Assembly: GCA_029552945.1 (NCBI GenBank)
Contig: JAKPDD010000046.1
Location: forward strand, 139,612-203,611
Source of the DNA: Spirochaetota bacterium
GTDB taxonomy: Bacteria > Spirochaetota > GWB1-36-13 > JAKPDD01
Direction of reading: 5' to 3'
DNA: 64,000 nucleotides
In this document: positions 1 to 64,000 of the stretch, piece by piece
How positions within the stretch are numbered: position 1 is the stretch's first letter
Layout: every line of letters starts with the position of its first letter
Notes under the pieces: model-generated
What the model saw: only the letters and a program-made list of their open reading frames with translations
What the model was told of the DNA's origin: nothing
Database searches by the model: none
Made by a program: the position numbers and the translations under genes

Positions 1-12
1 AGGGATATTAAT

Positions 13-615
13 ATGAGAAATAAGATTATTATTTTTTTGTTATTTTTAAGCTTTGTATGTTATGGTAAAATGGAGGATGACTTTATAGATGCAGTTAAGA
101 CAAATGATCTTGAAAGAACAAAGTCTCTTATTCATCAGGGTGTTAATATTAATTACAAAGATAAAGATGGATTTACTGCATTGCACCATGCTGTCATTAA
201 TAATAATCTTAAAATGATAAATCTTATTTTAAGAGAGAATAGTCCTTTTATACCTACTGATAGATTTTTGCTTTCAGTTCCAGTGGTTGCTCTAAGCGTT
301 ATATTGTTTATAGTTATTGCAGCAATACTTGCTGTTTTTTATTCTCATAAACTTGCAGGGCCTGTGTATAGAATAGAAAAAAGTATATTGAAAATAATTA
401 ATGGTGCCCATAACTTCAGGGTTACACTTAGAAAAAAGGATGAGTTTAAAAACCTTGCTGATACTTTTAATAAGTTGATTGATTATGTTGATAAGCATTA
501 TAAAATAATTGAAAATGTTAAGTCTTTGATAAAGAATTATGAGGAGACAGGTAATAAAGATTTTATAAAAAAGGCTGAAGAGATTATAAACTCACATGTA
601 GAGGAGAGATTGTAA
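13..615 (+). CDS. Membrane signalling protein: N-terminal hydrophobic segment, ankyrin-like repeat, TM helix, HAMP-like domain, short tail
   Basis: 200-aa ORF; ankyrin-like motif DGFTALHHAVINNNLKMINLIL; after the TM helix, LAGPVYRIEKSILKIINGAHNFRVTLRKKDEFKNLADTFNKL fits the HAMP pattern (P...G....R....DEF..LA..FN). Confidence 0.5.
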   Translation: MRNKIIIFLLFLSFVCYGKMEDDFIDAVKTNDLERTKSLIHQGVNINYKDKDGFTALHHAVINNNLKMINLILRENSPFIPTDRFLLSVPVVALSVILFIVIAAILAVFYSHKLAGPVYRIEKSILKIINGAHNFRVTLRKKDEFKNLADTFNKLIDYVDKHYKIIENVKSLIKNYEETGNKDFIKKAEEIINSHVEERL

Positions 616-616
616 A

Positions 617-916
617 TTGGTGGTAATGTATATTGCAGCAGGTTATATTGAGTTTGATACAAGTGATTGTATGAGTCTTAAAGAAAGAAGAAGTGTGATA
701 AATAGTATTATACATAAAACAGTTTCTAAGTTTTCAAGAATATCTATAAATGAAGTTGGTGACTCAAATATTTTAAGTAAAGCTACTATTGGTGTTACTG
801 CTGTGTCTAATGATAAAAAGATAGCTGAATCAATGCTTTCAAGAGTATTAATGTATATAGAAAATGAATTATTTAGAAGTATTCACAGAATAGAGGTAAA
901 TGTTTTTGCCTTATAG
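617..916 (+). CDS. DUF503 (YlxP-like) family protein
   Basis: 99-aa ORF; TTG at 617, in-frame ATG at 626; SLKERRSVINSII and VSND motifs resemble the DUF503 family; starts 2 nt after the upstream stop. Confidence 0.5.
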   Translation: MVVMYIAAGYIEFDTSDCMSLKERRSVINSIIHKTVSKFSRISINEVGDSNILSKATIGVTAVSNDKKIAESMLSRVLMYIENELFRSIHRIEVNVFAL

Positions 917-1367
917 AGTTTATTTCTTACTTTTTATTTTTCTTAATTTTTCACATTTATATTCATCAGTTTATTATGATAGGATAGATTATGTTAAAGA
1001 GATAGTCAGATATGATGATTCTTTAAATATAAAGATATATAAAAAGGTTAGTAAAGAGGATACATTATTTCTTGAAAATTACTGGAAAATATACTACTAT
1101 AAAGATAAGATAATTGCTGAAGAGTTATATCAGAAAAATAGACTTGTGTACTATTATTGGTATTATTACACACCTGAGAAAATATATCAGACTGGTTATT
1201 TCTGGAATGGTATATATACAGATATTGTCTATTTTAAAGCACATGATAAATATATAAAACAGGGCTGGCCATACAATAATTTACCTGACGTTTATAAAGT
1301 CTATAATGCAAAAGATAATAGTTTAATTTATAATCATATCTATAATTTAAGATTACCTTCAAAATAA
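900..1367 (+). CDS. Hypothetical tyrosine-rich protein with N-terminal hydrophobic segment
   Basis: 155-aa ORF with ATG start; unusually Tyr-rich (YYYWYYY, KNRLVYYY); overlaps the upstream gene by 17 nt; no recognised domain. Confidence 0.35.
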   Translation: MFLPYRVYFLLFIFLNFSHLYSSVYYDRIDYVKEIVRYDDSLNIKIYKKVSKEDTLFLENYWKIYYYKDKIIAEELYQKNRLVYYYWYYYTPEKIYQTGYFWNGIYTDIVYFKAHDKYIKQGWPYNNLPDVYKVYNAKDNSLIYNHIYNLRLPSK

Positions 1368-1450
1368 AATTTTAAATAAATCTAAAAATTTATCTCTTTT
1401 ATTTTTAGAGTAAACTATAATACATAAGATAAATTTTATGGTAAAAAATT

Positions 1451-1464
1451 AAACTAATTAGTTT
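1451..1464. promoter_or_regulatory. Perfect 14-bp palindrome AAACTAATTAGTTT upstream of the bcd-etfBA operon (candidate operator)
   Basis: Sequence equals its own reverse complement; about 60 bp upstream of the bcd ATG. Confidence 0.25.
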
Positions 1465-1524
1465 GAATTATTAACTTACTTTATTAATTTTTATTGATAA
1501 AAGTTTAAAATAGAGGGGGAAAAA

Positions 1525-2664
1525 ATGTCATATAATTTAACGCCCTTCCAAGAGATGATAAGAGAGGTTACAAGAGAAATAACTGAAAAAGAGTTTAAAA
1601 ACAGGGCAGAGGAGATTGATAAGGAACATAGGTTTCCGGTAGAAAATGTTGAACTGTTAAAAAAGTTGGGGTATTTAGGGCTTTCAATCCCTAAAGAGTT
1701 AGGTGGATCCGGTGGTGATTATCTATCTTACATTATTGCTCTTGAAGAGATAGCGAGGTATTGTGCAACTACATGTGTTATATTATCAGCACATATATCA
1801 TTAGCTTGTAGTCCAATACTTAGTTTTGGTACACCGGAACAGAAAGAAAAGTTCTTAAGACCACTTGCAAGTGGAAAATATCTTGGTGCTTTTGGTCTTA
1901 CTGAACCTGGTGCTGGTACTGATGCTGGGGCACAGAAAACAAGAGCTGTTCTTGATGGTAATGAATGGGTATTAAATGGAACTAAGGTTTTTATTACCAA
2001 CGCAAAATATGCTGATCTGTATATAATATTTGCTATGACTGATCCTGCAGCTGGTGTTAAAGGTATAAGTGCTTTTATTGTTCCTGCTGATACGAAAGGG
2101 TTTTCGATAGGTAAAATTGAAGAAAAATTAGGTATATCAGGTTCAAGTACAGGTGAATTAATACTTGAAGATGTTAGAATACCAAAAGATTATATTTTAG
2201 GGCAACCTGGCATGGGGTTCAGAATAGCTATGCAGACACTTGATGGTGGAAGGATAGGTATAGCAGCACAGGCACTTGGTATTGCTCAAGGCTCTTTAGA
2301 TGAATCTATCAAATATGTAAAAGAGAGAGAACAATTTGGAAAACCTATAGCTGTCAATCAAGGTCTACAGTGGTATATAGCAGAAATGGCTACAAGGGTT
2401 GAAGCAGCAAGACTACTTGTTTATAATGCAGCAAGATTAAAAGATGCTAAAAAACCTTTTAGTAAAGAAGCTGCAATGGCAAAACTTTATGCATCAGAGA
2501 CAGCTACTTTTGTTTCTCATAAAGCTATTCAATTGTTTGGTGGTTATGGTTATACTAAAGATTATCCTGTGGAAAGGTTTTATAGAGATGCAAGAATTAC
2601 AGAGATATATGAAGGTACTTCAGAAGTTCAAAAAATGGTAATTGCAGCAAATGTTTTAAAGTAG
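1525..2664 (+). CDS. bcd: Short-chain (butyryl-CoA-type) acyl-CoA dehydrogenase
   Basis: 379 aa; acyl-CoA dehydrogenase-like throughout (GAFGLTEPGAGTDAG, C-terminal YEGTSEVQKMVIA); RBS GAGGGGG before ATG; followed by etfB and etfA. Confidence 0.9.
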   Translation: MSYNLTPFQEMIREVTREITEKEFKNRAEEIDKEHRFPVENVELLKKLGYLGLSIPKELGGSGGDYLSYIIALEEIARYCATTCVILSAHISLACSPILSFGTPEQKEKFLRPLASGKYLGAFGLTEPGAGTDAGAQKTRAVLDGNEWVLNGTKVFITNAKYADLYIIFAMTDPAAGVKGISAFIVPADTKGFSIGKIEEKLGISGSSTGELILEDVRIPKDYILGQPGMGFRIAMQTLDGGRIGIAAQALGIAQGSLDESIKYVKEREQFGKPIAVNQGLQWYIAEMATRVEAARLLVYNAARLKDAKKPFSKEAAMAKLYASETATFVSHKAIQLFGGYGYTKDYPVERFYRDARITEIYEGTSEVQKMVIAANVLK

Positions 2665-2673
2665 GAGGATGAA

Positions 2674-3474
2674 ATGGATATAAAAAATATAATAGTTTTG
2701 ATAAAACAGGTTCCAAATACAAATGAAATAAAAATAGATCCAAAAACAGGTACTTTGATAAGGGAAGGTATCCCAAGTATCATGAATCCTGATGATAAGC
2801 ACGCTTTAGAGGAAGCTTTAAAAATAAAAGAACAAACAGGTGCAACTGTTACAGTTATTACAATGGGGCCACCTCAAGCTGAAAAAATATTATTAGAAGC
2901 TTTAGGAATGGGAGCTGATAAAGCTTATCATGTTACTGATAGACTCTTTGCTGGTGCTGATACATTGGCTACTTCATATACATTAAGTTCAGCTATAAAG
3001 AAAATAGGGGAGTTTGATATTATTTTTGCTGGTAGAGAAGCTATAGATGGTGATACTGCTCAAGTTGGTCCTCAAATTGCAGAAATGCTTGGAATCCCAC
3101 AGGTAACTTATGTTAAGAGTGTTGAAATTAAGGGGAAAAAGCTTAAAATAAAAAGAGCACTGGAAAATGGTTATTATGAGGTTGAGGTTGAAACTCCTGT
3201 TTTACTTACAGCAATAAAAGACCTTAATACTCCAAGATACCCTAATGTTGCTAATATTGCTAATGCTTTTGCCAATAAAAGCTCTCTTATTACATTACTT
3301 GGTGCAAATTCATTGGATGTAGACCAAAATAGGTTGGGACTTAAAGGTTCACCTACTCAGGTTTTTAAAAGTTTTTCACCTACTATAAAAAGACAAGGGG
3401 AAATATTAACTGGTAATGCGAGAGAGTCTGCATCAAAACTTAAAGCAAAATTAAAAGAAAGGCACTTAATTTAG
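2674..3474 (+). CDS. etfB: Electron transfer flavoprotein beta subunit
   Basis: 266 aa; typical EtfB N-terminus (IVLIKQVPNT, NPDDKHALEEAL); RBS AGGAGG; 9 nt after bcd. Confidence 0.9.
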   Translation: MDIKNIIVLIKQVPNTNEIKIDPKTGTLIREGIPSIMNPDDKHALEEALKIKEQTGATVTVITMGPPQAEKILLEALGMGADKAYHVTDRLFAGADTLATSYTLSSAIKKIGEFDIIFAGREAIDGDTAQVGPQIAEMLGIPQVTYVKSVEIKGKKLKIKRALENGYYEVEVETPVLLTAIKDLNTPRYPNVANIANAFANKSSLITLLGANSLDVDQNRLGLKGSPTQVFKSFSPTIKRQGEILTGNARESASKLKAKLKERHLI

Positions 3475-3484
3475 GGGGTAAAAT

Positions 3485-4468
3485 ATGGAAAATTATAGAG
3501 GAGTATTAGTTTTTGCTGAACAGAGAGAGGGAAATTTACAGAATGTTGCACTTGAGCTTTTAGGTGAAGCAAGAAAAATAGCAAATAAATTAAATGTTGA
3601 AGTTAGTGCACTTTTGGTGGGACATAAGATAGAAAAATTAGCAGATGCTTTATTTGAATATGGAGCTGATAAGGTTTATGTTGTTGATGATAAAGATTAT
3701 AACTATTATTCAACTGATCATTATGCTCATGTTTTTACTGAGGCGATAAAACAATTAAAACCAGAAATAGTATTAATAGGTGCAACAAGTATAGGTAGAG
3801 ACCTTGCTCCGAGAGTTTCAGCAAGACTTGGAACAGGGCTTACAGCTGACTGTACATCTCTTGATGTTGATGTGGAAAAAAGGTTATTGCTTCAGACAAG
3901 ACCTGCATTTGGTGGTAATGTAATGGCAACTATTATATGCCCTAATCATAGGCCTCAAATGGCAACTGTAAGGCCAGGTGTTATGGAAAAAAATTATGAA
4001 AAAGGTAGAACTGGGAAAGTAGAAAAATTAAATATACCTAAGATAGAATCCAAGGTTAAAGTGCTTAATGTTGTAAAAGAGGCTAAAAAAGCTGTTTCAT
4101 TAAGTGAAGCTAAGGTAATAGTTGCAGGTGGTAGAGGAGTTGGTTCAAAAGAGGGATTCAAACTTATAGAGGAACTTGCTAAGGTTTTAGGGGGTGAGGT
4201 AGGAGCATCAAGGGCTGCTGTTGAAGCTGGTTATATAACAAAAGACCATCAGGTTGGACAAACTGGACAAACTGTTAAACCAGAACTATATATTGCATGT
4301 GGTATATCTGGTGCAATACAACACTTGGCTGGTATGCAATCATCAAGAACAATAATAGCAATAAACAAAGACCCTAATGCACCAATATTCAAAGTATGTG
4401 ATTATGGCATTGTTGGAGAAATAAAAGAGGTTATACCTGCTCTTATTGAAGAGCTAAAAAATAAATAA
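3485..4468 (+). CDS. etfA: Electron transfer flavoprotein alpha subunit
   Basis: 327 aa; EtfA FAD-binding region (AVGASRAAVEAGY, YIACGISGAIQHLAGM); RBS GGGGG. Confidence 0.9.
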   Translation: MENYRGVLVFAEQREGNLQNVALELLGEARKIANKLNVEVSALLVGHKIEKLADALFEYGADKVYVVDDKDYNYYSTDHYAHVFTEAIKQLKPEIVLIGATSIGRDLAPRVSARLGTGLTADCTSLDVDVEKRLLLQTRPAFGGNVMATIICPNHRPQMATVRPGVMEKNYEKGRTGKVEKLNIPKIESKVKVLNVVKEAKKAVSLSEAKVIVAGGRGVGSKEGFKLIEELAKVLGGEVGASRAAVEAGYITKDHQVGQTGQTVKPELYIACGISGAIQHLAGMQSSRTIIAINKDPNAPIFKVCDYGIVGEIKEVIPALIEELKNK

Positions 4469-4482
4469 TATGGAGGAAATTA

Positions 4483-4911
4483 ATGGAGATAATAGGAGTT
4501 ACAGTTGATAATATAAAAGTAGGTGATAAGGCAGCTATAAGAAAGACTATAACTGAGGCAGATATATTAATGTTTGCTGCTGTTTCAACAGATGCAAATC
4601 CTGCACATATAGATGAAGAATATGCAAAAAATACAATATTTAAAAAGAGAATTGCACACGGTGCTTTAACAAGTAGTTTAGTTTCAGCTGTTCTTGGAAT
4701 GAAACTACCTGGCCCTGGTACAATATATATAAGTCAGACTTCAAAGTTCCTTGCACCTGTATATATTGGTGATACTATAACTGCTATAGTTGAAGCAAAA
4801 GAGGTAAATACAGAAAAAAATAGAGTTGTTTTCAGAACATACTGTGAAAATCAGGAAGGAAAAATTGTTATGGATGGCGAAGCTGTTGTTATGCCACCAA
4901 AGAAAAAATAG
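4483..4911 (+). CDS. MaoC-like (R)-specific enoyl-CoA hydratase / dehydratase
   Basis: 142 aa hot-dog-fold protein (FAAVSTDANPAHIDEEYA, IAHGALTSS); last gene of the bcd-etf cluster. Confidence 0.75.
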   Translation: MEIIGVTVDNIKVGDKAAIRKTITEADILMFAAVSTDANPAHIDEEYAKNTIFKKRIAHGALTSSLVSAVLGMKLPGPGTIYISQTSKFLAPVYIGDTITAIVEAKEVNTEKNRVVFRTYCENQEGKIVMDGEAVVMPPKKK

Positions 4912-4930
4912 AATAAGTTTTTAAATTAGA

Positions 4931-4949
4931 TGGAGGGATATTCCCTCCA
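4931..4949. terminator. Bidirectional stem-loop between convergent genes (TGGAGGGA-TAT-TCCCTCCA)
   Basis: 8-bp inverted repeat with 3-nt loop, flanked by A/T-rich sequence; lies between the MaoC stop and the stop of the minus-strand gene. Confidence 0.5.
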
Positions 4950-4954
4950 CATTT

Positions 4955-5590
4955 CTATTGAATTACTATTTTATTTTTATCTATAACAATATCACCTAAG
5001 TCTAACATAGAATTTATAAGGAAAATTTTGTCAAAAAATTTTAAGTCTTTAAGTTTTATTTCTTCTTCTATTATTATTCCTTTTATTAGTAATTCTTCTC
5101 TTTTTGTGCCTTCAAGTAGTGGTGTATTTGGTGTTATAAGTTTTTTTCTATCTGATAATACTATATTTGTATAAGTTGTATCTGTTAGGTAACCATTCTT
5201 TACTATTATTATTTCATCTTTATCTTTTTTTAACTCATTAAATATATTTCTGTCGACTGATTTATATTTATAATCAATATTATTACATTCTATTACGAAT
5301 ATTTTGTCTATATTTTTTATTCTGTATTTTTCTATATCTATCTTTATAATTTCATTAGAGTATACTATTCTTATTTTATATCTGTCTTTATTATCTGGTT
5401 TATCTATTTTTTTTAACTCTTTTTCAAGGTTTAATGGAGTATTATAGGGAAAAAAGACTTTAAATACTTTATTTACTCTTTTTTGATGTAGATCTAAGTT
5501 TATAATTTTGTTGTTTTCATATCGTATTGTTTCTATGAATTGGTACATATATTTTATCCAATAGTTCTTGATATTCTTTTTTAGGATCAC
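4955..5590 (-). CDS. Class IV aminotransferase-fold protein, probable aminodeoxychorismate lyase (PabC-like)
   Basis: 211 aa; directly downstream of the pabB-like gene on the same strand, overlapping it by 74 nt, so the true start is probably an internal Met; short for the family. Confidence 0.45.
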   Translation of the reverse strand: MILKKNIKNYWIKYMYQFIETIRYENNKIINLDLHQKRVNKVFKVFFPYNTPLNLEKELKKIDKPDNKDRYKIRIVYSNEIIKIDIEKYRIKNIDKIFVIECNNIDYKYKSVDRNIFNELKKDKDEIIIVKNGYLTDTTYTNIVLSDRKKLITPNTPLLEGTKREELLIKGIIIEEEIKLKDLKFFDKIFLINSMLDLGDIVIDKNKIVIQ

Positions 5591-6497
5591 TGTAGACTGT
5601 TATTCCACCACCACTTCTATAGTATATTTTATCATGAACTTTTTCAATGTATCTTATCATAACACATGAGTCTAAGTTTTTCCCATCAAAATAGCCAAAT
5701 ACACCTGTATAGTATCCTCTTTTCTCATTTTCTGCTTTTTTTATTATTTCAACTGTTTTCTTTTTTGGAGCACCAGATACGGAACCAGCAGGTAATAATT
5801 TAAATATTATTTCTCCAAGGTTTGAATAATAATTTTCAGGTAATTTGCCTCTTATTTCACTACTTGTTTGTAATATTTTTTTATTATTAGTTTTAATAGT
5901 TTCTATGTATCTATATTTTATAACTTCTACATTTTCAGATACACTATTTAAATCATTTCTTATTAAATCCACGATCGTTATATGCTCAGCTATTTCTTTT
6001 TGATCTTCCAATAGGATTTTTTCTGCATTTTCTATGGATGCATCTATTGTGCCTTTCATAGGGTATGAGTATATATAACCGTCTTTTATTCTTATAAATG
6101 TTTCAGGTGAGAACACTAAAAAATTATCTTGTAGTAATATTTTGTATTTAGCTTCTGCTAGTATAAAAATTGTTTCTAAAGGAATATTAGTCTCTATTTT
6201 AGTTTTGAATGTAAGATTTGTAAGGTATGAGTTTCCATTTCTCTCTTCTTCCTGTACTATGTTTATTTTCTTTAAATATTTATCATATTCTATAGGTTTT
6301 ATAAATAATTTTATTTTTTCTGGAATAGTTTTAATATTTGTATCAGGTATTTTTTGGATATTACCTATCTTGAAAAATATGTTTTCTGGCAGTTCATTCA
6401 TGGAAAATAAAAGAGGTTTTTCCATTTCAAAGTCTATTATAAAGATAAACGGGATTTTTTCTCTTGAAAGTTTATTTATATTTTCTACTATTTCCAT
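5517..6497 (-). CDS. pabB: Aminodeoxychorismate synthase component I-like chorismate-binding enzyme
   Basis: 326 aa; C-terminal chorismate-binding motifs (SGAPKKKTVEIIKKAENEKRGYYTGVFGYF, RSGGGITVYSDP); adjacent class IV aminotransferase supports PabB over TrpE. Confidence 0.7.
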   Translation of the reverse strand: MEIVENINKLSREKIPFIFIIDFEMEKPLLFSMNELPENIFFKIGNIQKIPDTNIKTIPEKIKLFIKPIEYDKYLKKINIVQEEERNGNSYLTNLTFKTKIETNIPLETIFILAEAKYKILLQDNFLVFSPETFIRIKDGYIYSYPMKGTIDASIENAEKILLEDQKEIAEHITIVDLIRNDLNSVSENVEVIKYRYIETIKTNNKKILQTSSEIRGKLPENYYSNLGEIIFKLLPAGSVSGAPKKKTVEIIKKAENEKRGYYTGVFGYFDGKNLDSCVMIRYIEKVHDKIYYRSGGGITVYSDPKKEYQELLDKIYVPIHRNNTI

Positions 6498-6515
6498 TTA
6501 TGTATTTTGATTAAG

Positions 6516-6606
6516 CGGAGAGGGAGGGATTTGAACCCTCGGTACCGCTTTTGGCGGTACAACCCCTTAGCAGGGGGTCCTGTTCGGCCAACTCCAGCAC
6601 CTCTCC
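6516..6606 (-). tRNA. tRNA-Ser (anticodon GCU)
   Basis: Reverse complement folds as a class II tRNA: acceptor GGAGAGG/CCTCTCC, anticodon stem ACCCC/GGGGT, loop CTGCTAA, long variable arm, T-loop GGTTCAAATCC. Confidence 0.85.
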
Positions 6607-6675
6607 AAGTTTTATGAAGTGTATTAAAATTTAATTAAATATAAAATTTTTTAATAAAATTTTTAAAATTAATTT

Positions 6676-8112
6676 TTATAATTTTTCTTTATCATACTCT
6701 AATGCTTCAACTTTTGCTGCAATTTCTATCTGCTCTACCTTTTCTTTTCCAAATCTCTTTATTGTTATTTTATTTTCCCATTTACCTAATTTATAATATA
6801 AAAATGATAGTATTGCTCCCATAACCCAGGCAATAGGTATTCCCCACCATATACCTACTACTCCAATTTTTTTTGACAATATATATGAAATTGGTATTCT
6901 TAATGCCCATAAAGATATTATTGTTATAAACATAGGGATCAATGTATCTCCAACACCTCTTAAAAAACCATGGAATACAAACATAATAGAAAATGCTATA
7001 TAGAATGATGTTACTATTACAAGGTATTGATGACCTATGTTTATTACATTGATTTCATTATTAAATAGTTTAATTATATCAGTACCAAAAATATTTACTA
7101 TTATCACTATTATAAAAGAGTAAGTAATTGATATAAGTAGAGTTTTACTTATACCTTTTTTAGCTCTCTTTATATCATCTTTTCCAATATTTTGTCCTGT
7201 AAATGTTGATAGTGCTGCTGAAAAACTCATAGCAGGCATCATTGCTAAAGAATCAATTCTACCTGCTGCTGTGAATGCTGTTAATGCATCAACACCAAAG
7301 TTGTTAACAATTTTTGTAAGTCCTGCAAAACCAAGAGCAACTGCTATCTGTTGAACTCCAGTAGGTATTCCTAATTTAAGGATTATTTTAAGTAATTTAA
7401 AATCAAGTCTAAGATATTTTATATCTATTTTCAATATAGAGTTCTTTTTTTCAAGGATTATTATTCCAGTGATTAAGCCTATTCCTTCTGAGATAGCTGT
7501 AGCCCATGCCGCACCTTCAATACCCCAGTTAAAATAAACTACAAATAAAAGATCAAGTATTATATTTAGTAGACTAGAGAATATAAGCAAATATAATGGT
7601 GTTTTTGAATCTCCTATCCCTCTTAATGTGCTTGAAAGTCCATGAAATCCAATCAATAATACACTTGTTAAAAAGTTTATTCTTAGGTATTTTGTAGCAT
7701 CTTCTATTATGTTATCAGGTGTATTTATAAGTTTTAAAATGTTTTTTGATAATAAGGTTCCTGCTATTGTTATAACTAGTGAAAACAGGAATAAAAAATA
7801 ATATAGAGTACCATTAAGTTTTTTAAGTTTTTCAATATTCTTTGCACCGTAAAACTGTGAAGCAAGAATTGTTGCTCCCATTGTAAAGCCAAACATCATA
7901 GCAATTATTAAAAATATTATAGGAAAACTTGCACCTACTGCACTCAATCCCTCCTTACCTACAAATTTTCCAATTATAATGGCATCAACTATATTGTAGA
8001 ACTGCATAAGAATATTGCCTAATATAAGTGGAATACTGAAGTTTATTATATTTGATATTATACTACCTTTTGTCATATCTTTCATTGATTTATCCTTTTT
8101 AAGTTTTGTCAT
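6676..8112 (-). CDS. MATE family efflux transporter
   Basis: 478 aa polytopic membrane protein with 12 predicted TM helices and MATE-like repeat organisation. Confidence 0.8.
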   Translation of the reverse strand: MTKLKKDKSMKDMTKGSIISNIINFSIPLILGNILMQFYNIVDAIIIGKFVGKEGLSAVGASFPIIFLIIAMMFGFTMGATILASQFYGAKNIEKLKKLNGTLYYFLFLFSLVITIAGTLLSKNILKLINTPDNIIEDATKYLRINFLTSVLLIGFHGLSSTLRGIGDSKTPLYLLIFSSLLNIILDLLFVVYFNWGIEGAAWATAISEGIGLITGIIILEKKNSILKIDIKYLRLDFKLLKIILKLGIPTGVQQIAVALGFAGLTKIVNNFGVDALTAFTAAGRIDSLAMMPAMSFSAALSTFTGQNIGKDDIKRAKKGISKTLLISITYSFIIVIIVNIFGTDIIKLFNNEINVINIGHQYLVIVTSFYIAFSIMFVFHGFLRGVGDTLIPMFITIISLWALRIPISYILSKKIGVVGIWWGIPIAWVMGAILSFLYYKLGKWENKITIKRFGKEKVEQIEIAAKVEALEYDKEKL

Positions 8113-8257
8113 TTTTTAAAATTTTATTTATAAAAAAGTGTTTTAATATTGAAAATTATTTTTGTAGATTAAAATTTAAGTTTTAAGTTTATTTTATTAA
8201 TATTTTGAATTAAATATTTTAAATTTTGTATAGAATAAATTTTAACAGGGTTATTTT

Positions 8258-8623
8258 ATGAAAAGAGTACTTGTAATTGATGACTCTAATGTTATAAAAG
8301 CAAACACTGAGAGTATAATAACAAAAAATGGATTTGAGTTTGAACATGCTTTTGATGGTAAAGAAGCAATTAATATATTAAAGGCTGGATTTGAACCGAA
8401 TATTATAATTTGTGATATTAATATGCCTAATATGGATGGGCTTGAGTTTTTAGAATGGGTAAAAAACGAAGATAATTTTAAGTTTATTCCAGTAGTAATG
8501 CTAACAACTGAAACAGAAATACAGTTAATGCAAAAAGCTAAAAAACTTGGAGCATCTGGCTGGATAATTAAGCCTTTTGATGAGGATACACTGATCGAAG
8601 TAATAAAAAAATTTATAAGGTAA
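8258..8623 (+). CDS. Single-domain CheY-like response regulator receiver
   Basis: 121 aa; receiver motifs (VLVIDDS, IIICDINMPNMDG, KPFD). Confidence 0.8.
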   Translation: MKRVLVIDDSNVIKANTESIITKNGFEFEHAFDGKEAINILKAGFEPNIIICDINMPNMDGLEFLEWVKNEDNFKFIPVVMLTTETEIQLMQKAKKLGASGWIIKPFDEDTLIEVIKKFIR

Positions 8624-8627
8624 TATC

Positions 8628-9557
8628 ATGTGGATAATAGATATTATAAAAACATCTGGTAAAACAGGTTTTGAGATTGGTGTATACATATTACTTCCTA
8701 TTCTTGTTGTAATGATGGCTTTTATGAGACTTATTGAAAAAAAAGGGATATTAGTAAAAATCGCATTTATTACTTCTCCTGTTATGTTTTTTTCAGGTTT
8801 ACCTGCTATAGGACTTTTTGCTGTTCTTCAGATACTTTTTGTAAACTTTGCTGCTCCCCTTGCTACACTTGCTATAATGGAAGAAGATGATTCGATATCA
8901 GAAAGAGAGGTTGCAGCAGTTCTTGCTGTAATATTTTCAATGCCTCAGGCAAATGCTACTTTTCCATTGACACTAAAGGGATTGAATCTTGGTATAACAA
9001 TTTTTTTTGCTTTAATATCTATGTTTTTGACCGGTATGATAACTTACCATTTACTTACAAGAAATATGGGGGACCATTCTCTTAAGCTCTTAAAAAAAAT
9101 AAATTATCAAAAGTCAAATGAAAAAATATTGAGAATAATTATGGACTCGGGTGCGGAGGGTTTCAGACTTGCTTTAAACTCTATTCCAATGATAATCATC
9201 GCATTATTTATAGTAAATGTTCTTAAGGGTATTGGTTTTATAGAGTTTCTTGAAAGTGTTTTAAAACCAGTGTTTTCTCATTTAGGAATACCTTCTATAA
9301 CAGTTTTACCTGTGGTTACAAAGTATATTGCAGGTGGTACTGCAATGATGGGAGTTACTATCGACTTAATGGATAAAGGTCTTTTAAATAGTCTTGACCT
9401 TAACAGAATAGCAGGGTTTGTTATTAATCCACTTGATCCTGTTGGTGTTGCTATACTTGCAAGTAGTTCTAAAACTTCTAGAGTCTTAAAAAAAGCAATA
9501 ATGGGTGGTATAATAGGAATACTTATAAAAGGTATTTTACATATAATATATTTTTAG
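8628..9557 (+). CDS. Polytopic membrane protein, nucleoside-recognition (Gate) domain-like
   Basis: 309 aa with multiple TM helices; 4 nt after the CheY-like gene; family assignment by pattern only. Confidence 0.4.
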   Translation: MWIIDIIKTSGKTGFEIGVYILLPILVVMMAFMRLIEKKGILVKIAFITSPVMFFSGLPAIGLFAVLQILFVNFAAPLATLAIMEEDDSISEREVAAVLAVIFSMPQANATFPLTLKGLNLGITIFFALISMFLTGMITYHLLTRNMGDHSLKLLKKINYQKSNEKILRIIMDSGAEGFRLALNSIPMIIIALFIVNVLKGIGFIEFLESVLKPVFSHLGIPSITVLPVVTKYIAGGTAMMGVTIDLMDKGLLNSLDLNRIAGFVINPLDPVGVAILASSSKTSRVLKKAIMGGIIGILIKGILHIIYF

Positions 9558-9565
9558 GTTTTATT

Positions 9566-11167
9566 ATGCTTTTTGTTTTTGACAAAAATTATAATCTTAT
9601 ATTTACCCAGTCTAAAGAATATAACTTTATTGAAGTATTAAGAGAGTTTGCATTATCTGATAAAAACTCTGAGACTATAAAATACGATGATAAAATTTAT
9701 TTTTTAACAAAGATCTCTGACTTAAATAATAATATTGCTATTAAAGTTGAAGATATTAGTGAAAATAAGATACCATCAGAAAAGTTGTTTAAATATTTTT
9801 TAAATGCGTTTGAACAGGCTTATGATGGGATTGTTATAACAGATGAAAATAATAATGTTATATATATAAACTCAAATTATGCAAGGTTTCTTGAAGTAAA
9901 TAAAGATGAGAGTATAGGTAAATATATAAAAGATGTTATAAAAGAGAGCAGAATACCTATAGTTTCTGAAACAAAAAAACCTGAAATTGGTTATGTTTGG
10001 GAAACAAAGGGAAAACCACTTCTTGTAAGTAGAATACCTCTTTTTGATAACGGCAGGTTTATAGGGGTTATAGGACTAATACTTTTTAGGAACTCAATAG
10101 AGGTTGCTCAATTTTTAAAAAAGATAGAGAAGATAGAAAAAGAGCTTGCATATTATAAAGAGTCTCAAAATTCAGATTGGTCAGCTAAATATGATTTTGG
10201 ATTTATAAAAACAAGAAGTAAGGAGGTTATTGGGATAATTGAAAGAGCAAAGAAGATTGCAGTAACTAATTCAAACGTTATTATAACTGGGGAGAGTGGG
10301 ACAGGAAAAGAGATTATTGCTCATGCAATACACCTGGCTAGTCCAAGGAGTAATAAACCTTTTGTAAGAATAAACTGTAGTGCTATTCCTGAAGAGCTTT
10401 TTGAATCAGAATTTTTTGGTTATGAAAAGGGTGCTTTTACAGGTGCAAAAGACTTAAAACAAGGAAAGTTTGAAATTGCAAACAGTGGTACTCTATTTCT
10501 TGATGAGATAGGAGACCTTCCTTTAAAAATGCAGGCAAAACTTCTTAGAGTTATCCAGGAAGGAGAAATTGAAAGAGTAGGCGGGACTAAACCTATTAGT
10601 GTTGATGTAAGGATAATTGCTGCAACTAATAAAAACCTTAAAGAACTTATTGAAAGAGGTTTGTTCAGAGAAGACCTTTATTATAGACTATCAGTTTTTC
10701 AAATTAATATGATACCTTTAAGAGAGAGGGTTGAAGATATAAGACTTTTATTTGATTATTTTTTAAAAGAATACATGGATAATATAGGATTCTGCGATAT
10801 AGCAGTTGATGAAGAGGTTTATAATATACTTGAAAAATATTCATGGCCAGGTAATGTTAGAGAATTGAAAAATGTAGTTGAAACTGTAAGTGTATCTCTT
10901 GAAGGATATAAGATAGGGCTTAAAGATATACCAGGTTATATTTTAAACTTTGAACTTAGTAAAAATGTAAAAGATTTAGATAAAAATTATTATAATCGTT
11001 ATAATAATATAAAGGAATATAAAACATCTATATTTGAGCTTGAAAAAAAATTGATAATAGATGCTTTGAATAAAGCTAACGGGAACAAGAAAAAAGCTGC
11101 CAAACTTCTTGGAATAGCAAGGAGCTTGTTATACAAAAAGATAAAAGACTTTGGAATTGAATTATGA
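9566..11167 (+). CDS. Sigma-54-dependent transcriptional activator with N-terminal PAS-like sensor, AAA+ domain and C-terminal HTH
   Basis: 533 aa; Walker [15 protein letters not shown] motif (YEKGAFTGA), arginine finger region, C-terminal Fis-like HTH; no receiver domain. Confidence 0.9.
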   Translation: MLFVFDKNYNLIFTQSKEYNFIEVLREFALSDKNSETIKYDDKIYFLTKISDLNNNIAIKVEDISENKIPSEKLFKYFLNAFEQAYDGIVITDENNNVIYINSNYARFLEVNKDESIGKYIKDVIKESRIPIVSETKKPEIGYVWETKGKPLLVSRIPLFDNGRFIGVIGLILFRNSIEVAQFLKKIEKIEKELAYYKESQNSDWSAKYDFGFIKTRSKEVIGIIERAKKIAVTNSNVIITGESGTGKEIIAHAIHLASPRSNKPFVRINCSAIPEELFESEFFGYEKGAFTGAKDLKQGKFEIANSGTLFLDEIGDLPLKMQAKLLRVIQEGEIERVGGTKPISVDVRIIAATNKNLKELIERGLFREDLYYRLSVFQINMIPLRERVEDIRLLFDYFLKEYMDNIGFCDIAVDEEVYNILEKYSWPGNVRELKNVVETVSVSLEGYKIGLKDIPGYILNFELSKNVKDLDKNYYNRYNNIKEYKTSIFELEKKLIIDALNKANGNKKKAAKLLGIARSLLYKKIKDFGIEL

Positions 11168-11179
11168 ATCATATTTTAA

Positions 11180-11196
11180 TGTCTATAAAGTAGACA
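11180..11196. promoter_or_regulatory. Inverted repeat TGTCTA-N5-TAGACA (candidate enhancer-binding protein site 1)
   Basis: Perfect 6-bp arms with 5-bp spacer; about 190 bp upstream of the candidate -24/-12 element. Confidence 0.45.
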
Positions 11197-11203
11197 AACA
11201 TTA

Positions 11204-11220
11204 TGTCTAATATATAGACA
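11204..11220. promoter_or_regulatory. Inverted repeat TGTCTA-N5-TAGACA (candidate enhancer-binding protein site 2)
   Basis: Identical arms and spacing to site 1, 24 bp downstream of it. Confidence 0.45.
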
Positions 11221-11306
11221 CTAATAGGTACAAATTAAATTCATTGTGTTTTCATACATTTTTATTATTATTGTTTATCTTTTACTTTAGTTTTTATTTT
11301 TCTATA

Positions 11307-11323
11307 TGTCTAAAATAGGGACA
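11307..11323. promoter_or_regulatory. Degenerate third copy TGTCTA-N5-GGGACA
   Basis: Left half-site identical, right half-site matches 4 of 6. Confidence 0.25.
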
Positions 11324-11373
11324 CTATCTTTTTTAAATATATATAAAGTATTGATTATCAAATATTTATATTT

Positions 11374-11389
11374 TGGAACAATTTTTGAC
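11374..11389 (+). promoter_or_regulatory. Candidate sigma-54 (-24/-12) promoter TGGAAC-N5-TTGA
   Basis: GG and the -12 element at canonical spacing; deviates from TGGCAC-N5-TTGC at two positions; about 45 nt upstream of the ATG at 11436. Confidence 0.3.
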
Positions 11390-11435
11390 TATAATGTAAT
11401 TGCTTGTTAACAAAAAAATAACTGGAGGTGTCTTG

Positions 11436-11894
11436 ATGAAAATTAAGTTAAGTGAAAATGCAAAGACCATATTACATGTGGTCAATGCTATTCTCTGGAT
11501 ATGGCTTTTGATAGCCAGCTGGTCTAAAAATGAGGATCTACTAAAAATTACTTTCTTTGTAATGCCTTTTATTGTATTTTTCTATTTATTGATGGGAATT
11601 GAAAAGAGAAATGAAGTAAAATCACCTGTCCCATTATTTTATCCTGCTATAACTCTTTTTATTGTTTGGGTTGTCTCTTTTTATCTTGTTTTAAGTTATA
11701 GAGGAATATCTGTTGATCCTTCTGATTTTATTTTAGGTATGCATCCTTCTATGGCAGCTGCTCTACTTATTTTTTGGATTGGAAATCTTCTTACTACTGC
11801 TTTATCATATGTTCTATTTTTTGATGAGAGTGTTGATGAAAAAGAGTGGAATGATTTTCTTAATGAAGTAAGCAAATATCAAAAACTTAAATAG
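11436..11894 (+). CDS. Small membrane protein preceding the symporter (possible symporter accessory subunit)
   Basis: ORF track starts at TTG 11400; ATG at 11436 has RBS GGAGGTG; about 4 predicted TM helices; 10 nt before the symporter gene. Confidence 0.45.
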   Translation: MKIKLSENAKTILHVVNAILWIWLLIASWSKNEDLLKITFFVMPFIVFFYLLMGIEKRNEVKSPVPLFYPAITLFIVWVVSFYLVLSYRGISVDPSDFILGMHPSMAAALLIFWIGNLLTTALSYVLFFDESVDEKEWNDFLNEVSKYQKLK

Positions 11895-11904
11895 GGGGTG
11901 AACT

Positions 11905-13470
11905 ATGAAATTGGGTAAAATATTAGGAATTATTTTGTTTAATATTATCGCTTTTTCTTCTGTATTTGCTCAGGACAAAAAATTAACAGAATACATGGAA
12001 ACAAGTACTTTTACTGTGATTTATACTATAATGTTTTTATTAATATCTGTTTTATTAGGAGTATGGGCATCAAAGAAGGCTAAAACAGCGGAGGGTTTTT
12101 TTGGTGGAACAAAGTCTTTTGGTCCAATAACTATTGGGCTTGCTTCAATGGCTGCATTGATGAGTGCTTTTGGGTTTGTAGGGGGGCCAGGGCTTGTTTA
12201 TAAATTGGGTTTCTCTTCTATATGGATGACTATTGCATGTGGACCTGGTTTTGCTTATGCATACTGGATATTAGGTAAAAGAATGAGAGCTATGGCAGAA
12301 GTTACATCTGTTGCAACATTACCTGACATAGCAAGGGTAAGATATCAGTGTAATGCAATAAGAGCAATATTTGCTTTTGGCCTATTGATAGCAGCAATTG
12401 CATATCTTTCATCTCAGATGAAAGGTGCGGCAATGACTCTTGCTCAGATGTTGGGTGTATCTGAAACATGGGCAATAGTCATATTTATGGGTGTAATGCT
12501 TATATTCTTATTAAAAGCAGGTATGGCTGCAAGTATAGTAACAGATGCTTTTCAAGGCTTAATAATGCTTATAGGTGTTTTTGCTGTTGTGATTGGTTTC
12601 TTCATATTAACTAAAGGTGATGCTATGGTCTCTATTGCCCAGGCTCAAAACCTTGGAACAAAATATGTTGATGGTATTGGTGCTGCACCATTACAGACAA
12701 TAATAACATTTACAATTGTATTTTTTGTATTTGTAATGTCTCAGTCAACAATGTTAAGTAAGATGTATACTGTTAAGAGCTATAAAGGACTAAAGCAGGC
12801 AGGTCTTTTAAGTGGTGTAACTTATGCTATGGCATCACTTGTATGGATCCTAGTAGGATATGGTGCTCTATATTTGCTTGCTCAGGGTAGGATAGAACCA
12901 CTTCAAAAGGCTGATAATGCTGCTTTTGTTTTTTTAAATGCACTTGAGTCACCAATAATTTCTACATTAGTTATGGCCTCACTCTTTGCTGCTACAATAT
13001 CCACAGCAAGTTACTTTTTAACTTTAGCATCTTCAAGTATTACTAGAGATATATTAGGTTCTTTTGGTGTTGAATTATCACAAGAAAAACAGATAGCATG
13101 GGGAAGAGTAATAATGATTTTAATAGCATTACTGTCTATTGGATTTGCTTATTGGGGAACCGATATGGTTGCTATATTAGGTACAATAGGATGGGGATTT
13201 TTTGCATCTGTTAACTTCCCAACACTTACACTTGGATTATTATGGAAAAGAACAAGTAGAGAGGGTGTACTAACAGGTATAATTCTTGCAATACTCTTAA
13301 ATATCCTCCTACCAATACTTGATAGAACAGGTATATATAAACTACCTTTCCCATATTACACACTCTCAATAGTTGTTTCAATATCAGCAACTGTTTTTGT
13401 ATCATTGTTTACTAAAGGTTCTGCAGGTGATAATCTACCTGAACCTATAAAACCAATATTTAAACTCTAA
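11905..13470 (+). CDS. Sodium:solute symporter (SSS family) transporter
   Basis: 521 aa with about 13 TM helices and SSS-like organisation; RBS GGGGGTG. Confidence 0.8.
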   Translation: MKLGKILGIILFNIIAFSSVFAQDKKLTEYMETSTFTVIYTIMFLLISVLLGVWASKKAKTAEGFFGGTKSFGPITIGLASMAALMSAFGFVGGPGLVYKLGFSSIWMTIACGPGFAYAYWILGKRMRAMAEVTSVATLPDIARVRYQCNAIRAIFAFGLLIAAIAYLSSQMKGAAMTLAQMLGVSETWAIVIFMGVMLIFLLKAGMAASIVTDAFQGLIMLIGVFAVVIGFFILTKGDAMVSIAQAQNLGTKYVDGIGAAPLQTIITFTIVFFVFVMSQSTMLSKMYTVKSYKGLKQAGLLSGVTYAMASLVWILVGYGALYLLAQGRIEPLQKADNAAFVFLNALESPIISTLVMASLFAATISTASYFLTLASSSITRDILGSFGVELSQEKQIAWGRVIMILIALLSIGFAYWGTDMVAILGTIGWGFFASVNFPTLTLGLLWKRTSREGVLTGIILAILLNILLPILDRTGIYKLPFPYYTLSIVVSISATVFVSLFTKGSAGDNLPEPIKPIFKL

Positions 13471-13494
13471 TTATCTTACTTTATTTAGATTATG

Positions 13495-13518
13495 AGCCCT
13501 CTTCTGGGGGCTTTTTTG
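13495..13518 (+). terminator. Stem-loop (AGCCC...GGGCT) followed by TTTTTT between symporter and CoA-transferase genes
   Basis: GC-rich 5-bp stem then T-tract; possible terminator or attenuator inside the putative operon. Confidence 0.4.
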
Positions 13519-13549
13519 TATTTTTTATTTTCTTCTCAGGAGGTTTAAA

Positions 13550-15091
13550 ATGAAAGCTAGAATAGTGTCTGCTGAAGAGGCTGTTAAAAACATAAAGTCT
13601 GGTGATGTTGTTGCAACAGAAGGTTTTGTTGGCAATGGTTTTGCAGAGGAGATTGCGATAGCATTAGAGAAGAGGTTTATTGAAACTGGAGAACCAAGGG
13701 ATCTTACTTTGATATATGCTGCTGGTCAGGGGGATGGTAAAGAGAAAGGATTAAATCACCTTGCATATGAAGGACTTGTAAAAAGAGTGATTGGCGGTCA
13801 CTGGGGGCTTGCACCAAAGTTGGGTAAAATGGCACTTGAAAACAAAATAGAGGCATATAACCTTCCGCAGGGGTGTATATCACACCTTTTTAGAGCTATA
13901 GCTGGTAAAAGACCAGGGCATATTACTCATGTTGGACTTGGAACATTTGTTGATCCAAGAATAAGTGGCGGGAAAATGAATGAAAGGACAAAAGAGGATA
14001 TCGTAAAACTTATAGAGATTGATGGTAAAGAGTATCTTTTTTATAAGTCTATACCAATAGATGTTGCTATATTAAGGGGTACAACAGCGGATACAAGGGG
14101 AAATGTTACACTGGAAAAAGAGGCTCTTACACTTGAGAATCTTTCTATGGCTCAAGCAGCTAAAAACTCAGGGGGGATTGTTATAGTTCAGGTTGAAAGA
14201 ATTGCTGAAGCAGGATCTTTGGCTGCAAGAGATGTAAAAATACCAGGAATTCTTGTAGATTTTATTGTTGTTGCTAAGCCAGAAAATCACTGGCAAACAT
14301 TTTCAGAAAAATATAATCCTGCTTATAGCTGTGAGATAAAAATACCATTATCTGCTATAACTCCATTACCGCTTGATGAAAGAAAGATAATTGGAAGAAG
14401 AGCTGCAATGGAGCTTGTTGAGGGTTCTGTTGTTAATCTTGGTATAGGAATGCCAGAAGCAGTTGGGGTTGTTGCAGCTGAGGAAGGAATATTAAATAAT
14501 TTTATTCTTACTGTTGAACCAGGACCAATAGGGGGAGTACCGGCAGGTGGTTTAAGTTTTGGTGCTTCTTCTAATATGGAAGCATTAGTTGACCAACCCT
14601 ATCAATTTGACTTTTATGATGGTGGGGGACTTGACCTTGCTTTTTTAGGGCTTGCTCAGGTTGATCAGTTTGGAAATATTAATGTAAGTAAGTTTGGACC
14701 AAGGTTTGCAGGTGCAGGTGGTTTTATAAACATAACACAAAATGCTAAAAAAGTTTTCTTCCTTGGTACATTTACTGCAGGTGATTTACAGGTTGAAGTA
14801 AAAGATACTAAATTAAAAATAGTACAGGAAGGAAAGACAAGAAAGTTTGTAAGAAATGTTGAACATATAACTTTTAGTGGTGAATATGCAAAAAAAGTTA
14901 AAAGGCCAGTACTTTATATTACAGAGAGAGCAGTGTTCAAATTAACTGATGAAGGACTTGAACTTATTGAAATTGCACCTGGTATAGATATAGAAAAAGA
15001 TATATTAACACATATGGACTTTAAACCAATAATAAAGTCACCAAAGATTATGGATACTAGAATATTTAAAAAAGATAAAATGGGTCTATAA
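13550..15091 (+). CDS. Acyl-CoA:acetate/3-ketoacid CoA-transferase family protein (fused two-domain type)
   Basis: 513 aa; CoA-transferase family I features in both halves (GGxWG-like region HWGLAPKLG); RBS AGGAGG. Confidence 0.75.
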
Positions 15092-15094
15092 TAT

Positions 15095-15117
15095 AAGGGG
15101 GAATTAACTTTCCCCTT
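15095..15117 (+). terminator. Rho-independent terminator-like hairpin AAGGGG...CCCCTT
   Basis: 6-bp GC-containing stem, then ATTTAATT; 4 nt after the CoA-transferase stop. Confidence 0.5.
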
Positions 15118-15276
15118 ATTTAATTAAAAAAATATTTACTTTTATTTAATTTTTTGTTATATTTAAATACTGTAAGTTGTTTTATCTTAAGAGTAATCTA
15201 AAGAAGTCATACTTGCGATTAATCTTTACTAAAACTCACTTACCAAATAATAATTATTTTCTGGAGGAAAATTATA

Positions 15277-15561
15277 ATGTCAAACAAACTTTATGTTGGA
15301 AATCTAAATTACTCGGTTACAAATGAAGAATTAAGAGTATTTTTTGAGGAAAATTATACTGTAAAAGATGTTAGAGTAATTGAAGGAAAAGGTTTTGGTT
15401 TTGTTGAACTTGAAACAAAAGAAGAAGCAAATGATGCAAAAGAAAGATTTAATGAGTTTGAGTTTAAAGGAAGAAAAATGAGGGTAGATATAGCAAAACC
15501 AAAAAATGAAAATAGGTCTTTTAGAAGAGACAGAGGTTTTTCAAGAGAAAGAAGGTATTAA
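15277..15561 (+). CDS. RRM-type RNA-binding protein
   Basis: 94 aa; RNP-2 (LYVGNL) and RNP-1 (KGFGFVE) motifs; Arg-rich C-terminal tail. Confidence 0.8.
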   Translation: MSNKLYVGNLNYSVTNEELRVFFEENYTVKDVRVIEGKGFGFVELETKEEANDAKERFNEFEFKGRKMRVDIAKPKNENRSFRRDRGFSRERRY

Positions 15562-15578
15562 AAATATATTATTCTTTT

Positions 15579-15600
15579 AAAAGGGGGAGTGCCCCTTTTT
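15579..15600 (+). terminator. Rho-independent terminator AAAAGGGG-GAGTG-CCCCTTTT
   Basis: 8-bp stem, 5-nt loop, T-rich 3' side; about 18 nt after the RRM gene stop. Confidence 0.6.
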
Positions 15601-15968
15601 ATTTTATGTTTGTTTTGATTTTCAATCAGTATTTTCAGATTTTTATTCAATATTTTTTGTGATAAATTGTTCATAAATTTGTGAATTATGGATTTTATTC
15701 TTAAAAATTTATTTTTTAAAACTTTTTAGAGTAAATCGACATGCTAACCACTATTAATAAAGCTAATTGAATATATGAAATTTTAAGGAGTGGATAAAAT
15801 CTTTATTAACTGAACAATTTTTTAAAACTTTTAACCCAAAAGATTTAATATAATAATTTTAAAGACTAATTTTGTAATTGAACGATTATTCTAGAAAATT
15901 TTGATAAAAAAAATTAGTAATAAAATTTTATATATATTTTTTTGTTTAATTTTTAAAGGTTTAACTTT

Positions 15969-17801
15969 TTATTCTACAGTTACACTTTTAGCAAGGTTTC
16001 TTGGTTTATCTACATCTTTACCTTTAAAACTTGCTATATAATATGCTATAAGCTGTAATGGAATAACATTTATAATTGGTTGTACATGATATTCGAGTTC
16101 TGGAACAAATATAACATCATCAGCAAGTTTTGTTATTTTTTTATCACCCTCATTTGCTATTGCAACTACTTTTGCACCCCTTGCTTTTACCTCTTCTATA
16201 TTTGATATTACTTTTTCGTATAGTTCTCTTGTTGCTATTACGAATACAGGAAAGTTTTTATCTATTAAAGCTATTGGGCCATGTTTCATTTCAGCTGCAG
16301 GATAGCCCTCAGCATGTATGTAAGAGATCTCTTTTAGTTTAAGTGCTCCTTCCAGAGCTATGGGGAAGTTAAGGCCTCTTCCAAGGTATAGTGCATTTGA
16401 TATATCTTTATATTTAAATGATATAGACTTTAATATTTCTATGTTTTTTTTAAGAAAATTTTCAACAATATCTGGAAGTTTATTTAAGTCTTCTATTATT
16501 TTTATAAGTTTATCCTGTGGAACTGTTTTTCTGAATTTACCAAAGTATAGTGCTATCAGAAGTGTTACAACAAGTTGAGAAGTAAATGCTTTTGTTGATG
16601 CAACTCCTATTTCTGGGCCAGCGTGTGTATATACTCCCTGCCCAGCTTCTCTTGCTATTGAACTTCCAACTACATTTGTAATACCATATACTCGTCCATT
16701 TAATTGTTTTACTAATTTTAATGCAGCCAATGTGTCTGCTGTTTCTCCTGACTGACTTATGAAAAAGAAGATATCGTCTTCTTTTATTAGAGGGTTTCTG
16801 TATCTAAACTCAGATGCATATTCATGTTCTGAAATTATTCTTGATAGGTCTTCCATAACATACTTAGCATATATTCCAGCATGCCATGATGTTCCACATG
16901 ATATAAAAAATACTCTTTGAATATCCTGTATATCTTTTGGTGTAAGTTTTAATCCACCGAGTTTTACATCATAATTTTCTATAGATATTCTTCCTCTGAA
17001 AGCATTTTTAATTGTTTGTTGCTGCTCAAATATCTCTTTAAGCATAAAGTCAGGATATCCATCTTTGCTTATCTCTTTCAATGACCAGCTTATATGCTCT
17101 ACTTTTTTGTTTATAGACTTTTTTGAAACAGGATCTAATATTTCAAACTCATTATTTTTTATTATTACGACTTCTCCATCGTCAAGATACACAACATTAG
17201 CAGTATAGCCTACTATTGCACTTGGATCTGATACTAAAAAGTTTTCATTGTTTCCTATACCAAGTATTAGTGGGCTTCCCTTCCTTGCACCTATTATAGT
17301 GTTTGGTGTATTTTTATCCATTGCTAATATTGCATAAGCCCCTTCTATTATTTTTAACATATTAAGGAATGCTTCTTTAAAGTCACCTTCGTAAAACTCT
17401 TCAATAAGGTGTGATATTACTTCTGAGTCTGTTTCAGACTTAAAAATATGTCCTTTACTCTCAAGGAATTTTTTTATTTCTGTATAATTTTCTATAATTC
17501 CATTATGTACAATTGCTATACTATTTTTGCAGTCTGTATGTGGATGTGAGTTTATCTGATTTGGTTCACCATGTGTTGCCCATCTTGTATGACCAATACC
17601 AGATATCGCATTAGGTGAAAGACCGTCTATTATTGTAATAAGATTTTTTATTCTCCCCTTATCTTTAAATATTAATAATTCATTATTTTCTTGTAAACAT
17701 ATTCCAGCAGAATCATACCCTCTGTATTCAAGGTTTTTAAGGCCACTTATTAAAATGTCTTTTGCTTTCTTATTTCCAGTATAACCTACTATTCCACACA
17801 T
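15969..17801 (-). CDS. glmS: Glutamine--fructose-6-phosphate aminotransferase
   Basis: 610 aa; N-terminal MCGIVGY nucleophile, two SIS domains, C-terminal KSVTVE. Confidence 0.95.
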   Translation of the reverse strand: MCGIVGYTGNKKAKDILISGLKNLEYRGYDSAGICLQENNELLIFKDKGRIKNLITIIDGLSPNAISGIGHTRWATHGEPNQINSHPHTDCKNSIAIVHNGIIENYTEIKKFLESKGHIFKSETDSEVISHLIEEFYEGDFKEAFLNMLKIIEGAYAILAMDKNTPNTIIGARKGSPLILGIGNNENFLVSDPSAIVGYTANVVYLDDGEVVIIKNNEFEILDPVSKKSINKKVEHISWSLKEISKDGYPDFMLKEIFEQQQTIKNAFRGRISIENYDVKLGGLKLTPKDIQDIQRVFFISCGTSWHAGIYAKYVMEDLSRIISEHEYASEFRYRNPLIKEDDIFFFISQSGETADTLAALKLVKQLNGRVYGITNVVGSSIAREAGQGVYTHAGPEIGVASTKAFTSQLVVTLLIALYFGKFRKTVPQDKLIKIIEDLNKLPDIVENFLKKNIEILKSISFKYKDISNALYLGRGLNFPIALEGALKLKEISYIHAEGYPAAEMKHGPIALIDKNFPVFVIATRELYEKVISNIEEVKARGAKVVAIANEGDKKITKLADDVIFVPELEYHVQPIINVIPLQLIAYYIASFKGKDVDKPRNLAKSVTVE

Positions 17802-17805
17802 TTTT

Positions 17806-18144
17806 TTACTCCAGAGTAGGATATATATTTTTTATTAAATACTGGTGTAATTTCCATAATAACATGTGGTAATTCATATCATCAATATCTGTATCTGTTA
17901 CATAATCAATTTGACCTGACAGTATAAAATTAAGTGATTTTTCCATTTTTGTTATCAAATCATTTATATTTTCATCTTTTTCTATAAAGTTACCAAGGCT
18001 TTTTTTTAATCTATCGTGTAGTGATGCTAATTTTCTTTCTATTGGTATCAAGAATCTATCCTGCTGATAGGCTGTAATTATTTCTTTTATTTGATTGTTT
18101 ACTTCTTCAAACTTTTCCTTATTTAGTTTTTTATCATTAGCCAT
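17806..18144 (-). CDS. Hypothetical protein (helical, no recognised domain)
   Basis: 112-aa ORF lying 4 nt upstream of glmS on the same strand. Confidence 0.35.
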   Translation of the reverse strand: MANDKKLNKEKFEEVNNQIKEIITAYQQDRFLIPIERKLASLHDRLKKSLGNFIEKDENINDLITKMEKSLNFILSGQIDYVTDTDIDDMNYHMLLWKLHQYLIKNIYPTLE

Positions 18145-18162
18145 TGTTTTTGCCCTTAGGTT

Positions 18163-19140
18163 TTATTCAAATAATTTTTCAAACTCTTTCTTGAATATAT
18201 CAACAATTTTATTATCGGTTAAAACCATTATATTCTCATCATTTTTTTCAGTTGCATTTTTTGAAAAGTTAAATGAACCTGTTATCACTTTTTTATTATC
18301 TATAATTATAAATTTATGATGCATTTTACCTTTTCCGTTATAGAGTGTAATAAACTTTCTTAAGTCTGGGTATTGGTATATACTATTTTCATTTTTTGCC
18401 TGGTGTCTGTCAAGAACTATTTTAACATCAATTTTTTCTGATAAATCTTTTATTTTTTTTATTATTCCTTTATGTGTTAGTGCAAAAGCTGCTATAAATA
18501 GACTTTTTTTTGCTTTATTTATTGATTCTTCTATTATTTGATCAACTTTTTCTTCAGGTGAAAAAAATATATTTACGTCTACTTCATCTACTTTAAAATA
18601 ATAATCTTTTGTTTTTTCACCTTTACCAAATATTTTTTTGTAAAACATCTCATCAAATTCTTCTTTATATTTTCTTGCTATTTTTTCGTTTTTTACTATA
18701 ACTAGATTATTCCTATTTTGGTTTATATCATTATATGTAAGATTCATGCTACCTGTTATTGCTATTTTATCATCGATTATTAATATTTTATTATGCATGT
18801 ATGATTTTTTATTATCAAATACTATTGGTATTTTATTATTAAAAAGTGGTTTTATTTCTTTTGTTTTTTTAGCTCTATCATCAAGGACTATATTTACATC
18901 AACGCCTCTTTTTTTTGCTTTTATAAGTTCATCTATTATTCTTTCATGATTTAATTCAAATACAGCAATTTCAATATTTTTTTCAGAACTTCTTATAATA
19001 TCAATTAGTTTTTCCAGTATATTATCTTTATGAGTAAAAAGTATCTCTATATTGCTACTAGCAGTGTATGTTAACGTGTTTAGTAGAAATATATTTATTA
19101 AAAAAAATAGATATATTAATAACCTGTTTTTAATTTTCAA
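18163..19140 (-). CDS. Phospholipase D superfamily protein with two HKD motifs and an N-terminal signal peptide
   Basis: 325 aa; HKD motifs HNKILIIDDKIAITGSMN and HHKFIIIDNKKVITGSFN; hydrophobic N-terminus. Confidence 0.7.
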   Translation of the reverse strand: MKIKNRLLIYLFFLINIFLLNTLTYTASSNIEILFTHKDNILEKLIDIIRSSEKNIEIAVFELNHERIIDELIKAKKRGVDVNIVLDDRAKKTKEIKPLFNNKIPIVFDNKKSYMHNKILIIDDKIAITGSMNLTYNDINQNRNNLVIVKNEKIARKYKEEFDEMFYKKIFGKGEKTKDYYFKVDEVDVNIFFSPEEKVDQIIEESINKAKKSLFIAAFALTHKGIIKKIKDLSEKIDVKIVLDRHQAKNENSIYQYPDLRKFITLYNGKGKMHHKFIIIDNKKVITGSFNFSKNATEKNDENIMVLTDNKIVDIFKKEFEKLFE

Positions 19141-19468
19141 CAGTATTTTCCTCTCTTAAAGACTTTAAGATTATATCTTTTTCTGTAGAGTCAATATTAT
19201 AAAATTCTACACCTAAAAATAGCCTGTTATCTTCTGTCTTTTTTTTCCATCTTACTATACCTCTTAGAGCAAGAGCTTCTGCAAATCCTGGTACATTCAT
19301 TCTGATATGTATTATTGTATTTTCAGGGATTTCAACTGGAGAAAAGAATCCTATACCACCAAGGCTTATGTCATAGGTTTTTGTTTCATATACTTCCTCT
19401 TTTCCTCTTATTTTAAACTGCAAATAAAAATTTTTTTGGACTCTTAGAAATGACCTTTTTTCATTCAT
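19130..19468 (-). CDS. PilZ domain protein (putative c-di-GMP receptor)
   Basis: 112 aa; RxxxR (RSFLR) and DISLGG motifs; overlaps the downstream PLD-like gene by 11 nt. Confidence 0.65.
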   Translation of the reverse strand: MNEKRSFLRVQKNFYLQFKIRGKEEVYETKTYDISLGGIGFFSPVEIPENTIIHIRMNVPGFAEALALRGIVRWKKKTEDNRLFLGVEFYNIDSTEKDIILKSLREENTVEN

Positions 19469-19697
19469 ATTTTCTCCCTGTAATAAAAATAAATGATATT
19501 AAAAAATTTAAATAATAAATATACTAAAATAATAAGGTTAGTAATTACAAATTTTAATTTAGGATTTAATTATTTTTATATAATTCGTTAATTTTAATAT
19601 ATATTATAATTTTTTAATGCTATACTGTTTATTTAATTTTCTTAATTTAATATGCGATAATTTATATTTGCTTTTAAAGTTTTATTGGGTATAAATA

Positions 19698-20618
19698 ATG
19701 AAAAAGATTGAAAAAATATCAACTGTTTTTATGTTCATAGGTTTTTTTATGATATTAACAATATTTATCCTTTTAGGTAAACAAAAGAAAATACTATATT
19801 CTAAAATTAACTTTTATACAATTATAAACACAGTAAAGGATGTAAACTCAGGACAGGATATACTATTGTTAGGCCCTGATACCCCTATTGGTAAGGTAAC
19901 AGGCTTTTCTGTAACTAAAGAGAATAAAGTTAAGGTTGAATTTTTTATATATAGTGAGTTTATAGATAAAATTAGAGAGGATTCGGCAATAGTTTTTATT
20001 CCACCTGCTTTGGGTTTTTTAGGGGGCATTACTATAAAAATGGTGCCAGGTACAGAGTATTATGCGATAAAAAAGGAGGGGGATGTAATACCATCAAATC
20101 ATATGTATGAAGGTGAATTCTTGCTTACATTAAGGGGAGTAAAAGGGAGTGATGATAAAATACCACTCCTTGATAAAGTTGGGCCATTACTTGAAAATAT
20201 TACCTCTGTTTTAGACCCAAAAGGGCCTTTTATGAGAAACTTGACTAATCTTACTTATTATCTTAGTATTTTTTCTATGCAATTAAGTCAGGGCGGTCTA
20301 TTTTCTGTTATTGGAAGTAATACAATAAAGACAAATATTGAAAGAATGATGGCTCAGATAAACTCTATATTAGCAACAAGTGATACTATTATGGCAAATG
20401 ATGTAAGAAACTCATTAGCAAGGGTGAACTTACTTCTAAATAATATAAAAACTTTAACAGATACAATAAATTATAATACTCCAAGGACAATGTCACAAAT
20501 AAATCTTATTCTATTTAGGCTTGAAAGAATGATTGCAAACCTTGAAAAAAGCCCACTATTTGGTGCAACTGGAACAAGAAAAACAGAAAAAAAACAGGAT
20601 ATTTTCATTGGAGAATAA
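19698..20618 (+). CDS. MCE/MlaD-like membrane-anchored protein
   Basis: 306 aa; N-terminal TM helix, MCE-like beta region, helical C-terminus; assignment by pattern only. Confidence 0.4.
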   Translation: MKKIEKISTVFMFIGFFMILTIFILLGKQKKILYSKINFYTIINTVKDVNSGQDILLLGPDTPIGKVTGFSVTKENKVKVEFFIYSEFIDKIREDSAIVFIPPALGFLGGITIKMVPGTEYYAIKKEGDVIPSNHMYEGEFLLTLRGVKGSDDKIPLLDKVGPLLENITSVLDPKGPFMRNLTNLTYYLSIFSMQLSQGGLFSVIGSNTIKTNIERMMAQINSILATSDTIMANDVRNSLARVNLLLNNIKTLTDTINYNTPRTMSQINLILFRLERMIANLEKSPLFGATGTRKTEKKQDIFIGE

Positions 20619-21963
20619 AGATAATAGAGGTACCATACTTGTTGTTGATGATGATTTAAGTGTAAGAGAGTTAATAAAGAATTTTCTTGAGAAAAACTCT
20701 TATAGAGTTTTAATTTCTGAAAACTGGATAAAAGCTGAACCTCTTATCTTAAAAAATAAGATTGATATTATCCTTTTAGATATTAATCTCCCATTTAAGA
20801 GTGGAATTGAAGTATTAAAAGAGAACAAAGATAGGTTTTTGGATACAAAAGTTATAATTTTTTCAGGCAAAAATGATATTGAACTTGCTGTTGAGGCTAT
20901 AAAGCTTGGTGCATTTGATTATGTTCAGAAGACAGACTCTATTGAAAAGATATTAAAAGTTATAGATAATGCTTTGAAGCTTAAAGTTCTTGAGGAAGAA
21001 AATAAGATTTTGAAAAAGAATTTAGCTCCTTTGAAATATATCAAAGGTATATCAAAGTTTTCTGAAGAGATAGATAAACTTATAAAAACAGCAGCCAGAA
21101 CTGATGCAACCGTACTTATTACCGGTGAAAATGGGACAGGAAAACAGGTAGTAGCAGAGACTATTCATAGTATGTCTTTAAGAAAACATGGGCCGTTTAT
21201 TGACATAAACTGTGCTGCAATACCTGAAACCTTACTTGAGAGTGAACTATTCGGGTATAAAAAAGGTGCTTTTACTGGAGCATATCAGGATACAAAAGGT
21301 AAGTTTGAGGCAGCATCAGGTGGTACAATATTTTTAGATGAGATAAGTGAAATACCAATAAGTTTACAGGCAAAGTTGTTAAAGGTTATTGAAAATAAAG
21401 AGTTTACTCCCTTAGGCTCAACACAAGTAAAAAAGCTTAATGCAAGAATAATAGCAGCTACTAATAAGAATCTAGAGGAGGAAATTTCAAATGGTAAATT
21501 CAGACAGGATCTTTTTTATAGATTAAATGTTATAAATATAAGTCTTTTGCCTTTAAGGGAAAGAAGAGATGATATACCTATATTACTTGAAAGGTTTATA
21601 AATAGTTCTGGTAAAGATATAAAATTAAGTAAGGATGCAATACAAATACTTATAGAATATGATTGGCCAGGTAATATTAGAGAGCTTAAAAACTTTGTTG
21701 AAAGGTGTACAGTCATGTCAGAGTCTGAACTAATAACCAAAGATGATGTTATAAAGTTTTTAAACCTCCGTAAAAATAATATTTTTCTTTCAATTCCAAA
21801 TTGTCATAATATAATGCCTTTAAAAGAGTTTCTAGAATGTAAAGAAAAAGAATATCTTGAGTTTATTGTATCAAGATATAAATATAAAAAAGAGATTGCT
21901 AGAATACTTAATATAGAAAGGACTGCTCTTTATAGAAAACTAAAAAAATATAATATCCAATAA
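20608..21963 (+). CDS. Sigma-54-dependent response regulator (receiver, AAA+, HTH; NtrC family)
   Basis: ORF track starts at 20533; a TTG at 20608 with RBS AGGA gives MENKDNRGTILVVDDD, a typical receiver start; GENGTGKQ, GAFTGA, C-terminal HTH. Confidence 0.85.
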   Translation: MENKDNRGTILVVDDDLSVRELIKNFLEKNSYRVLISENWIKAEPLILKNKIDIILLDINLPFKSGIEVLKENKDRFLDTKVIIFSGKNDIELAVEAIKLGAFDYVQKTDSIEKILKVIDNALKLKVLEEENKILKKNLAPLKYIKGISKFSEEIDKLIKTAARTDATVLITGENGTGKQVVAETIHSMSLRKHGPFIDINCAAIPETLLESELFGYKKGAFTGAYQDTKGKFEAASGGTIFLDEISEIPISLQAKLLKVIENKEFTPLGSTQVKKLNARIIAATNKNLEEEISNGKFRQDLFYRLNVINISLLPLRERRDDIPILLERFINSSGKDIKLSKDAIQILIEYDWPGNIRELKNFVERCTVMSESELITKDDVIKFLNLRKNNIFLSIPNCHNIMPLKEFLECKEKEYLEFIVSRYKYKKEIARILNIERTALYRKLKKYNIQ

Positions 21964-21988
21964 AAAGCCCTTTTTGTTAAGGGCTTTT
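21963..21988. terminator. Bidirectional terminator AAAAGCCC-(10 nt)-GGGCTTTT between convergent genes
   Basis: 8-bp stem flanked by A- and T-tracts. Confidence 0.6.
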
Positions 21989-21996
21989 AGAAAAGT

Positions 21997-22485
21997 TTAT
22001 TTATTTTTTTCAAAATTAAGATTGACTTTCCAATAACCATTTTCTTTTATTACTTCTATGTCTTCTTCCTGATCATTTGTTTTTGTTTTTACTGTTGCTT
22101 TATCACCATCTATTTTTGAATCTATTATTTCAAATTTTCCACTTTTTTCTTTCATAGACTTAGCTACATCAGGTTGAGCAAATAATTTTACAAAAAACTC
22201 TCTACCAGAATAATTGTTGAGTTCTTCCATTTTTTTTGTTTCTTCATCTGATTTTCCTGAGTTTTTGCTCATTTGGAGTACGAAAGTAAACATTCCCTTA
22301 AACATTTTTTCCATATTATCTGCTGATTGTTTTGATAGTGAGTCGTAAAAATCGCCACCATTTCCATTAATTATTGAAGTATACATGTTTTTTACAGCAT
22401 CATGTGGTGTGTTTGCTCCTTTACTACCCTTAGAACATGCAATAACTAAGAATAGCAATAAAACTGTTAGAACTATTTTTTTCAT
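21997..22485 (-). CDS. Lipoprotein of unknown function (DUF4878-like)
   Basis: 162 aa; signal peptide with lipobox-like LVIAC; family guess by pattern. Confidence 0.4.
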   Translation of the reverse strand: MKKIVLTVLLLFLVIACSKGSKGANTPHDAVKNMYTSIINGNGGDFYDSLSKQSADNMEKMFKGMFTFVLQMSKNSGKSDEETKKMEELNNYSGREFFVKLFAQPDVAKSMKEKSGKFEIIDSKIDGDKATVKTKTNDQEEDIEVIKENGYWKVNLNFEKNK

Positions 22486-22594
22486 AAAATTCCTCCTGTT
22501 TATAAATTACTAACTAAAATTAACAAGGAAATTTAAGATTATTAAATTTTTATTTTATAAATTTTAATTTCTTAAAATTTTTTAAGGATTTTGT

Positions 22595-23230
22595 ATGATT
22601 AAAATTAAAGGAATTATTGTTGATTTTGATGGTACACTTATTGATACAATGGAACATTTTAAAAAAGTTGCAGGTATTATAATAAACAAATACTATAAAA
22701 TACCAATAGAGGAGGCTGAAAGACTTTATATAGAGACTTCAGGTGTTGCTTTTGTAAGACAAATGGAGATTATAAAACCTGGTGGAGATATGAATAGTAT
22801 TGTTGTAAAAGAGTTTGAAGAACTTAAACTTAAAGGTATCGAAAATGAAAAGATTGATGATGACTCTATTTTTACTCTTAATAAACTTAAAGATAGAGGT
22901 ATAAAACTTGGAATATCATCAGGTAATTTTGAAGATGTGATAATAAGGTTTCTTGAAAAAGAAAACTTTATTTTTGATGTTGTTATGGGTCATAGGGAAG
23001 GATTTGAAAAAGGCTCTGCTCATTTTCAATATTTTCTTGAAAAAACAGGACTTTCAAAGAATGATATTATTTTTATTGGAGATTCTATAAAAGATGGTGA
23101 GAGGGCTTATAGCTTTGGTATAAAGTTTATAGCTAAAGAGGGGATATTTTCTTCTGATAGATTTAAAAAAGAGTTCGGAGAGAACCAAATTGTTATAAAA
23201 AAACTCTCCGAAGTCCTTAATTTTGTTTAA
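22595..23230 (+). CDS. HAD superfamily hydrolase
   Basis: 211 aa; motif I DFDGTLIDT at the N-terminus and a GDS..D motif near the C-terminus. Confidence 0.7.
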   Translation: MIKIKGIIVDFDGTLIDTMEHFKKVAGIIINKYYKIPIEEAERLYIETSGVAFVRQMEIIKPGGDMNSIVVKEFEELKLKGIENEKIDDDSIFTLNKLKDRGIKLGISSGNFEDVIIRFLEKENFIFDVVMGHREGFEKGSAHFQYFLEKTGLSKNDIIFIGDSIKDGERAYSFGIKFIAKEGIFSSDRFKKEFGENQIVIKKLSEVLNFV

Positions 23231-23952
23231 AAATTTAAGATTAATGAGAAAGATGCTGCCATCTCCCTTGTACTATCTAGTAAGTCTGTAAATATAAAGT
23301 CTACGTTAAGCCTGTTATTAAGAAAAAGTACTCTTACCCCTGCAGAAAATATACCTCTATTAAGCTCGCCGGCACCATGTATTGCTGGGTTATTTCTGTA
23401 TTGATAATTTGAAAAGTCAGTAATTATTGCTAATTTACCAATATCTCCTGATAACAATATTTTTTCTATACCGACGCCAAAGTCAATATTTTCCTTTGAT
23501 GCATAGTCTCCAAATGTTTTTCCTATTACTGCTGATGTTTTTGCCCATCCTTCCCATGTAAATGCAAGGTAAAACTGGTAATTATTCCATGTATTTGTAT
23601 TATTTACATTATATTGATAATCAAAACCAATCGCTGCTTTTATAGAACTTGAATCATAAAACTTATATTTTGTATTTAAAATATAAGATGGATCGTCTGA
23701 GTTTGGCTTTTGAAAATCAGCACCAAATCCTATTTCCCAGTTTTGAACAAAAGATATTAATAATCTTGGTAAAAATCCAGTATTGTCGGTTAATAATAAC
23801 CATGAGTTTAATACAACATTGTTTTTGGCTATTGTGTCTGCAGAAGGTGTATTTATATTTCCACTGGTTGCAGCAAGATTTGCTTGATATTCCTTCGCAA
23901 TTGCTATTAATGGCATTAATGTTATAAGTGTAAGCAGTAATAATTTTTTCAT
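23227..23952 (-). CDS. Outer-membrane beta-barrel protein
   Basis: ORF track extends to 23985; the Met at 23952 has RBS AGGAGA and begins a signal peptide MKKLLLLTLITLMPLIAIA; alternating amphipathic strands; C-terminal aromatic residue. Confidence 0.5.
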   Translation of the reverse strand: MKKLLLLTLITLMPLIAIAKEYQANLAATSGNINTPSADTIAKNNVVLNSWLLLTDNTGFLPRLLISFVQNWEIGFGADFQKPNSDDPSYILNTKYKFYDSSSIKAAIGFDYQYNVNNTNTWNNYQFYLAFTWEGWAKTSAVIGKTFGDYASKENIDFGVGIEKILLSGDIGKLAIITDFSNYQYRNNPAIHGAGELNRGIFSAGVRVLFLNNRLNVDFIFTDLLDSTREMAASFSLILNF

Positions 23953-24137
23953 TTTATCTCCTTTTATTTTATATTCTGTCAACATTATTAAAAATTTAAT
24001 ATATTTACTTTTTGAATTATTACAAATTTGTTAATATTTTTTAAGTATTATTCTAAGTATCTAAAGTATTATAGTAAAAAACTTGTCTTATTATTATTTT
24101 GATGAAATATAAACACATAACTTGGCTGAAATTAATT

Positions 24138-24629
24138 CTATTTTCTTTGCTCAATATCTTTTTCTATCTTTTTCACGAAATTATATACCTTTTCTTCATT
24201 TTCCCATGCACCTGTTACCATTATTTTACCATTGTTAATAGGCATTTTTATGATTGGTGTTGTTATAACATCTCCATCAAATATTATAGTAACTTTTTTA
24301 TCAATGTTATTTGTTGTTACTTCTTTTAATATTTTAGTACCTTGTTCGTCAAACTCTATTATAAGGTCATATTTTTTTACAAGTCCTGATGTTAAGCTGA
24401 TTAGTTTTATATTATCGCCAGTTATGAAAGGTTTTTTTTCATAACACTCTTTTTGACCATTTTTTTCTAATATAAAAGTATTGCTACTACAATTACTTTC
24501 AAGATGGATTGTAACTGGTATAATAGCTTTTTTTGGTTTTTCTTTTGGTTTTGCGTTTGAGGTACATGATTGCATTTCTATTGAGAAAATAATAAATAAC
24601 AAAAATACTATTTTTATTTTATTATTCAT
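24138..24629 (-). CDS. Putative lipoprotein co-transcribed with fliEFG
   Basis: 163 aa; N-terminal signal with Cys; begins 15 nt after the fliG stop; no FliH-like features. Confidence 0.4.
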   Translation of the reverse strand: MNNKIKIVFLLFIIFSIEMQSCTSNAKPKEKPKKAIIPVTIHLESNCSSNTFILEKNGQKECYEKKPFITGDNIKLISLTSGLVKKYDLIIEFDEQGTKILKEVTTNNIDKKVTIIFDGDVITTPIIKMPINNGKIMVTGAWENEEKVYNFVKKIEKDIEQRK

Positions 24630-24644
24630 AATAAAATTCCTATT

Positions 24645-25679
24645 TTAAACTATTATTTCATCTTCGCCAGATCTTGCAACAACTACTTCTCCAGTTTCTT
24701 CCAATTTTCTTATTATACCAACTATTTTCTGTTGGGCTTCTTCAACTTCTTTCATTCTAAGTGGTCCCATATATTCCATATCTTCTTTTAGTGTTTGAGC
24801 TGCTCTTTTACTCATGTTTCTAAATATTTTTTCTTGTACTTCTGGGTCAACAGCTTTTAAAGCTTTTGCAAGGTCTTGGTGGTCAACCTCTCTTAATACT
24901 CTCTGTATCGATCTATCATCAAGAATTACTATATCTTCGAATACAAACATTTTCTTTTTGATTTCTTCTGCAAGATCAGGCTCATCCTCCTCCAATGCTT
25001 CCATTATGGACTTTTCAGTAGATCTATCAACATTATTAAGTATTTCAACTATTGTGTCTATACCACCTGCCATTGTAAAGTCTTCACTTGCTATTGTTGA
25101 TATCTTTCTTTCAAGTACTCTTTCAACCTCTCTTAGTGTATCTGGTGATGTTCTATCCATTGTTGCAATTCTTTTTGCTACATTTGCCCTTTTTTCTGGC
25201 TCAATGTTACTTAAAATTTGAGCTGCTTTTTTAGGTTCAAGGTATGATAGTATTAAAGCTATTGTCTGCGGGTGCTCCTGTTGAATAAAGTTTGATAAGT
25301 GTGCTGGGTCTGCTCTTCTTACAAAGTCAAAAGGTCTTACCTGTAGTGATGAGGTAAGTTTATTTATAATATCTATTGCTTTTTGAGTACCAACTGCTTT
25401 TTCCAATACCTCTCTTGCATAATCTATACCACCTGATGATATAAACTCCTGAGCCATCATTAATTCTTGAAACTCAGATAATACTTTTTCCTTTTCAGAT
25501 GGATCTATTTTATCAAGTCTTGCAATTTCAAAAGTAAGTTGCTCTATTTCCTCTTCTTTTAAGTGTTTGAATATATGAGATGATACTTCAGGGCCTACAG
25601 TTACAATAAAAATTGCAGCTTTTGATTTTCCAGTAAGTTGCCTTTTCCCTGGTTTTTTTTGTTCAACTGCTTGTGACAT
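24645..25679 (-). CDS. fliG: Flagellar motor switch protein FliG
   Basis: 344 aa; FliG middle and C-terminal motor domain conserved. Confidence 0.95.
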   Translation of the reverse strand: MSQAVEQKKPGKRQLTGKSKAAIFIVTVGPEVSSHIFKHLKEEEIEQLTFEIARLDKIDPSEKEKVLSEFQELMMAQEFISSGGIDYAREVLEKAVGTQKAIDIINKLTSSLQVRPFDFVRRADPAHLSNFIQQEHPQTIALILSYLEPKKAAQILSNIEPEKRANVAKRIATMDRTSPDTLREVERVLERKISTIASEDFTMAGGIDTIVEILNNVDRSTEKSIMEALEEDEPDLAEEIKKKMFVFEDIVILDDRSIQRVLREVDHQDLAKALKAVDPEVQEKIFRNMSKRAAQTLKEDMEYMGPLRMKEVEEAQQKIVGIIRKLEETGEVVVARSGEDEIIV

Positions 25680-25697
25680 TTTTTACCTCCTTATTGT

Positions 25698-27404
25698 TTA
25701 TTCTTCACTTAACCATGTTCTTAATAGTTTAGCAACATCTTCTGGTTTTTCTTTTGCAAGTTTAATAGCATTATCTTGTAATTCAAGTCTTGCTCTCTCT
25801 TCAGGTGATAGTTCAGCACCTACCGATTCCTGTTCCGCAGCTTTTAGTGCAGCAAATCTTAATGCTTCCTGTTGTTTTATAAGCTCCTCTTCTCTTAATC
25901 TTCTTCTTCTTGCCATCTCTCTTTCTATTGCTTTGTATACTATTGATATTACAAATAAACTTATCAACCCTATTATAACTGCCATTATTGTTTTTCTCAT
26001 TTTTTCAGCTTTTCTTATCTCCTCATCCTCTTTTTCAAACTCTTTTGTTCTGTCAAATTGAATTGAACTTACTGCAACCTTATCTCCTCTACCTTCATTG
26101 AATCCTATATATGCTTTAACACTCTCTTCAACTTTTTTAACTATTATGTCCTCTACTGGTATAAACTTTCTTTTTATTTTCCCATTTTCTATAATAATAT
26201 CTCCCTCTTTATCCCTCTCTTTTTCCCATAGACCATCAAGAAATACTGTAACAGTCATATTTTTTATATCATATGGGGCCTTTCTTATTTCCTGTTCTGA
26301 CCTGCTAAACTCTTTATTTTCAATATCCTCCTGTTTCTCATAAACATTGTATCTATCCATTTTTTCCTTAAGCCCAGCTGGTACCTGGTCCTCTATTCCA
26401 GCAGGACCTTCTGGAATATAACCCTGACCTTTAAATGTTTCTTTTGTACTTTTTTTACTTACTGTAAGTGAATCCACAACTACACTATCATCATAAGGTG
26501 TTTCAGGGTTGTCCGGTTTTATTATAACTGGTTTTAAAAGATTCTCTTTCATTTTAACAACATCCCAATTTAACTCAAGATTAAGTTTTATGTCAAATCT
26601 GTCTGATGTAAAGACTCTCTCAAGTAGTTTTTTAAGTTCATTATAATAATGCATTCTAAGTTTTTCTTTTATTTTTATCTGTTCTTTTGCAAGTCTTATA
26701 TTTTCTTCTTCGTCTGTCTCAGTTAATTTATCAGTTAATACATCACCCTGATTATCAAGTATTACTATATTTTCAGGTGTTAACATATCAACACCTTTTG
26801 CAATAAGGTCTCTTAAACCTTTTATTTTCTTTTTGTTTGTGGTTATATCACTACCTGGGGATGGGGTTATAACTACTGAGGCAGTTAGAGGAAAATTATT
26901 AAGATCATCTTTAAAATATTTTTCTTCACCAAAAGATATAACTACATCGGCTGATTCTATTTCGTCTAATTTTTCTAAATGTTGCTTTATACTTGCAGTT
27001 ATTGCTCTTCTTACATTTATTTTTCTTTCAAAGTCTGTAGTAGTAAAGGGTTGATTATCAAATAATTCCCATGACTTTATTCCCTGAGGTATTATACCTT
27101 CAAGTCCAAGTTCTGTTCTTGCTTTTGCTGCAAGCTCTTTATCCTTAACAAATATCTGATTATCAATAGTTTCAAATTCTATATTCATACCTTTTAATGC
27201 TTTTTGGATCCTTTCTAAGTCTTTTTCACTTATTTTATAGTTTATACCATATAGTGGATATTTACCAGATGATGTTGAAGATACAGATATTACCATGAAT
27301 AGTATAATTATTGCTAATATTATACTACCTACAATTATTTTTTGAGTAAGATTTAATTTCCCAAGTGCTTCTTTTAATTTTTGTATAATCTCCTTTGGAT
27401 TCAT
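25698..27404 (-). CDS. fliF: Flagellar M-ring protein FliF
   Basis: 568 aa; N-terminal TM helix, periplasmic ring domains, C-terminal TM helix plus charged FliG-binding tail. Confidence 0.95.
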   Translation of the reverse strand: MNPKEIIQKLKEALGKLNLTQKIIVGSIILAIIILFMVISVSSTSSGKYPLYGINYKISEKDLERIQKALKGMNIEFETIDNQIFVKDKELAAKARTELGLEGIIPQGIKSWELFDNQPFTTTDFERKINVRRAITASIKQHLEKLDEIESADVVISFGEEKYFKDDLNNFPLTASVVITPSPGSDITTNKKKIKGLRDLIAKGVDMLTPENIVILDNQGDVLTDKLTETDEEENIRLAKEQIKIKEKLRMHYYNELKKLLERVFTSDRFDIKLNLELNWDVVKMKENLLKPVIIKPDNPETPYDDSVVVDSLTVSKKSTKETFKGQGYIPEGPAGIEDQVPAGLKEKMDRYNVYEKQEDIENKEFSRSEQEIRKAPYDIKNMTVTVFLDGLWEKERDKEGDIIIENGKIKRKFIPVEDIIVKKVEESVKAYIGFNEGRGDKVAVSSIQFDRTKEFEKEDEEIRKAEKMRKTIMAVIIGLISLFVISIVYKAIEREMARRRRLREEELIKQQEALRFAALKAAEQESVGAELSPEERARLELQDNAIKLAKEKPEDVAKLLRTWLSEE

Positions 27405-27586
27405 TATAATGCCCCCTCCCTAATATTGAAAATAAAATTATATACATTTTAATTTTTTTCTTTAATTTAAGTATAACAAAAATTAAAATAGTAATCAAAA
27501 AATATATTAACTATATTTTTAAATTTTAAAATTTTTATTATAGAATTAAAAATACTAAAATAAAATATTATTGATGTTAAATCTAA

Positions 27587-27610
27587 GAATATACCAATTG
27601 TGGTATATTC
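27587..27610. promoter_or_regulatory. 24-bp inverted repeat GAATATACCA-ATTG-TGGTATATTC between fliE and fliF
   Basis: Perfect 10-bp arms; 27 nt downstream of the fliE stop on the minus strand. Confidence 0.4.
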
Positions 27611-27636
27611 TAAAAATTCTAAATTAAAAATTTATG

Positions 27637-27963
27637 TTATCTTAGATTTTGAAGTTCTTTAAACCCATCAACAAGTCTTGTAATTACAGACTTCGCGAAT
27701 GATAAAGCAAGTTCAGCTTTTGTTTGTGCAATAGATACTTCATGAGGATTGACACTTTCAGGATCTGTTACCATTTTAACCTGTAGTTGTTCAGCGTTTA
27801 TCTGTAGGTCATTAAGATTTGAAAAAGCATTATTTAGTGCTTCACCGAATGAACCTACAACATTATCAGGTTTTCTGGTATATAGATTATCACTTATGTG
27901 TTTGTTATTGTTTATTTTTAGATTCACATCATAAGGTTTAAGATATGGATTATAGACTCTCAT
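27637..27963 (-). CDS. fliE: Flagellar hook-basal body protein FliE
   Basis: 108 aa; FGEALNNA and C-terminal helix match the FliE pattern; upstream of fliF. Confidence 0.75.
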   Translation of the reverse strand: MRVYNPYLKPYDVNLKINNNKHISDNLYTRKPDNVVGSFGEALNNAFSNLNDLQINAEQLQVKMVTDPESVNPHEVSIAQTKAELALSFAKSVITRLVDGFKELQNLR

Positions 27964-28139
27964 TTTCCCTCCCTCTTGATTTAAGAAAAGTAATTTAAAT
28001 ATAATATTTCGACAACATTCAAATTTTAATTATTTAATTTTTATATCTTTTTATTAATTTTTTAAATCTTTTTGTTTTTTTTATTTTTTAATGTTTAAAT
28101 TAATTGAATACTTTTTTATTTATCTTTTAGGAGTTTTTT

Positions 28140-31100
28140 ATGGAAAATTATTTAGGATTATATGATCTTTTTTGCCCTAATTGTCACGGAATAAACTCTG
28201 ATAACAGAAATATACACAAATATCCATGCAGTTTATGTCTTGAAAAGTATGAAGAAAATAATAACAATAATAAGGATTACGTTGATTATGTATATCAAAT
28301 GTTGGTTGAAAATAAAAGTTTAAAAGATTATAAGGATATAAAAGACATTAAAGATAATTATAATAGATATAGAAAATTTTTTAAGAAGCTTATACTTGCT
28401 GAGCCATGGAGTATTCAGAGGTCATGGTTTAAGAGGGTATTAAAAAATAAGAGTTTTACTGCTTTAGCACCAACAGGAATTGGTAAAACAACATTCGGTA
28501 TTATTACAGCATTATATTATGCAGTTTACGAAAAAAAGAGATCACTTATAATTCTTCCAAATACAAGCTTGTTGCTTAATATAAAAGCTAAAATTGAGGA
28601 ATACTTAAATAAAATTAATAAAAGGCTAAATATACTATTTTATTCATCTTCTTTTATCAATACACCTTTAAAGAAAAAAGAGTTTTTTAAATTGCTTGAT
28701 AAAAACAAGTTTGATGTACTTGTTATTACTAATAATTTTCTTTCACGTAACTTTAAATCTGTTGAAAATAAGTTTTTTGACTTTGTATTTGCTGATGATA
28801 CTGATTCACTTTTAAGAACATCAAAAAATATAGAATATGTTTTAAAACTTATAGGCTTTTCAGATGATGATATTAAATTGGGTTATGAATATGTAAAGTC
28901 ATCATTTGTTTTTAGTAAAAAGTCAGGTGATAATGAGTTTTTAATCAATCATATTTCTCTTAAAAGACAACTTGAATCTTTAAGTATAAATAAGAAAATT
29001 GGTATACTTGTTTTATCTACTGCTACTAATAAAGCAAAAGGTATAAGAGTAAAGTTATTTAAAGCTTTATTATCTTTTGATATTGGTGAAAGGGCAAAGT
29101 CTGGCTCAAACGTTGTTGACCTTTATGATAGCTTTTCTATTGATAATCTTAGAAAGTATATTAAATTGCTTGGTAGTGGTGGAATTATATTTGTGCCTAT
29201 TTATAAAGGGCTTGAGTATGCCAATTATATTTTTGATTCTTTAAAAGATGAATTTATAGTAAAGGTTATTTCATCGGATAATGTAAAAAATATTATTGAA
29301 GAGTTTTCTGAAGGTAAAATAGATATTATAATTGGGGTTGCTTCATCATACGGTCTTCTTGTAAGGGGGATAGACCTTCCTGAAATTATACGATATGCAA
29401 TTTTTGTAGGGGTACCTTCTTATAAGTTTAAAGTTGATTTTTCAGGTGATAGTATTAATTCCTTTCAGCTTATAAGATTATTGGGTGCATTATCTTATGT
29501 TACTGAAGGAGAAGATAAATTAAAGATAGAAAGACAGTTAAAAACTTTAAAAAAGAATTATTTTAATACAAAAGTTGTAGAATATTCACTATTACTTGCA
29601 AAAGATTATATTAAAAGAAATGATATTGTTGAACTTTTGAAAAATACAAACGAGGTTATCTTTAAAGAGGATAAAGATGGTCAATATTTTCTTGTACCAG
29701 ATGTACCTACCTATATACAGGCTTCTGGAAGGACTTCAAGGTTGAGTATTGATGGTTTTACTAAAGGTCTTTCCATAATACTGGAAGATGATAGGAGGCT
29801 TATATCATTTTTAGAAAAGAGAATAAAGTGGCTTGAAGATAGGAGTATTAAAAATTTTAATGATGTTGATATAAGTAAAATAATCTCTCAAATTGATAAA
29901 GATAGAGAAAAAATAAAAATCTTGAAAGAACATAATAAAATAAAAGTTATTAAAGATAAAACATTTACAGCACTTATGATTGTTGAGTCTCCTACTAAAG
30001 CAAATTTAATAGCTAATCTAATAGGTAAGCCTACAACAAGGTATTTAAAATCAATGAATGTATATGAGGTTTCCTTAGGTAGTATGACTCTTATAATTGG
30101 TTCAATAATGGGACATATTTATGATATAACTACTGAAAATTATGGTTTTTATGGGGTAGATGTAGAGAATAATAGATATATTCCAAAATATCTGACTATA
30201 AAGGTTTGTAAAAAGTGTAAAAAGCAGTTTACATCTTATAATTCCTGCCCTTTGTGTGGTTCAGATGAGTTTTATGATAAAAAGGACATAATAATTGATC
30301 TTATAGAGGTCTCAAAAGAGGTTGATACTGTATTTATATCGACTGACCCTGATAGTGAAGGAGAGAAGATAGGATGGGATATCTATTCTTTATTATCGCC
30401 TTATGTTTCAAAAATAAAGAGGGTTGTTTTTCATGAGATAACTAAGAGGGGAATTCTTGAAGGATTCAAAAATATTGGTTTAATAAACCAATCTCTGGTA
30501 AAAGCTCAAATATTAAGAAGAATTCAGGATAGATGGATAGGTTTTAAGTTTTCCAGTGAATTAAAAGACTTTTTTGATGAATATAATATTTCTGCAGGTA
30601 GGGTCCAAACTCCAGTTTTAGGTTATATTATTGATAGAGTAGAGTATAATAAAAATAATAAAAGAAAATATTATAGAATAAAAACTGAGTTTTTTTCGGT
30701 TGATGTTCCAAAGGATGATATAAAAAATATAAAAAAAATAGATACTATTTTAATTGAGGATTCAAAGTATAAAAAGGAAAAAATAGCTCCTATGCCACCA
30801 TTTACGACTGATAGCCTGCTATCAAGTGTAAATAGGGTATTAAAACTGTCAGTTTCAGAAGCTATTAGTATTGCTCAAGACCTTTTTGAAAATGGTCTTA
30901 TAACATATCATAGAACAGACTCTATTCATGTTTCAGATTATGGTAAGAGCCTTGCATATGATTATATAAATGAAAAATTTAATAAAGATGTAATATATAC
31001 AAGGTCATGGGGTGAGGAAGGAACACACGAATGTATAAGGCCGACAAGAGGGCTTGATGTTAAAGAGTTGAGAGAAATGATATATGAAGGAGACCTTTTT

Positions 31101-31667
31101 GTTACTAAGAACATGACTCAGAAACATTTTTCTGTTTATGATTTAATATTTAAAAGGTTTATAGCTTCTCAGATGAGAGATGTAGTTGTTAAAAAGCAGG
31201 AACTAGATGTAAAAATAGATTCTTATTCTACCACTATTTCTTTAAATGTTGATATATATAAAGATGGTTGGAACCTTGTAAGTCCTATTAGTGTTGTTAA
31301 ACCTGTAAAGAAAAAGAGTATAAAAATAGATTCTAAAGAAAAGTTTGTAAAACCTGATAAACCACTATTTGACCAGGCTAGTGTAATAGAGATAATGAAA
31401 GAAAGGGGACTTGGTAGACCTTCAACATATAGCCAGATAATATCGACTTTATTATCAAGGGGTTATATTATTGAGGGTAAGTATAATAAACTTATTCCCA
31501 CTAAAAAGGGTGTTAGTGTATATAAATATCTTATTGAGAAATATAAAAACATTTTTTCTGAAGAGAGAACAAGGGCATTAGAAGAATTAATGAAAGAGAT
31601 TGAAAATGGAAGAAAAGATTACAAAGAAATTTTATCAGATATTTATAATGAAATAAAAACAAACTAG
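28140..31667 (+). CDS. rgy: Reverse gyrase (helicase-like domain fused to type IA topoisomerase)
   Basis: 1175 aa; N-terminal zinc finger CPNCHG...C..C, helicase motif I APTGIGKTTFG after IQRSWFKRV, TOPRIM LMIVESPTKA, catalytic-Tyr region LITYHRTDS. Confidence 0.9.
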   Translation: MENYLGLYDLFCPNCHGINSDNRNIHKYPCSLCLEKYEENNNNNKDYVDYVYQMLVENKSLKDYKDIKDIKDNYNRYRKFFKKLILAEPWSIQRSWFKRVLKNKSFTALAPTGIGKTTFGIITALYYAVYEKKRSLIILPNTSLLLNIKAKIEEYLNKINKRLNILFYSSSFINTPLKKKEFFKLLDKNKFDVLVITNNFLSRNFKSVENKFFDFVFADDTDSLLRTSKNIEYVLKLIGFSDDDIKLGYEYVKSSFVFSKKSGDNEFLINHISLKRQLESLSINKKIGILVLSTATNKAKGIRVKLFKALLSFDIGERAKSGSNVVDLYDSFSIDNLRKYIKLLGSGGIIFVPIYKGLEYANYIFDSLKDEFIVKVISSDNVKNIIEEFSEGKIDIIIGVASSYGLLVRGIDLPEIIRYAIFVGVPSYKFKVDFSGDSINSFQLIRLLGALSYVTEGEDKLKIERQLKTLKKNYFNTKVVEYSLLLAKDYIKRNDIVELLKNTNEVIFKEDKDGQYFLVPDVPTYIQASGRTSRLSIDGFTKGLSIILEDDRRLISFLEKRIKWLEDRSIKNFNDVDISKIISQIDKDREKIKILKEHNKIKVIKDKTFTALMIVESPTKANLIANLIGKPTTRYLKSMNVYEVSLGSMTLIIGSIMGHIYDITTENYGFYGVDVENNRYIPKYLTIKVCKKCKKQFTSYNSCPLCGSDEFYDKKDIIIDLIEVSKEVDTVFISTDPDSEGEKIGWDIYSLLSPYVSKIKRVVFHEITKRGILEGFKNIGLINQSLVKAQILRRIQDRWIGFKFSSELKDFFDEYNISAGRVQTPVLGYIIDRVEYNKNNKRKYYRIKTEFFSVDVPKDDIKNIKKIDTILIEDSKYKKEKIAPMPPFTTDSLLSSVNRVLKLSVSEAISIAQDLFENGLITYHRTDSIHVSDYGKSLAYDYINEKFNKDVIYTRSWGEEGTHECIRPTRGLDVKELREMIYEGDLFVTKNMTQKHFSVYDLIFKRFIASQMRDVVVKKQELDVKIDSYSTTISLNVDIYKDGWNLVSPISVVKPVKKKSIKIDSKEKFVKPDKPLFDQASVIEIMKERGLGRPSTYSQIISTLLSRGYIIEGKYNKLIPTKKGVSVYKYLIEKYKNIFSEERTRALEELMKEIENGRKDYKEILSDIYNEIKTN

Positions 31668-31680
31668 AGTATTGTTTTGT

Positions 31681-32133
31681 ATGAAAAAAAAGATAAAAGC
31701 CGGGAATTATATATATTATTACTACTATGACAATTTGAAAAGGTTAGTTTTTATAAATGTGTGTCAGGGAAAAATTTTTAAAAAAAAGTATGGAGATTAT
31801 GAGTTTATATGGGAGTCTAATCTCTTAAAAGCTCAGGTAAGTAAAATAGAGGGACTGGGAATTACTGAAAGGATTATGTATTTTTATGATAGTTTTAATA
31901 GACTTATAAAAAAAGAGTATTATAACAAAGAGATTTTAAGATATACAGTGATTTTGAGTTATAAAGATAATGAAAATATCCCATATTTTATGGATATAAA
32001 AAGGATGAGTATGGAGTTTTTTAAAACTGAAAATACAAATTGTATAATGGAAATGATAAATATTGTTGGAAAAGACTTTGAAGGGAGTTTTTACCTATTA
32101 GACCTTATTGATAAATATAAACAGAGTTCTTAA
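31681..32133 (+). CDS. Hypothetical Tyr-rich protein with YD-repeat-like motifs
   Basis: ORF track starts at TTG 31672; ATG at 31681; motifs YYYDNLKRL and FYDSFNRLI; 4 nt after the rgy stop. Confidence 0.3.
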   Translation: MKKKIKAGNYIYYYYYDNLKRLVFINVCQGKIFKKKYGDYEFIWESNLLKAQVSKIEGLGITERIMYFYDSFNRLIKKEYYNKEILRYTVILSYKDNENIPYFMDIKRMSMEFFKTENTNCIMEMINIVGKDFEGSFYLLDLIDKYKQSS

Positions 32134-32149
32134 AATTTGAATTAATTAT

Positions 32150-33277
32150 CTATTCAGGTGCTTTAAAGTTATATACTGGTTTTAATCTTAGTTTTATATC
32201 CACACTATTATTAAGTACTTTAATTATATTGTCTGTATCTTTATATGCAAATGGTGCTTCATCTATTGTTCTTCTACTTACACATGTTGAATATATTCCT
32301 TCCATTGATCTTCTGAACTCATCAATATCTATTGACTTTTTTGCTTTATTTCTACTCATTTTTCTACCAGCTCCGTGGGGGGCTGAAAAATTATAATCTT
32401 TATTGCCCTTACCTATTCCAATTATGGCACCATCTCTCATGTTAAATGGTATAACTACCTCTTTTCCCTTATGTGCTGAAATTGCACCTTTTCTTATAAT
32501 ATTATCTTCAAAGTCTATGTAATTGTGTACAGATTCTATTATTTTAAGATTATTTATATCCATCTTTAAAAAATTATTTATGATTCTTTTTGCCATCTCA
32601 AACCTGTTTTTTTTAGCCATTTCTTGAGCAATTTTCATGCTATCAATATAATCTTTACCACCTTTATTGATTGGCAGATATTCAAGGCCTCTTGGTATCT
32701 TTATATTGTTTTTGTTTATATATTCTCTTGCCTTTTTTTGGTAGTATTCAGCAACTTTAAGCCCAAAATTTCTTGAACCTGAATGGATTAATAACCAGAA
32801 GTCTTCATTTTCATCAATATCTACTTCTATGAAATGGTTGCCACCTCCAAGTGAACCTATTGACTTTAAAACTTTATCAGGTTCAGTTCCTACTGTTTCA
32901 GCTACTTTTCTTATTTTATCTTCAAGATTTTTGTCGATTTCTGTTTTTCTATTATTTATTTCAAAACCATAGGGAATATGTGATCTTATAAAAGAATCTA
33001 ATTTTTCAAAAGATATTTTTTCTTTACCAATTTTTATAGCAATAACACCACAACCAATGTCAACACCTATTAAATTTGGTACTATATATTGACCTAATGT
33101 CATTGTAAGGCCTATTACACAACCTTTTCCAGAATGGACATCTGGCATTATTGCTATTTCTGATTCAGAGAATATTTTTTGATCAACTATAGTTTTTATT
33201 TGAATTTCAGCTTCTTTTTCAATATCAGAGTCTATAAAAACCTTAGCAGTATTGTATTCACCTTCTATTTTTATCAT
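32150..33277 (-). CDS. rtcB: RtcB-family RNA ligase-like protein (short form)
   Basis: 375 aa; RtcB-like metal and GTP-binding motifs GGGNHFIEVD, HSGSRNFG, PHGAGR. Confidence 0.7.
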   Translation of the reverse strand: MIKIEGEYNTAKVFIDSDIEKEAEIQIKTIVDQKIFSESEIAIMPDVHSGKGCVIGLTMTLGQYIVPNLIGVDIGCGVIAIKIGKEKISFEKLDSFIRSHIPYGFEINNRKTEIDKNLEDKIRKVAETVGTEPDKVLKSIGSLGGGNHFIEVDIDENEDFWLLIHSGSRNFGLKVAEYYQKKAREYINKNNIKIPRGLEYLPINKGGKDYIDSMKIAQEMAKKNRFEMAKRIINNFLKMDINNLKIIESVHNYIDFEDNIIRKGAISAHKGKEVVIPFNMRDGAIIGIGKGNKDYNFSAPHGAGRKMSRNKAKKSIDIDEFRRSMEGIYSTCVSRRTIDEAPFAYKDTDNIIKVLNNSVDIKLRLKPVYNFKAPE

Positions 33278-33410
33278 CTTTTTTCCTTTTTATTGCTTAT
33301 TATAAATTTATAATAACAAAATTTTTATTATTTTAGTATAAAGTATTTACGAGACTAAATATCTGAATAAAATATTTTTGATTACATTTTCAATCTTAAG
33401 AAATTAAAGA

Positions 33411-33438
33411 GATACCAGTATTACTATTTTCTGGTATC
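33411..33438. terminator. Hairpin GAGATACCAG-(12 nt)-CTGGTATC flanked by A/T tracts
   Basis: 8-bp stem; downstream of the minus-strand small membrane protein gene and upstream of rtcB. Confidence 0.35.
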
Positions 33439-33452
33439 CTCTTTTTTTATTT

Positions 33453-33725
33453 TTAATTATCTTTTGACTTTATTACATCTTTTAGTTCTTTTAGTTCTTC
33501 ATTGAAGAGTTTTGTTAGTGCCAGTACAGCAACACTACTTGCTATTGCTCCAATGCTTACAACTCCTGTTATAACCCATGACGTTACTGTTGCGTTCTGT
33601 ATATTCTGATAAGCAAAAATAAAGAGAACGACTGGAATTCCTGACCCTATTGCTATTGCTGCTATTATAGCAAATATTGCTTTAATCTCTTTTAAAACAA
33701 GAACTGATGTCTTTTTTTCTTCCAT
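33453..33725 (-). CDS. Small membrane protein
   Basis: 90 aa with two predicted TM helices. Confidence 0.35.
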   Translation of the reverse strand: MEEKKTSVLVLKEIKAIFAIIAAIAIGSGIPVVLFIFAYQNIQNATVTSWVITGVVSIGAIASSVAVLALTKLFNEELKELKDVIKSKDN

Positions 33726-33861
33726 TATTTCTCCTTAAAAAATTTTTGATCATTTTGTAATTTATTAAAATTTAATCAGTTTTATTGTAAATTACTTGAC
33801 TTATTTCTAAAAAAATATATCTTTTAAATATGTTATGGAATATGTTTTTTAATTTTTTAAA

Positions 33862-34380
33862 TTGAAAAGGTTAATAATGAATTGCGATATAAGAGAAGAC
33901 TTTCTATATTCTGTTTTTAAAATAATATTGCATAAAATGGGAAATATTGCAAATGTTTTTTCTGTTAACATAGAAGCTTGTTTATCATCATCTTTTTCTG
34001 ATTTTTCTAAACAATTTATTTACAGAATGAGGAATGCAAGCCTCTCTTTAAATAGTTTTATTGATTTTATGAGAGTTTTTTTAGAGCAAAACATTGATTC
34101 AATCAAGTTTAATGATTTTTGGGAAAAAATAGTATCATTAATTTTTTCCAAAAATAAAAATCTTTCTGTTTCAAATATTTTAAATATAAAAAACACTTTT
34201 TTTAGAGCTATTTCAGTTATATTAATATCTATGTCAGGTAGTATAAAAAATATTGAGGAAAAAAATGATATATTGAGGCTGGATTTTTGTGATATTCCAG
34301 ATAATCAGATGTGTGTTTATCTTGATAAAAAAGGGATAAATTATAAAAAAGAGGGAAATTCTATTTTTATTAATTTATAA
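33862..34380 (+). CDS. Hypothetical protein
   Basis: 172-aa ORF immediately upstream of a sigma-54 response regulator gene; no recognised motif. Confidence 0.3.
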   Translation: MKRLIMNCDIREDFLYSVFKIILHKMGNIANVFSVNIEACLSSSFSDFSKQFIYRMRNASLSLNSFIDFMRVFLEQNIDSIKFNDFWEKIVSLIFSKNKNLSVSNILNIKNTFFRAISVILISMSGSIKNIEEKNDILRLDFCDIPDNQMCVYLDKKGINYKKEGNSIFINL

Positions 34381-34414
34381 TTTCTAAGTAATTGAGTAAA
34401 AGGGAGATTTTTTA

Positions 34415-35848
34415 ATGGGGAGTTTAAAGGAATATGTTGAATTGCTTATAATAGATGATGAAGAGATTACAGGACTTACTATAAGAGATTATTTTAGAGC
34501 AATAAGTGGAGAAAGCGTATCTTATAATGTTTCATATTTTTCTGACTCAAAAGAGGGTTTTGAATATTTCAAAAATAATGATATTGATGTTGTTATACTT
34601 GATATAATGTTGAAAGAAGGTGATGGGATGGAACTTTTAAAGAAAATGAAGTCTTATAAACCTGAAACTGAGATAATTATTCTTACTGGCTATGGTAGTG
34701 GTGATAAAAGTATTACTGCACTAAGGTTGGGTGCTTTTGATTTTTTAAGTAAACCTTTTGGACTTACTTCACTTGAAAAAATAATACTTAAGGCTTACAG
34801 TAAAAAAATAATGGCAACTGAAAACAGGATAACAAGCATAATAGAGAATAAAATTTCTGAACTTGAAAAGTCTATTGGCAAAGAGGAGAGTTTTATTGGC
34901 AATGATTCAAAAATAAAAGAGATAATAGGGCTTGTATCAGAGATATCTAAGACAGATTGTAATGTACTTATTCAGGGAGAAAGTGGAACAGGTAAAGAAC
35001 TTATAGCAAGACTTATACATAAGAGTAGCCTTAGGAGTCAAGAACTTTTTTTCCCTATAAACTGTGGTGCAATACCTGAGAACCTTCTTGAGTCCGAACT
35101 TTTTGGTTATGAGAAAGGTGCATTTACTGGTGCTACTAACAGAAAACTTGGTCTATTTGAAGTTGCAACAAAAGGTACAATATTTCTTGATGAAATAGGG
35201 GACCTTCCTATAACATTCCAGGTTAAATTACTTAGAGTTCTTGAAAGAGGTGAGTTTAATAGGGTTGGTGGAACAAAAATACTTAAAACTGAAGCAAGAA
35301 TAATATCAGCAACAAATAAGGACCTTAAAAAAGAGGTTGAAGAGGGTCTTTTTAGAAGGGATCTTTATTACAGGCTTAATGTTATAACAATTACCCTTCC
35401 ACCTTTAAGAGAGAGGAAGGCAGATATACCTTTACTTATTGAATATTTTATTAAGAAAAATGAGAGAAATACTAACAGAAAAATTGAAATATCAAAAGAG
35501 GCCATGCAAATTTTAATTAATTATAATTGGCCAGGAAATGTAAGAGAACTTCAAAATGTTGTAGATAGAATAATAATATTAACTAATAATAATGTTGTGA
35601 CGCCAGAAACAGTTACAAGAGCTCTATCTATGCACGATAACTCTTCTCAATTAATTTCAATAGACAATAAAGATTATGTTCAACTTGTTAGAAAAGACGA
35701 ACTTATAACTCTTGAAGAATTGGAGAAGAGGTATATATCATATTTATATAAAAAAACAGGGGCTAATAAAAGTAAGACTGCCTATCTACTTGGTATATCT
35801 GAGAGAACACTTTATAGAAAGATGAAGCAATATGATATTGATTTTTAG
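34415..35848 (+). CDS. Sigma-54-dependent response regulator (NtrC family)
   Basis: 477 aa; receiver (LLIIDDEE, VVILDIML), [15 protein letters not shown]-terminal HTH. Confidence 0.9.
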   Translation: MGSLKEYVELLIIDDEEITGLTIRDYFRAISGESVSYNVSYFSDSKEGFEYFKNNDIDVVILDIMLKEGDGMELLKKMKSYKPETEIIILTGYGSGDKSITALRLGAFDFLSKPFGLTSLEKIILKAYSKKIMATENRITSIIENKISELEKSIGKEESFIGNDSKIKEIIGLVSEISKTDCNVLIQGESGTGKELIARLIHKSSLRSQELFFPINCGAIPENLLESELFGYEKGAFTGATNRKLGLFEVATKGTIFLDEIGDLPITFQVKLLRVLERGEFNRVGGTKILKTEARIISATNKDLKKEVEEGLFRRDLYYRLNVITITLPPLRERKADIPLLIEYFIKKNERNTNRKIEISKEAMQILINYNWPGNVRELQNVVDRIIILTNNNVVTPETVTRALSMHDNSSQLISIDNKDYVQLVRKDELITLEELEKRYISYLYKKTGANKSKTAYLLGISERTLYRKMKQYDIDF

Positions 35849-36806
35849 AAAAAGAGTTTTATTTTTAAGAACATTAATTTTTATATTTCCTGCTTTGATT
35901 TTTTTTAGTGGGTGTAAAAGATATACAACATTCAGTTTTCCTGCATTAGGAACAATTGTTACTATTACATTGCCATCTGATAACTCTACCTATAATAATT
36001 ATAATAAGTCTAGGGAAATTGTTTATAATCTTCAATCTGTATTTAATAGATATGATCAAAATTCAGCTTTGACTGACTTTAATGATAGAGTTGGAAATTT
36101 TAAAACACTTCCAGAAATTTGTGATGTTATAAACTATTCAAAGTTTATATATAAAATTACTGGGGTTTTTGATATAACAGTTTTGCCATTACTTCAGATA
36201 TGGGATTATAAAAAGGGATTAATACCAACTAAAGGACAGATAGATAATGCTCTTAAAAAATTGTGTATTAATTGTATAAATGTAATTGATAATAATAAAT
36301 GTATTGTTGAAAAAAAAAGAGATGTTAAAATTGACCTTGGTGGTATATCCAAAGGATATATAATAAAAAAACTTTATGAAGAATTATCTAAGGAATATAA
36401 TGAGGGTGTAATAAATATAGGGGGAGATATATTTGCGTTTGGAAAGGATTGGGATGTTTATATTACTGATCCTAAAAGTAAAAAACCAAGATATAAAATA
36501 AGGGTTAAAAATAAGTCAGTTTTTACAAGCGGTGATTATGAAAGATTTTTTTTTAAAAATGGAAGGTTGTATTCTCACATAATAGACCCAAGAACCGGAG
36601 AACCAGCTATTGTTAAGTATCATAGTGTTACTGTTATTGGTGATGATCCTGTAATATCTGATGGACTTGCAACAAGTTTTTTTATATTAGGGCCTGATGA
36701 TTGCTATAGAATTATAAAAAATTATAAAAATTATTCTTTTATGTTTATCGGAGATAATGGATTTATAAAGTCAGATAATTTCCCAGATGTTGAGGAGGTT
36801 AAGTGA
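35832..36806 (+). CDS. apbE: ApbE-family FAD:protein FMN transferase, probable lipoprotein
   Basis: 324 aa; signal peptide ending FFSGC; ApbE-like core (VFDITVLPLLQIWDYKKG, GGISKGYI, DGLATSFF); overlaps the regulator gene by 17 nt. Confidence 0.75.
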   Translation: MILIFRKRVLFLRTLIFIFPALIFFSGCKRYTTFSFPALGTIVTITLPSDNSTYNNYNKSREIVYNLQSVFNRYDQNSALTDFNDRVGNFKTLPEICDVINYSKFIYKITGVFDITVLPLLQIWDYKKGLIPTKGQIDNALKKLCINCINVIDNNKCIVEKKRDVKIDLGGISKGYIIKKLYEELSKEYNEGVINIGGDIFAFGKDWDVYITDPKSKKPRYKIRVKNKSVFTSGDYERFFFKNGRLYSHIIDPRTGEPAIVKYHSVTVIGDDPVISDGLATSFFILGPDDCYRIIKNYKNYSFMFIGDNGFIKSDNFPDVEEVK

Positions 36807-37330
36807 CATTTTTTGATATTATCCAGGAGATTGCTAAAAAATATTCAAGAGTAATTCAGGACTTTCTTTTCAAGTTTATATATGATTCTGAATATGAAGA
36901 AAAAGATGATAATTATTTTAAAAAACTTATTGAAAAAATAGATAATGATATAACTAGTCTTAAAAAACAGATAGAGGAAAAGCAAAGGCTTAAAAAAGAG
37001 ATTATAGATAAGATGAGACAGAGAGAGAATGAAAAAAAATTTTATGAAGAAAATTTTAATTTTAATAGTAAAGGTTATTACAATTATTCCAGTGATAAAT
37101 ACACAAGAAACAACTATAATAAAGATATAGCAAGATATTATGCGATGCTTGAATTAGAATATGGTGCTGGGATAGAGGATGTAAAAAAAGCATATAGAAA
37201 TCTTATGAAAAAATATCACCCTGATTTTTTTTCAAGTGATCCTGAAAAACAGAAAATAGCAAAAGATGTAGCACAGGGATTAACCCGTGCTTATGAAGAA
37301 TTGATTAAATATTTAAAAAACAAGGGTTAG
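36803..37330 (+). CDS. J-domain (DnaJ-like) protein with the J domain at the C-terminus
   Basis: 175 aa; GTG start overlapping the apbE stop; C-terminal J domain with HPD motif (KKAYRNLMKKYHPD). Confidence 0.6.
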   Translation: MTFFDIIQEIAKKYSRVIQDFLFKFIYDSEYEEKDDNYFKKLIEKIDNDITSLKKQIEEKQRLKKEIIDKMRQRENEKKFYEENFNFNSKGYYNYSSDKYTRNNYNKDIARYYAMLELEYGAGIEDVKKAYRNLMKKYHPDFFSSDPEKQKIAKDVAQGLTRAYEELIKYLKNKG

Positions 37331-38751
37331 TCCAGGACTCTTACTCTTATTGATTTTTCTTCAGACATAGGACTTTCAACCCCATCTTTATTTATTGCAG
37401 TTACTCTTATATAATAGACTTTAAAAGGTTGGAGGCCCTTTAGTTTATAGACTATTTTTGGTTGTCCAACTATTTTTTCAAAATCACTTATACTTACAAA
37501 TATTGGTGACTTACCTTCGAGTGCATCTTCACCCCAGTAATAATTTTGTTCAGTTCCATAATAAATCTTATATCCAATTATATTTTTATCAGTTGGTTCT
37601 CTTAATATAATTATTACCTCTTCTCTGCTTGAATAGAGATTTAAATCTAGTGGTATAGGTGGTCTTTTTATTGGATTATGTTTAATTAGTAACTCCTTTA
37701 TTATTGGTGAAAACTTACCGTCAGGAGATGGAAATAATGTTATTCTAAACTGTATATAATTTGCTTTAAATATTGGATTTAAAGATACTTTATGTATATT
37801 ATAATCTTCCCATTTTAATATATCCTCCGGTGTATTGTCGCTAAATGGTTCAAGTGAATATCTATATTCTAATCTCACAAATGTGTCTTTTGGAAGTATT
37901 GCATTTATATCCAGGTTGTAAATCTCTGATAGTTCATCCATTTTTATAACACGGGTATATATGTATCCATTTTCTCTTGAAAATAGGGTTGTTTCTATAT
38001 TATCAGGTCTATTTGATATAAAAAAATTATCTATTAGGCCTATAAATCCTTTTCCCAGTACGTAAAATATATTTGATGGTATATCTAAATACATTATTGG
38101 TGAATTGGGATTGCCATCAGATGTTGTCCATTTTTCGTCCACCAGTATATTGTTTATATAGTATTCTAATTTACCAATAGTAGCATTATATATTACTTTA
38201 TGATGTTGCCATTCTTTTAGAGTTATTATCTTATCAGATGTTAGTTCTATTGTTTTATTTTTTTTTGTAATTGAGTCTAAAAAAATATTATCAAATTTTA
38301 CATAAACTTTACCTTTTCTAAAAAATATTTTAATTTTCCTTAGGTTACCGTCTATTGAAAGGTTTTCAGTTGAAAATATGCTTCCAACTTCTGTACTGAA
38401 AGGTTTTATCCAGAAGTCTATTACCATACCTTCTGAAAAATCGTTTTGGTATTTAAACCTAAGATAGTTTGAAGAATTATAAAAAAGTCCACTTTTTTTA
38501 CCAAATACTCTGTCATCTATAGTACTTATGTTTGTATCAATTTCATCTATATTTTCAAAATCAATTATTTTTCCATTTGTTGATTTGATTTCTTTATCAC
38601 CTGTTTCAATCACTATCCCATTTTCTATTTTTGAGTTTTTAAGATAAAATAGTTCCTTATTATCTTCAGAAAATGTTATTTTTTTTATTAATCCATAGTA
38701 ATTACCTGATAATCCTATTAAAAATAATATTGTAAAAAATTTTTTTTTCAT
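37327..38751 (-). CDS. Secreted protein with C-terminal fibronectin type III-like domain
   Basis: 474 aa; signal peptide; C-terminal segment YKIYYGTE...YYIRVTAINKDGVESP typical of FN3. Confidence 0.4.
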   Translation of the reverse strand: MKKKFFTILFLIGLSGNYYGLIKKITFSEDNKELFYLKNSKIENGIVIETGDKEIKSTNGKIIDFENIDEIDTNISTIDDRVFGKKSGLFYNSSNYLRFKYQNDFSEGMVIDFWIKPFSTEVGSIFSTENLSIDGNLRKIKIFFRKGKVYVKFDNIFLDSITKKNKTIELTSDKIITLKEWQHHKVIYNATIGKLEYYINNILVDEKWTTSDGNPNSPIMYLDIPSNIFYVLGKGFIGLIDNFFISNRPDNIETTLFSRENGYIYTRVIKMDELSEIYNLDINAILPKDTFVRLEYRYSLEPFSDNTPEDILKWEDYNIHKVSLNPIFKANYIQFRITLFPSPDGKFSPIIKELLIKHNPIKRPPIPLDLNLYSSREEVIIILREPTDKNIIGYKIYYGTEQNYYWGEDALEGKSPIFVSISDFEKIVGQPKIVYKLKGLQPFKVYYIRVTAINKDGVESPMSEEKSIRVRVLD

Positions 38752-38893
38752 AAATTTTTTTCCTCAGCTATTATTTTAATTTTTAAAGTAAAAATTCGGT
38801 ATCATTTAAAATATTTTTATTATTTTTTATTTATTAAGATATTGTTTTCATTTTAAAATAAAATTTTTGTTTGAAAGATTTCGGAGAGTTTTT

Positions 38894-40783
38894 ATGAAAA
38901 AAATATTTTTTTTAATATCATTATTTATACCATTTTATATATTTTGTGAGACTGCAACAGAGCTTTATAACAAAGGAAAGGTTTTACTTGATTCATATAA
39001 GTGTTATGAAGCAAGTATATATTTTAATAAAGCTATTGCACTTAATCCTTATTATAAAGAAGCTTATGCTTTGGCAGGAGATTCATACTTTTGTCTTGAA
39101 AATTATATTGAAGCTGAAAAATATTATCAAAAAGCACTTTTTTATGACCCAGAGAACACAAATTATATCTTAAGACTTGCAAAAATAAAATTATCCTTAG
39201 CAAGGGATCCAAAACAGACATTGGGTGCAGAGTATTATATATATAAGGCATACAAGATAAATCCAAGAGATCCTGAGGTTTTAAGAGTATATGGAGATTA
39301 TTATTATAAACTTGGTAAATTAGCAGAAGCTATGGATACGTATCAAAAGGTTATAAAGGGTTCTGACGATTATCTTACTTACCTTAGAATTGCAACAATA
39401 TATATGAGATGGAAAAATTATGAAAAGGCTTATGAATATCTACTGAAAGCTGAAACAATAAAGAGTGATGATTATCGTGTTACTTTTTCGCTTGCTAATT
39501 ATTATATTGAAGTTAAAGATTATGAGAAAGCTGTTTCTTATCTTGAGCTTACTTTAAAAATTTTCCCAGACTTTAAAGATGGCTTAAGAAAAGCTATATA
39601 TTTTTACATTCAAAGGGAAGAATATGCTTCAGCAATAAATAAAATTAATCATATTCTTAAACTTGATCCATTGGGTATATATTATTATTATCTGGGAATT
39701 GCTTATCTTGGACTTGGTAGAAATGAAGACGCTATAAGATTTTTTATGGAAGGAATAAAAAAAGATTCTTCTGATGAGATGATAAGGCTTAAAATTGATG
39801 AACTTGTAGTAAAAAAAATGCCTTTAGGATATGAGCTTAGAAAAGACTTAGGTAATTTTTATTTTCAAAAAGCTAAAAACTCTTATGAAAAGGGTGAGTA
39901 TTATAAAACAGTTTTATTACTCAAAAGAGCTCTCCGAATAAATCCTTTATCTCTTGATATAAGAAAATACCTTGCTAATATATTTAGGGAGAGGGGATTG
40001 ATAAACCTTTTTTTAAACACTTTAAAAAGTGGTCTTTTTGTTAGATTTGACCAGGAGATAAAGGACCTTATAGATCTTAATAATAGATTTTTATGGGATA
40101 AGGTTTCTTATAAAAACTCAATTGATCAATATAAAGAGTATTTGTTTTTACCTGAGGTTTTAGTCTCTGATATTGTTGAAGAGGATAATAATAAACACCT
40201 TTTTATATCTTATGATTTAAAAGATTATATCATAAGTGCTCTTATGAATACATACTCTATTAATGTTAAGTCTATTGAAAAGAAAGAGATTGATGAGATT
40301 GAAAAAACAAATAGATTACTATTAAGACTAAGGTTTATAGAAGGTGAAAATTATATTGAGTTTGTTGCCCAGCTTGTTAATCTTTACACTGGTAATATAT
40401 ATAAAGAGTATACTGTAAGAAAATATGGTAATGATAGGCTTTTGAATTCTATAATTGAATTGTGTGAACAAGTAAAGAGAGATGTTAAACCTTTTGGTAA
40501 AATAATAAAGATTGATGATGATGAGGCTATAATAAGTCTAGGGCAGTTGCAGGGTATAAAGAAGGGGGATAAGTTTATTATATATAACCTTTCAAATATT
40601 GTTGATTCTTTTTATTCCGGCAATCCATTTAATACTCCTGAGGTAATTGGCCATGCCGAAGTCCTGGAAGTTGATGAAATGATAAGTAAAGTAAAACTTT
40701 ATAGAAGTAGTACTGTTGTTTTTAATATGATAAACCTAGATAATATAGCTGTTTATAGGGATAATGATGATAAAAAGAAGTAA
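38894..40783 (+). CDS. Secreted TPR-repeat protein
   Basis: ORF track starts at 38867; ATG at 38894 with RBS GGAG begins a signal peptide; multiple TPR-like repeats in the N-terminal half. Confidence 0.6.
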   Translation: MKKIFFLISLFIPFYIFCETATELYNKGKVLLDSYKCYEASIYFNKAIALNPYYKEAYALAGDSYFCLENYIEAEKYYQKALFYDPENTNYILRLAKIKLSLARDPKQTLGAEYYIYKAYKINPRDPEVLRVYGDYYYKLGKLAEAMDTYQKVIKGSDDYLTYLRIATIYMRWKNYEKAYEYLLKAETIKSDDYRVTFSLANYYIEVKDYEKAVSYLELTLKIFPDFKDGLRKAIYFYIQREEYASAINKINHILKLDPLGIYYYYLGIAYLGLGRNEDAIRFFMEGIKKDSSDEMIRLKIDELVVKKMPLGYELRKDLGNFYFQKAKNSYEKGEYYKTVLLLKRALRINPLSLDIRKYLANIFRERGLINLFLNTLKSGLFVRFDQEIKDLIDLNNRFLWDKVSYKNSIDQYKEYLFLPEVLVSDIVEEDNNKHLFISYDLKDYIISALMNTYSINVKSIEKKEIDEIEKTNRLLLRLRFIEGENYIEFVAQLVNLYTGNIYKEYTVRKYGNDRLLNSIIELCEQVKRDVKPFGKIIKIDDDEAIISLGQLQGIKKGDKFIIYNLSNIVDSFYSGNPFNTPEVIGHAEVLEVDEMISKVKLYRSSTVVFNMINLDNIAVYRDNDDKKK

Positions 40784-41822
40784 AACAAGGGTTATATCTG
40801 TTGGAAATGTAAGAATAGGGGGGGAAAATCCTATTGTTATTCAGAGCATGACAAATACTGAGACTAAAGATAAAGAGAAAACTCTAACTCAAATAATCTC
40901 TCTAAAGAATGAGGGAGCAAAAATTGTAAGAGTATCTGTTAAAGATAACAGGGATGTTGAAGTTTTGCCTTATCTTATTGAAAAATCTGGCATTCCACTT
41001 ATAGCAGACATACACTTTGACTATAAACTTGCAATAGAATCTATAAGAAAAGGTATAGCAGGTATACGGATAAATCCTGGAAATATAAAAGATGAAAAAA
41101 AATTGATAGAGATTATAAAGGAAGCAAAGATAAAAAATACTGCTATAAGAATAGGTGTTAATACAGGTTCTATAGACAGGACAAGATATAAGCCAGATTC
41201 TGAGGGTATGGTATATTCAGCACTGGATTTTATAAAGGAAGCAGAAAAGTTAGGTTTTTATAATATAAAAGTTTCACTTAAGTCTTCGGATATAAAGAAT
41301 AATATTGAGGCAAATAGACTTTTTTCTCAGAAATCAAATTATCCTTTACATATTGGAGTAACTGAGGCTGGCCCTTTAATGATAAGTGCTGTAAGATCAT
41401 CAATAGGTATAGGTGTACTATTATTGGATGGTATAGGTGATACAATAAGAGTCTCTGTAACGGGTGATCCTGTTAATGAGGTTAAAATTGCAAAAGAGAT
41501 ATTGATATCTCTTGGACTTATGAATGGAATAAAATGGATCTCATGTCCTACATGCGGGCGAACCTCTATTGATGTTGAGAAAATAACACTGGAATTAATG
41601 GATTCATTCAAAAATTTTGATGATATAAATAAAATCATAACTATTGCTGTTATGGGATGTACTGTTAATGGACCTGGAGAAGCTAAAGACTCTGATATTG
41701 CTGTTGTTGGAGGGACTGATTATTCATTAATATATATAAAAGGTAGTATTTATAAAAAGGTTGAGAACTTTAATATATTTAAAGAATTAAAACAGGTTAT
41801 AGAGTCATACTTTTTATCTTAA
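40764..41822 (+). CDS. ispG: 4-hydroxy-3-methylbut-2-enyl diphosphate synthase (GcpE)
   Basis: 352 aa; TIM-barrel N-domain and C-terminal Fe-S Cys motifs (CPTCGR, GCTVNGPGE). Confidence 0.9.
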   Translation: MMIKRSKTRVISVGNVRIGGENPIVIQSMTNTETKDKEKTLTQIISLKNEGAKIVRVSVKDNRDVEVLPYLIEKSGIPLIADIHFDYKLAIESIRKGIAGIRINPGNIKDEKKLIEIIKEAKIKNTAIRIGVNTGSIDRTRYKPDSEGMVYSALDFIKEAEKLGFYNIKVSLKSSDIKNNIEANRLFSQKSNYPLHIGVTEAGPLMISAVRSSIGIGVLLLDGIGDTIRVSVTGDPVNEVKIAKEILISLGLMNGIKWISCPTCGRTSIDVEKITLELMDSFKNFDDINKIITIAVMGCTVNGPGEAKDSDIAVVGGTDYSLIYIKGSIYKKVENFNIFKELKQVIESYFLS

Positions 41823-41945
41823 TTTAATTATTCTATGTTTTATTTTTAATTACAACTAATCTCTGTTTTTTTACAAAAAATTTGAATTAAATAGTTAAAT
41901 TTTACTTGTTTAAACTAATCTTTGTAGTTAATTGGAGGTTTTAAG

Positions 41946-42692
41946 ATGTCTGGTCACTCAAAATGGGCTAATATTAAACATAGAAAAGCAGCTCAGGATG
42001 CTAAAAAAGCAAAAGTTTTCACAAAAATACTTAAAGAGATAACTATTGCAGCAAGGATAGGGGGAGGAGATCCTGAAGCTAATCCAAGATTAAGACTTGC
42101 TATTGAGAGAGCAAGAGATAATAACCTACCTAAAGATAATATAGATAAAGCAATAAAGAGAGGGACAGGTGAACTTTCTGGTGTTAATTATGAGGAATAT
42201 ATTTATGAAGGGTATGCACCAGGTGGTGTTGCTCTTTTAATAGAAGTTATGACAGATAATAAAAACAGAACTGGTTCTGAAGTTAGGAGTCTACTTTCAA
42301 AAAATGGTGGTAGTATGGCTGAAGCAGGTGCTGTATCATGGATATTCGAAAAAAAGGGAGTTATTACACTGGAAGGTATATCAGAAGATAAAGTTATGGA
42401 GGTTGCAATAGAATCTGGTGCTGATGATATAGAGAGTGATGGTGATATTGTAAATGTTTATTGTAGTGTTGAATCTTTTGAAGGCTTAACAAAAAATCTA
42501 AAAGAGGTTTTTAAAGATAAAGTAAAAAACGCTGAACTTACCATGGTTCCAAAAAATACTGTTAATATAGAAGATAAAGATACTGCAACAAGAGTTATAA
42601 AGCTTGTTGAATTACTTGAAGACCACGATGATGTTCAGAAGGTACATGCTAATTTTGATATTCCTGATAATATAATGGAATCTTTGGCATGA
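41946..42692 (+). CDS. yebC: YebC/PmpR family DNA-binding regulatory protein
   Basis: 248 aa; N-terminal [14 protein letters not shown] signature. Confidence 0.9.
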
Positions 42693-43150
42693 TAGTATTG
42701 GGGATTGATCCTGGCAGTAGTAGAGTAGGTTATGGTATAATTGAAAAGAGGGGGAATATTTATAAAGCAATTACTTATGGTCTTATAGACCTTCCACCAT
42801 CTATAGAATTATCTGATAAGTTTTTAATAATATACAATAAAATAAAAGAGATTATTGAAAACTACAGACCAGATATAGTTTCTGTTGAAAAAGTATATTT
42901 TTTTAGAAACCAGAAAACTATAACAGAGGTACTTGAGGCAAGAGGGGTTATAATATTATCAGTTGTTCAAAATAATGTTAAACTTATCGAAGTTACCCCT
43001 CTTCAGGTTAAAAGTATAACAGGTTTTGGCAGGGCAAAAAAAGATCAAGTTTCAAAAATGGTACAGATGCTACTAGGTATTGAAATAAAATCTTTTGATG
43101 ATGTGACAGATGCATTAGCAATTGCTATAGCAGGTTCAAACTATTATTAA
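42689..43150 (+). CDS. ruvC: Holliday junction resolvase RuvC
   Basis: 153 aa; MIVLGIDPG start with catalytic Asp, RNase H-like fold pattern; 4-nt overlap with yebC. Confidence 0.85.
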
Positions 43151-43214
43151 TTTAGTTTTATTCTTAATTTTTCATTAAATTTTTATCTAAAATTTTAGGA
43201 TTAAATTTTATTTG

Positions 43215-44300
43215 ATGAATAAAATCATTTCTGCAGTAAAAAAAATTGAAAGTGGTAACCCTGATAAAGATGCTCTTTTATATCTATTTTCTACCAATGA
43301 AGATATTGATATTTTATTTTCAGCTGCTTACGAGGTGAAAGAGAGATATGTAGGTAAGAAAGTATATTTAAGAGGTCTTATTGAGTTTTCTAATATATGT
43401 AAGAAAAATTGTTATTACTGCGGTATCAGGAGAGATAATCATAAAATTAAGAGATATAGTATGAATAAAGAGGAGATTCTAGAATCAGCTATTTTTGCTT
43501 ACAAATCTGGTTTTGGTTCTATAGTATTACAATCAGGTGAAAGAGATGATAGAGACTTCATAAATAATCTTGTTGAAGTTATAAAGGAAATAAAGAGTAT
43601 TACCAATAATGAACTTGGAATAACTTTATGTGTTGGTGAGGAAAAGAGAGATGATTATGAAAAGTTGTTTGAAGCAGGTGCTCATAGATATCTTTTAAGG
43701 ATAGAAACAAGCAATGAAGATTTATATAAAAAAATACACCCTGAAGACCATAGTTTTTATAATAGAGTTGAATGTATTAAAATGTTAAAAAATATTGGAT
43801 ATCAGACAGGCACAGGAGTTATGATTGGACTTCCTTTTCAGACAATTGATGATTTAGTTTCTGATATTGTTTTCTTTGTTGAAAATGATATTGATATGAT
43901 AGGTATGGGCCCATATATAGAACATAAGGATACACCTCTTTTTAAGTATAATTCTAAGTTTACGCTTAAGGAAAGGTTTGAACTTACATTAAAAATGATT
44001 GCTATAATGAGAATATTGATGAAAGACATTAATATTGCATCAACAACTGCACTTCAGGCAATAGATCCAGCTGGAAGAGAGAAAGGAATATTGGCAGGTG
44101 CAAACGTTATTATGCCAAATATTACACCTTTAAAATATAGAGAAGACTATAGACTTTATGAAAACAAGCCGTGTATTAATGAAAACTCTGAAGATTGCAA
44201 GGACTGCGTTTTAAATAGAATAAAAATGATTGGGGAAAGTGTTGCTTTAAACTCTCTGGGGGATCCTATCCATTATTACAGAAGAAATAAGGAATCTTAA
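43215..44300 (+). CDS. hydE: [FeFe]-hydrogenase maturase HydE (radical SAM)
   Basis: ORF track starts at TTG 43212; ATG at 43215; radical-SAM CKKNCYYCGIRRDN and strong similarity along the length to my recollection of HydE rather than BioB. Confidence 0.75.
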   Translation: MNKIISAVKKIESGNPDKDALLYLFSTNEDIDILFSAAYEVKERYVGKKVYLRGLIEFSNICKKNCYYCGIRRDNHKIKRYSMNKEEILESAIFAYKSGFGSIVLQSGERDDRDFINNLVEVIKEIKSITNNELGITLCVGEEKRDDYEKLFEAGAHRYLLRIETSNEDLYKKIHPEDHSFYNRVECIKMLKNIGYQTGTGVMIGLPFQTIDDLVSDIVFFVENDIDMIGMGPYIEHKDTPLFKYNSKFTLKERFELTLKMIAIMRILMKDINIASTTALQAIDPAGREKGILAGANVIMPNITPLKYREDYRLYENKPCINENSEDCKDCVLNRIKMIGESVALNSLGDPIHYYRRNKES

Positions 44301-45295
44301 TGAGAAGTAACTTTGCTTTCTATTTTTTTAATTCTCCTTATGAGGATCCTGTTCTTTATGTGGAGCAGCTTAATTCAAGAGATAACCTTGTTTTTGATCT
44401 TGGTGATGTATCAAAAGTACCTAATTCTCTACTTATGAGAATAAAGTGGGTTTTTATATCCCATGCCCATATAGACCATTTTTGTGGTTTTGTAAAGTTT
44501 TTAAGGACAATCTTAAAAATTGTTGGCAAAGAGGTATATGTCTTTGGACCTGAAGGTATTGCTGATAATGTGGAAGGGGTCTTAAAATCATTTACTTGGA
44601 ATCTTATAGATAATTATAACATTAAGTTTTATGTAAAAGAGATAGGGAGCAGAATAAAAACATACTTTTTTTCTTCATCTGAAAAGTTTTCAAAAGAACT
44701 TATTTCTGAGAGTGATTTTACAGATTTAATTCTGGATGAAGAAAGTTTTCTAGTTAAAACCTCTATAATGGACCATAAAATACCTGTGTTAGGTTTTAGA
44801 CTTGAAGAAAAAAATAGATATGCTGTTGATAAAGAAAGACTTTTAGCATTTGAACTTAAGCCTGGTAAATGGCTTACTGATGTAAAAAAAAAATTAATTA
44901 AAGATGAGATTGATGATTATATCAAAGTTGATAATAAGGTTTTTAAAATAAGAGAACTTGTCGAGAGCAAAATACTTTTTCTCAAAAAAGCTCCCTCTCA
45001 TGCTTATATTACTGATATTGGTTTTACAAAAGATAATTTTATAAAGGCCTGTTCTCTGTCAAAAGATGTTAAAAACCTTTTTATAGAGACTCATTTTACC
45101 CATAAAGAGATTGATATGGCAAGAAAAACATATCATCTTACTGCTTATCAGGCTGGTATAATTGCAGGTGCATCAAGAGCTGAGAGGGTAAGAATATTTC
45201 ATTTTTCTCAAAGATATATTAAGAATAAAATAGGAGAGAAAGAACTTTATTATGAACTTAATAAAGCAAGGTCTTTATTTGGTTACAATTTTTAA
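44300..45295 (+). CDS. Metallo-beta-lactamase fold hydrolase (RNase Z-like)
   Basis: 331 aa; HxHxDH motif (ISHAHIDHFCGF); TAATG overlap with the hydE stop. Confidence 0.55.
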   Translation: MRSNFAFYFFNSPYEDPVLYVEQLNSRDNLVFDLGDVSKVPNSLLMRIKWVFISHAHIDHFCGFVKFLRTILKIVGKEVYVFGPEGIADNVEGVLKSFTWNLIDNYNIKFYVKEIGSRIKTYFFSSSEKFSKELISESDFTDLILDEESFLVKTSIMDHKIPVLGFRLEEKNRYAVDKERLLAFELKPGKWLTDVKKKLIKDEIDDYIKVDNKVFKIRELVESKILFLKKAPSHAYITDIGFTKDNFIKACSLSKDVKNLFIETHFTHKEIDMARKTYHLTAYQAGIIAGASRAERVRIFHFSQRYIKNKIGEKELYYELNKARSLFGYNF

Positions 45296-46701
45296 ACTTC
45301 CTCATTTATTTCTTCTTCATTTTCATCAGAATTATCGTCAGAAGAACTTGTACCAAAATATTCATACAACTTTCTGTGAAGTGTTTTTCTGCCAATATTC
45401 AGTATTTTAGCTGCTTTAGACTTATTGTTTTTGACAAACTTCAGTGTTGACAAAATATATATTTTTTCAACTTCACTTAGCGGGAGACCAAGATTTATTT
45501 TTACAAAGTCTTTCTCAATTATCTCACTTTTTATATGAGGAGGAATATCTTTTTCTGTTATTTCATTTCCTCTCGCAAGTACAACCATACCTTCAATCAA
45601 GTTTCTAAGTTCTCTTATATTTCCTGGCCATGAATATGATTCTAATATAGCCATAGCTTTTGGCGATATAGTAAGCATTGGCTTATTGTTTATCTGACAA
45701 AACTCTTTTATAAAAGCATTAACAAGTAATGGAATGTCATCTTTTCTTTCTCTTAAGGGTGGCATTTTTATTGATACAACTTTTAATCTATAATATAGAT
45801 CTTCTCTGAAGTTTTTTTTCTGTACTTCTTGTAGTAGATCTCTATTTGTAGCTGTTATTACTCTTACATCAACCTTTATTGTTTTTGTTCCACCAACTCT
45901 TTCAAACTCTTTTTCCTGCAATACTCTTAACAATTTTACCTGAATAATTGGAGAAATCTCGCCTATTTCATCTAAAAATAGTGTCCCACCATCAGCAAGT
46001 TCAAACCTTCCCTTTTTCATTGCTATTGCACCTGTAAACGCACCTTTTTCATGACCAAATAGCTCTGATTCGAGAAGGTTTTCGTTAAGGGCTGCACAGT
46101 GTAGTTTTACAAGTGGTTTATCTGCTCTATCACTTAACCTGTGAATAGCATTTGCTATTAACTCTTTTCCTGTTCCACTTTCACCTTCTATAAGTACAGT
46201 TGCTTTTGTTGGTGCAACCTGCTTTACAATATCCATTACGCTTTTAAGTGATGATGAACTTCCTATTATATTTTCAATTCCATATTTTTCATTAAGTTGT
46301 TTTTTAAGTTCTATGTTTTCAAGTATTATATTTTTTTCTTTTATTGCTCTTTCTATTGTTAGTATTAGTTTATCAATATCAACTGGTTTTGTAAAAAAGT
46401 CATATGCACCCTTTTTCATTGATTCGACAGCAGTTTCAACATTACCATGGCCTGTAAGCATTATTACTTTTATATATGGTTTAATGTTATTTATCATTTC
46501 AAGTAATTTTGTACCACTTATTACTGGCATTTTTATGTCTGTTATTACTAAATCAAAATCATTATTTTTTATAAACTCAAAAGCTTCTTCACCATTTGAT
46601 GCTGTTTCAATATTATATCCTTCAAGTTCAAGGGTTTTTTTAAGACCTTCTCTTATATTTTTTTCATCATCAACTATAAGTATATTTCCTGTTGTGTTCA
46701 T
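45292..46701 (-). CDS. Sigma-54-dependent response regulator (NtrC family)
   Basis: 469 aa; receiver ([16 protein letters not shown]), [15 protein letters not shown]-terminal HTH, acidic tail. Confidence 0.9.
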
Positions 46702-46704
46702 TTA

Positions 46705-47232
46705 CTACTCCTTACTTCTTAAAAATGTTAGTTTATTTAGCCCGTATCTCCTTACATCTATTTTATTTAGTAGAAAACTTTCTATTTCTACATATTTTGG
46801 ATGTTGAATTATTATTAATGAATTTTTAATTAGCCTAGATTTTTCTATTTCTCTTGTAAGAGATGGCCAGTGTATAGTGTCATAGGGGGGAGAAAAAAAT
46901 ATGAAATCATTTTCTATCTCATAGTTTTTTAAGAATGTAAATGCATTAATACCTATAACCCTACCATTTACATTAAGTTTTTTTATATTTTCTTCTAACA
47001 ATTTTATTGCATTTCTTTCATTCTCTATAAATATAACTTCTTTAGCACCTCTGCTATAAGCTTCAAAGCCAACACTTCCTGTTCCAGCAAAAACATCAAT
47101 AAATATTTTATTTATAATATCATCTCCTAAAATATTAAAAAGTGCAGACTTTACAACAGATGTTGTTGGTCTTAGCCCTTTACCCTGGGTATCTATTTTT
47201 CTACCCTTTAGTTTTCCAGCTATTATTCTCAT
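46705..47232 (-). CDS. rsmD: 16S rRNA (guanine-N2)-methyltransferase RsmD
   Basis: 175 aa; SAM-binding DVFAGTGSVGFEA and PPY motif. Confidence 0.8.
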   Translation of the reverse strand: MRIIAGKLKGRKIDTQGKGLRPTTSVVKSALFNILGDDIINKIFIDVFAGTGSVGFEAYSRGAKEVIFIENERNAIKLLEENIKKLNVNGRVIGINAFTFLKNYEIENDFIFFSPPYDTIHWPSLTREIEKSRLIKNSLIIIQHPKYVEIESFLLNKIDVRRYGLNKLTFLRSKE

Positions 47233-47392
47233 ATATTTTTTGACCTTATTTTATAAATTATTTTATTTAAATGTAATAAAAAGACACACAAGAGACAAAT
47301 TTACACATGCTAATTTTTTCAAATATTTTACTTTGATCTATTTTTTAATTTTCTTGAAAGTATTATTTATAAATTTTATTACAAAAATTTTT

Positions 47393-47420
47393 TTGTAATT
47401 TTTCTTTTAAGTATTATATT
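47393..47420 (+). promoter_or_regulatory. Candidate sigma-70-type promoter for the tRNA cluster (-35 TTGTAA, 16-bp spacer, -10 TATATT)
   Basis: Hexamers at 47393-47398 and 47415-47420, about 20 bp upstream of the first tRNA; AT-rich context makes chance matches likely. Confidence 0.3.
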
Positions 47421-47439
47421 TAAATTCGCAAGATTGAAA

Positions 47440-47512
47440 GCTGGCGTAGCTCAATCGGTAGAGCAGCTGACTTGTAATCAGCTGGTTGTGGGTTCAATTC
47501 CTATCGCCAGCT
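47440..47512 (+). tRNA. tRNA-Thr (anticodon UGU)
   Basis: Cloverleaf by eye: acceptor GCTGGCG/CGCCAGC, D-arm GCTC/GAGC, anticodon stem GCTGA/TCAGC, loop CTTGTAA, T-loop TTCAATT. Confidence 0.8.
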
Positions 47513-47516
47513 CTTA

Positions 47517-47599
47517 GGGTAGGTGCCCGAGTGGTCAAAGGGAGCAGACTGTAAATCTGCCGCCGGAAGGCTACAGAGGTTCAAGTCCTCTCCTGCCCA
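47517..47599 (+). tRNA. tRNA-Tyr (anticodon GUA)
   Basis: Acceptor GGGTAGG/CCTGCCC with one G-U pair, anticodon stem GCAGA/TCTGC, loop CTGTAAA, long variable arm, T-loop TTCAAGT. Confidence 0.8.
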
Positions 47600-47613
47600 T
47601 TCAATCTAATAAG

Positions 47614-47686
47614 GGGCGGTTAGCTCAGCTGGGAGAGCATCTGCCTTACAAGCAGGAGGTAACAGGTTCGAGCCCTGTACCGCCCA
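47614..47686 (+). tRNA. tRNA-Val (anticodon UAC)
   Basis: Acceptor GGGCGGT/ACCGCCC, D-arm GCTC/GAGC, anticodon stem TCTGC/GCAGG, loop CTTACAA, T-arm ACAGG-TTCGAGC-CCTGT. Confidence 0.8.
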
Positions 47687-48205
47687 CATTTGCCCCTATA
47701 TATCATATCTTCTTATAGTTAAATGGATAAAAATCTTGATTAGGGATATCAATTTCAAGTCTGTATTTCTAAACTTCCCAATATTGAATATCCTAATTTA
47801 TAATCTATTTTTTATTTCATTTTTTTGACTGAAAGGCTCTTTAGCTAGAAATCAATAATTATTTTTATTATCTTTTTAAGAAAACAAGGGATAGTTTTTT
47901 TATTTTTTGATTCCAATTAAGGTTTTTTATATATTTAAATTGTTACAATTTTTTTAAATTAATATTTTGTTCTTTAAACTCAATAGTCAATAAGGTAATT
48001 AATATTTTCTTAATTTTAATATTTTAGTTTTAGGATTTTTAATTTAAAAACTTCTGAGGGTAAGTATATTTTAAACGATAAGGGTTACATAACACTTTTA
48101 GGTTTTAAAGTAATACCACCTATACTCTCATCTTTACTTGGGAAAGACTTTATAATTACTGTTGCTGAAGAGTTCAATTATCTTGAAGCAGAGGATAAAG
48201 AAGAA

Positions 48206-49141
48206 TTGGATAAAATGATTGAAGAGACTAAAGAAAGGCTTGGGGCTAGTTTCCACTGTTTTAGAGATGAGATCAAAAAAGGTTACAGTTTTAGAGTAAC
48301 ATATTCTTATCATACAAAAGATTATTCTTTGAATGGGACACCTTACGATAAGCTTATGTTTCCTGATAGATTAAAAGGTGGGCTTGAAATAAATAGTGAT
48401 AACAGGAGTGCTATATACCTTGCATTAAAGGAGAGAAGAATAGTATCTTCTGTTTTACCCAGAAAAGTATTTGGTGCACCATTATTATCATATTCATCTC
48501 CTATTTTTGATGATAATGGAATTCTAATTGGAGCTGTCTCTTTTTCTAACGATATTACTCAGATTCTTGATATGGCAAAGTCACTGGGTAATATACTCGA
48601 TAGTGATAGTGATACATTGCTTAAAAGAATAGCAGGTAGTTTAAAAAATGAACTTGAAGATGCAAAAATAATAAGTCAAAATCTTAAAGAGGAGTCTTTT
48701 ATAACTGAAAAGTCATCTAAGGCTATTATTGATATAACAAAAGATATTATATCAGTATCTAACAAACTGAATATACTTGCCTTTAATACAGCTATTGAAG
48801 CAACTAAAGTAGGAGGAAGAAATAGTGGTATAAACATAATAGCCAAAGAAATGAGAGCTATTGCTGATATTACAAAAGATTATTCAAAACAGATTTATTC
48901 TAATTCAAGTCTTTTATTTCAATCATCGAAAAAAGTTTATGAGAACTCTAATAATCTTCTGGAAAAAGCCGGAAAATTAGAAAATGATAGTAAAGTTTTA
49001 TTTGATACTTCGGCAAAGATAACAACTCAAAAAGATGAACTTGCCAACCTTGTTAGAATTTCGATAGATGATATAGCAAAGTCTCAAGATGATCTTAATG
49101 CTATTTTTACACTTATAAAAAATGAAAAAAATGGTTTTTAA
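48206..49141 (+). CDS. Soluble chemoreceptor-like protein: PAS-like N-terminal region plus MCP signalling-domain core
   Basis: LNILAFNTAIEATKVGGRNSGINIIAKEMRAIA matches the conserved MCP signalling motif (LNLLALNAAIEAARAGE.GRGFAVVA.EVR.LA); no TM helix; start uncertain (TTG 48206 or ATG 48215), and the frame is open upstream to 48020. Confidence 0.5.
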   Translation: MDKMIEETKERLGASFHCFRDEIKKGYSFRVTYSYHTKDYSLNGTPYDKLMFPDRLKGGLEINSDNRSAIYLALKERRIVSSVLPRKVFGAPLLSYSSPIFDDNGILIGAVSFSNDITQILDMAKSLGNILDSDSDTLLKRIAGSLKNELEDAKIISQNLKEESFITEKSSKAIIDITKDIISVSNKLNILAFNTAIEATKVGGRNSGINIIAKEMRAIADITKDYSKQIYSNSSLLFQSSKKVYENSNNLLEKAGKLENDSKVLFDTSAKITTQKDELANLVRISIDDIAKSQDDLNAIFTLIKNEKNGF

Positions 49142-49222
49142 TTTTTTTATCTATTTTTACCGAAAATTATAATTATGTGTTATTCTTAATTTATTGGATA
49201 CATTATTTTATGGGGGCTGAGA

Positions 49223-50035
49223 ATGAAAATCTTTAAAATACTTACGATTTTTACAATTTTATCTTTTTTTTCTTATTTCCTTTATTCACAAAATATTCCT
49301 AAAAATATACCTTCTGATAAAGTCAATGTAGTTGATTCAAATAATGAAAAAAAGGATAATGTCTCAGATGGTGATCAAACTAAAAAAGATGAAACTAAAA
49401 AAGAGGAAAAAGTTGATGATGGACAAAAGGATATAGATAAAACTACGGAAAATAACAAAGATGAGAAAAAAGATGAAAATAATCAACCAGTTAAAGAGGA
49501 TAAAATAGATAGTATTGAAAAAACTCTTGACAAAGAAAATCTTAATTATAATTATAATATACAACAACCTAAAAGAGTGAAAAATTACACAGAAAAGGGA
49601 ATTATAGAGATAGGAGGAATAAGCTGGTTTGAAAACAAAGCACTAAGAAGTGGTAATTTAAAAAGTATATTATGGACAAATGATTTTATATACTTTTTTA
49701 TTCTTGATTATTTTTTGATGGGTATAAGAGTGGACTTTAATTATAACTTTACAGATAGTATTTATAAATTAACGGGGTATTATGTTATTGGTGGGGCATT
49801 TCCTGTGAGTAATAGTTTTTTTATTATGTTAAGTCTTAATTCTGGATATTCTCAGAATAATTATGAAACATCAAAGTTATTGTTTTCTTATGGCAATGAA
49901 TTATCATTAAAAATAAAGCTTAAAGATCATTTTTTAATGAGTATTGGAATTATGTATAGTTTTTATACAGACTTTTCTCAAGAATTTTTTAATGATAAAT
50001 TAACTGCTAACCTATCTTTCTCTGGTTATTTTTAA
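49223..50035 (+). CDS. Outer-membrane beta-barrel protein with Lys/Asp/Glu-rich linker
   Basis: 270 aa; signal peptide, charged low-complexity region (KKDETKKEEKVDDGQKD), C-terminal beta-strand pattern ending in Phe. Confidence 0.45.
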   Translation: MKIFKILTIFTILSFFSYFLYSQNIPKNIPSDKVNVVDSNNEKKDNVSDGDQTKKDETKKEEKVDDGQKDIDKTTENNKDEKKDENNQPVKEDKIDSIEKTLDKENLNYNYNIQQPKRVKNYTEKGIIEIGGISWFENKALRSGNLKSILWTNDFIYFFILDYFLMGIRVDFNYNFTDSIYKLTGYYVIGGAFPVSNSFFIMLSLNSGYSQNNYETSKLLFSYGNELSLKIKLKDHFLMSIGIMYSFYTDFSQEFFNDKLTANLSFSGYF

Positions 50036-50051
50036 ACTAAGGAGTTAACAG

Positions 50052-50453
50052 ATGTTATGTAAGGATGCAGAGGAACTTATAAAAAAATATAAAGCTGGAT
50101 CTATAACAGCAGATAACTTTTTGTTACTTGTAAGTCATATTAAAGAATGTTCTAAATGTAAAGCTCTTTTTGATAGGGTTGAAGCATCATTGGGTAATAT
50201 TGCTAAAAAAAATTTATTTACAACTATTTATAATAATTTTCTTGAATGGTGTGAAAGAAAATATAGCGAAAAAAAGATCTATACAAAACGTAATTTTTAC
50301 ACTTCTGTTGTTTTTATTATAGGAATTTTACTATATATATTATCTATTTTAAATAAAAGTTATACTTTTAATACTTTTTTTATTATCCTGGCTAGTTTTA
50401 TTGGATTTATTGCAATTTTAATTTTTTTTATAGTTTATTTAGTGAAAGAATAA
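50052..50453 (+). CDS. Membrane protein with N-terminal zinc-finger anti-sigma-factor-like motif
   Basis: 133 aa; C-x25-H-x3-C-x2-C (C3, HIKECSKC) resembles the zinc anti-sigma motif; C-terminal TM helices; no sigma factor gene adjacent. Confidence 0.4.
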   Translation: MLCKDAEELIKKYKAGSITADNFLLLVSHIKECSKCKALFDRVEASLGNIAKKNLFTTIYNNFLEWCERKYSEKKIYTKRNFYTSVVFIIGILLYILSILNKSYTFNTFFIILASFIGFIAILIFFIVYLVKE

Positions 50454-50478
50454 TTTTGTTTTACAGAAGAGGTTCAAG

Positions 50479-53400
50479 ATGAGTAGTATTGTAAAAAATC
50501 TTATTTTTCTTTTTGTTTTAATATTATTTTACTCAATTATAACACTTTTATTAAACTTCAAGGTTGAGTCTGATAGAAAGTTAAGAAAAAAAACAACTAA
50601 TAATATTTTTATTTTACTTTTTGGTTTTAGTTCATCTTTTTTAGTTCTTGATCTATGGTTATTATTAAGTTCTGTTGGTATTTATAATACATTTGGCTGG
50701 TGGGGAGGCTATGCTTTTTTAATTGGTGTTCTAGTAGGGATTTTCTTTTTATCTATGGTATATAAAAGACTTCAGTATTCTTTTAAAAGATATAAAATAT
50801 ATACACCATTTGATTTTTTATCATTTAGGTACCCTGGCTTTAATTTTATATCAAAGGTAGCTAATTATATATTTATGTTAGCATTTTTTCCAATGATTTT
50901 TTTTCAAGTTAAAGTTTTACAGGTACTATTATTTCCTGATATATCTTCATATCTAGGCCTGGCAATAATAATATTCCCTATGCTTATACTATTTCTTTTT
51001 AATGATAATAAAGATAAAAGAGTTCCTTATCTTTTTATTGCTTTTCTTGGTATAGTTTTTATGGTAGCAGGTATATTTGCAAATTATAACACAATTTCAC
51101 AATTATATTTTATTAAACCTAAAATAAGTAATTTTTTAGTAGCTATTCTTTTAGGATTCTCTTTTTATCTTATTATGCCGAGGAACTTTTCAGCTTATTC
51201 ATATAAAAAGATTGATTTTTCTGAGATAGATTCTACAAGAAGAAAGTTTTTTATATCTCTTATTATAGGTGTTATACTTTTATTAAACATCCTGCCTTTA
51301 GGTGGGTTTTATGTAAGTAATAACTTTTTAAGTTTAATTTTAGTATTAACTGTTGCATGTGGTGTTGGAATTTCTCAGTTATTCGCTATTAAGTCTATTA
51401 TATACTCTGGTTTAAAAAGGTATAACACATATTCTATGATGCATGTATCTATAATATCAATTTTTATTTATGTAATACTTACGTTTTTATTTAATTATTT
51501 TATTGAATTGAAAAATATTAACTATAGTAGATTATATATCTGGTCTATTTCTATTCTTCCTATAATTGTTGTTCCCTATATAGGCGGGTTATTTATTAAA
51601 AGGGCAAGGAGTATAAACTTTTATTTAAGTCTTATAGCTGGGCTTATAGTATGGTATCATATGGTTGTAAATGAAGAAATATTGGGTTTTACTATAAGTT
51701 TATTAAAAATCAAGTTTACTACTGAAACTCAGATCTTTTATCCATTTTTAGCATCATTAATATTCTTTATAATTCCACTACCGTTTATAAGAAAAGCTCC
51801 TGAAAATGTAAGAATTTTACTTGAACCTGAAAGTATCGTTATTGAGAGTTTTCTTGAAAAATATGATGATTACAAAAGTTTACTTTATACAAAAGAGGGC
51901 TTAAAAGTATTTATATTGTTTTTTGATAGAAAAAATGAGTTTTTTACAAAAGAGTTTCTAGTTTATATTACTAAATTACCAAGAACAAGGTTAACAAGTA
52001 TATTAGAGGCATTAAAAAAGTTTGGATTTATTGAACAATACGGTGAATATTACACATATAAAAAACAGGATAAAGAGTTTGAAAGACTTTTGGATAAACT
52101 TATAATAGGATATCATGCTGTTGAGAATTTATTAAGATATAAAGCGGAGAAAGACTTTGAAGAATATAGAATTAATGTTATAAAGAAAACAGATGAAATT
52201 GAAACTCATTTTAATATGCTTGAACTTCTCAATGAGGTTTCTAAAGGTCTTTCTAATATAACATCATTTAATGAATTATATAGAAAAATAACGTCTCTTG
52301 TTGTGAATAATCTTGGGTTTGAATGTTCTGAGTTTTTTATGATTAAGAAAAATAATGATAAATATGAGTTTGTCCCTGTTTCTCTATTTTTCTCAAATTA
52401 TAGACACTTAATGTCATCACTTGATTTTTATTCAAGCTATGTTAAGAATAATGAATACATGATGGCAGCTCTTAATAAAGCTATAAATGAAAATATTGTT
52501 GTAATAAATGACCCGAAAGAAATTGAAAAACTTAATACACTTGAAAAATATAGTTCAATAGGTTTTTCACTAATTGTTCAGGATAATCAGCCTTTTGCAA
52601 TATTAGTCTATGGTTATATGAGTGAAGGAAGGACAGTTACATCATCTGACTTGCAAAAAATAGATTTTATTATAAACAATCTTACTCAGACATCTATTAT
52701 TATTTCTTTGTATGAAAGTTTGGAAGAAAAAATAAGACAAAGAACAGCTGAGTTAGAAAAGGCTAACCAGGAATTAAAAGTATTTAACCAGAAATTAAGT
52801 GCATTAAACAAAGAGATAAAAAGGGAAATGATGACAGCATCTTCTATACAAAAGGCTATTTTACCTTCTGAATTTCCTTATCCAGATTATGTTGAAATAG
52901 CTGCGAAATTAAAAGCAATGCCAGACCTTACACTTACTGAAGAAGAGAGAAAAAGGATAGATATCAGTGGTGACTACTATGATGTATTTGATATGGGAGA
53001 TGGTAAGATAGGTATTCTTATAGCAGATGTTACAGGTCATGGTATACCATCAGCTTTAATTACAACAATGGCTAAAATATCATTTTATACTCATGCTATT
53101 GATGGTGGTTCAACAGCAGAAATATGTGATAGAGTAAACAAAGATATTTATGAAGCTATTGGTATAGGTGATACTGGTTTTTATGTAACAGTATTTTTTA
53201 GCATATATGATACAAAAACTGGTAAAATCCAATTTACAAATGCAGGACATCATAAAGGTATTCTTGTTAGAAATAATGGAAGAATAGAATATTTAGATAC
53301 ACAGGGATTTTTTATAGGTTCGTTTGAGGGTGTTGAATATAATTATGGCGAAGCTTATTTTGATGAAGGAGATACTTTTATTTTATATACTGATGGTATA

Positions 53401-53991
53401 GTTGAGCAAAAATCTGAAAAAGATGAGTTTTATGAAGAGATATTTTATAATAAGTTATCTTCAATTTCCGCTAAAAAGCCAAGTGAATTTGTTGAACATA
53501 TATTTTCTGATATAGATGTTTTTAGAGGTTCTTATCCTATTAAGGATGATATGACATTGATTGTTTTAAGAGTAAAAAAGGTTATTGAAAGACCAACTTC
53601 TGAAAAAACAAGTGCTAATATAACTGAGATTTCTTCTCTTATAAAAGATATTATTGAGGAATATAATTCCAAAAAAAAGCTATCAGACAAAAATTTATCA
53701 GTATTAAATAATATAATAGATGATGTTAATAATCCTACACTTTATTACATAAAAGCTATGATTGAGTTTAAAGAGAATAATTTTGAGATATCATCTAAAT
53801 ATTTTAAAAAAGCATTGTCCTTATTAAAACAACCAAATACAATACTTTTAAATAATGCTGGGGTATCATTTTATAAAACAGGTGATTATCAGGAAGCTAA
53901 GAAATGTTGGGATAAAGTTTTGTCAATAGATCCTAATAATGCTAATGCACTTAAAAATATAAAACTTTTAGAAAATAAAAAATTAACTTAA
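50479..53991 (+). CDS. Multidomain sensor phosphatase: 13-TM transporter-like domain, GAF-like region, coiled coil, PP2C/SpoIIE serine phosphatase, C-terminal TPR
   Basis: 1170 aa; about 13 hydrophobic helices in the first 440 residues; PP2C-like motifs ISGDYYDVFD, ADVTGHGIPSAL, ILYTDGIVEQ; TPR-like C-terminus. Confidence 0.7.
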   Translation: MSSIVKNLIFLFVLILFYSIITLLLNFKVESDRKLRKKTTNNIFILLFGFSSSFLVLDLWLLLSSVGIYNTFGWWGGYAFLIGVLVGIFFLSMVYKRLQYSFKRYKIYTPFDFLSFRYPGFNFISKVANYIFMLAFFPMIFFQVKVLQVLLFPDISSYLGLAIIIFPMLILFLFNDNKDKRVPYLFIAFLGIVFMVAGIFANYNTISQLYFIKPKISNFLVAILLGFSFYLIMPRNFSAYSYKKIDFSEIDSTRRKFFISLIIGVILLLNILPLGGFYVSNNFLSLILVLTVACGVGISQLFAIKSIIYSGLKRYNTYSMMHVSIISIFIYVILTFLFNYFIELKNINYSRLYIWSISILPIIVVPYIGGLFIKRARSINFYLSLIAGLIVWYHMVVNEEILGFTISLLKIKFTTETQIFYPFLASLIFFIIPLPFIRKAPENVRILLEPESIVIESFLEKYDDYKSLLYTKEGLKVFILFFDRKNEFFTKEFLVYITKLPRTRLTSILEALKKFGFIEQYGEYYTYKKQDKEFERLLDKLIIGYHAVENLLRYKAEKDFEEYRINVIKKTDEIETHFNMLELLNEVSKGLSNITSFNELYRKITSLVVNNLGFECSEFFMIKKNNDKYEFVPVSLFFSNYRHLMSSLDFYSSYVKNNEYMMAALNKAINENIVVINDPKEIEKLNTLEKYSSIGFSLIVQDNQPFAILVYGYMSEGRTVTSSDLQKIDFIINNLTQTSIIISLYESLEEKIRQRTAELEKANQELKVFNQKLSALNKEIKREMMTASSIQKAILPSEFPYPDYVEIAAKLKAMPDLTLTEEERKRIDISGDYYDVFDMGDGKIGILIADVTGHGIPSALITTMAKISFYTHAIDGGSTAEICDRVNKDIYEAIGIGDTGFYVTVFFSIYDTKTGKIQFTNAGHHKGILVRNNGRIEYLDTQGFFIGSFEGVEYNYGEAYFDEGDTFILYTDGIVEQKSEKDEFYEEIFYNKLSSISAKKPSEFVEHIFSDIDVFRGSYPIKDDMTLIVLRVKKVIERPTSEKTSANITEISSLIKDIIEEYNSKKKLSDKNLSVLNNIIDDVNNPTLYYIKAMIEFKENNFEISSKYFKKALSLLKQPNTILLNNAGVSFYKTGDYQEAKKCWDKVLSIDPNNANALKNIKLLENKKLT

Positions 53992-54092
53992 AGTTTAAAT
54001 TTTTGTAATTTTAAATTTGTGTTTTAAAATTTTGTATTTTATTATATTTTTATACTATTTTAATAAAGTTATCTTTCATAAAAGGGGTAAAT

Positions 54093-54458
54093 ATGCATTT
54101 ACAGGAATTAATAAAAAAGAACTTGGAACAAATAAGGATGCTTTATTTACAAACATTTGAGGAATTAACAAATAATCAGACTAATATAGAAATTGTAATA
54201 AAAGAGGTGCTCGATAAAAAAATTACAGAGGACCAAGCTGTAGAAAAAATAAATAAAGCTGTTTTATATGCTGAAGAGCTTCAAAAAGGTTTTTCTAAAA
54301 AGATGAAAGAGAGTCTTAACTCTTTAATTTCATGTTTTCCTGATGTTGATTCTGAAGAGGTAAAAAAGATAAAAGATGAGATTGAAAAAATTTACCTTGA
54401 AATGGAGGATGGTGTATCACGATTTGTTGAAAAGGTAAAAGAACTTTATAAGATATAG
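54093..54458 (+). CDS. Hypothetical helical protein
   Basis: 121-aa ORF between the sensor phosphatase gene and dxs; no recognised motif. Confidence 0.3.
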   Translation: MHLQELIKKNLEQIRMLYLQTFEELTNNQTNIEIVIKEVLDKKITEDQAVEKINKAVLYAEELQKGFSKKMKESLNSLISCFPDVDSEEVKKIKDEIEKIYLEMEDGVSRFVEKVKELYKI

Positions 54459-54474
54459 ATTTTAAGGTTTTTTA

Positions 54475-56289
54475 ATGTTTAATCTTATAAATTCTCCTTC
54501 TGACATCAAAAGTCTTGATATTAATAAATTAGATATCTTGTCTAAAGAAATAAGAGACTTTTTAATTAAGAGTGTAAAAACAACTGGTGGGCACCTTGCT
54601 TCTAACCTTGGTATAGTTGAGATTACACTAGCTATTGCTAAAGTATTTGATCTTGATAAAAATCCTGTTATATATGATGTAAGTCATCAGTCTTATGTTC
54701 ATAAGCTTATAACTGGAAGAAAGAGTTTTGAAAATTTAAGAATGTTTGGTGGGATTTCAGGGTATACTGACCCTTATGAAAGTAAATATGATGTTTTTAA
54801 ACTAGGTCATGCGGGGACATCAATATCTTTGGGAATGGGTATTAAATTTGCTGCTGATTTTATGAATGAAGATATAAGACCTATTATTATAATAGGTGAT
54901 GCATCTATTTCGAACGGGGTAGCTTTTGAGGCTTTAAATCATTTAGGTGAAGCTAAAAAAGATGTTATAATACTATTAAATGATAATCAGATGTCTATTT
55001 CAAAAACTGTTGGAGCTTTATCTAAGTATTTTTCAGATTTTATGACAAGTAAACTTGTTCTGAATTTAAAAGATATTTCAAAGAAAATCTCTAATGTTCT
55101 TGGAAATAGTTTAAAACTCAATGCTGAAAAAATAGTAAAAAGAATTGAAAACGCTATTTATCCTAATATCTTTAATGTTTTGGGTATAAAGTACATAGGT
55201 CCTATTGATGGCCACAGTATAAAAAACCTGGTAGAAGTTTTTGATTATGTAAAAAAGAATAGAGGTCCTTATCTTGTTCATGTTGTTACAAAGAAAGGGA
55301 AAGGCCTTAAGGAAGCTGAAGAAAATCCAGCAATATACCATAGTGTTTCTGGTATAAAATCTAAAAGAGAGGTTACTTTTACAGATGTTTTTTCTGATGT
55401 AATGGTAAATATAGGTAGAGAATATAAAAATGTATTTGCTATTACTGCCGCAATGTCTGAGGGGACAGGACTTAACAAGTTTGCAAAACTTTATCCTGAT
55501 AGGTATATTGACGTTGGGATTGCAGAGGAACATGCTGTTGCTTTAGCAGCTGCTATGAGCCTTAAAGGTGTAAAACCTGTTGTTGCAATATATTCTACAT
55601 TCCTTCAAAGGAGTTTTGACCAACTTTTTCAGGAAATTAGTCTACAAGACAATATATCTCCTATATTTGTGTTGGATAGAGCAGGTCTGGTTGGGCCTGA
55701 TGGACCTACTCACCATGGTGTTTTTGATATAGGTTATACTAAGATTTTACCAAAAATGGTTTTAATGGCTCCAAAAGATGGCGAGGAACTTGAAAAAATG
55801 TTATATTTTGCTATAAGTATTGATAGACCAGTAGTTATAAGATTTCCTAAATCTGGATTTTTTGAGTTTCATAAATCAGCCCCTTTAGAGTTTGGCAAGT
55901 CTGAAGTTATAAATTATGATAAAAATGCATGTATAAATATATTTACTTATGGTAGTATAATTGGTAATGTGTTTCAAGCAATTGAAAGTCTTGGTATAAA
56001 TTATAATCTTGTAAATCTAAGATTCGCTAAACCACTGGATATTGATACAATATTGAATATAGTTTCAAATAATAAACCAGTTATTACTGTTGAAGAGCAT
56101 TCTTTAATTGGTGGAGTTGGGGAAAGTATTAATTCGATATTGTTGAAAAACTCTTTTAATAATAAAGTTGTAAATCTTGGACTTGATGATATATATTATC
56201 CTCATGGTGATAGAGATAAACTCTTATCTCTTGCTAAATTAGACGTTGATAATATTATTTTATTGATAAAAAATTTTTTAAAAAGTTAA
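54475..56289 (+). CDS. dxs: 1-deoxy-D-xylulose-5-phosphate synthase
   Basis: 604 aa; thiamine-diphosphate binding GDG...N motif region (IIGDASISNGVAFEALNHLG) and transketolase-like C-terminal domains. Confidence 0.95.
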   Translation: MFNLINSPSDIKSLDINKLDILSKEIRDFLIKSVKTTGGHLASNLGIVEITLAIAKVFDLDKNPVIYDVSHQSYVHKLITGRKSFENLRMFGGISGYTDPYESKYDVFKLGHAGTSISLGMGIKFAADFMNEDIRPIIIIGDASISNGVAFEALNHLGEAKKDVIILLNDNQMSISKTVGALSKYFSDFMTSKLVLNLKDISKKISNVLGNSLKLNAEKIVKRIENAIYPNIFNVLGIKYIGPIDGHSIKNLVEVFDYVKKNRGPYLVHVVTKKGKGLKEAEENPAIYHSVSGIKSKREVTFTDVFSDVMVNIGREYKNVFAITAAMSEGTGLNKFAKLYPDRYIDVGIAEEHAVALAAAMSLKGVKPVVAIYSTFLQRSFDQLFQEISLQDNISPIFVLDRAGLVGPDGPTHHGVFDIGYTKILPKMVLMAPKDGEELEKMLYFAISIDRPVVIRFPKSGFFEFHKSAPLEFGKSEVINYDKNACINIFTYGSIIGNVFQAIESLGINYNLVNLRFAKPLDIDTILNIVSNNKPVITVEEHSLIGGVGESINSILLKNSFNNKVVNLGLDDIYYPHGDRDKLLSLAKLDVDNIILLIKNFLKS

Positions 56290-56304
56290 ATTTATTTATA
56301 ATTT

Positions 56305-56658
56305 TTGTATCTGGAGGTATTTATGCAAAATAGTAGCAAGATTAAAGCAGTTTTTCTATTAGCTGTATTAATTATTATAACAGGTTTGATAATCTATTTT
56401 TCAAGCTCAAATAATGTTGCAACAGACGGCCATATAAAAGATATATCATTGATTGATTTAAATAGAGAAATAATAAATACTCAAAAGGTTGTAGTTGATA
56501 CTAAAAATATTATAGAGTCAGTTAACTCAAAAATAAACTTTATGATATTTCTGACAATACTAAATATAATTATATCATCAATTGTTATTTTCTTTACTAT
56601 TATTAAAAGGAGAGAAAAAGATATTAATAACAAGAATGTTGAAAAAAATATTTCTTAA
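56305..56658 (+). CDS. Small membrane protein
   Basis: 117 aa with two predicted TM helices; overlaps the putative lptC start. Confidence 0.3.
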   Translation: MYLEVFMQNSSKIKAVFLLAVLIIITGLIIYFSSSNNVATDGHIKDISLIDLNREIINTQKVVVDTKNIIESVNSKINFMIFLTILNIIISSIVIFFTIIKRREKDINNKNVEKNIS

Positions 56659-57181
56659 TATTTTACTTTTTATTATTTTGACGTACTGTAGTCAACCAAA
56701 TGTTGAGGATGAAATTAAGGAATATAAAGATATAAGTAGATTTTCAGCTGAAAATTATATTTATGTTTCTTATAAAAATAATAAACCAAATATGTTTTTA
56801 AGTAGTGAAAGTGTGAATTATGATAACAAGACTTCTAATTTTGTTATGGATAATGTTATCTCTAAAATAGATTCAGGATATAATGAATACAGTTATATAC
56901 TATCAAAGAAAGGTATTTATAACCTTGAGAATAAAACAACCACATTTTTTGAAAATGTTAAAATTGTTGTTGAAGATAGGTATTTACTTGAGGGTACTTT
57001 TTTCAGGTGGAAAGGGAGTGAATCTGTACTCGAGACAAACCCCGGGACTCCAATCCTTATAAGGGATAAGTCTGGTTTATTAGTAAGTGGATATGATTTT
57101 AAGCTTGATACAAATACAAAAAGGTTTTATATTACAAATGTGTCTATGTCATTACCAGAGTCTGATAATGAAGGCTTTTAG
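56636..57181 (+). CDS. LptC-like LPS export protein
   Basis: ORF track starts at TTG 56582; ATG at 56636 gives an N-terminal membrane anchor MLKKIFLNILLFIILTY followed by a beta-jellyroll-like region; lies directly upstream of OstA-like and LptB genes. Confidence 0.45.
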   Translation: MLKKIFLNILLFIILTYCSQPNVEDEIKEYKDISRFSAENYIYVSYKNNKPNMFLSSESVNYDNKTSNFVMDNVISKIDSGYNEYSYILSKKGIYNLENKTTTFFENVKIVVEDRYLLEGTFFRWKGSESVLETNPGTPILIRDKSGLLVSGYDFKLDTNTKRFYITNVSMSLPESDNEGF

Positions 57182-58316
57182 ATTAATATTTTTTTATTTT
57201 ATTTTTTTTATTCCTTTAACATTATTATCTGAAATTATTATAAAATCTAATAGTATGGATGTTGATTACAGAAATAATTATTTTACACTTAATGGTAATG
57301 TTTCTGTTAATACAAAAGATTATTTTATGACAGCTGATAATCTTATATATAAAAAACAGGAAAAAACTATTATGGCAAGTGGAAATATTGTCATTGAGTT
57401 TATAAAAGATAAGAGAAGAGTTAATGCGAATACTATGATTAAAGACAAGTCATCAACTTTTTTTACAGGAAATCCAGTTCGTTTTGTTGATTTTGATAAA
57501 GAGAGAACAATAGATGGCAATTCTATAAGAATAATTAAGAAAGACAATGATGAGAGTATATATGTAGATGGTAATGTAGTTATAACTACTGATAAAATGA
57601 AGATAGAATCAGAGAAAATTGAATACTACTCTTCTCAGAAAATAATGCTAATAAATGGTAAGTCTATTATCAAAAAGGATGATTATTCTATAAAAACATA
57701 TGGTATAAAATATATTGAAGATGAAAAATTATTAATATTTGATAAAGAGACAGAAATTGAGAAAAATAAAATGAGTGTTCTTGCAAAGAAGGGTTTTTAT
57801 AATGAAAAAGAGGATTTGATTGATACAGAGGATGTCATATATAAAAAAGATGATACTATTATATTGTCTGAAAAACTTAAAAGTTTTAAAAGTAATAATT
57901 CAAATATTTATAGTTTTAAAGGCGTGCGAGAAATTAAAGATAAAAACATGAAAGGAAAAACAAAAGAGATTGAATATGATGAAAAAAATGATATTCTAGT
58001 AATGAAAGGTGATGCTTTCATTCAGGATACAGAAAAAGACCTGGATATAATATCAGATGTTATAAGAATGGATAGAAAACAAGATAAAGCATTTTTAGTT
58101 GGCTCAGTTAATATAAGACAAAAGGATAAGGTTATAACAAGTAGTATTGGTTATTATGATAAAAAAAATGATAAAATAGTAATGACTGGTAATCCTATTT
58201 ATAAAAAGGGAAATGATATAACGTATGCACAGGTTATTATACTTGATACAAAAACAAATAATGTTATAATGCAGGGCGAGATCAAAGGCAAATTTGATAT
58301 CAGGAAGGTAAAATAA
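57168..58316 (+). CDS. LptA/OstA-like periplasmic protein (long form with repeated OstA-like segments)
   Basis: ORF track starts at 57087; ATG at 57168 begins a signal peptide MKAFRLIFFYFIFFIPLTLLS; repeated motifs (TGNPV, MTGNPI, GNVVITTD); about 380 aa, longer than typical LptA. Confidence 0.55.
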   Translation: MKAFRLIFFYFIFFIPLTLLSEIIIKSNSMDVDYRNNYFTLNGNVSVNTKDYFMTADNLIYKKQEKTIMASGNIVIEFIKDKRRVNANTMIKDKSSTFFTGNPVRFVDFDKERTIDGNSIRIIKKDNDESIYVDGNVVITTDKMKIESEKIEYYSSQKIMLINGKSIIKKDDYSIKTYGIKYIEDEKLLIFDKETEIEKNKMSVLAKKGFYNEKEDLIDTEDVIYKKDDTIILSEKLKSFKSNNSNIYSFKGVREIKDKNMKGKTKEIEYDEKNDILVMKGDAFIQDTEKDLDIISDVIRMDRKQDKAFLVGSVNIRQKDKVITSSIGYYDKKNDKIVMTGNPIYKKGNDITYAQVIILDTKTNNVIMQGEIKGKFDIRKVK

Positions 58317-59299
58317 TGGAAAATATAGATGAATTAAAAGCAAAAATAACTGAACTTGAAACTACAATAAAGGCTTATGAAAATATATTAGAACTTACAG
58401 CTAAAGAGCAGAAACAACTTTATTCTCAGCTTGAGGCTTATGAAAAGCTCTTTGAAATGTCCCAGACAGAAATGAAAGAGATAATAAAAAAACAGGAGGA
58501 AGAACTTGATATTGAAAGAGTTAAGAAGGAGACAGAAGAGATTAGACTTAAAAGAATAAAAGGATTTGAGGATATAAAATTATCAACACTTGATATAGTA
58601 AAAAGATTTGGAAGTGTTACAGCAGTTGATCATGTTTCTTTAGAATTAAGAAGGGGTGAGATTGTTGGCTTGTTGGGGCCAAATGGTGCTGGTAAAACAA
58701 CGACTTTTTATATTATAGTTGGTCTTGAAAAACCAGATTCAGGCTTAATTTTTTTTAATGATAAAAACATTACTAAAATGCCAATGTATAAACGTTCCAG
58801 ACTTGGAATAAATTATCTTCCTCAGGAACCATCAGTATTTAGAGGAATGAGTGTAAAAGATAATATAATGTCTATACTTGAGATAAGACAGGACCTTGGT
58901 AAAAACGAAAAAAAGAGAAAGCTTGAAGAATTATTGGAAAAGCTTGATATAGAATATATTGCAAATACACCAGCATATGCTTTAAGTGGTGGTGAAAGGA
59001 GAAGGGTTGAGATAGCAAGAGCATTAGCATCTGAACCTATATTTTTACTTCTTGATGAGCCTTTTGCGGGTATAGACCCTATTGCTGTTCAAGAAATACA
59101 GAACATTATAAAAAAATTGGTTGATGAGACTGGAGTTGGGATATTAATAACTGACCATAATGCAAGAGAGACATTAAGAATAACAGATAGGGCCTATATT
59201 ATTGTTGAGGGTAGTATATTTGCAAGCGGACACTCTGTTGAACTTGCACACAGTCAAAAAGTTAAAAAAATATATCTTGGTGATAATTTTAAGCTCTGA
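58316..59299 (+). CDS. lptB: LPS export ABC transporter ATP-binding protein LptB with about 85-aa N-terminal coiled-coil extension
   Basis: 327 aa; residues about 88-327 align with LptB (GLLGPNGAGKTTTFY, LSGGERRRVEIARAL, LLLDEPFAGIDP, ITDHNARETL); ATG overlaps the lptA stop as TAATG; no alternative start near the ABC domain. Confidence 0.8.
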   Translation: MENIDELKAKITELETTIKAYENILELTAKEQKQLYSQLEAYEKLFEMSQTEMKEIIKKQEEELDIERVKKETEEIRLKRIKGFEDIKLSTLDIVKRFGSVTAVDHVSLELRRGEIVGLLGPNGAGKTTTFYIIVGLEKPDSGLIFFNDKNITKMPMYKRSRLGINYLPQEPSVFRGMSVKDNIMSILEIRQDLGKNEKKRKLEELLEKLDIEYIANTPAYALSGGERRRVEIARALASEPIFLLLDEPFAGIDPIAVQEIQNIIKKLVDETGVGILITDHNARETLRITDRAYIIVEGSIFASGHSVELAHSQKVKKIYLGDNFKL

Positions 59300-59318
59300 T
59301 TTTATTTTCTAAATTTAT

Positions 59319-60335
59319 TTAAATATTTTTTAAAATCTTAATTTTAAGATGTTTTTCTGATGCTATTGTTACATAAAAAATATCTTTATTGATTATTATT
59401 TTCAATATTTTCTCATTTTTTCCAATTTCATCTAACTTTATCTCTTTTTTAATCTTCTTATTGTCTATATCCTCAAATACTATTCTATCATTATCAATTT
59501 TTACTCCAATTATTTTATTTTCAATCTCAAATATGTTTTCAAAATCAACTTTTTCTATTTTATAATCATTATTTTTCTTTATTATAATATTCTTTTCAAA
59601 ATTATTTCCATAATATCCTAAAGGCCTTAAATAATTTAGTATATAGTATTTTTTATTTTTAATTATAAGTTTAGAAGGATATATTCTTTTATTTTCAAAT
59701 AAAGTGCTTTTTTCATCTATCAGTTTTATATTATTATCAAGTTCTAATATTTTAAGGTTGTCCCCATTTTCACTAAAGCTTTTACCAATAATAACTATTT
59801 TACTATCATCAAAATTAAAGTCTGTAATCTGTATTTTATTATTTATTTCATGTATTTTAATATTGAATATATTTTCATCAGTTTCGAGTATCTGACTTTT
59901 TTTATTACTATATATTACACACATTATTTTTTCATGATTTAAGCATTTTATTATATCAGTTTCTCTTGAACCAGTAATTTTATAAAATTTTATTTTTTCC
60001 AGTTCCAGCTTATTGTTAAAAATAGCTAAAAACCCTTCTGATTTTTCATAACCTGTTAAGTTTTTTCCATATACTAAAAAATTATTATTATTGAGTTCTA
60101 TCAATCCATTAGGGTAAAGATTATTATAATTTTTTATTATCTTATTTAAACCTTGGCCATAAAAACCTATGTGGTTGGTTAAACCTGTATGTACTGAAGA
60201 AAATATCATGTTGTATTGATTGTTTATGTTTATTACTGATATTGGGTTTATTATTAAATTATCTGTTTCTATAATAAAATCTGAATATGAAAAAGAATTT
60301 AAAAGAGAGATTAAAGATATTAGAAATTTTTTCAT
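59319..60335 (-). CDS. Secreted hypothetical protein
   Basis: 338 aa; N-terminal signal peptide; Asn/Ile/Lys-rich; no recognised domain. Confidence 0.3.
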   Translation of the reverse strand: MKKFLISLISLLNSFSYSDFIIETDNLIINPISVININNQYNMIFSSVHTGLTNHIGFYGQGLNKIIKNYNNLYPNGLIELNNNNFLVYGKNLTGYEKSEGFLAIFNNKLELEKIKFYKITGSRETDIIKCLNHEKIMCVIYSNKKSQILETDENIFNIKIHEINNKIQITDFNFDDSKIVIIGKSFSENGDNLKILELDNNIKLIDEKSTLFENKRIYPSKLIIKNKKYYILNYLRPLGYYGNNFEKNIIIKKNNDYKIEKVDFENIFEIENKIIGVKIDNDRIVFEDIDNKKIKKEIKLDEIGKNEKILKIIINKDIFYVTIASEKHLKIKILKNI

Positions 60336-60425
60336 TTGATTACCTATGTAAATTATAGTTTAAAATATTAACATACAAATTCCGAAATTCAAAATAAAAT
60401 TTTTTTAAGTTCTATAAGGCAAATT

Positions 60426-61127
60426 ATGAAAATTTTAAAGTTTATACTTTTTATTATTATATTAATGTTTTCTATTTTAAGTCTTTTTCCTGTTATAAAT
60501 CTAAAATTTGTTGTTTTCCACGTTATGTTAATTTTTATCCTATTGTTTCCTTACTATTTTTGGATTCATTCAATTAAAAATGCTATTATTACAGTTTTAA
60601 TAGTTTATATATTTTCAATAGGTTTATTTATATTAACTTCAATCTCAAATCCGGCAAAAACAAAAGAAATAAAAACAACAGCTGAAATATCTCTAACTCC
60701 AAAGATGACAAGAATAGAGTTTAATTTTGATAAGAATATTCTTGTTTATGACTTTACTGATCAAAATTTAAAAAAGGTAAATGATACTTCAGAAAATTAT
60801 AATAAAGATAAGTGGAATATTTTTAAATATTACTATGATAAAGTAAATCTTTTTTATAAAGATATAGATTATACAAAGTTAAAAAATAATAAATTAACTT
60901 TTTTTAAATATATTTTGTGGATACTTTACCTTTTATTATTTGCTTTTGCATTTTCATATAGACCGTCAATTGTAGTAAGCTATTCTATAATATTTTTTAC
61001 ACTTCCTTATATATGGTATGTAGGTTATACTGTTTTTTTAGGTGACTTTAGTCTCTTAAATAATATACTAAAGGGTATTATTTTAGTATTTTTATTAACT
61101 ATAGGACTTGTAAGGGCTAAAATGTGA
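60426..61127 (+). CDS. Hypothetical membrane protein
   Basis: 233 aa; TM helices at both ends with a central soluble segment. Confidence 0.3.
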   Translation: MKILKFILFIIILMFSILSLFPVINLKFVVFHVMLIFILLFPYYFWIHSIKNAIITVLIVYIFSIGLFILTSISNPAKTKEIKTTAEISLTPKMTRIEFNFDKNILVYDFTDQNLKKVNDTSENYNKDKWNIFKYYYDKVNLFYKDIDYTKLKNNKLTFFKYILWILYLLLFAFAFSYRPSIVVSYSIIFFTLPYIWYVGYTVFLGDFSLLNNILKGIILVFLLTIGLVRAKM

Positions 61128-62497
61128 AAAAAAGTTTTTTTAAGTTAATTATTGCATTACTTTTGCAGACTGCTGTTTTTTTTATTTTTTATAAAATTTT
61201 AAAAATAAATTTTATAACATCTTTCATAATATCTTTTAATTTTATTATGTTATCATCAATATTAGTTTTTGGCAGAAGTCTGACAAAAAACATATATATT
61301 TTTCCGTTAGTTTTGTCAAATCTACTATTTATAATTATTTTCTTTTCTGTTGGTAATACAGCTAAACTTAATAATATTGTAAATGATAATTCTGTTATTT
61401 CCAGTGTTGAGGCTATAAAAGATAAGTTTGTTGTATCTTACTCTAGGGAAGAGAGTATACTGATAAGAGATACTTTTTATCTTATAACAGTTTTTGAATA
61501 TGATTTAGCCTATGAAACAATAAAAAAGGTTAAGAGAAATAGTTTTACAGATGAGATAGAAACTTATATTTTAAAGAGTAAACAACAGTTTAATAATGAT
61601 TTTAATAAACTTAGCAAATATTATATAAACTTTGATAAGATAAAGGAGATGTATTATAAGAGAGAGTACCAGTATGTTCTTGATAGGCTTAAACCAGATA
61701 TTGCTAATGTTGATGTTGAAAATGTTTATACTATTGTAAGAACTAAAATTATGGCAATTCAGAATAGAGATTTCTTAAAAAAACAGATGTTAAAAACTAT
61801 AAATGAGTTTTTAAAAGATTCAAAAAATAAAAGTATTACATTTTCTCACCTTTTCTCTGCATTACCTGGTTTATACAAGGTTTATAAAGAAAACTTCATA
61901 GAATATGAGAATAATACAGTAACTTACAGGGATTTTGAGGGTATAAATGATAGTACTGTATGTAATGGGATGTTCACTATTGTAAATCATGAAGGTAAAA
62001 ATACACTTATATATGTAGAAAAACTTATTGAACCTAAAAATCTTTATCCTTTATGGGGTTATAACACATATATTATTAAAGAAAATAATGTTTTAAAACT
62101 TGGCATTGTAAAAATAACAACTAATAGTATAATATATTTTGATAATCTCAATATTAATATTATAAATATACCAAATATATACAATAAGATAAAGAATACA
62201 CCTGATATAATAAAAAGTCCTTTTAATCCATTATGGCTTTTTACATACAAAAAAGAGTATTATGAAGTATATAATACTATGATAAAACAGTTCTGGATTA
62301 TGTTTTTAAAGTTTATTCTTTCAATAATATTTTCAACAATAATAATTATGATTACAATAGACTATTTTAAAACAATTTTTCCTACTATTATGCCATACTT
62401 TTTTTATATACTTCCTTTTATTTTTCTCTTGTTTTTATCATTTCTTTATAGCAGTCTTTCAATAAGATTTGTCAATTTTATTTTTAAAATATTTTAA
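61124..62497 (+). CDS. Hypothetical membrane protein
   Basis: 457 aa; GTG start overlapping the upstream stop (ATGTGA); N- and C-terminal TM helices flank a soluble region of about 300 aa. Confidence 0.3.
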   Translation: MKKSFFKLIIALLLQTAVFFIFYKILKINFITSFIISFNFIMLSSILVFGRSLTKNIYIFPLVLSNLLFIIIFFSVGNTAKLNNIVNDNSVISSVEAIKDKFVVSYSREESILIRDTFYLITVFEYDLAYETIKKVKRNSFTDEIETYILKSKQQFNNDFNKLSKYYINFDKIKEMYYKREYQYVLDRLKPDIANVDVENVYTIVRTKIMAIQNRDFLKKQMLKTINEFLKDSKNKSITFSHLFSALPGLYKVYKENFIEYENNTVTYRDFEGINDSTVCNGMFTIVNHEGKNTLIYVEKLIEPKNLYPLWGYNTYIIKENNVLKLGIVKITTNSIIYFDNLNINIINIPNIYNKIKNTPDIIKSPFNPLWLFTYKKEYYEVYNTMIKQFWIMFLKFILSIIFSTIIIMITIDYFKTIFPTIMPYFFYILPFIFLLFLSFLYSSLSIRFVNFIFKIF

Positions 62498-62544
62498 ATG
62501 ATTTTTATAAATTTTAATGATTATGAAGTTGTAAAGAGGTAATT

Positions 62545-63813
62545 ATGATTGATCCTAAAATAATTGAAAATAATATTTATGTTCTAGAAGAATCTTTAAA
62601 AAAGAGAAATATTGATATATCAATAATTGAATCTATAAAAAAAGTATCAAAAGATAGAAGGGAGATTATAAAAAATAGAGAGACTTTACTTTCCAAAAAA
62701 AACAGTTTATCAAAAGAGTTTGGAGAAAGAAAAAGAAAAGGAATAGATATAAGTGATATTGAAAAAGAAATAATTATTTTAAATAATGAACTAGAAAAAA
62801 TGGATGAATTAGCAAAAAATATAGAGTTAGAATATGAAAGTATTATGCTTAATATACCGAACATATTATCAGAGGATGTTCCTTATGGAAGATCTGAAGA
62901 GGATAATGTTGAGGTAAAAAAGTGGGGACAACCCCGCTCTTTTGATTTTAATCCATTACCGCACTGGGAAATTGGTAAAAATCTGGGGATACTAGATATA
63001 GAAGTAGGCACAAAACTTACAGGGAGCAGGTTTTATGTATTAATGGGAGATGGGGCATTACTGGAAAGAGCATTAATAAACTTTTTTCTTGACTTTTATT
63101 CTGAAAGGGGATATAAAGAGGTATGGCCACCTTATATTGTAAATTCTAATACTATGACTGGTACAGGCCAGTTACCAAAGTTTAAAGATGAGCTATTCAA
63201 AATTGAGGGGCTTGATTATTACCTTATACCTACTGCAGAGGTCCCAGTTACAAACATACATTCTGATCAGATTCTATCTATAGATGAACTTCCTAAATAC
63301 TACTGTAGTTTTACTGCCTGTTTCAGAAAAGAAGCAGGTTCTTATGGAAAAGATACAAGAGGGATAATGAGAGTACACCAGTTTTCAAAAGTAGAACTTG
63401 TAAAGATTGTGGAACCGTCAGTTTCTGAAGAGGAGCATCAAAAACTGTTAAATGATGTTGAGGATGCTCTAAAAAAACTTGGACTTCCTTATAGAGTTAT
63501 TCTTCTATGTGGCGGAGATACTGGATTTTCTGCAAGTAAATGTTATGATGTTGAGGTCTGGATACCTTCTGAAAATAGATACAGAGAAATATCTTCAGTA
63601 AGTAATTTTAGAGACTTTCAAGCAAGGAGAGCAAAGATAAGATATAAAAAAGATGGCAAAAACTATCTGGTGCATACTTTAAATGGATCTGGCCTTGCTA
63701 TTGGTAGAACAATGATTGCAATAATGGAGAATTACCAGAATAAAGATGGAAGTATAACTATACCTGATGCTCTTGTGCCTTATATGAAAGGTAAAAAAAC
63801 AATAGGAGGATAA
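62545..63813 (+). CDS. serS: Seryl-tRNA synthetase
   Basis: 422 aa; N-terminal coiled-coil arm and class II aaRS core (FRKEAGSYGKDTRGIMRVHQF, GSGLAIGRTMIAIMENYQ). Confidence 0.95.
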   Translation: MIDPKIIENNIYVLEESLKKRNIDISIIESIKKVSKDRREIIKNRETLLSKKNSLSKEFGERKRKGIDISDIEKEIIILNNELEKMDELAKNIELEYESIMLNIPNILSEDVPYGRSEEDNVEVKKWGQPRSFDFNPLPHWEIGKNLGILDIEVGTKLTGSRFYVLMGDGALLERALINFFLDFYSERGYKEVWPPYIVNSNTMTGTGQLPKFKDELFKIEGLDYYLIPTAEVPVTNIHSDQILSIDELPKYYCSFTACFRKEAGSYGKDTRGIMRVHQFSKVELVKIVEPSVSEEEHQKLLNDVEDALKKLGLPYRVILLCGGDTGFSASKCYDVEVWIPSENRYREISSVSNFRDFQARRAKIRYKKDGKNYLVHTLNGSGLAIGRTMIAIMENYQNKDGSITIPDALVPYMKGKKTIGG

Positions 63814-63815
63814 TA

Positions 63816-64000
63816 ATGGTATTAAAGAGGGTTATTTTATTAGTTTTTATCCCTTTTTTTATTTATTCTATGAGTGTGGAGGACCTTGATTCTCTTATAA
63901 ATGAAGGTAGATATCAGGAAGCAAAAGAAAAGTTTGAGGCCTCAGATCTTTCTAGAAAAGAATTGAAGGTTATTGAAAGGGCTTTAAAAATATACTCTAA
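63816..64000 (+). CDS. Hypothetical protein, 5' fragment truncated by the window end
   Basis: ATG at 63816 followed by a hydrophobic signal-like segment MVLKRVILLVFIPFF; open to the window end. Confidence 0.25.
   Translation, partial: MVLKRVILLVFIPFFIYSMSVEDLDSLINEGRYQEAKEKFEASDLSRKELKVIERALKIYS

Follow-up and report, generated by a model that had tools for sequence, protein, structure and literature searches.

A Spirochaetota lptB gene with a probably translated N-terminal repeat coiled coil that may act as a stalk on the LptB dimer

An lptB gene was identified in the window (the whole 64,000-nucleotide stretch of DNA that was analysed) whose ATPase domain is preceded by an 88-residue N-terminal arm, very probably translated and conserved in three other lineages. 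The reading as a whole, of a genuine lptB with a translated 88-residue arm that acts as a dimerising or regulatory stalk on LptB2, is judged about as probable as its negation. LptB acts as a homodimer under LptF and LptG, and LptB2FG is an essential machine and drug target in which the ATPase counts as a minimal subunit of ~240 aa. A natural and conserved N-terminal coiled-coil arm would mean that the Lpt ATPase can take a cytoplasmic add-on. The gene and its two main parts are as follows.

58316..59299, forward strand: full-length lptB including the N-terminal extension, a continuous open reading frame of 327 aa plus stop codon
58316..58579, forward strand: N-terminal extension, residues 1-88, conserved in the homologues P0001, P0003 and P0004, with evidence of selection and heptad periodicity
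58580..59296, forward strand: LptB ABC ATPase core, residues 89-327, from TIGR04406, motifs and similarity to solved structures

The LptB core and its gene neighbourhood

The core is a bona fide LptB. The NCBIfam LptB equivalog TIGR04406 was matched with 345.1 bits (cutoff 240), residues 89-327 aligning with profile positions 2-239 of 239, which agrees with the start of the ABC core near residue 88 proposed in the initial annotation; Pfam ABC_tran was matched by residues 105-251. The core motifs are Walker A GPNGAGKTT (121-129), Q-loop LPQE, signature LSGGERRR, Walker B LLLDEPF and H-loop TDHN. Within them G121-T129, Q170, S224-R230, D247-F250, D280 and H281 were invariant in an alignment of 51 homologues, and L168, P169, L244, L245 and T279 among the 10 closest. 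Identity to solved LptB structures was 48-54 %, and comparison of the AlphaFold2 model with the LptBs of E. coli, Vibrio, Enterobacter, Acinetobacter and Burkholderia in Foldseek gave E values of 1e-26 to 1e-31, target-normalised TM-scores of 0.85-0.95 and rmsd values of 1.6-2.6 Å.

The protein resembles the canonical LptB of the LptB2FG(C) exporter (E. coli; PDB 4P31, 6MHU, 6S8G, 5X5Y) in its equivalog match, motifs and gene order, and differs from it in the 88 extra N-terminal residues and in the replacement of the canonical Met codon by ATA. The canonical architecture, a single ABC domain of ~240 aa from the start of the protein, is thus altered by the 88 residues placed before the domain. 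In every solved LptB chain (241-282 aa, some apparently longer than the native protein), the alignment begins at about its own residue 5-42, opposite residues 90-94 of the query. In SMC and Rad50 a coiled coil that folds back on itself separates the two halves of the ATPase head; the window protein shares with them an ABC ATPase head and a long coiled coil, but its coil precedes an uninterrupted domain of transporter type. An SMC-like architecture was accordingly rejected, the Pfam SMC_N match to the core also staying at 20 bits, half its cutoff of 40.

The two genes upstream complete an lptC-lptA-lptB block.

56582..57181, forward strand: lptC-like gene, first of the block (TIGR04409 LptC E 2.2e-6 and Pfam LptC E 0.004, both under the curated cutoffs)
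57168..58316, forward strand: lptA-like gene, encoding 382 aa when read from the ATG of MKAFRLIFF... (three stretches matching Pfam LptD_N, E 4e-20)

A gene occupies the equivalent lptC position in the relatives L001, L004, L006 and L008, and the order lptC-lptA-lptB is the same in relatives. The mechanically defined frame of the lptA-like gene begins at GTG 57087. Its product contains tandem OstA/LptD_N-type regions, is about twice the length of canonical LptA (388-400 aa in relatives) and scored 64 bits with TIGR03002 LptA against a cutoff of 71.7; on these profile matches the gene upstream of lptB is LptA-like only. Neither lptF, lptG nor lpx or other LPS-synthesis genes were found in the 64-kb window, so that the LptB complex and its cargo are assumptions here. 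The window comes from an uncultured heat-loving spirochaete that carries reverse gyrase. In Borrelia burgdorferi the bb0464-bb0466 locus has the same lptC-lptA-lptB order, with a BbLptA of 231 aa and a BbLptB that is described as very similar to known LptB homodimers, an N-terminal extension not being mentioned (PMC10353723). Borrelia has Lpt homologues without LPS (PMC10353723), and the cargo of a spirochaete Lpt system, that of the window included, therefore cannot be assumed.

Reading frame, conservation and selection of the extension

The extension is very probably real and translated from the ATG at 58316. As the initial annotation had stated, the frame 58316..59299 is continuous on the forward strand, and the lptB ATG (58316-58318) overlaps the TAA stop of the lptA-like gene (58314-58316) by one base, as TAATG. 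This tight junction is present also in relatives without the extension and is therefore not special to it. The only in-frame ATG, GTG or TTG codons are those of residues 1, 48 and 53 and, next, of residues 119 and 120, in the Walker A region; the start of the ABC domain is free of them, as had been claimed, and no usable canonical in-frame start lies between Met53 and Walker A. Two sequence elements bear on the choice of start.

58302..58308, forward strand: Shine-Dalgarno-like AGGAAGG, read directly from the sequence, 7 nt 5' of the lptB ATG and within the 3' end of the lptA-like gene
58574..58576, forward strand: ATA codon (Ile87) standing where canonical LptB has its Met; NCBI records begin a 241-aa protein here

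Purine-rich equivalents of the first element precede the long-form ATG in L001, L004 and L010. At the canonical Met position the codon is ATA in the window and in L001, TAT in L010 and ATG in L004. Fusion of a small open reading frame with lptB by a sequencing error was excluded, since independent assemblies show the same unbroken frame: the identical 327-aa protein (P0138) was called on 7 contigs, P0001 on at least 6, and P0003 and P0004 on separate contigs.

Alignment with orthologues, which had been proposed as a check on the extension, showed it to be conserved in P0001 (82 % identity) and in P0003 and P0004 (38-41 %), encoded in genomes of 28, 33 and 45 % GC, with 24 columns invariant among the four extended proteins across ~60 % divergence. 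Between the window and L001, pS and pN were 0.75 and 0.087 for the extension and 0.58 and 0.10 for the core, and omega for the extension was ~0.02 against the closest lineage. Conservation in three other lineages, purifying selection and the lost canonical Met codon together support the earlier proposal that the extension is translated. With the canonical Met lost in three lineages, the arm would be obligatory there for making any LptB.

Coiled coil and 21-residue repeat

The heptad-like and charged character noted in the initial annotation was confirmed: hydrophobic periodicity at 3.5 residues exceeded that of 2000 out of 2000 shuffles of the same 88 residues, and the extension contains 23 acidic and 17 basic residues, one glycine and no proline. 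The observed power at 3.5 residues was reached by 2 shuffles for P0001, 1 for P0004 and 32 for P0003. An a/d register runs uninterrupted between residues ~4 and ~60, with mostly I, L, F or M at the a positions and mostly L, Y or I at the d positions; the peptide quoted earlier, ELETTIKAYENILELTAKEQKQLYSQLEAYEK, corresponds to residues 13-44. Some e, g and c positions are hydrophobic too, so that more than one oligomeric state would fit the coil. A hendecad periodicity (11 or 22 residues) was rejected, because the copies lie exactly 21 residues apart and there is hardly any power at 3.67 residues.

The coil segment of ~60 residues consists of 2.7 copies of a 21-residue (three-heptad) repeat with the motif tIxAYExhxELsxxE, followed by a charged linker.

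58319..58363, forward strand: partial repeat copy 1, residues 2-16, ENIDELKAKITELE, matching positions 6-20 of a repeat HMM built from non-LptB proteins
58364..58426, forward strand: repeat copy 2, residues 17-37, TIKAYENILELTAKEQKQLYS, with the 21-residue xIxAYE spacing and a repeat HMM domain E of 7e-11
58427..58489, forward strand: repeat copy 3, residues 38-58, QLEAYEKLFEMSQTEMKEIIK, with the xIxAYE spacing and a repeat HMM match
58490..58579, forward strand: charged linker, residues 59-88, ending in a conserved helix and a turn into strand beta-1

Models of the window protein and of P0004 were calculated separately with AlphaFold2, as monomers only and from one common set of 51 sequences. 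In the window arm helices were predicted at residues 4-24, 29-63 and 66-80. The pLDDT of the coil was 60-79 and the helix was broken at E-h-S/T-x-x-E sites, the breaks differing between the two models; by these models the arm could equally well form a hairpin or bundle or a continuous parallel coil. The last linker helix (66-80) was predicted with more confidence, residues 71-88 having a pLDDT of ~94 and the equivalent helix 100-115 of P0004 82-91, and from the models it would pack beside the N-terminal beta-strand of the ATPase. The linker residues R77, K79, G83 and D86 are invariant among the four extended proteins.

About three copies of the repeat are present in P0003 and P0004. A profile of the four extensions, searched against 1.84 billion representatives, matched only 11 proteins, including SpoIIE and GGDEF proteins and small standalone proteins, and the exact 21-residue motif spacing was found also in P0121-P0130. 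Carriers of the repeat include SpoIIE phosphatases (P0121, P0122), GGDEF or GGDEF-PilZ proteins (P0126, P0127) and small proteins of 159-208 aa that are wholly repeat (P0123, P0125, P0130). Those of P0121-P0127 and P0130 share with the window arm the motif tIxAYExhxELsrxE, the 21-residue period and reciprocal profile matches, and in these proteins too the repeat is N-terminal, ahead of the catalytic domain; the signalling proteins have 3-7 or more copies before their output domains, whereas LptB has 2.7 before a transport ATPase.

The repeat HMM, built from non-LptB units only, was searched against all open reading frames of the window and 120 LptB homologues with Z = 1000. Only the four extended LptBs were matched (window E 2.3e-15, P0001 8.6e-15, P0004 2.8e-12, P0003 1.5e-8), the next best match having an E value of 0.26; these matches are short and compositionally biased, with a hmmsearch bias of 15-23 bits against full-sequence scores of 30-52 bits. 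Judged on sequence, the arm is a specific Spirochaetota repeat and not a generic coiled coil. Pfam assigned no family to the extension alone, giving only sub-threshold hits to TRAF_BIRC3_bd, OmpH and Bacillus_HBL, all far under the cutoff, and a literature search for an N-terminal extension of LptB or for the 21-residue repeat returned nothing relevant. The repeat family is unnamed and has no Pfam model.

Possible role of the arm

In this phylum GGDEF cyclases and SpoIIE/PP2C phosphatases are enzymes that work as dimers or are controlled through a bound partner. As LptB is homodimeric and the repeat otherwise heads enzymes of these dimeric or partner-regulated types, pairing of the arms would be the most likely mechanism. 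The two arms of LptB2 would pair below the ATPase dimer, forming a stalk that could tether the protomers and/or modulate their ATP-driven closing and opening. To a homodimeric stalk on LptB2 we give an even chance at best, and perhaps a little less; arm pairing and any effect on ATPase activity or transport are inferred. The C-terminal regulatory domains of MalK, MetN and ModC and the C-terminal 'handshake' tail of MlaF hold ATPase subunits together or gate their closure. These offer a working analogy for the stalk, each being an extra module on a dimeric transporter ATPase subunit, but they sit at the C-terminus, as beta-rich domains or short tails, whereas the window arm is an N-terminal repeat coiled coil; no sequence relationship between them and the arm was found.

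The arm might instead be translated and heteromeric, the repeat serving as a docking code through which LptB would bind other carriers of the repeat in its cell, be they small standalone proteins, SpoIIE/PP2C phosphatases or GGDEF cyclases, and coupling envelope lipid export to signalling. The occurrence of one repeat on all three kinds of protein speaks for such docking, as do the especially close relationship of P0125 to the P0003 and P0004 arms and the fact that the named sources of the repeat proteins are all Spirochaetota MAGs. Coiled-coil repeats commonly homodimerise, however, and a search for a separate upstream gene before fusion found no other repeat-bearing open reading frame within the 64 kb or flanking the related lptB loci; nor was a link to Lpt seen in the gene neighbourhoods of P0122 and P0123. 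Heteromeric docking is considered unlikely. A stronger form of it, in which the repeat is a phylum-restricted pairing code wiring the Lpt ATPase to PP2C-phosphatase partner-switching or c-di-GMP proteins, is quite improbable; if true, it would mean that outer-membrane lipid export is switched by cytoplasmic signalling. We know of no such regulatory input for any Lpt machine. The presence of the repeat on signalling enzymes gives a handle for asking about cytoplasmic regulation of Lpt activity.

Distribution among LptB relatives

Canonical LptB had been said to have no such extension, and it was indeed absent from all solved LptB structures and from 116 of the 120 best homologues. The arm is present in 4 of the 12 members of one Spirochaetota LptB clade; since the other 8 of these closest LptBs lack it, basic function does not require it. 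On a neighbour-joining tree of the core the four carriers do not group together as one lineage (0/200 bootstraps). Arm length varies from 88 to 122 aa among them, the first 25-30 residues of P0003 and P0004 being unconserved and of very low pLDDT, and in P0006 and P0007 all that is left is a 13-residue stub (MTNDLREGFRSQD) similar to the linker's end.

This patchiness, the variation in length and the stubs would also suit an arm that is translated but dispensable, a lineage-specific accretion in which a mobile repeat cassette joined the 5' end of lptB and has been disappearing from some lineages. Purifying selection on the arm that is at least as strong as on the core (window versus L001), the invariant columns and the loss of the canonical Met, which would tie production of LptB to the arm, argue against this, and it is considered unlikely.

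Other additions were found among the best 120 homologues: P0066, P0112 and P0050 have ~100 extra C-terminal residues, and P0027 has an N-terminal CxxC...CxxC segment resembling a zinc ribbon. They differ from the window arm in position or fold and none has the 21-residue repeat; at the level of sequence they show that LptB tolerates terminal additions.

When metagenomes were scanned with the extension alignment, the only contigs recovered were the window's own and two of P0001 type. Pattern-based scans of GTDB representative genomes, which are weak negatives, gave 415 pattern matches to the extension motifs with 0 confirmed, and with the full protein only distant LptBs at ≤58 % identity and no close relative. 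Homologue searches with the extension alignment or a 42-residue double-repeat alignment returned nothing at E ≤ 1e-3, the former missing even P0001; these empty results probably reflect the limits of word-index selection and E-value scaling with short, biased queries and not absence.

Alternative start sites

Translation from the in-frame ATGs at residues 48 or 53 would shorten the extension to ~35-40 residues and leave the first 47 codons untranslated. Codons 4-47, 5' of the first internal ATG, nevertheless differ from L001 by 14 synonymous-only differences against 6 amino-acid changes and hold the best-conserved repeat copy, common to P0003 and P0004, and the Shine-Dalgarno-like element stands before the first ATG with no comparable purine run before codons 48 or 53. 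An internal start is accordingly very improbable.

The NCBI pipeline (PGAP) annotates a 241-aa protein initiated at the ATA. This protein, P0002 (HOJ49272.1, HOM37833.1, HPQ49290.1), begins MKLSTLD and is 100 % identical to the window protein from residue 88 on. Translation table 11 allows ATA as a rare initiator. That ATA 58574 is the true start of a canonical 241-aa LptB, with the 258 nt upstream lying outside the gene, is hardly credible despite the family-typical length and the three records so annotated, given that the frame before it is open and shows, in four lineages, both protein-level conservation and purifying selection, that the equivalent TAT of L010 cannot initiate, that GAGG lies just 2 nt before the ATA at a poor spacing, and that lptA abuts lptB in arm-less relatives, which would make a 258-nt non-coding spacer anomalous. 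By way of the ATA start, homology-guided pipelines trim the arm to leave 241 aa, and LptB variants of this kind are thereby made invisible in reference databases.

Gene structure and family assignment

The lptB reading frame (58316..59299, + strand) encodes 327 residues without a break, as the initial annotation stated, and its ATG (58316-58318) overlaps the TAA of the upstream ORF (58314-58316) in the reported TAATG arrangement. Residues 89-327 match the NCBIfam LptB equivalog model TIGR04406 over its whole length (positions 2-239 of the 239 in the profile) at 345 bits (cutoff 240), in agreement with the earlier placement of the ABC core near residue 88, and Pfam ABC_tran spans residues 105-251, leaving 88 residues ahead of the ATPase domain. 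All testable attributes of LptB were found except the canonical single-domain architecture. The protein is a bona fide LptB ATPase, and its conserved coiled-coil arm built from repeats (residues 1-88) is obligatory in this lineage.

Translation of the arm

Features bearing on the start site are:
58302-58308, + strand, Shine-Dalgarno-like AGGAAGG, 7 nt ahead of the lptB ATG
58574..58576, + strand, ATA codon (Ile87) used as the public start, yielding the family-typical 241 aa

The arm is very probably real and translated, as first proposed, judging from its conservation, its occurrence in genomes of diverse GC content, selection, loss of the canonical Met codon and ribosome-binding sites. Homologues matching the full query including the arm were P0001 (329 aa, 85 % identical) and P0003 and P0004 (361 aa, 63-64 %); the arm alignment, which supplies the conservation check across related LptBs, has 24 invariant columns, and the source genomes of the arm-bearing genes have 28, 33 and 45 % GC. 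Against the closest lineage (L001, the P0001 locus), the arm gave pS 0.75, pN 0.087 and omega ~0.02, and the core pS 0.58 and pN 0.10. Purine-rich Shine-Dalgarno-like runs precede all four long-form ATGs.

The only in-frame ATG, GTG or TTG codons are those of residues 1, 48 and 53 and, within the Walker A region, 119 and 120, which bears out the reported lack of a start close to the ABC domain. An internal start at Met48 or Met53 is very unlikely; codons 4-47, ahead of the first internal ATG, differ from L001 by 14 synonymous-only changes and 6 replacements. Three NCBI records (HOJ49272.1, HOM37833.1, HPQ49290.1; P0002) give a 241-aa protein starting MKLSTLD, which requires initiation at the ATA of Ile87, a most improbable event; JGI, ENA and Logan gene calls give 327 aa. 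Where canonical LptB has its Met, the window and L001 have ATA, the arm-bearing locus L010 has TAT (Tyr) and only L004 (the P0004 locus) has ATG, and by these codons the short-form start is lost in three of the four arm-bearing lineages. The public annotation is regarded as a homology-driven truncation, through which an arm-bearing LptB has been hidden; a literature search turned up no LptB with an N-terminal coiled coil. Fusion of a small ORF with lptB by sequencing error, raised initially as a possible refutation, was excluded by the same continuous frame on seven contigs encoding the exact protein (attributed to Spirochaetota MAGs) and by independent assemblies for the other arm-bearers.

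Coiled coil and 21-residue repeat

The heptad-like, charged character first noted was confirmed: the arm is free of proline, its acidic residues number 23 and its basic ones 17, its hydrophobic periodicity at 3.5 residues exceeded that of all 2000 shuffles, and an a/d register runs without interruption between about residues 4 and 60. When 1.84 billion representative proteins were searched with a profile built from the four arms, only 11 matches were obtained at E <= 1e-3, which besides P0001 include SpoIIE/PP2C phosphatases (P0121, P0122), GGDEF and GGDEF-PilZ proteins (P0126, P0127) and small proteins of 159-208 aa (P0123, P0125, P0130). In these three groups the motif tIxAYExhxELsrxE recurs in tandem at a spacing of exactly 21 residues, or three heptads; in the window arm the first copy (residues 2-16) is partial and the two that follow (17-37, 38-58) are full. 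As a control, an HMM was built from the non-LptB repeat units only and run over 120 LptB homologues and every stop-to-stop ORF in the AT-rich window. The four extended LptBs alone were matched, at E 2e-15 to 1.5e-8 (0.26 for the next best hit), values read conservatively because of high hmmsearch bias scores. The repeat belongs to no Pfam family, and no description of it was found in the literature. All named sources of repeat proteins are Spirochaetota MAGs.

STAS-domain proteins of the anti-sigma antagonist type are encoded no more than a few kb from the standalone repeat protein P0123 (locus L059) and from the P0004 lptB:
L059 1088..1426, STAS-domain protein gene
L004 9959..10297, STAS-domain protein gene
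SpoIIE-type phosphatases act on STAS proteins; the proximity may be coincidence.

Predicted structure and role of the arm

In the AlphaFold2 model of the window protein the core has pLDDT > 90 and, by Foldseek, target-normalised TM-scores of 0.85-0.95 to solved LptBs, none of whose compared chains extends N-terminally, consistent with the initial statement that canonical LptB lacks such an extension. Arm helices were predicted at residues 4-24, 29-63 and 66-80 (pLDDT 65-79; residues 71-88 ~94), and in P0004 at 35-59, 63-80, 84-97 and 100-115 (last helix 82-91). Both models confidently place the last arm helix, whose region bears the invariant R77, K79, G83 and D86, beside strand beta-1. Helix breaks coincide with the E-h-S/T-x-x-E stretch in the repeat, a sequence resembling a helix capping box, and the modelled arm could be a continuous coil, a hairpin or a bundle.

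LptB acts as a homodimer, as established for LptB2FG, and the repeat appears to precede catalytic domains needing dimerisation or partner binding; for these reasons pairing of the arms is the most probable arrangement, with a homodimeric stalk put tentatively at somewhat under even chances. The two arms would pair beneath the ATPase dimer, and the stalk would tether the protomers or tune ATP-driven closure. MalK, MetN and ModC carry accessory domains and MlaF a tail, which resemble the arm in logic but not in sequence. Heteromeric docking of the arm to other repeat proteins, such as those matched by its profile, is unlikely.

Distribution among LptB proteins

Arm-bearing LptBs are rare (four 90 %-identity clusters, all uncultured Spirochaetota). 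The LptB finding is well founded, and its connection to a repeat of signalling proteins is intriguing; however, the function of the arm is putative and most close relatives lack it. That the arm is a largely dispensable accretion is improbable. In the nearest canonical-length LptBs (P0005, P0006, P0008) an lptA-like gene abuts or overlaps an lptB of 241-254 aa, leaving no room for an arm, and a mere annotation difference was thereby ruled out. The twelve closest sequences form one clade (196/200 bootstraps), within which the core tree does not recover the four arm-bearers as monophyletic (0/200) because P0003 and P0004 group with the arm-less P0005-P0007. The patchy distribution reflects either a single gain followed by several losses or else a transfer of the arm, alternatives that a neighbour-joining tree of ~240 sites does not distinguish. 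P0006 and P0007 (L008 3144..3908) carry a 13-residue N-terminal stub, MTNDLREGFRSQD-MVL (..LREGFRSQD-M), resembling the end of the linker (residues 59-88) of extended proteins (RIKGFED-IKL), and this stub may be what is left of an arm since lost.

Other additions were seen among LptB homologues. P0027 (291 aa) has a ~50-residue N-terminal CxxC...CxxC segment, MICQKCFTENPDQSKYCSNCG, which looks like a zinc ribbon and another kind of N-terminal add-on; P0066, P0112, P0050, P0102 and P0049 have C-terminal extensions of ~60-150 residues (ELKRKDYLHEEARGE...), one with a precomputed PF25199 match.

Genomic context

The ORFs upstream of lptB are LptC-like (E 2e-6) and then LptA-like (Pfam LptD_N E 4e-20; LptA model 64 bits, cutoff 71.7), giving the usual order lptC-lptA-lptB, and the downstream gene is convergent. 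Neither lptF, lptG nor lipid A synthesis genes were found within the 64-kb window, which has 28 % GC and encodes flagellar fliF and fliG and several sigma-54 activators. Neighbouring features are:
57168..58316, + strand, LptA-like gene with OstA/LptD_N-type stretches (also L001 3835..5001, L004 3845..5011 and, in further related loci, L006 2815..4017, L008 1957..3147)
56305..56658, + strand, small ORF before lptC (also L001 2995..3315, L004 2878..3270, L006 1978..2277, L008 936..1388)
50479..53991, + strand, SpoIIE phosphatase, 1170 aa, with C-terminal TPR repeats (also L001 1..659)
28140..31667, + strand, reverse gyrase, 1175 aa, helicase, Toprim and topoisomerase IA (TIGR01054 1196 bits, cutoff 472)
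9566..11167, 20533..21963, 34415..35848 (+ strand) and 45292..46701 (- strand), sigma-54-dependent activators (enhancer-binding proteins)

The LptA-like protein (382-400 aa) is about twice the length of canonical LptA, and its two to three OstA/LptD_N-type stretches make it look like a tandem beta-jellyroll bridge, conceivably an adaptation to the wide, flagella-containing spirochaete periplasm; Borrelia BbLptA has 231 aa (PMC10353723). LPS as cargo is assumed here, because Borrelia keeps an lptC-lptA-lptB locus though it makes no LPS (PMC10353723). The product of the small ORF (99-150 aa) is predicted to be membrane-like and was placed in no family with confidence; the ORF stands ahead of lptC both in the window and in all related loci examined, which by position alone suggests a conserved four-gene block.

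The SpoIIE phosphatase gene, in which the 21-residue repeat was not found, is found two genes upstream of the lpt block; in syntenic L001 the intervening genes are a small ORF and dxs, and the position of the phosphatase gene is kept in the P0001 lineage. Three of the four sigma-54-dependent activators have receiver domains and one a PAS domain. Reverse gyrase is a thermophile marker, an unusual pairing with so low a GC content in a Spirochaetota genome, and thermophily may bear on the presence of a stabilising coiled coil on LptB.
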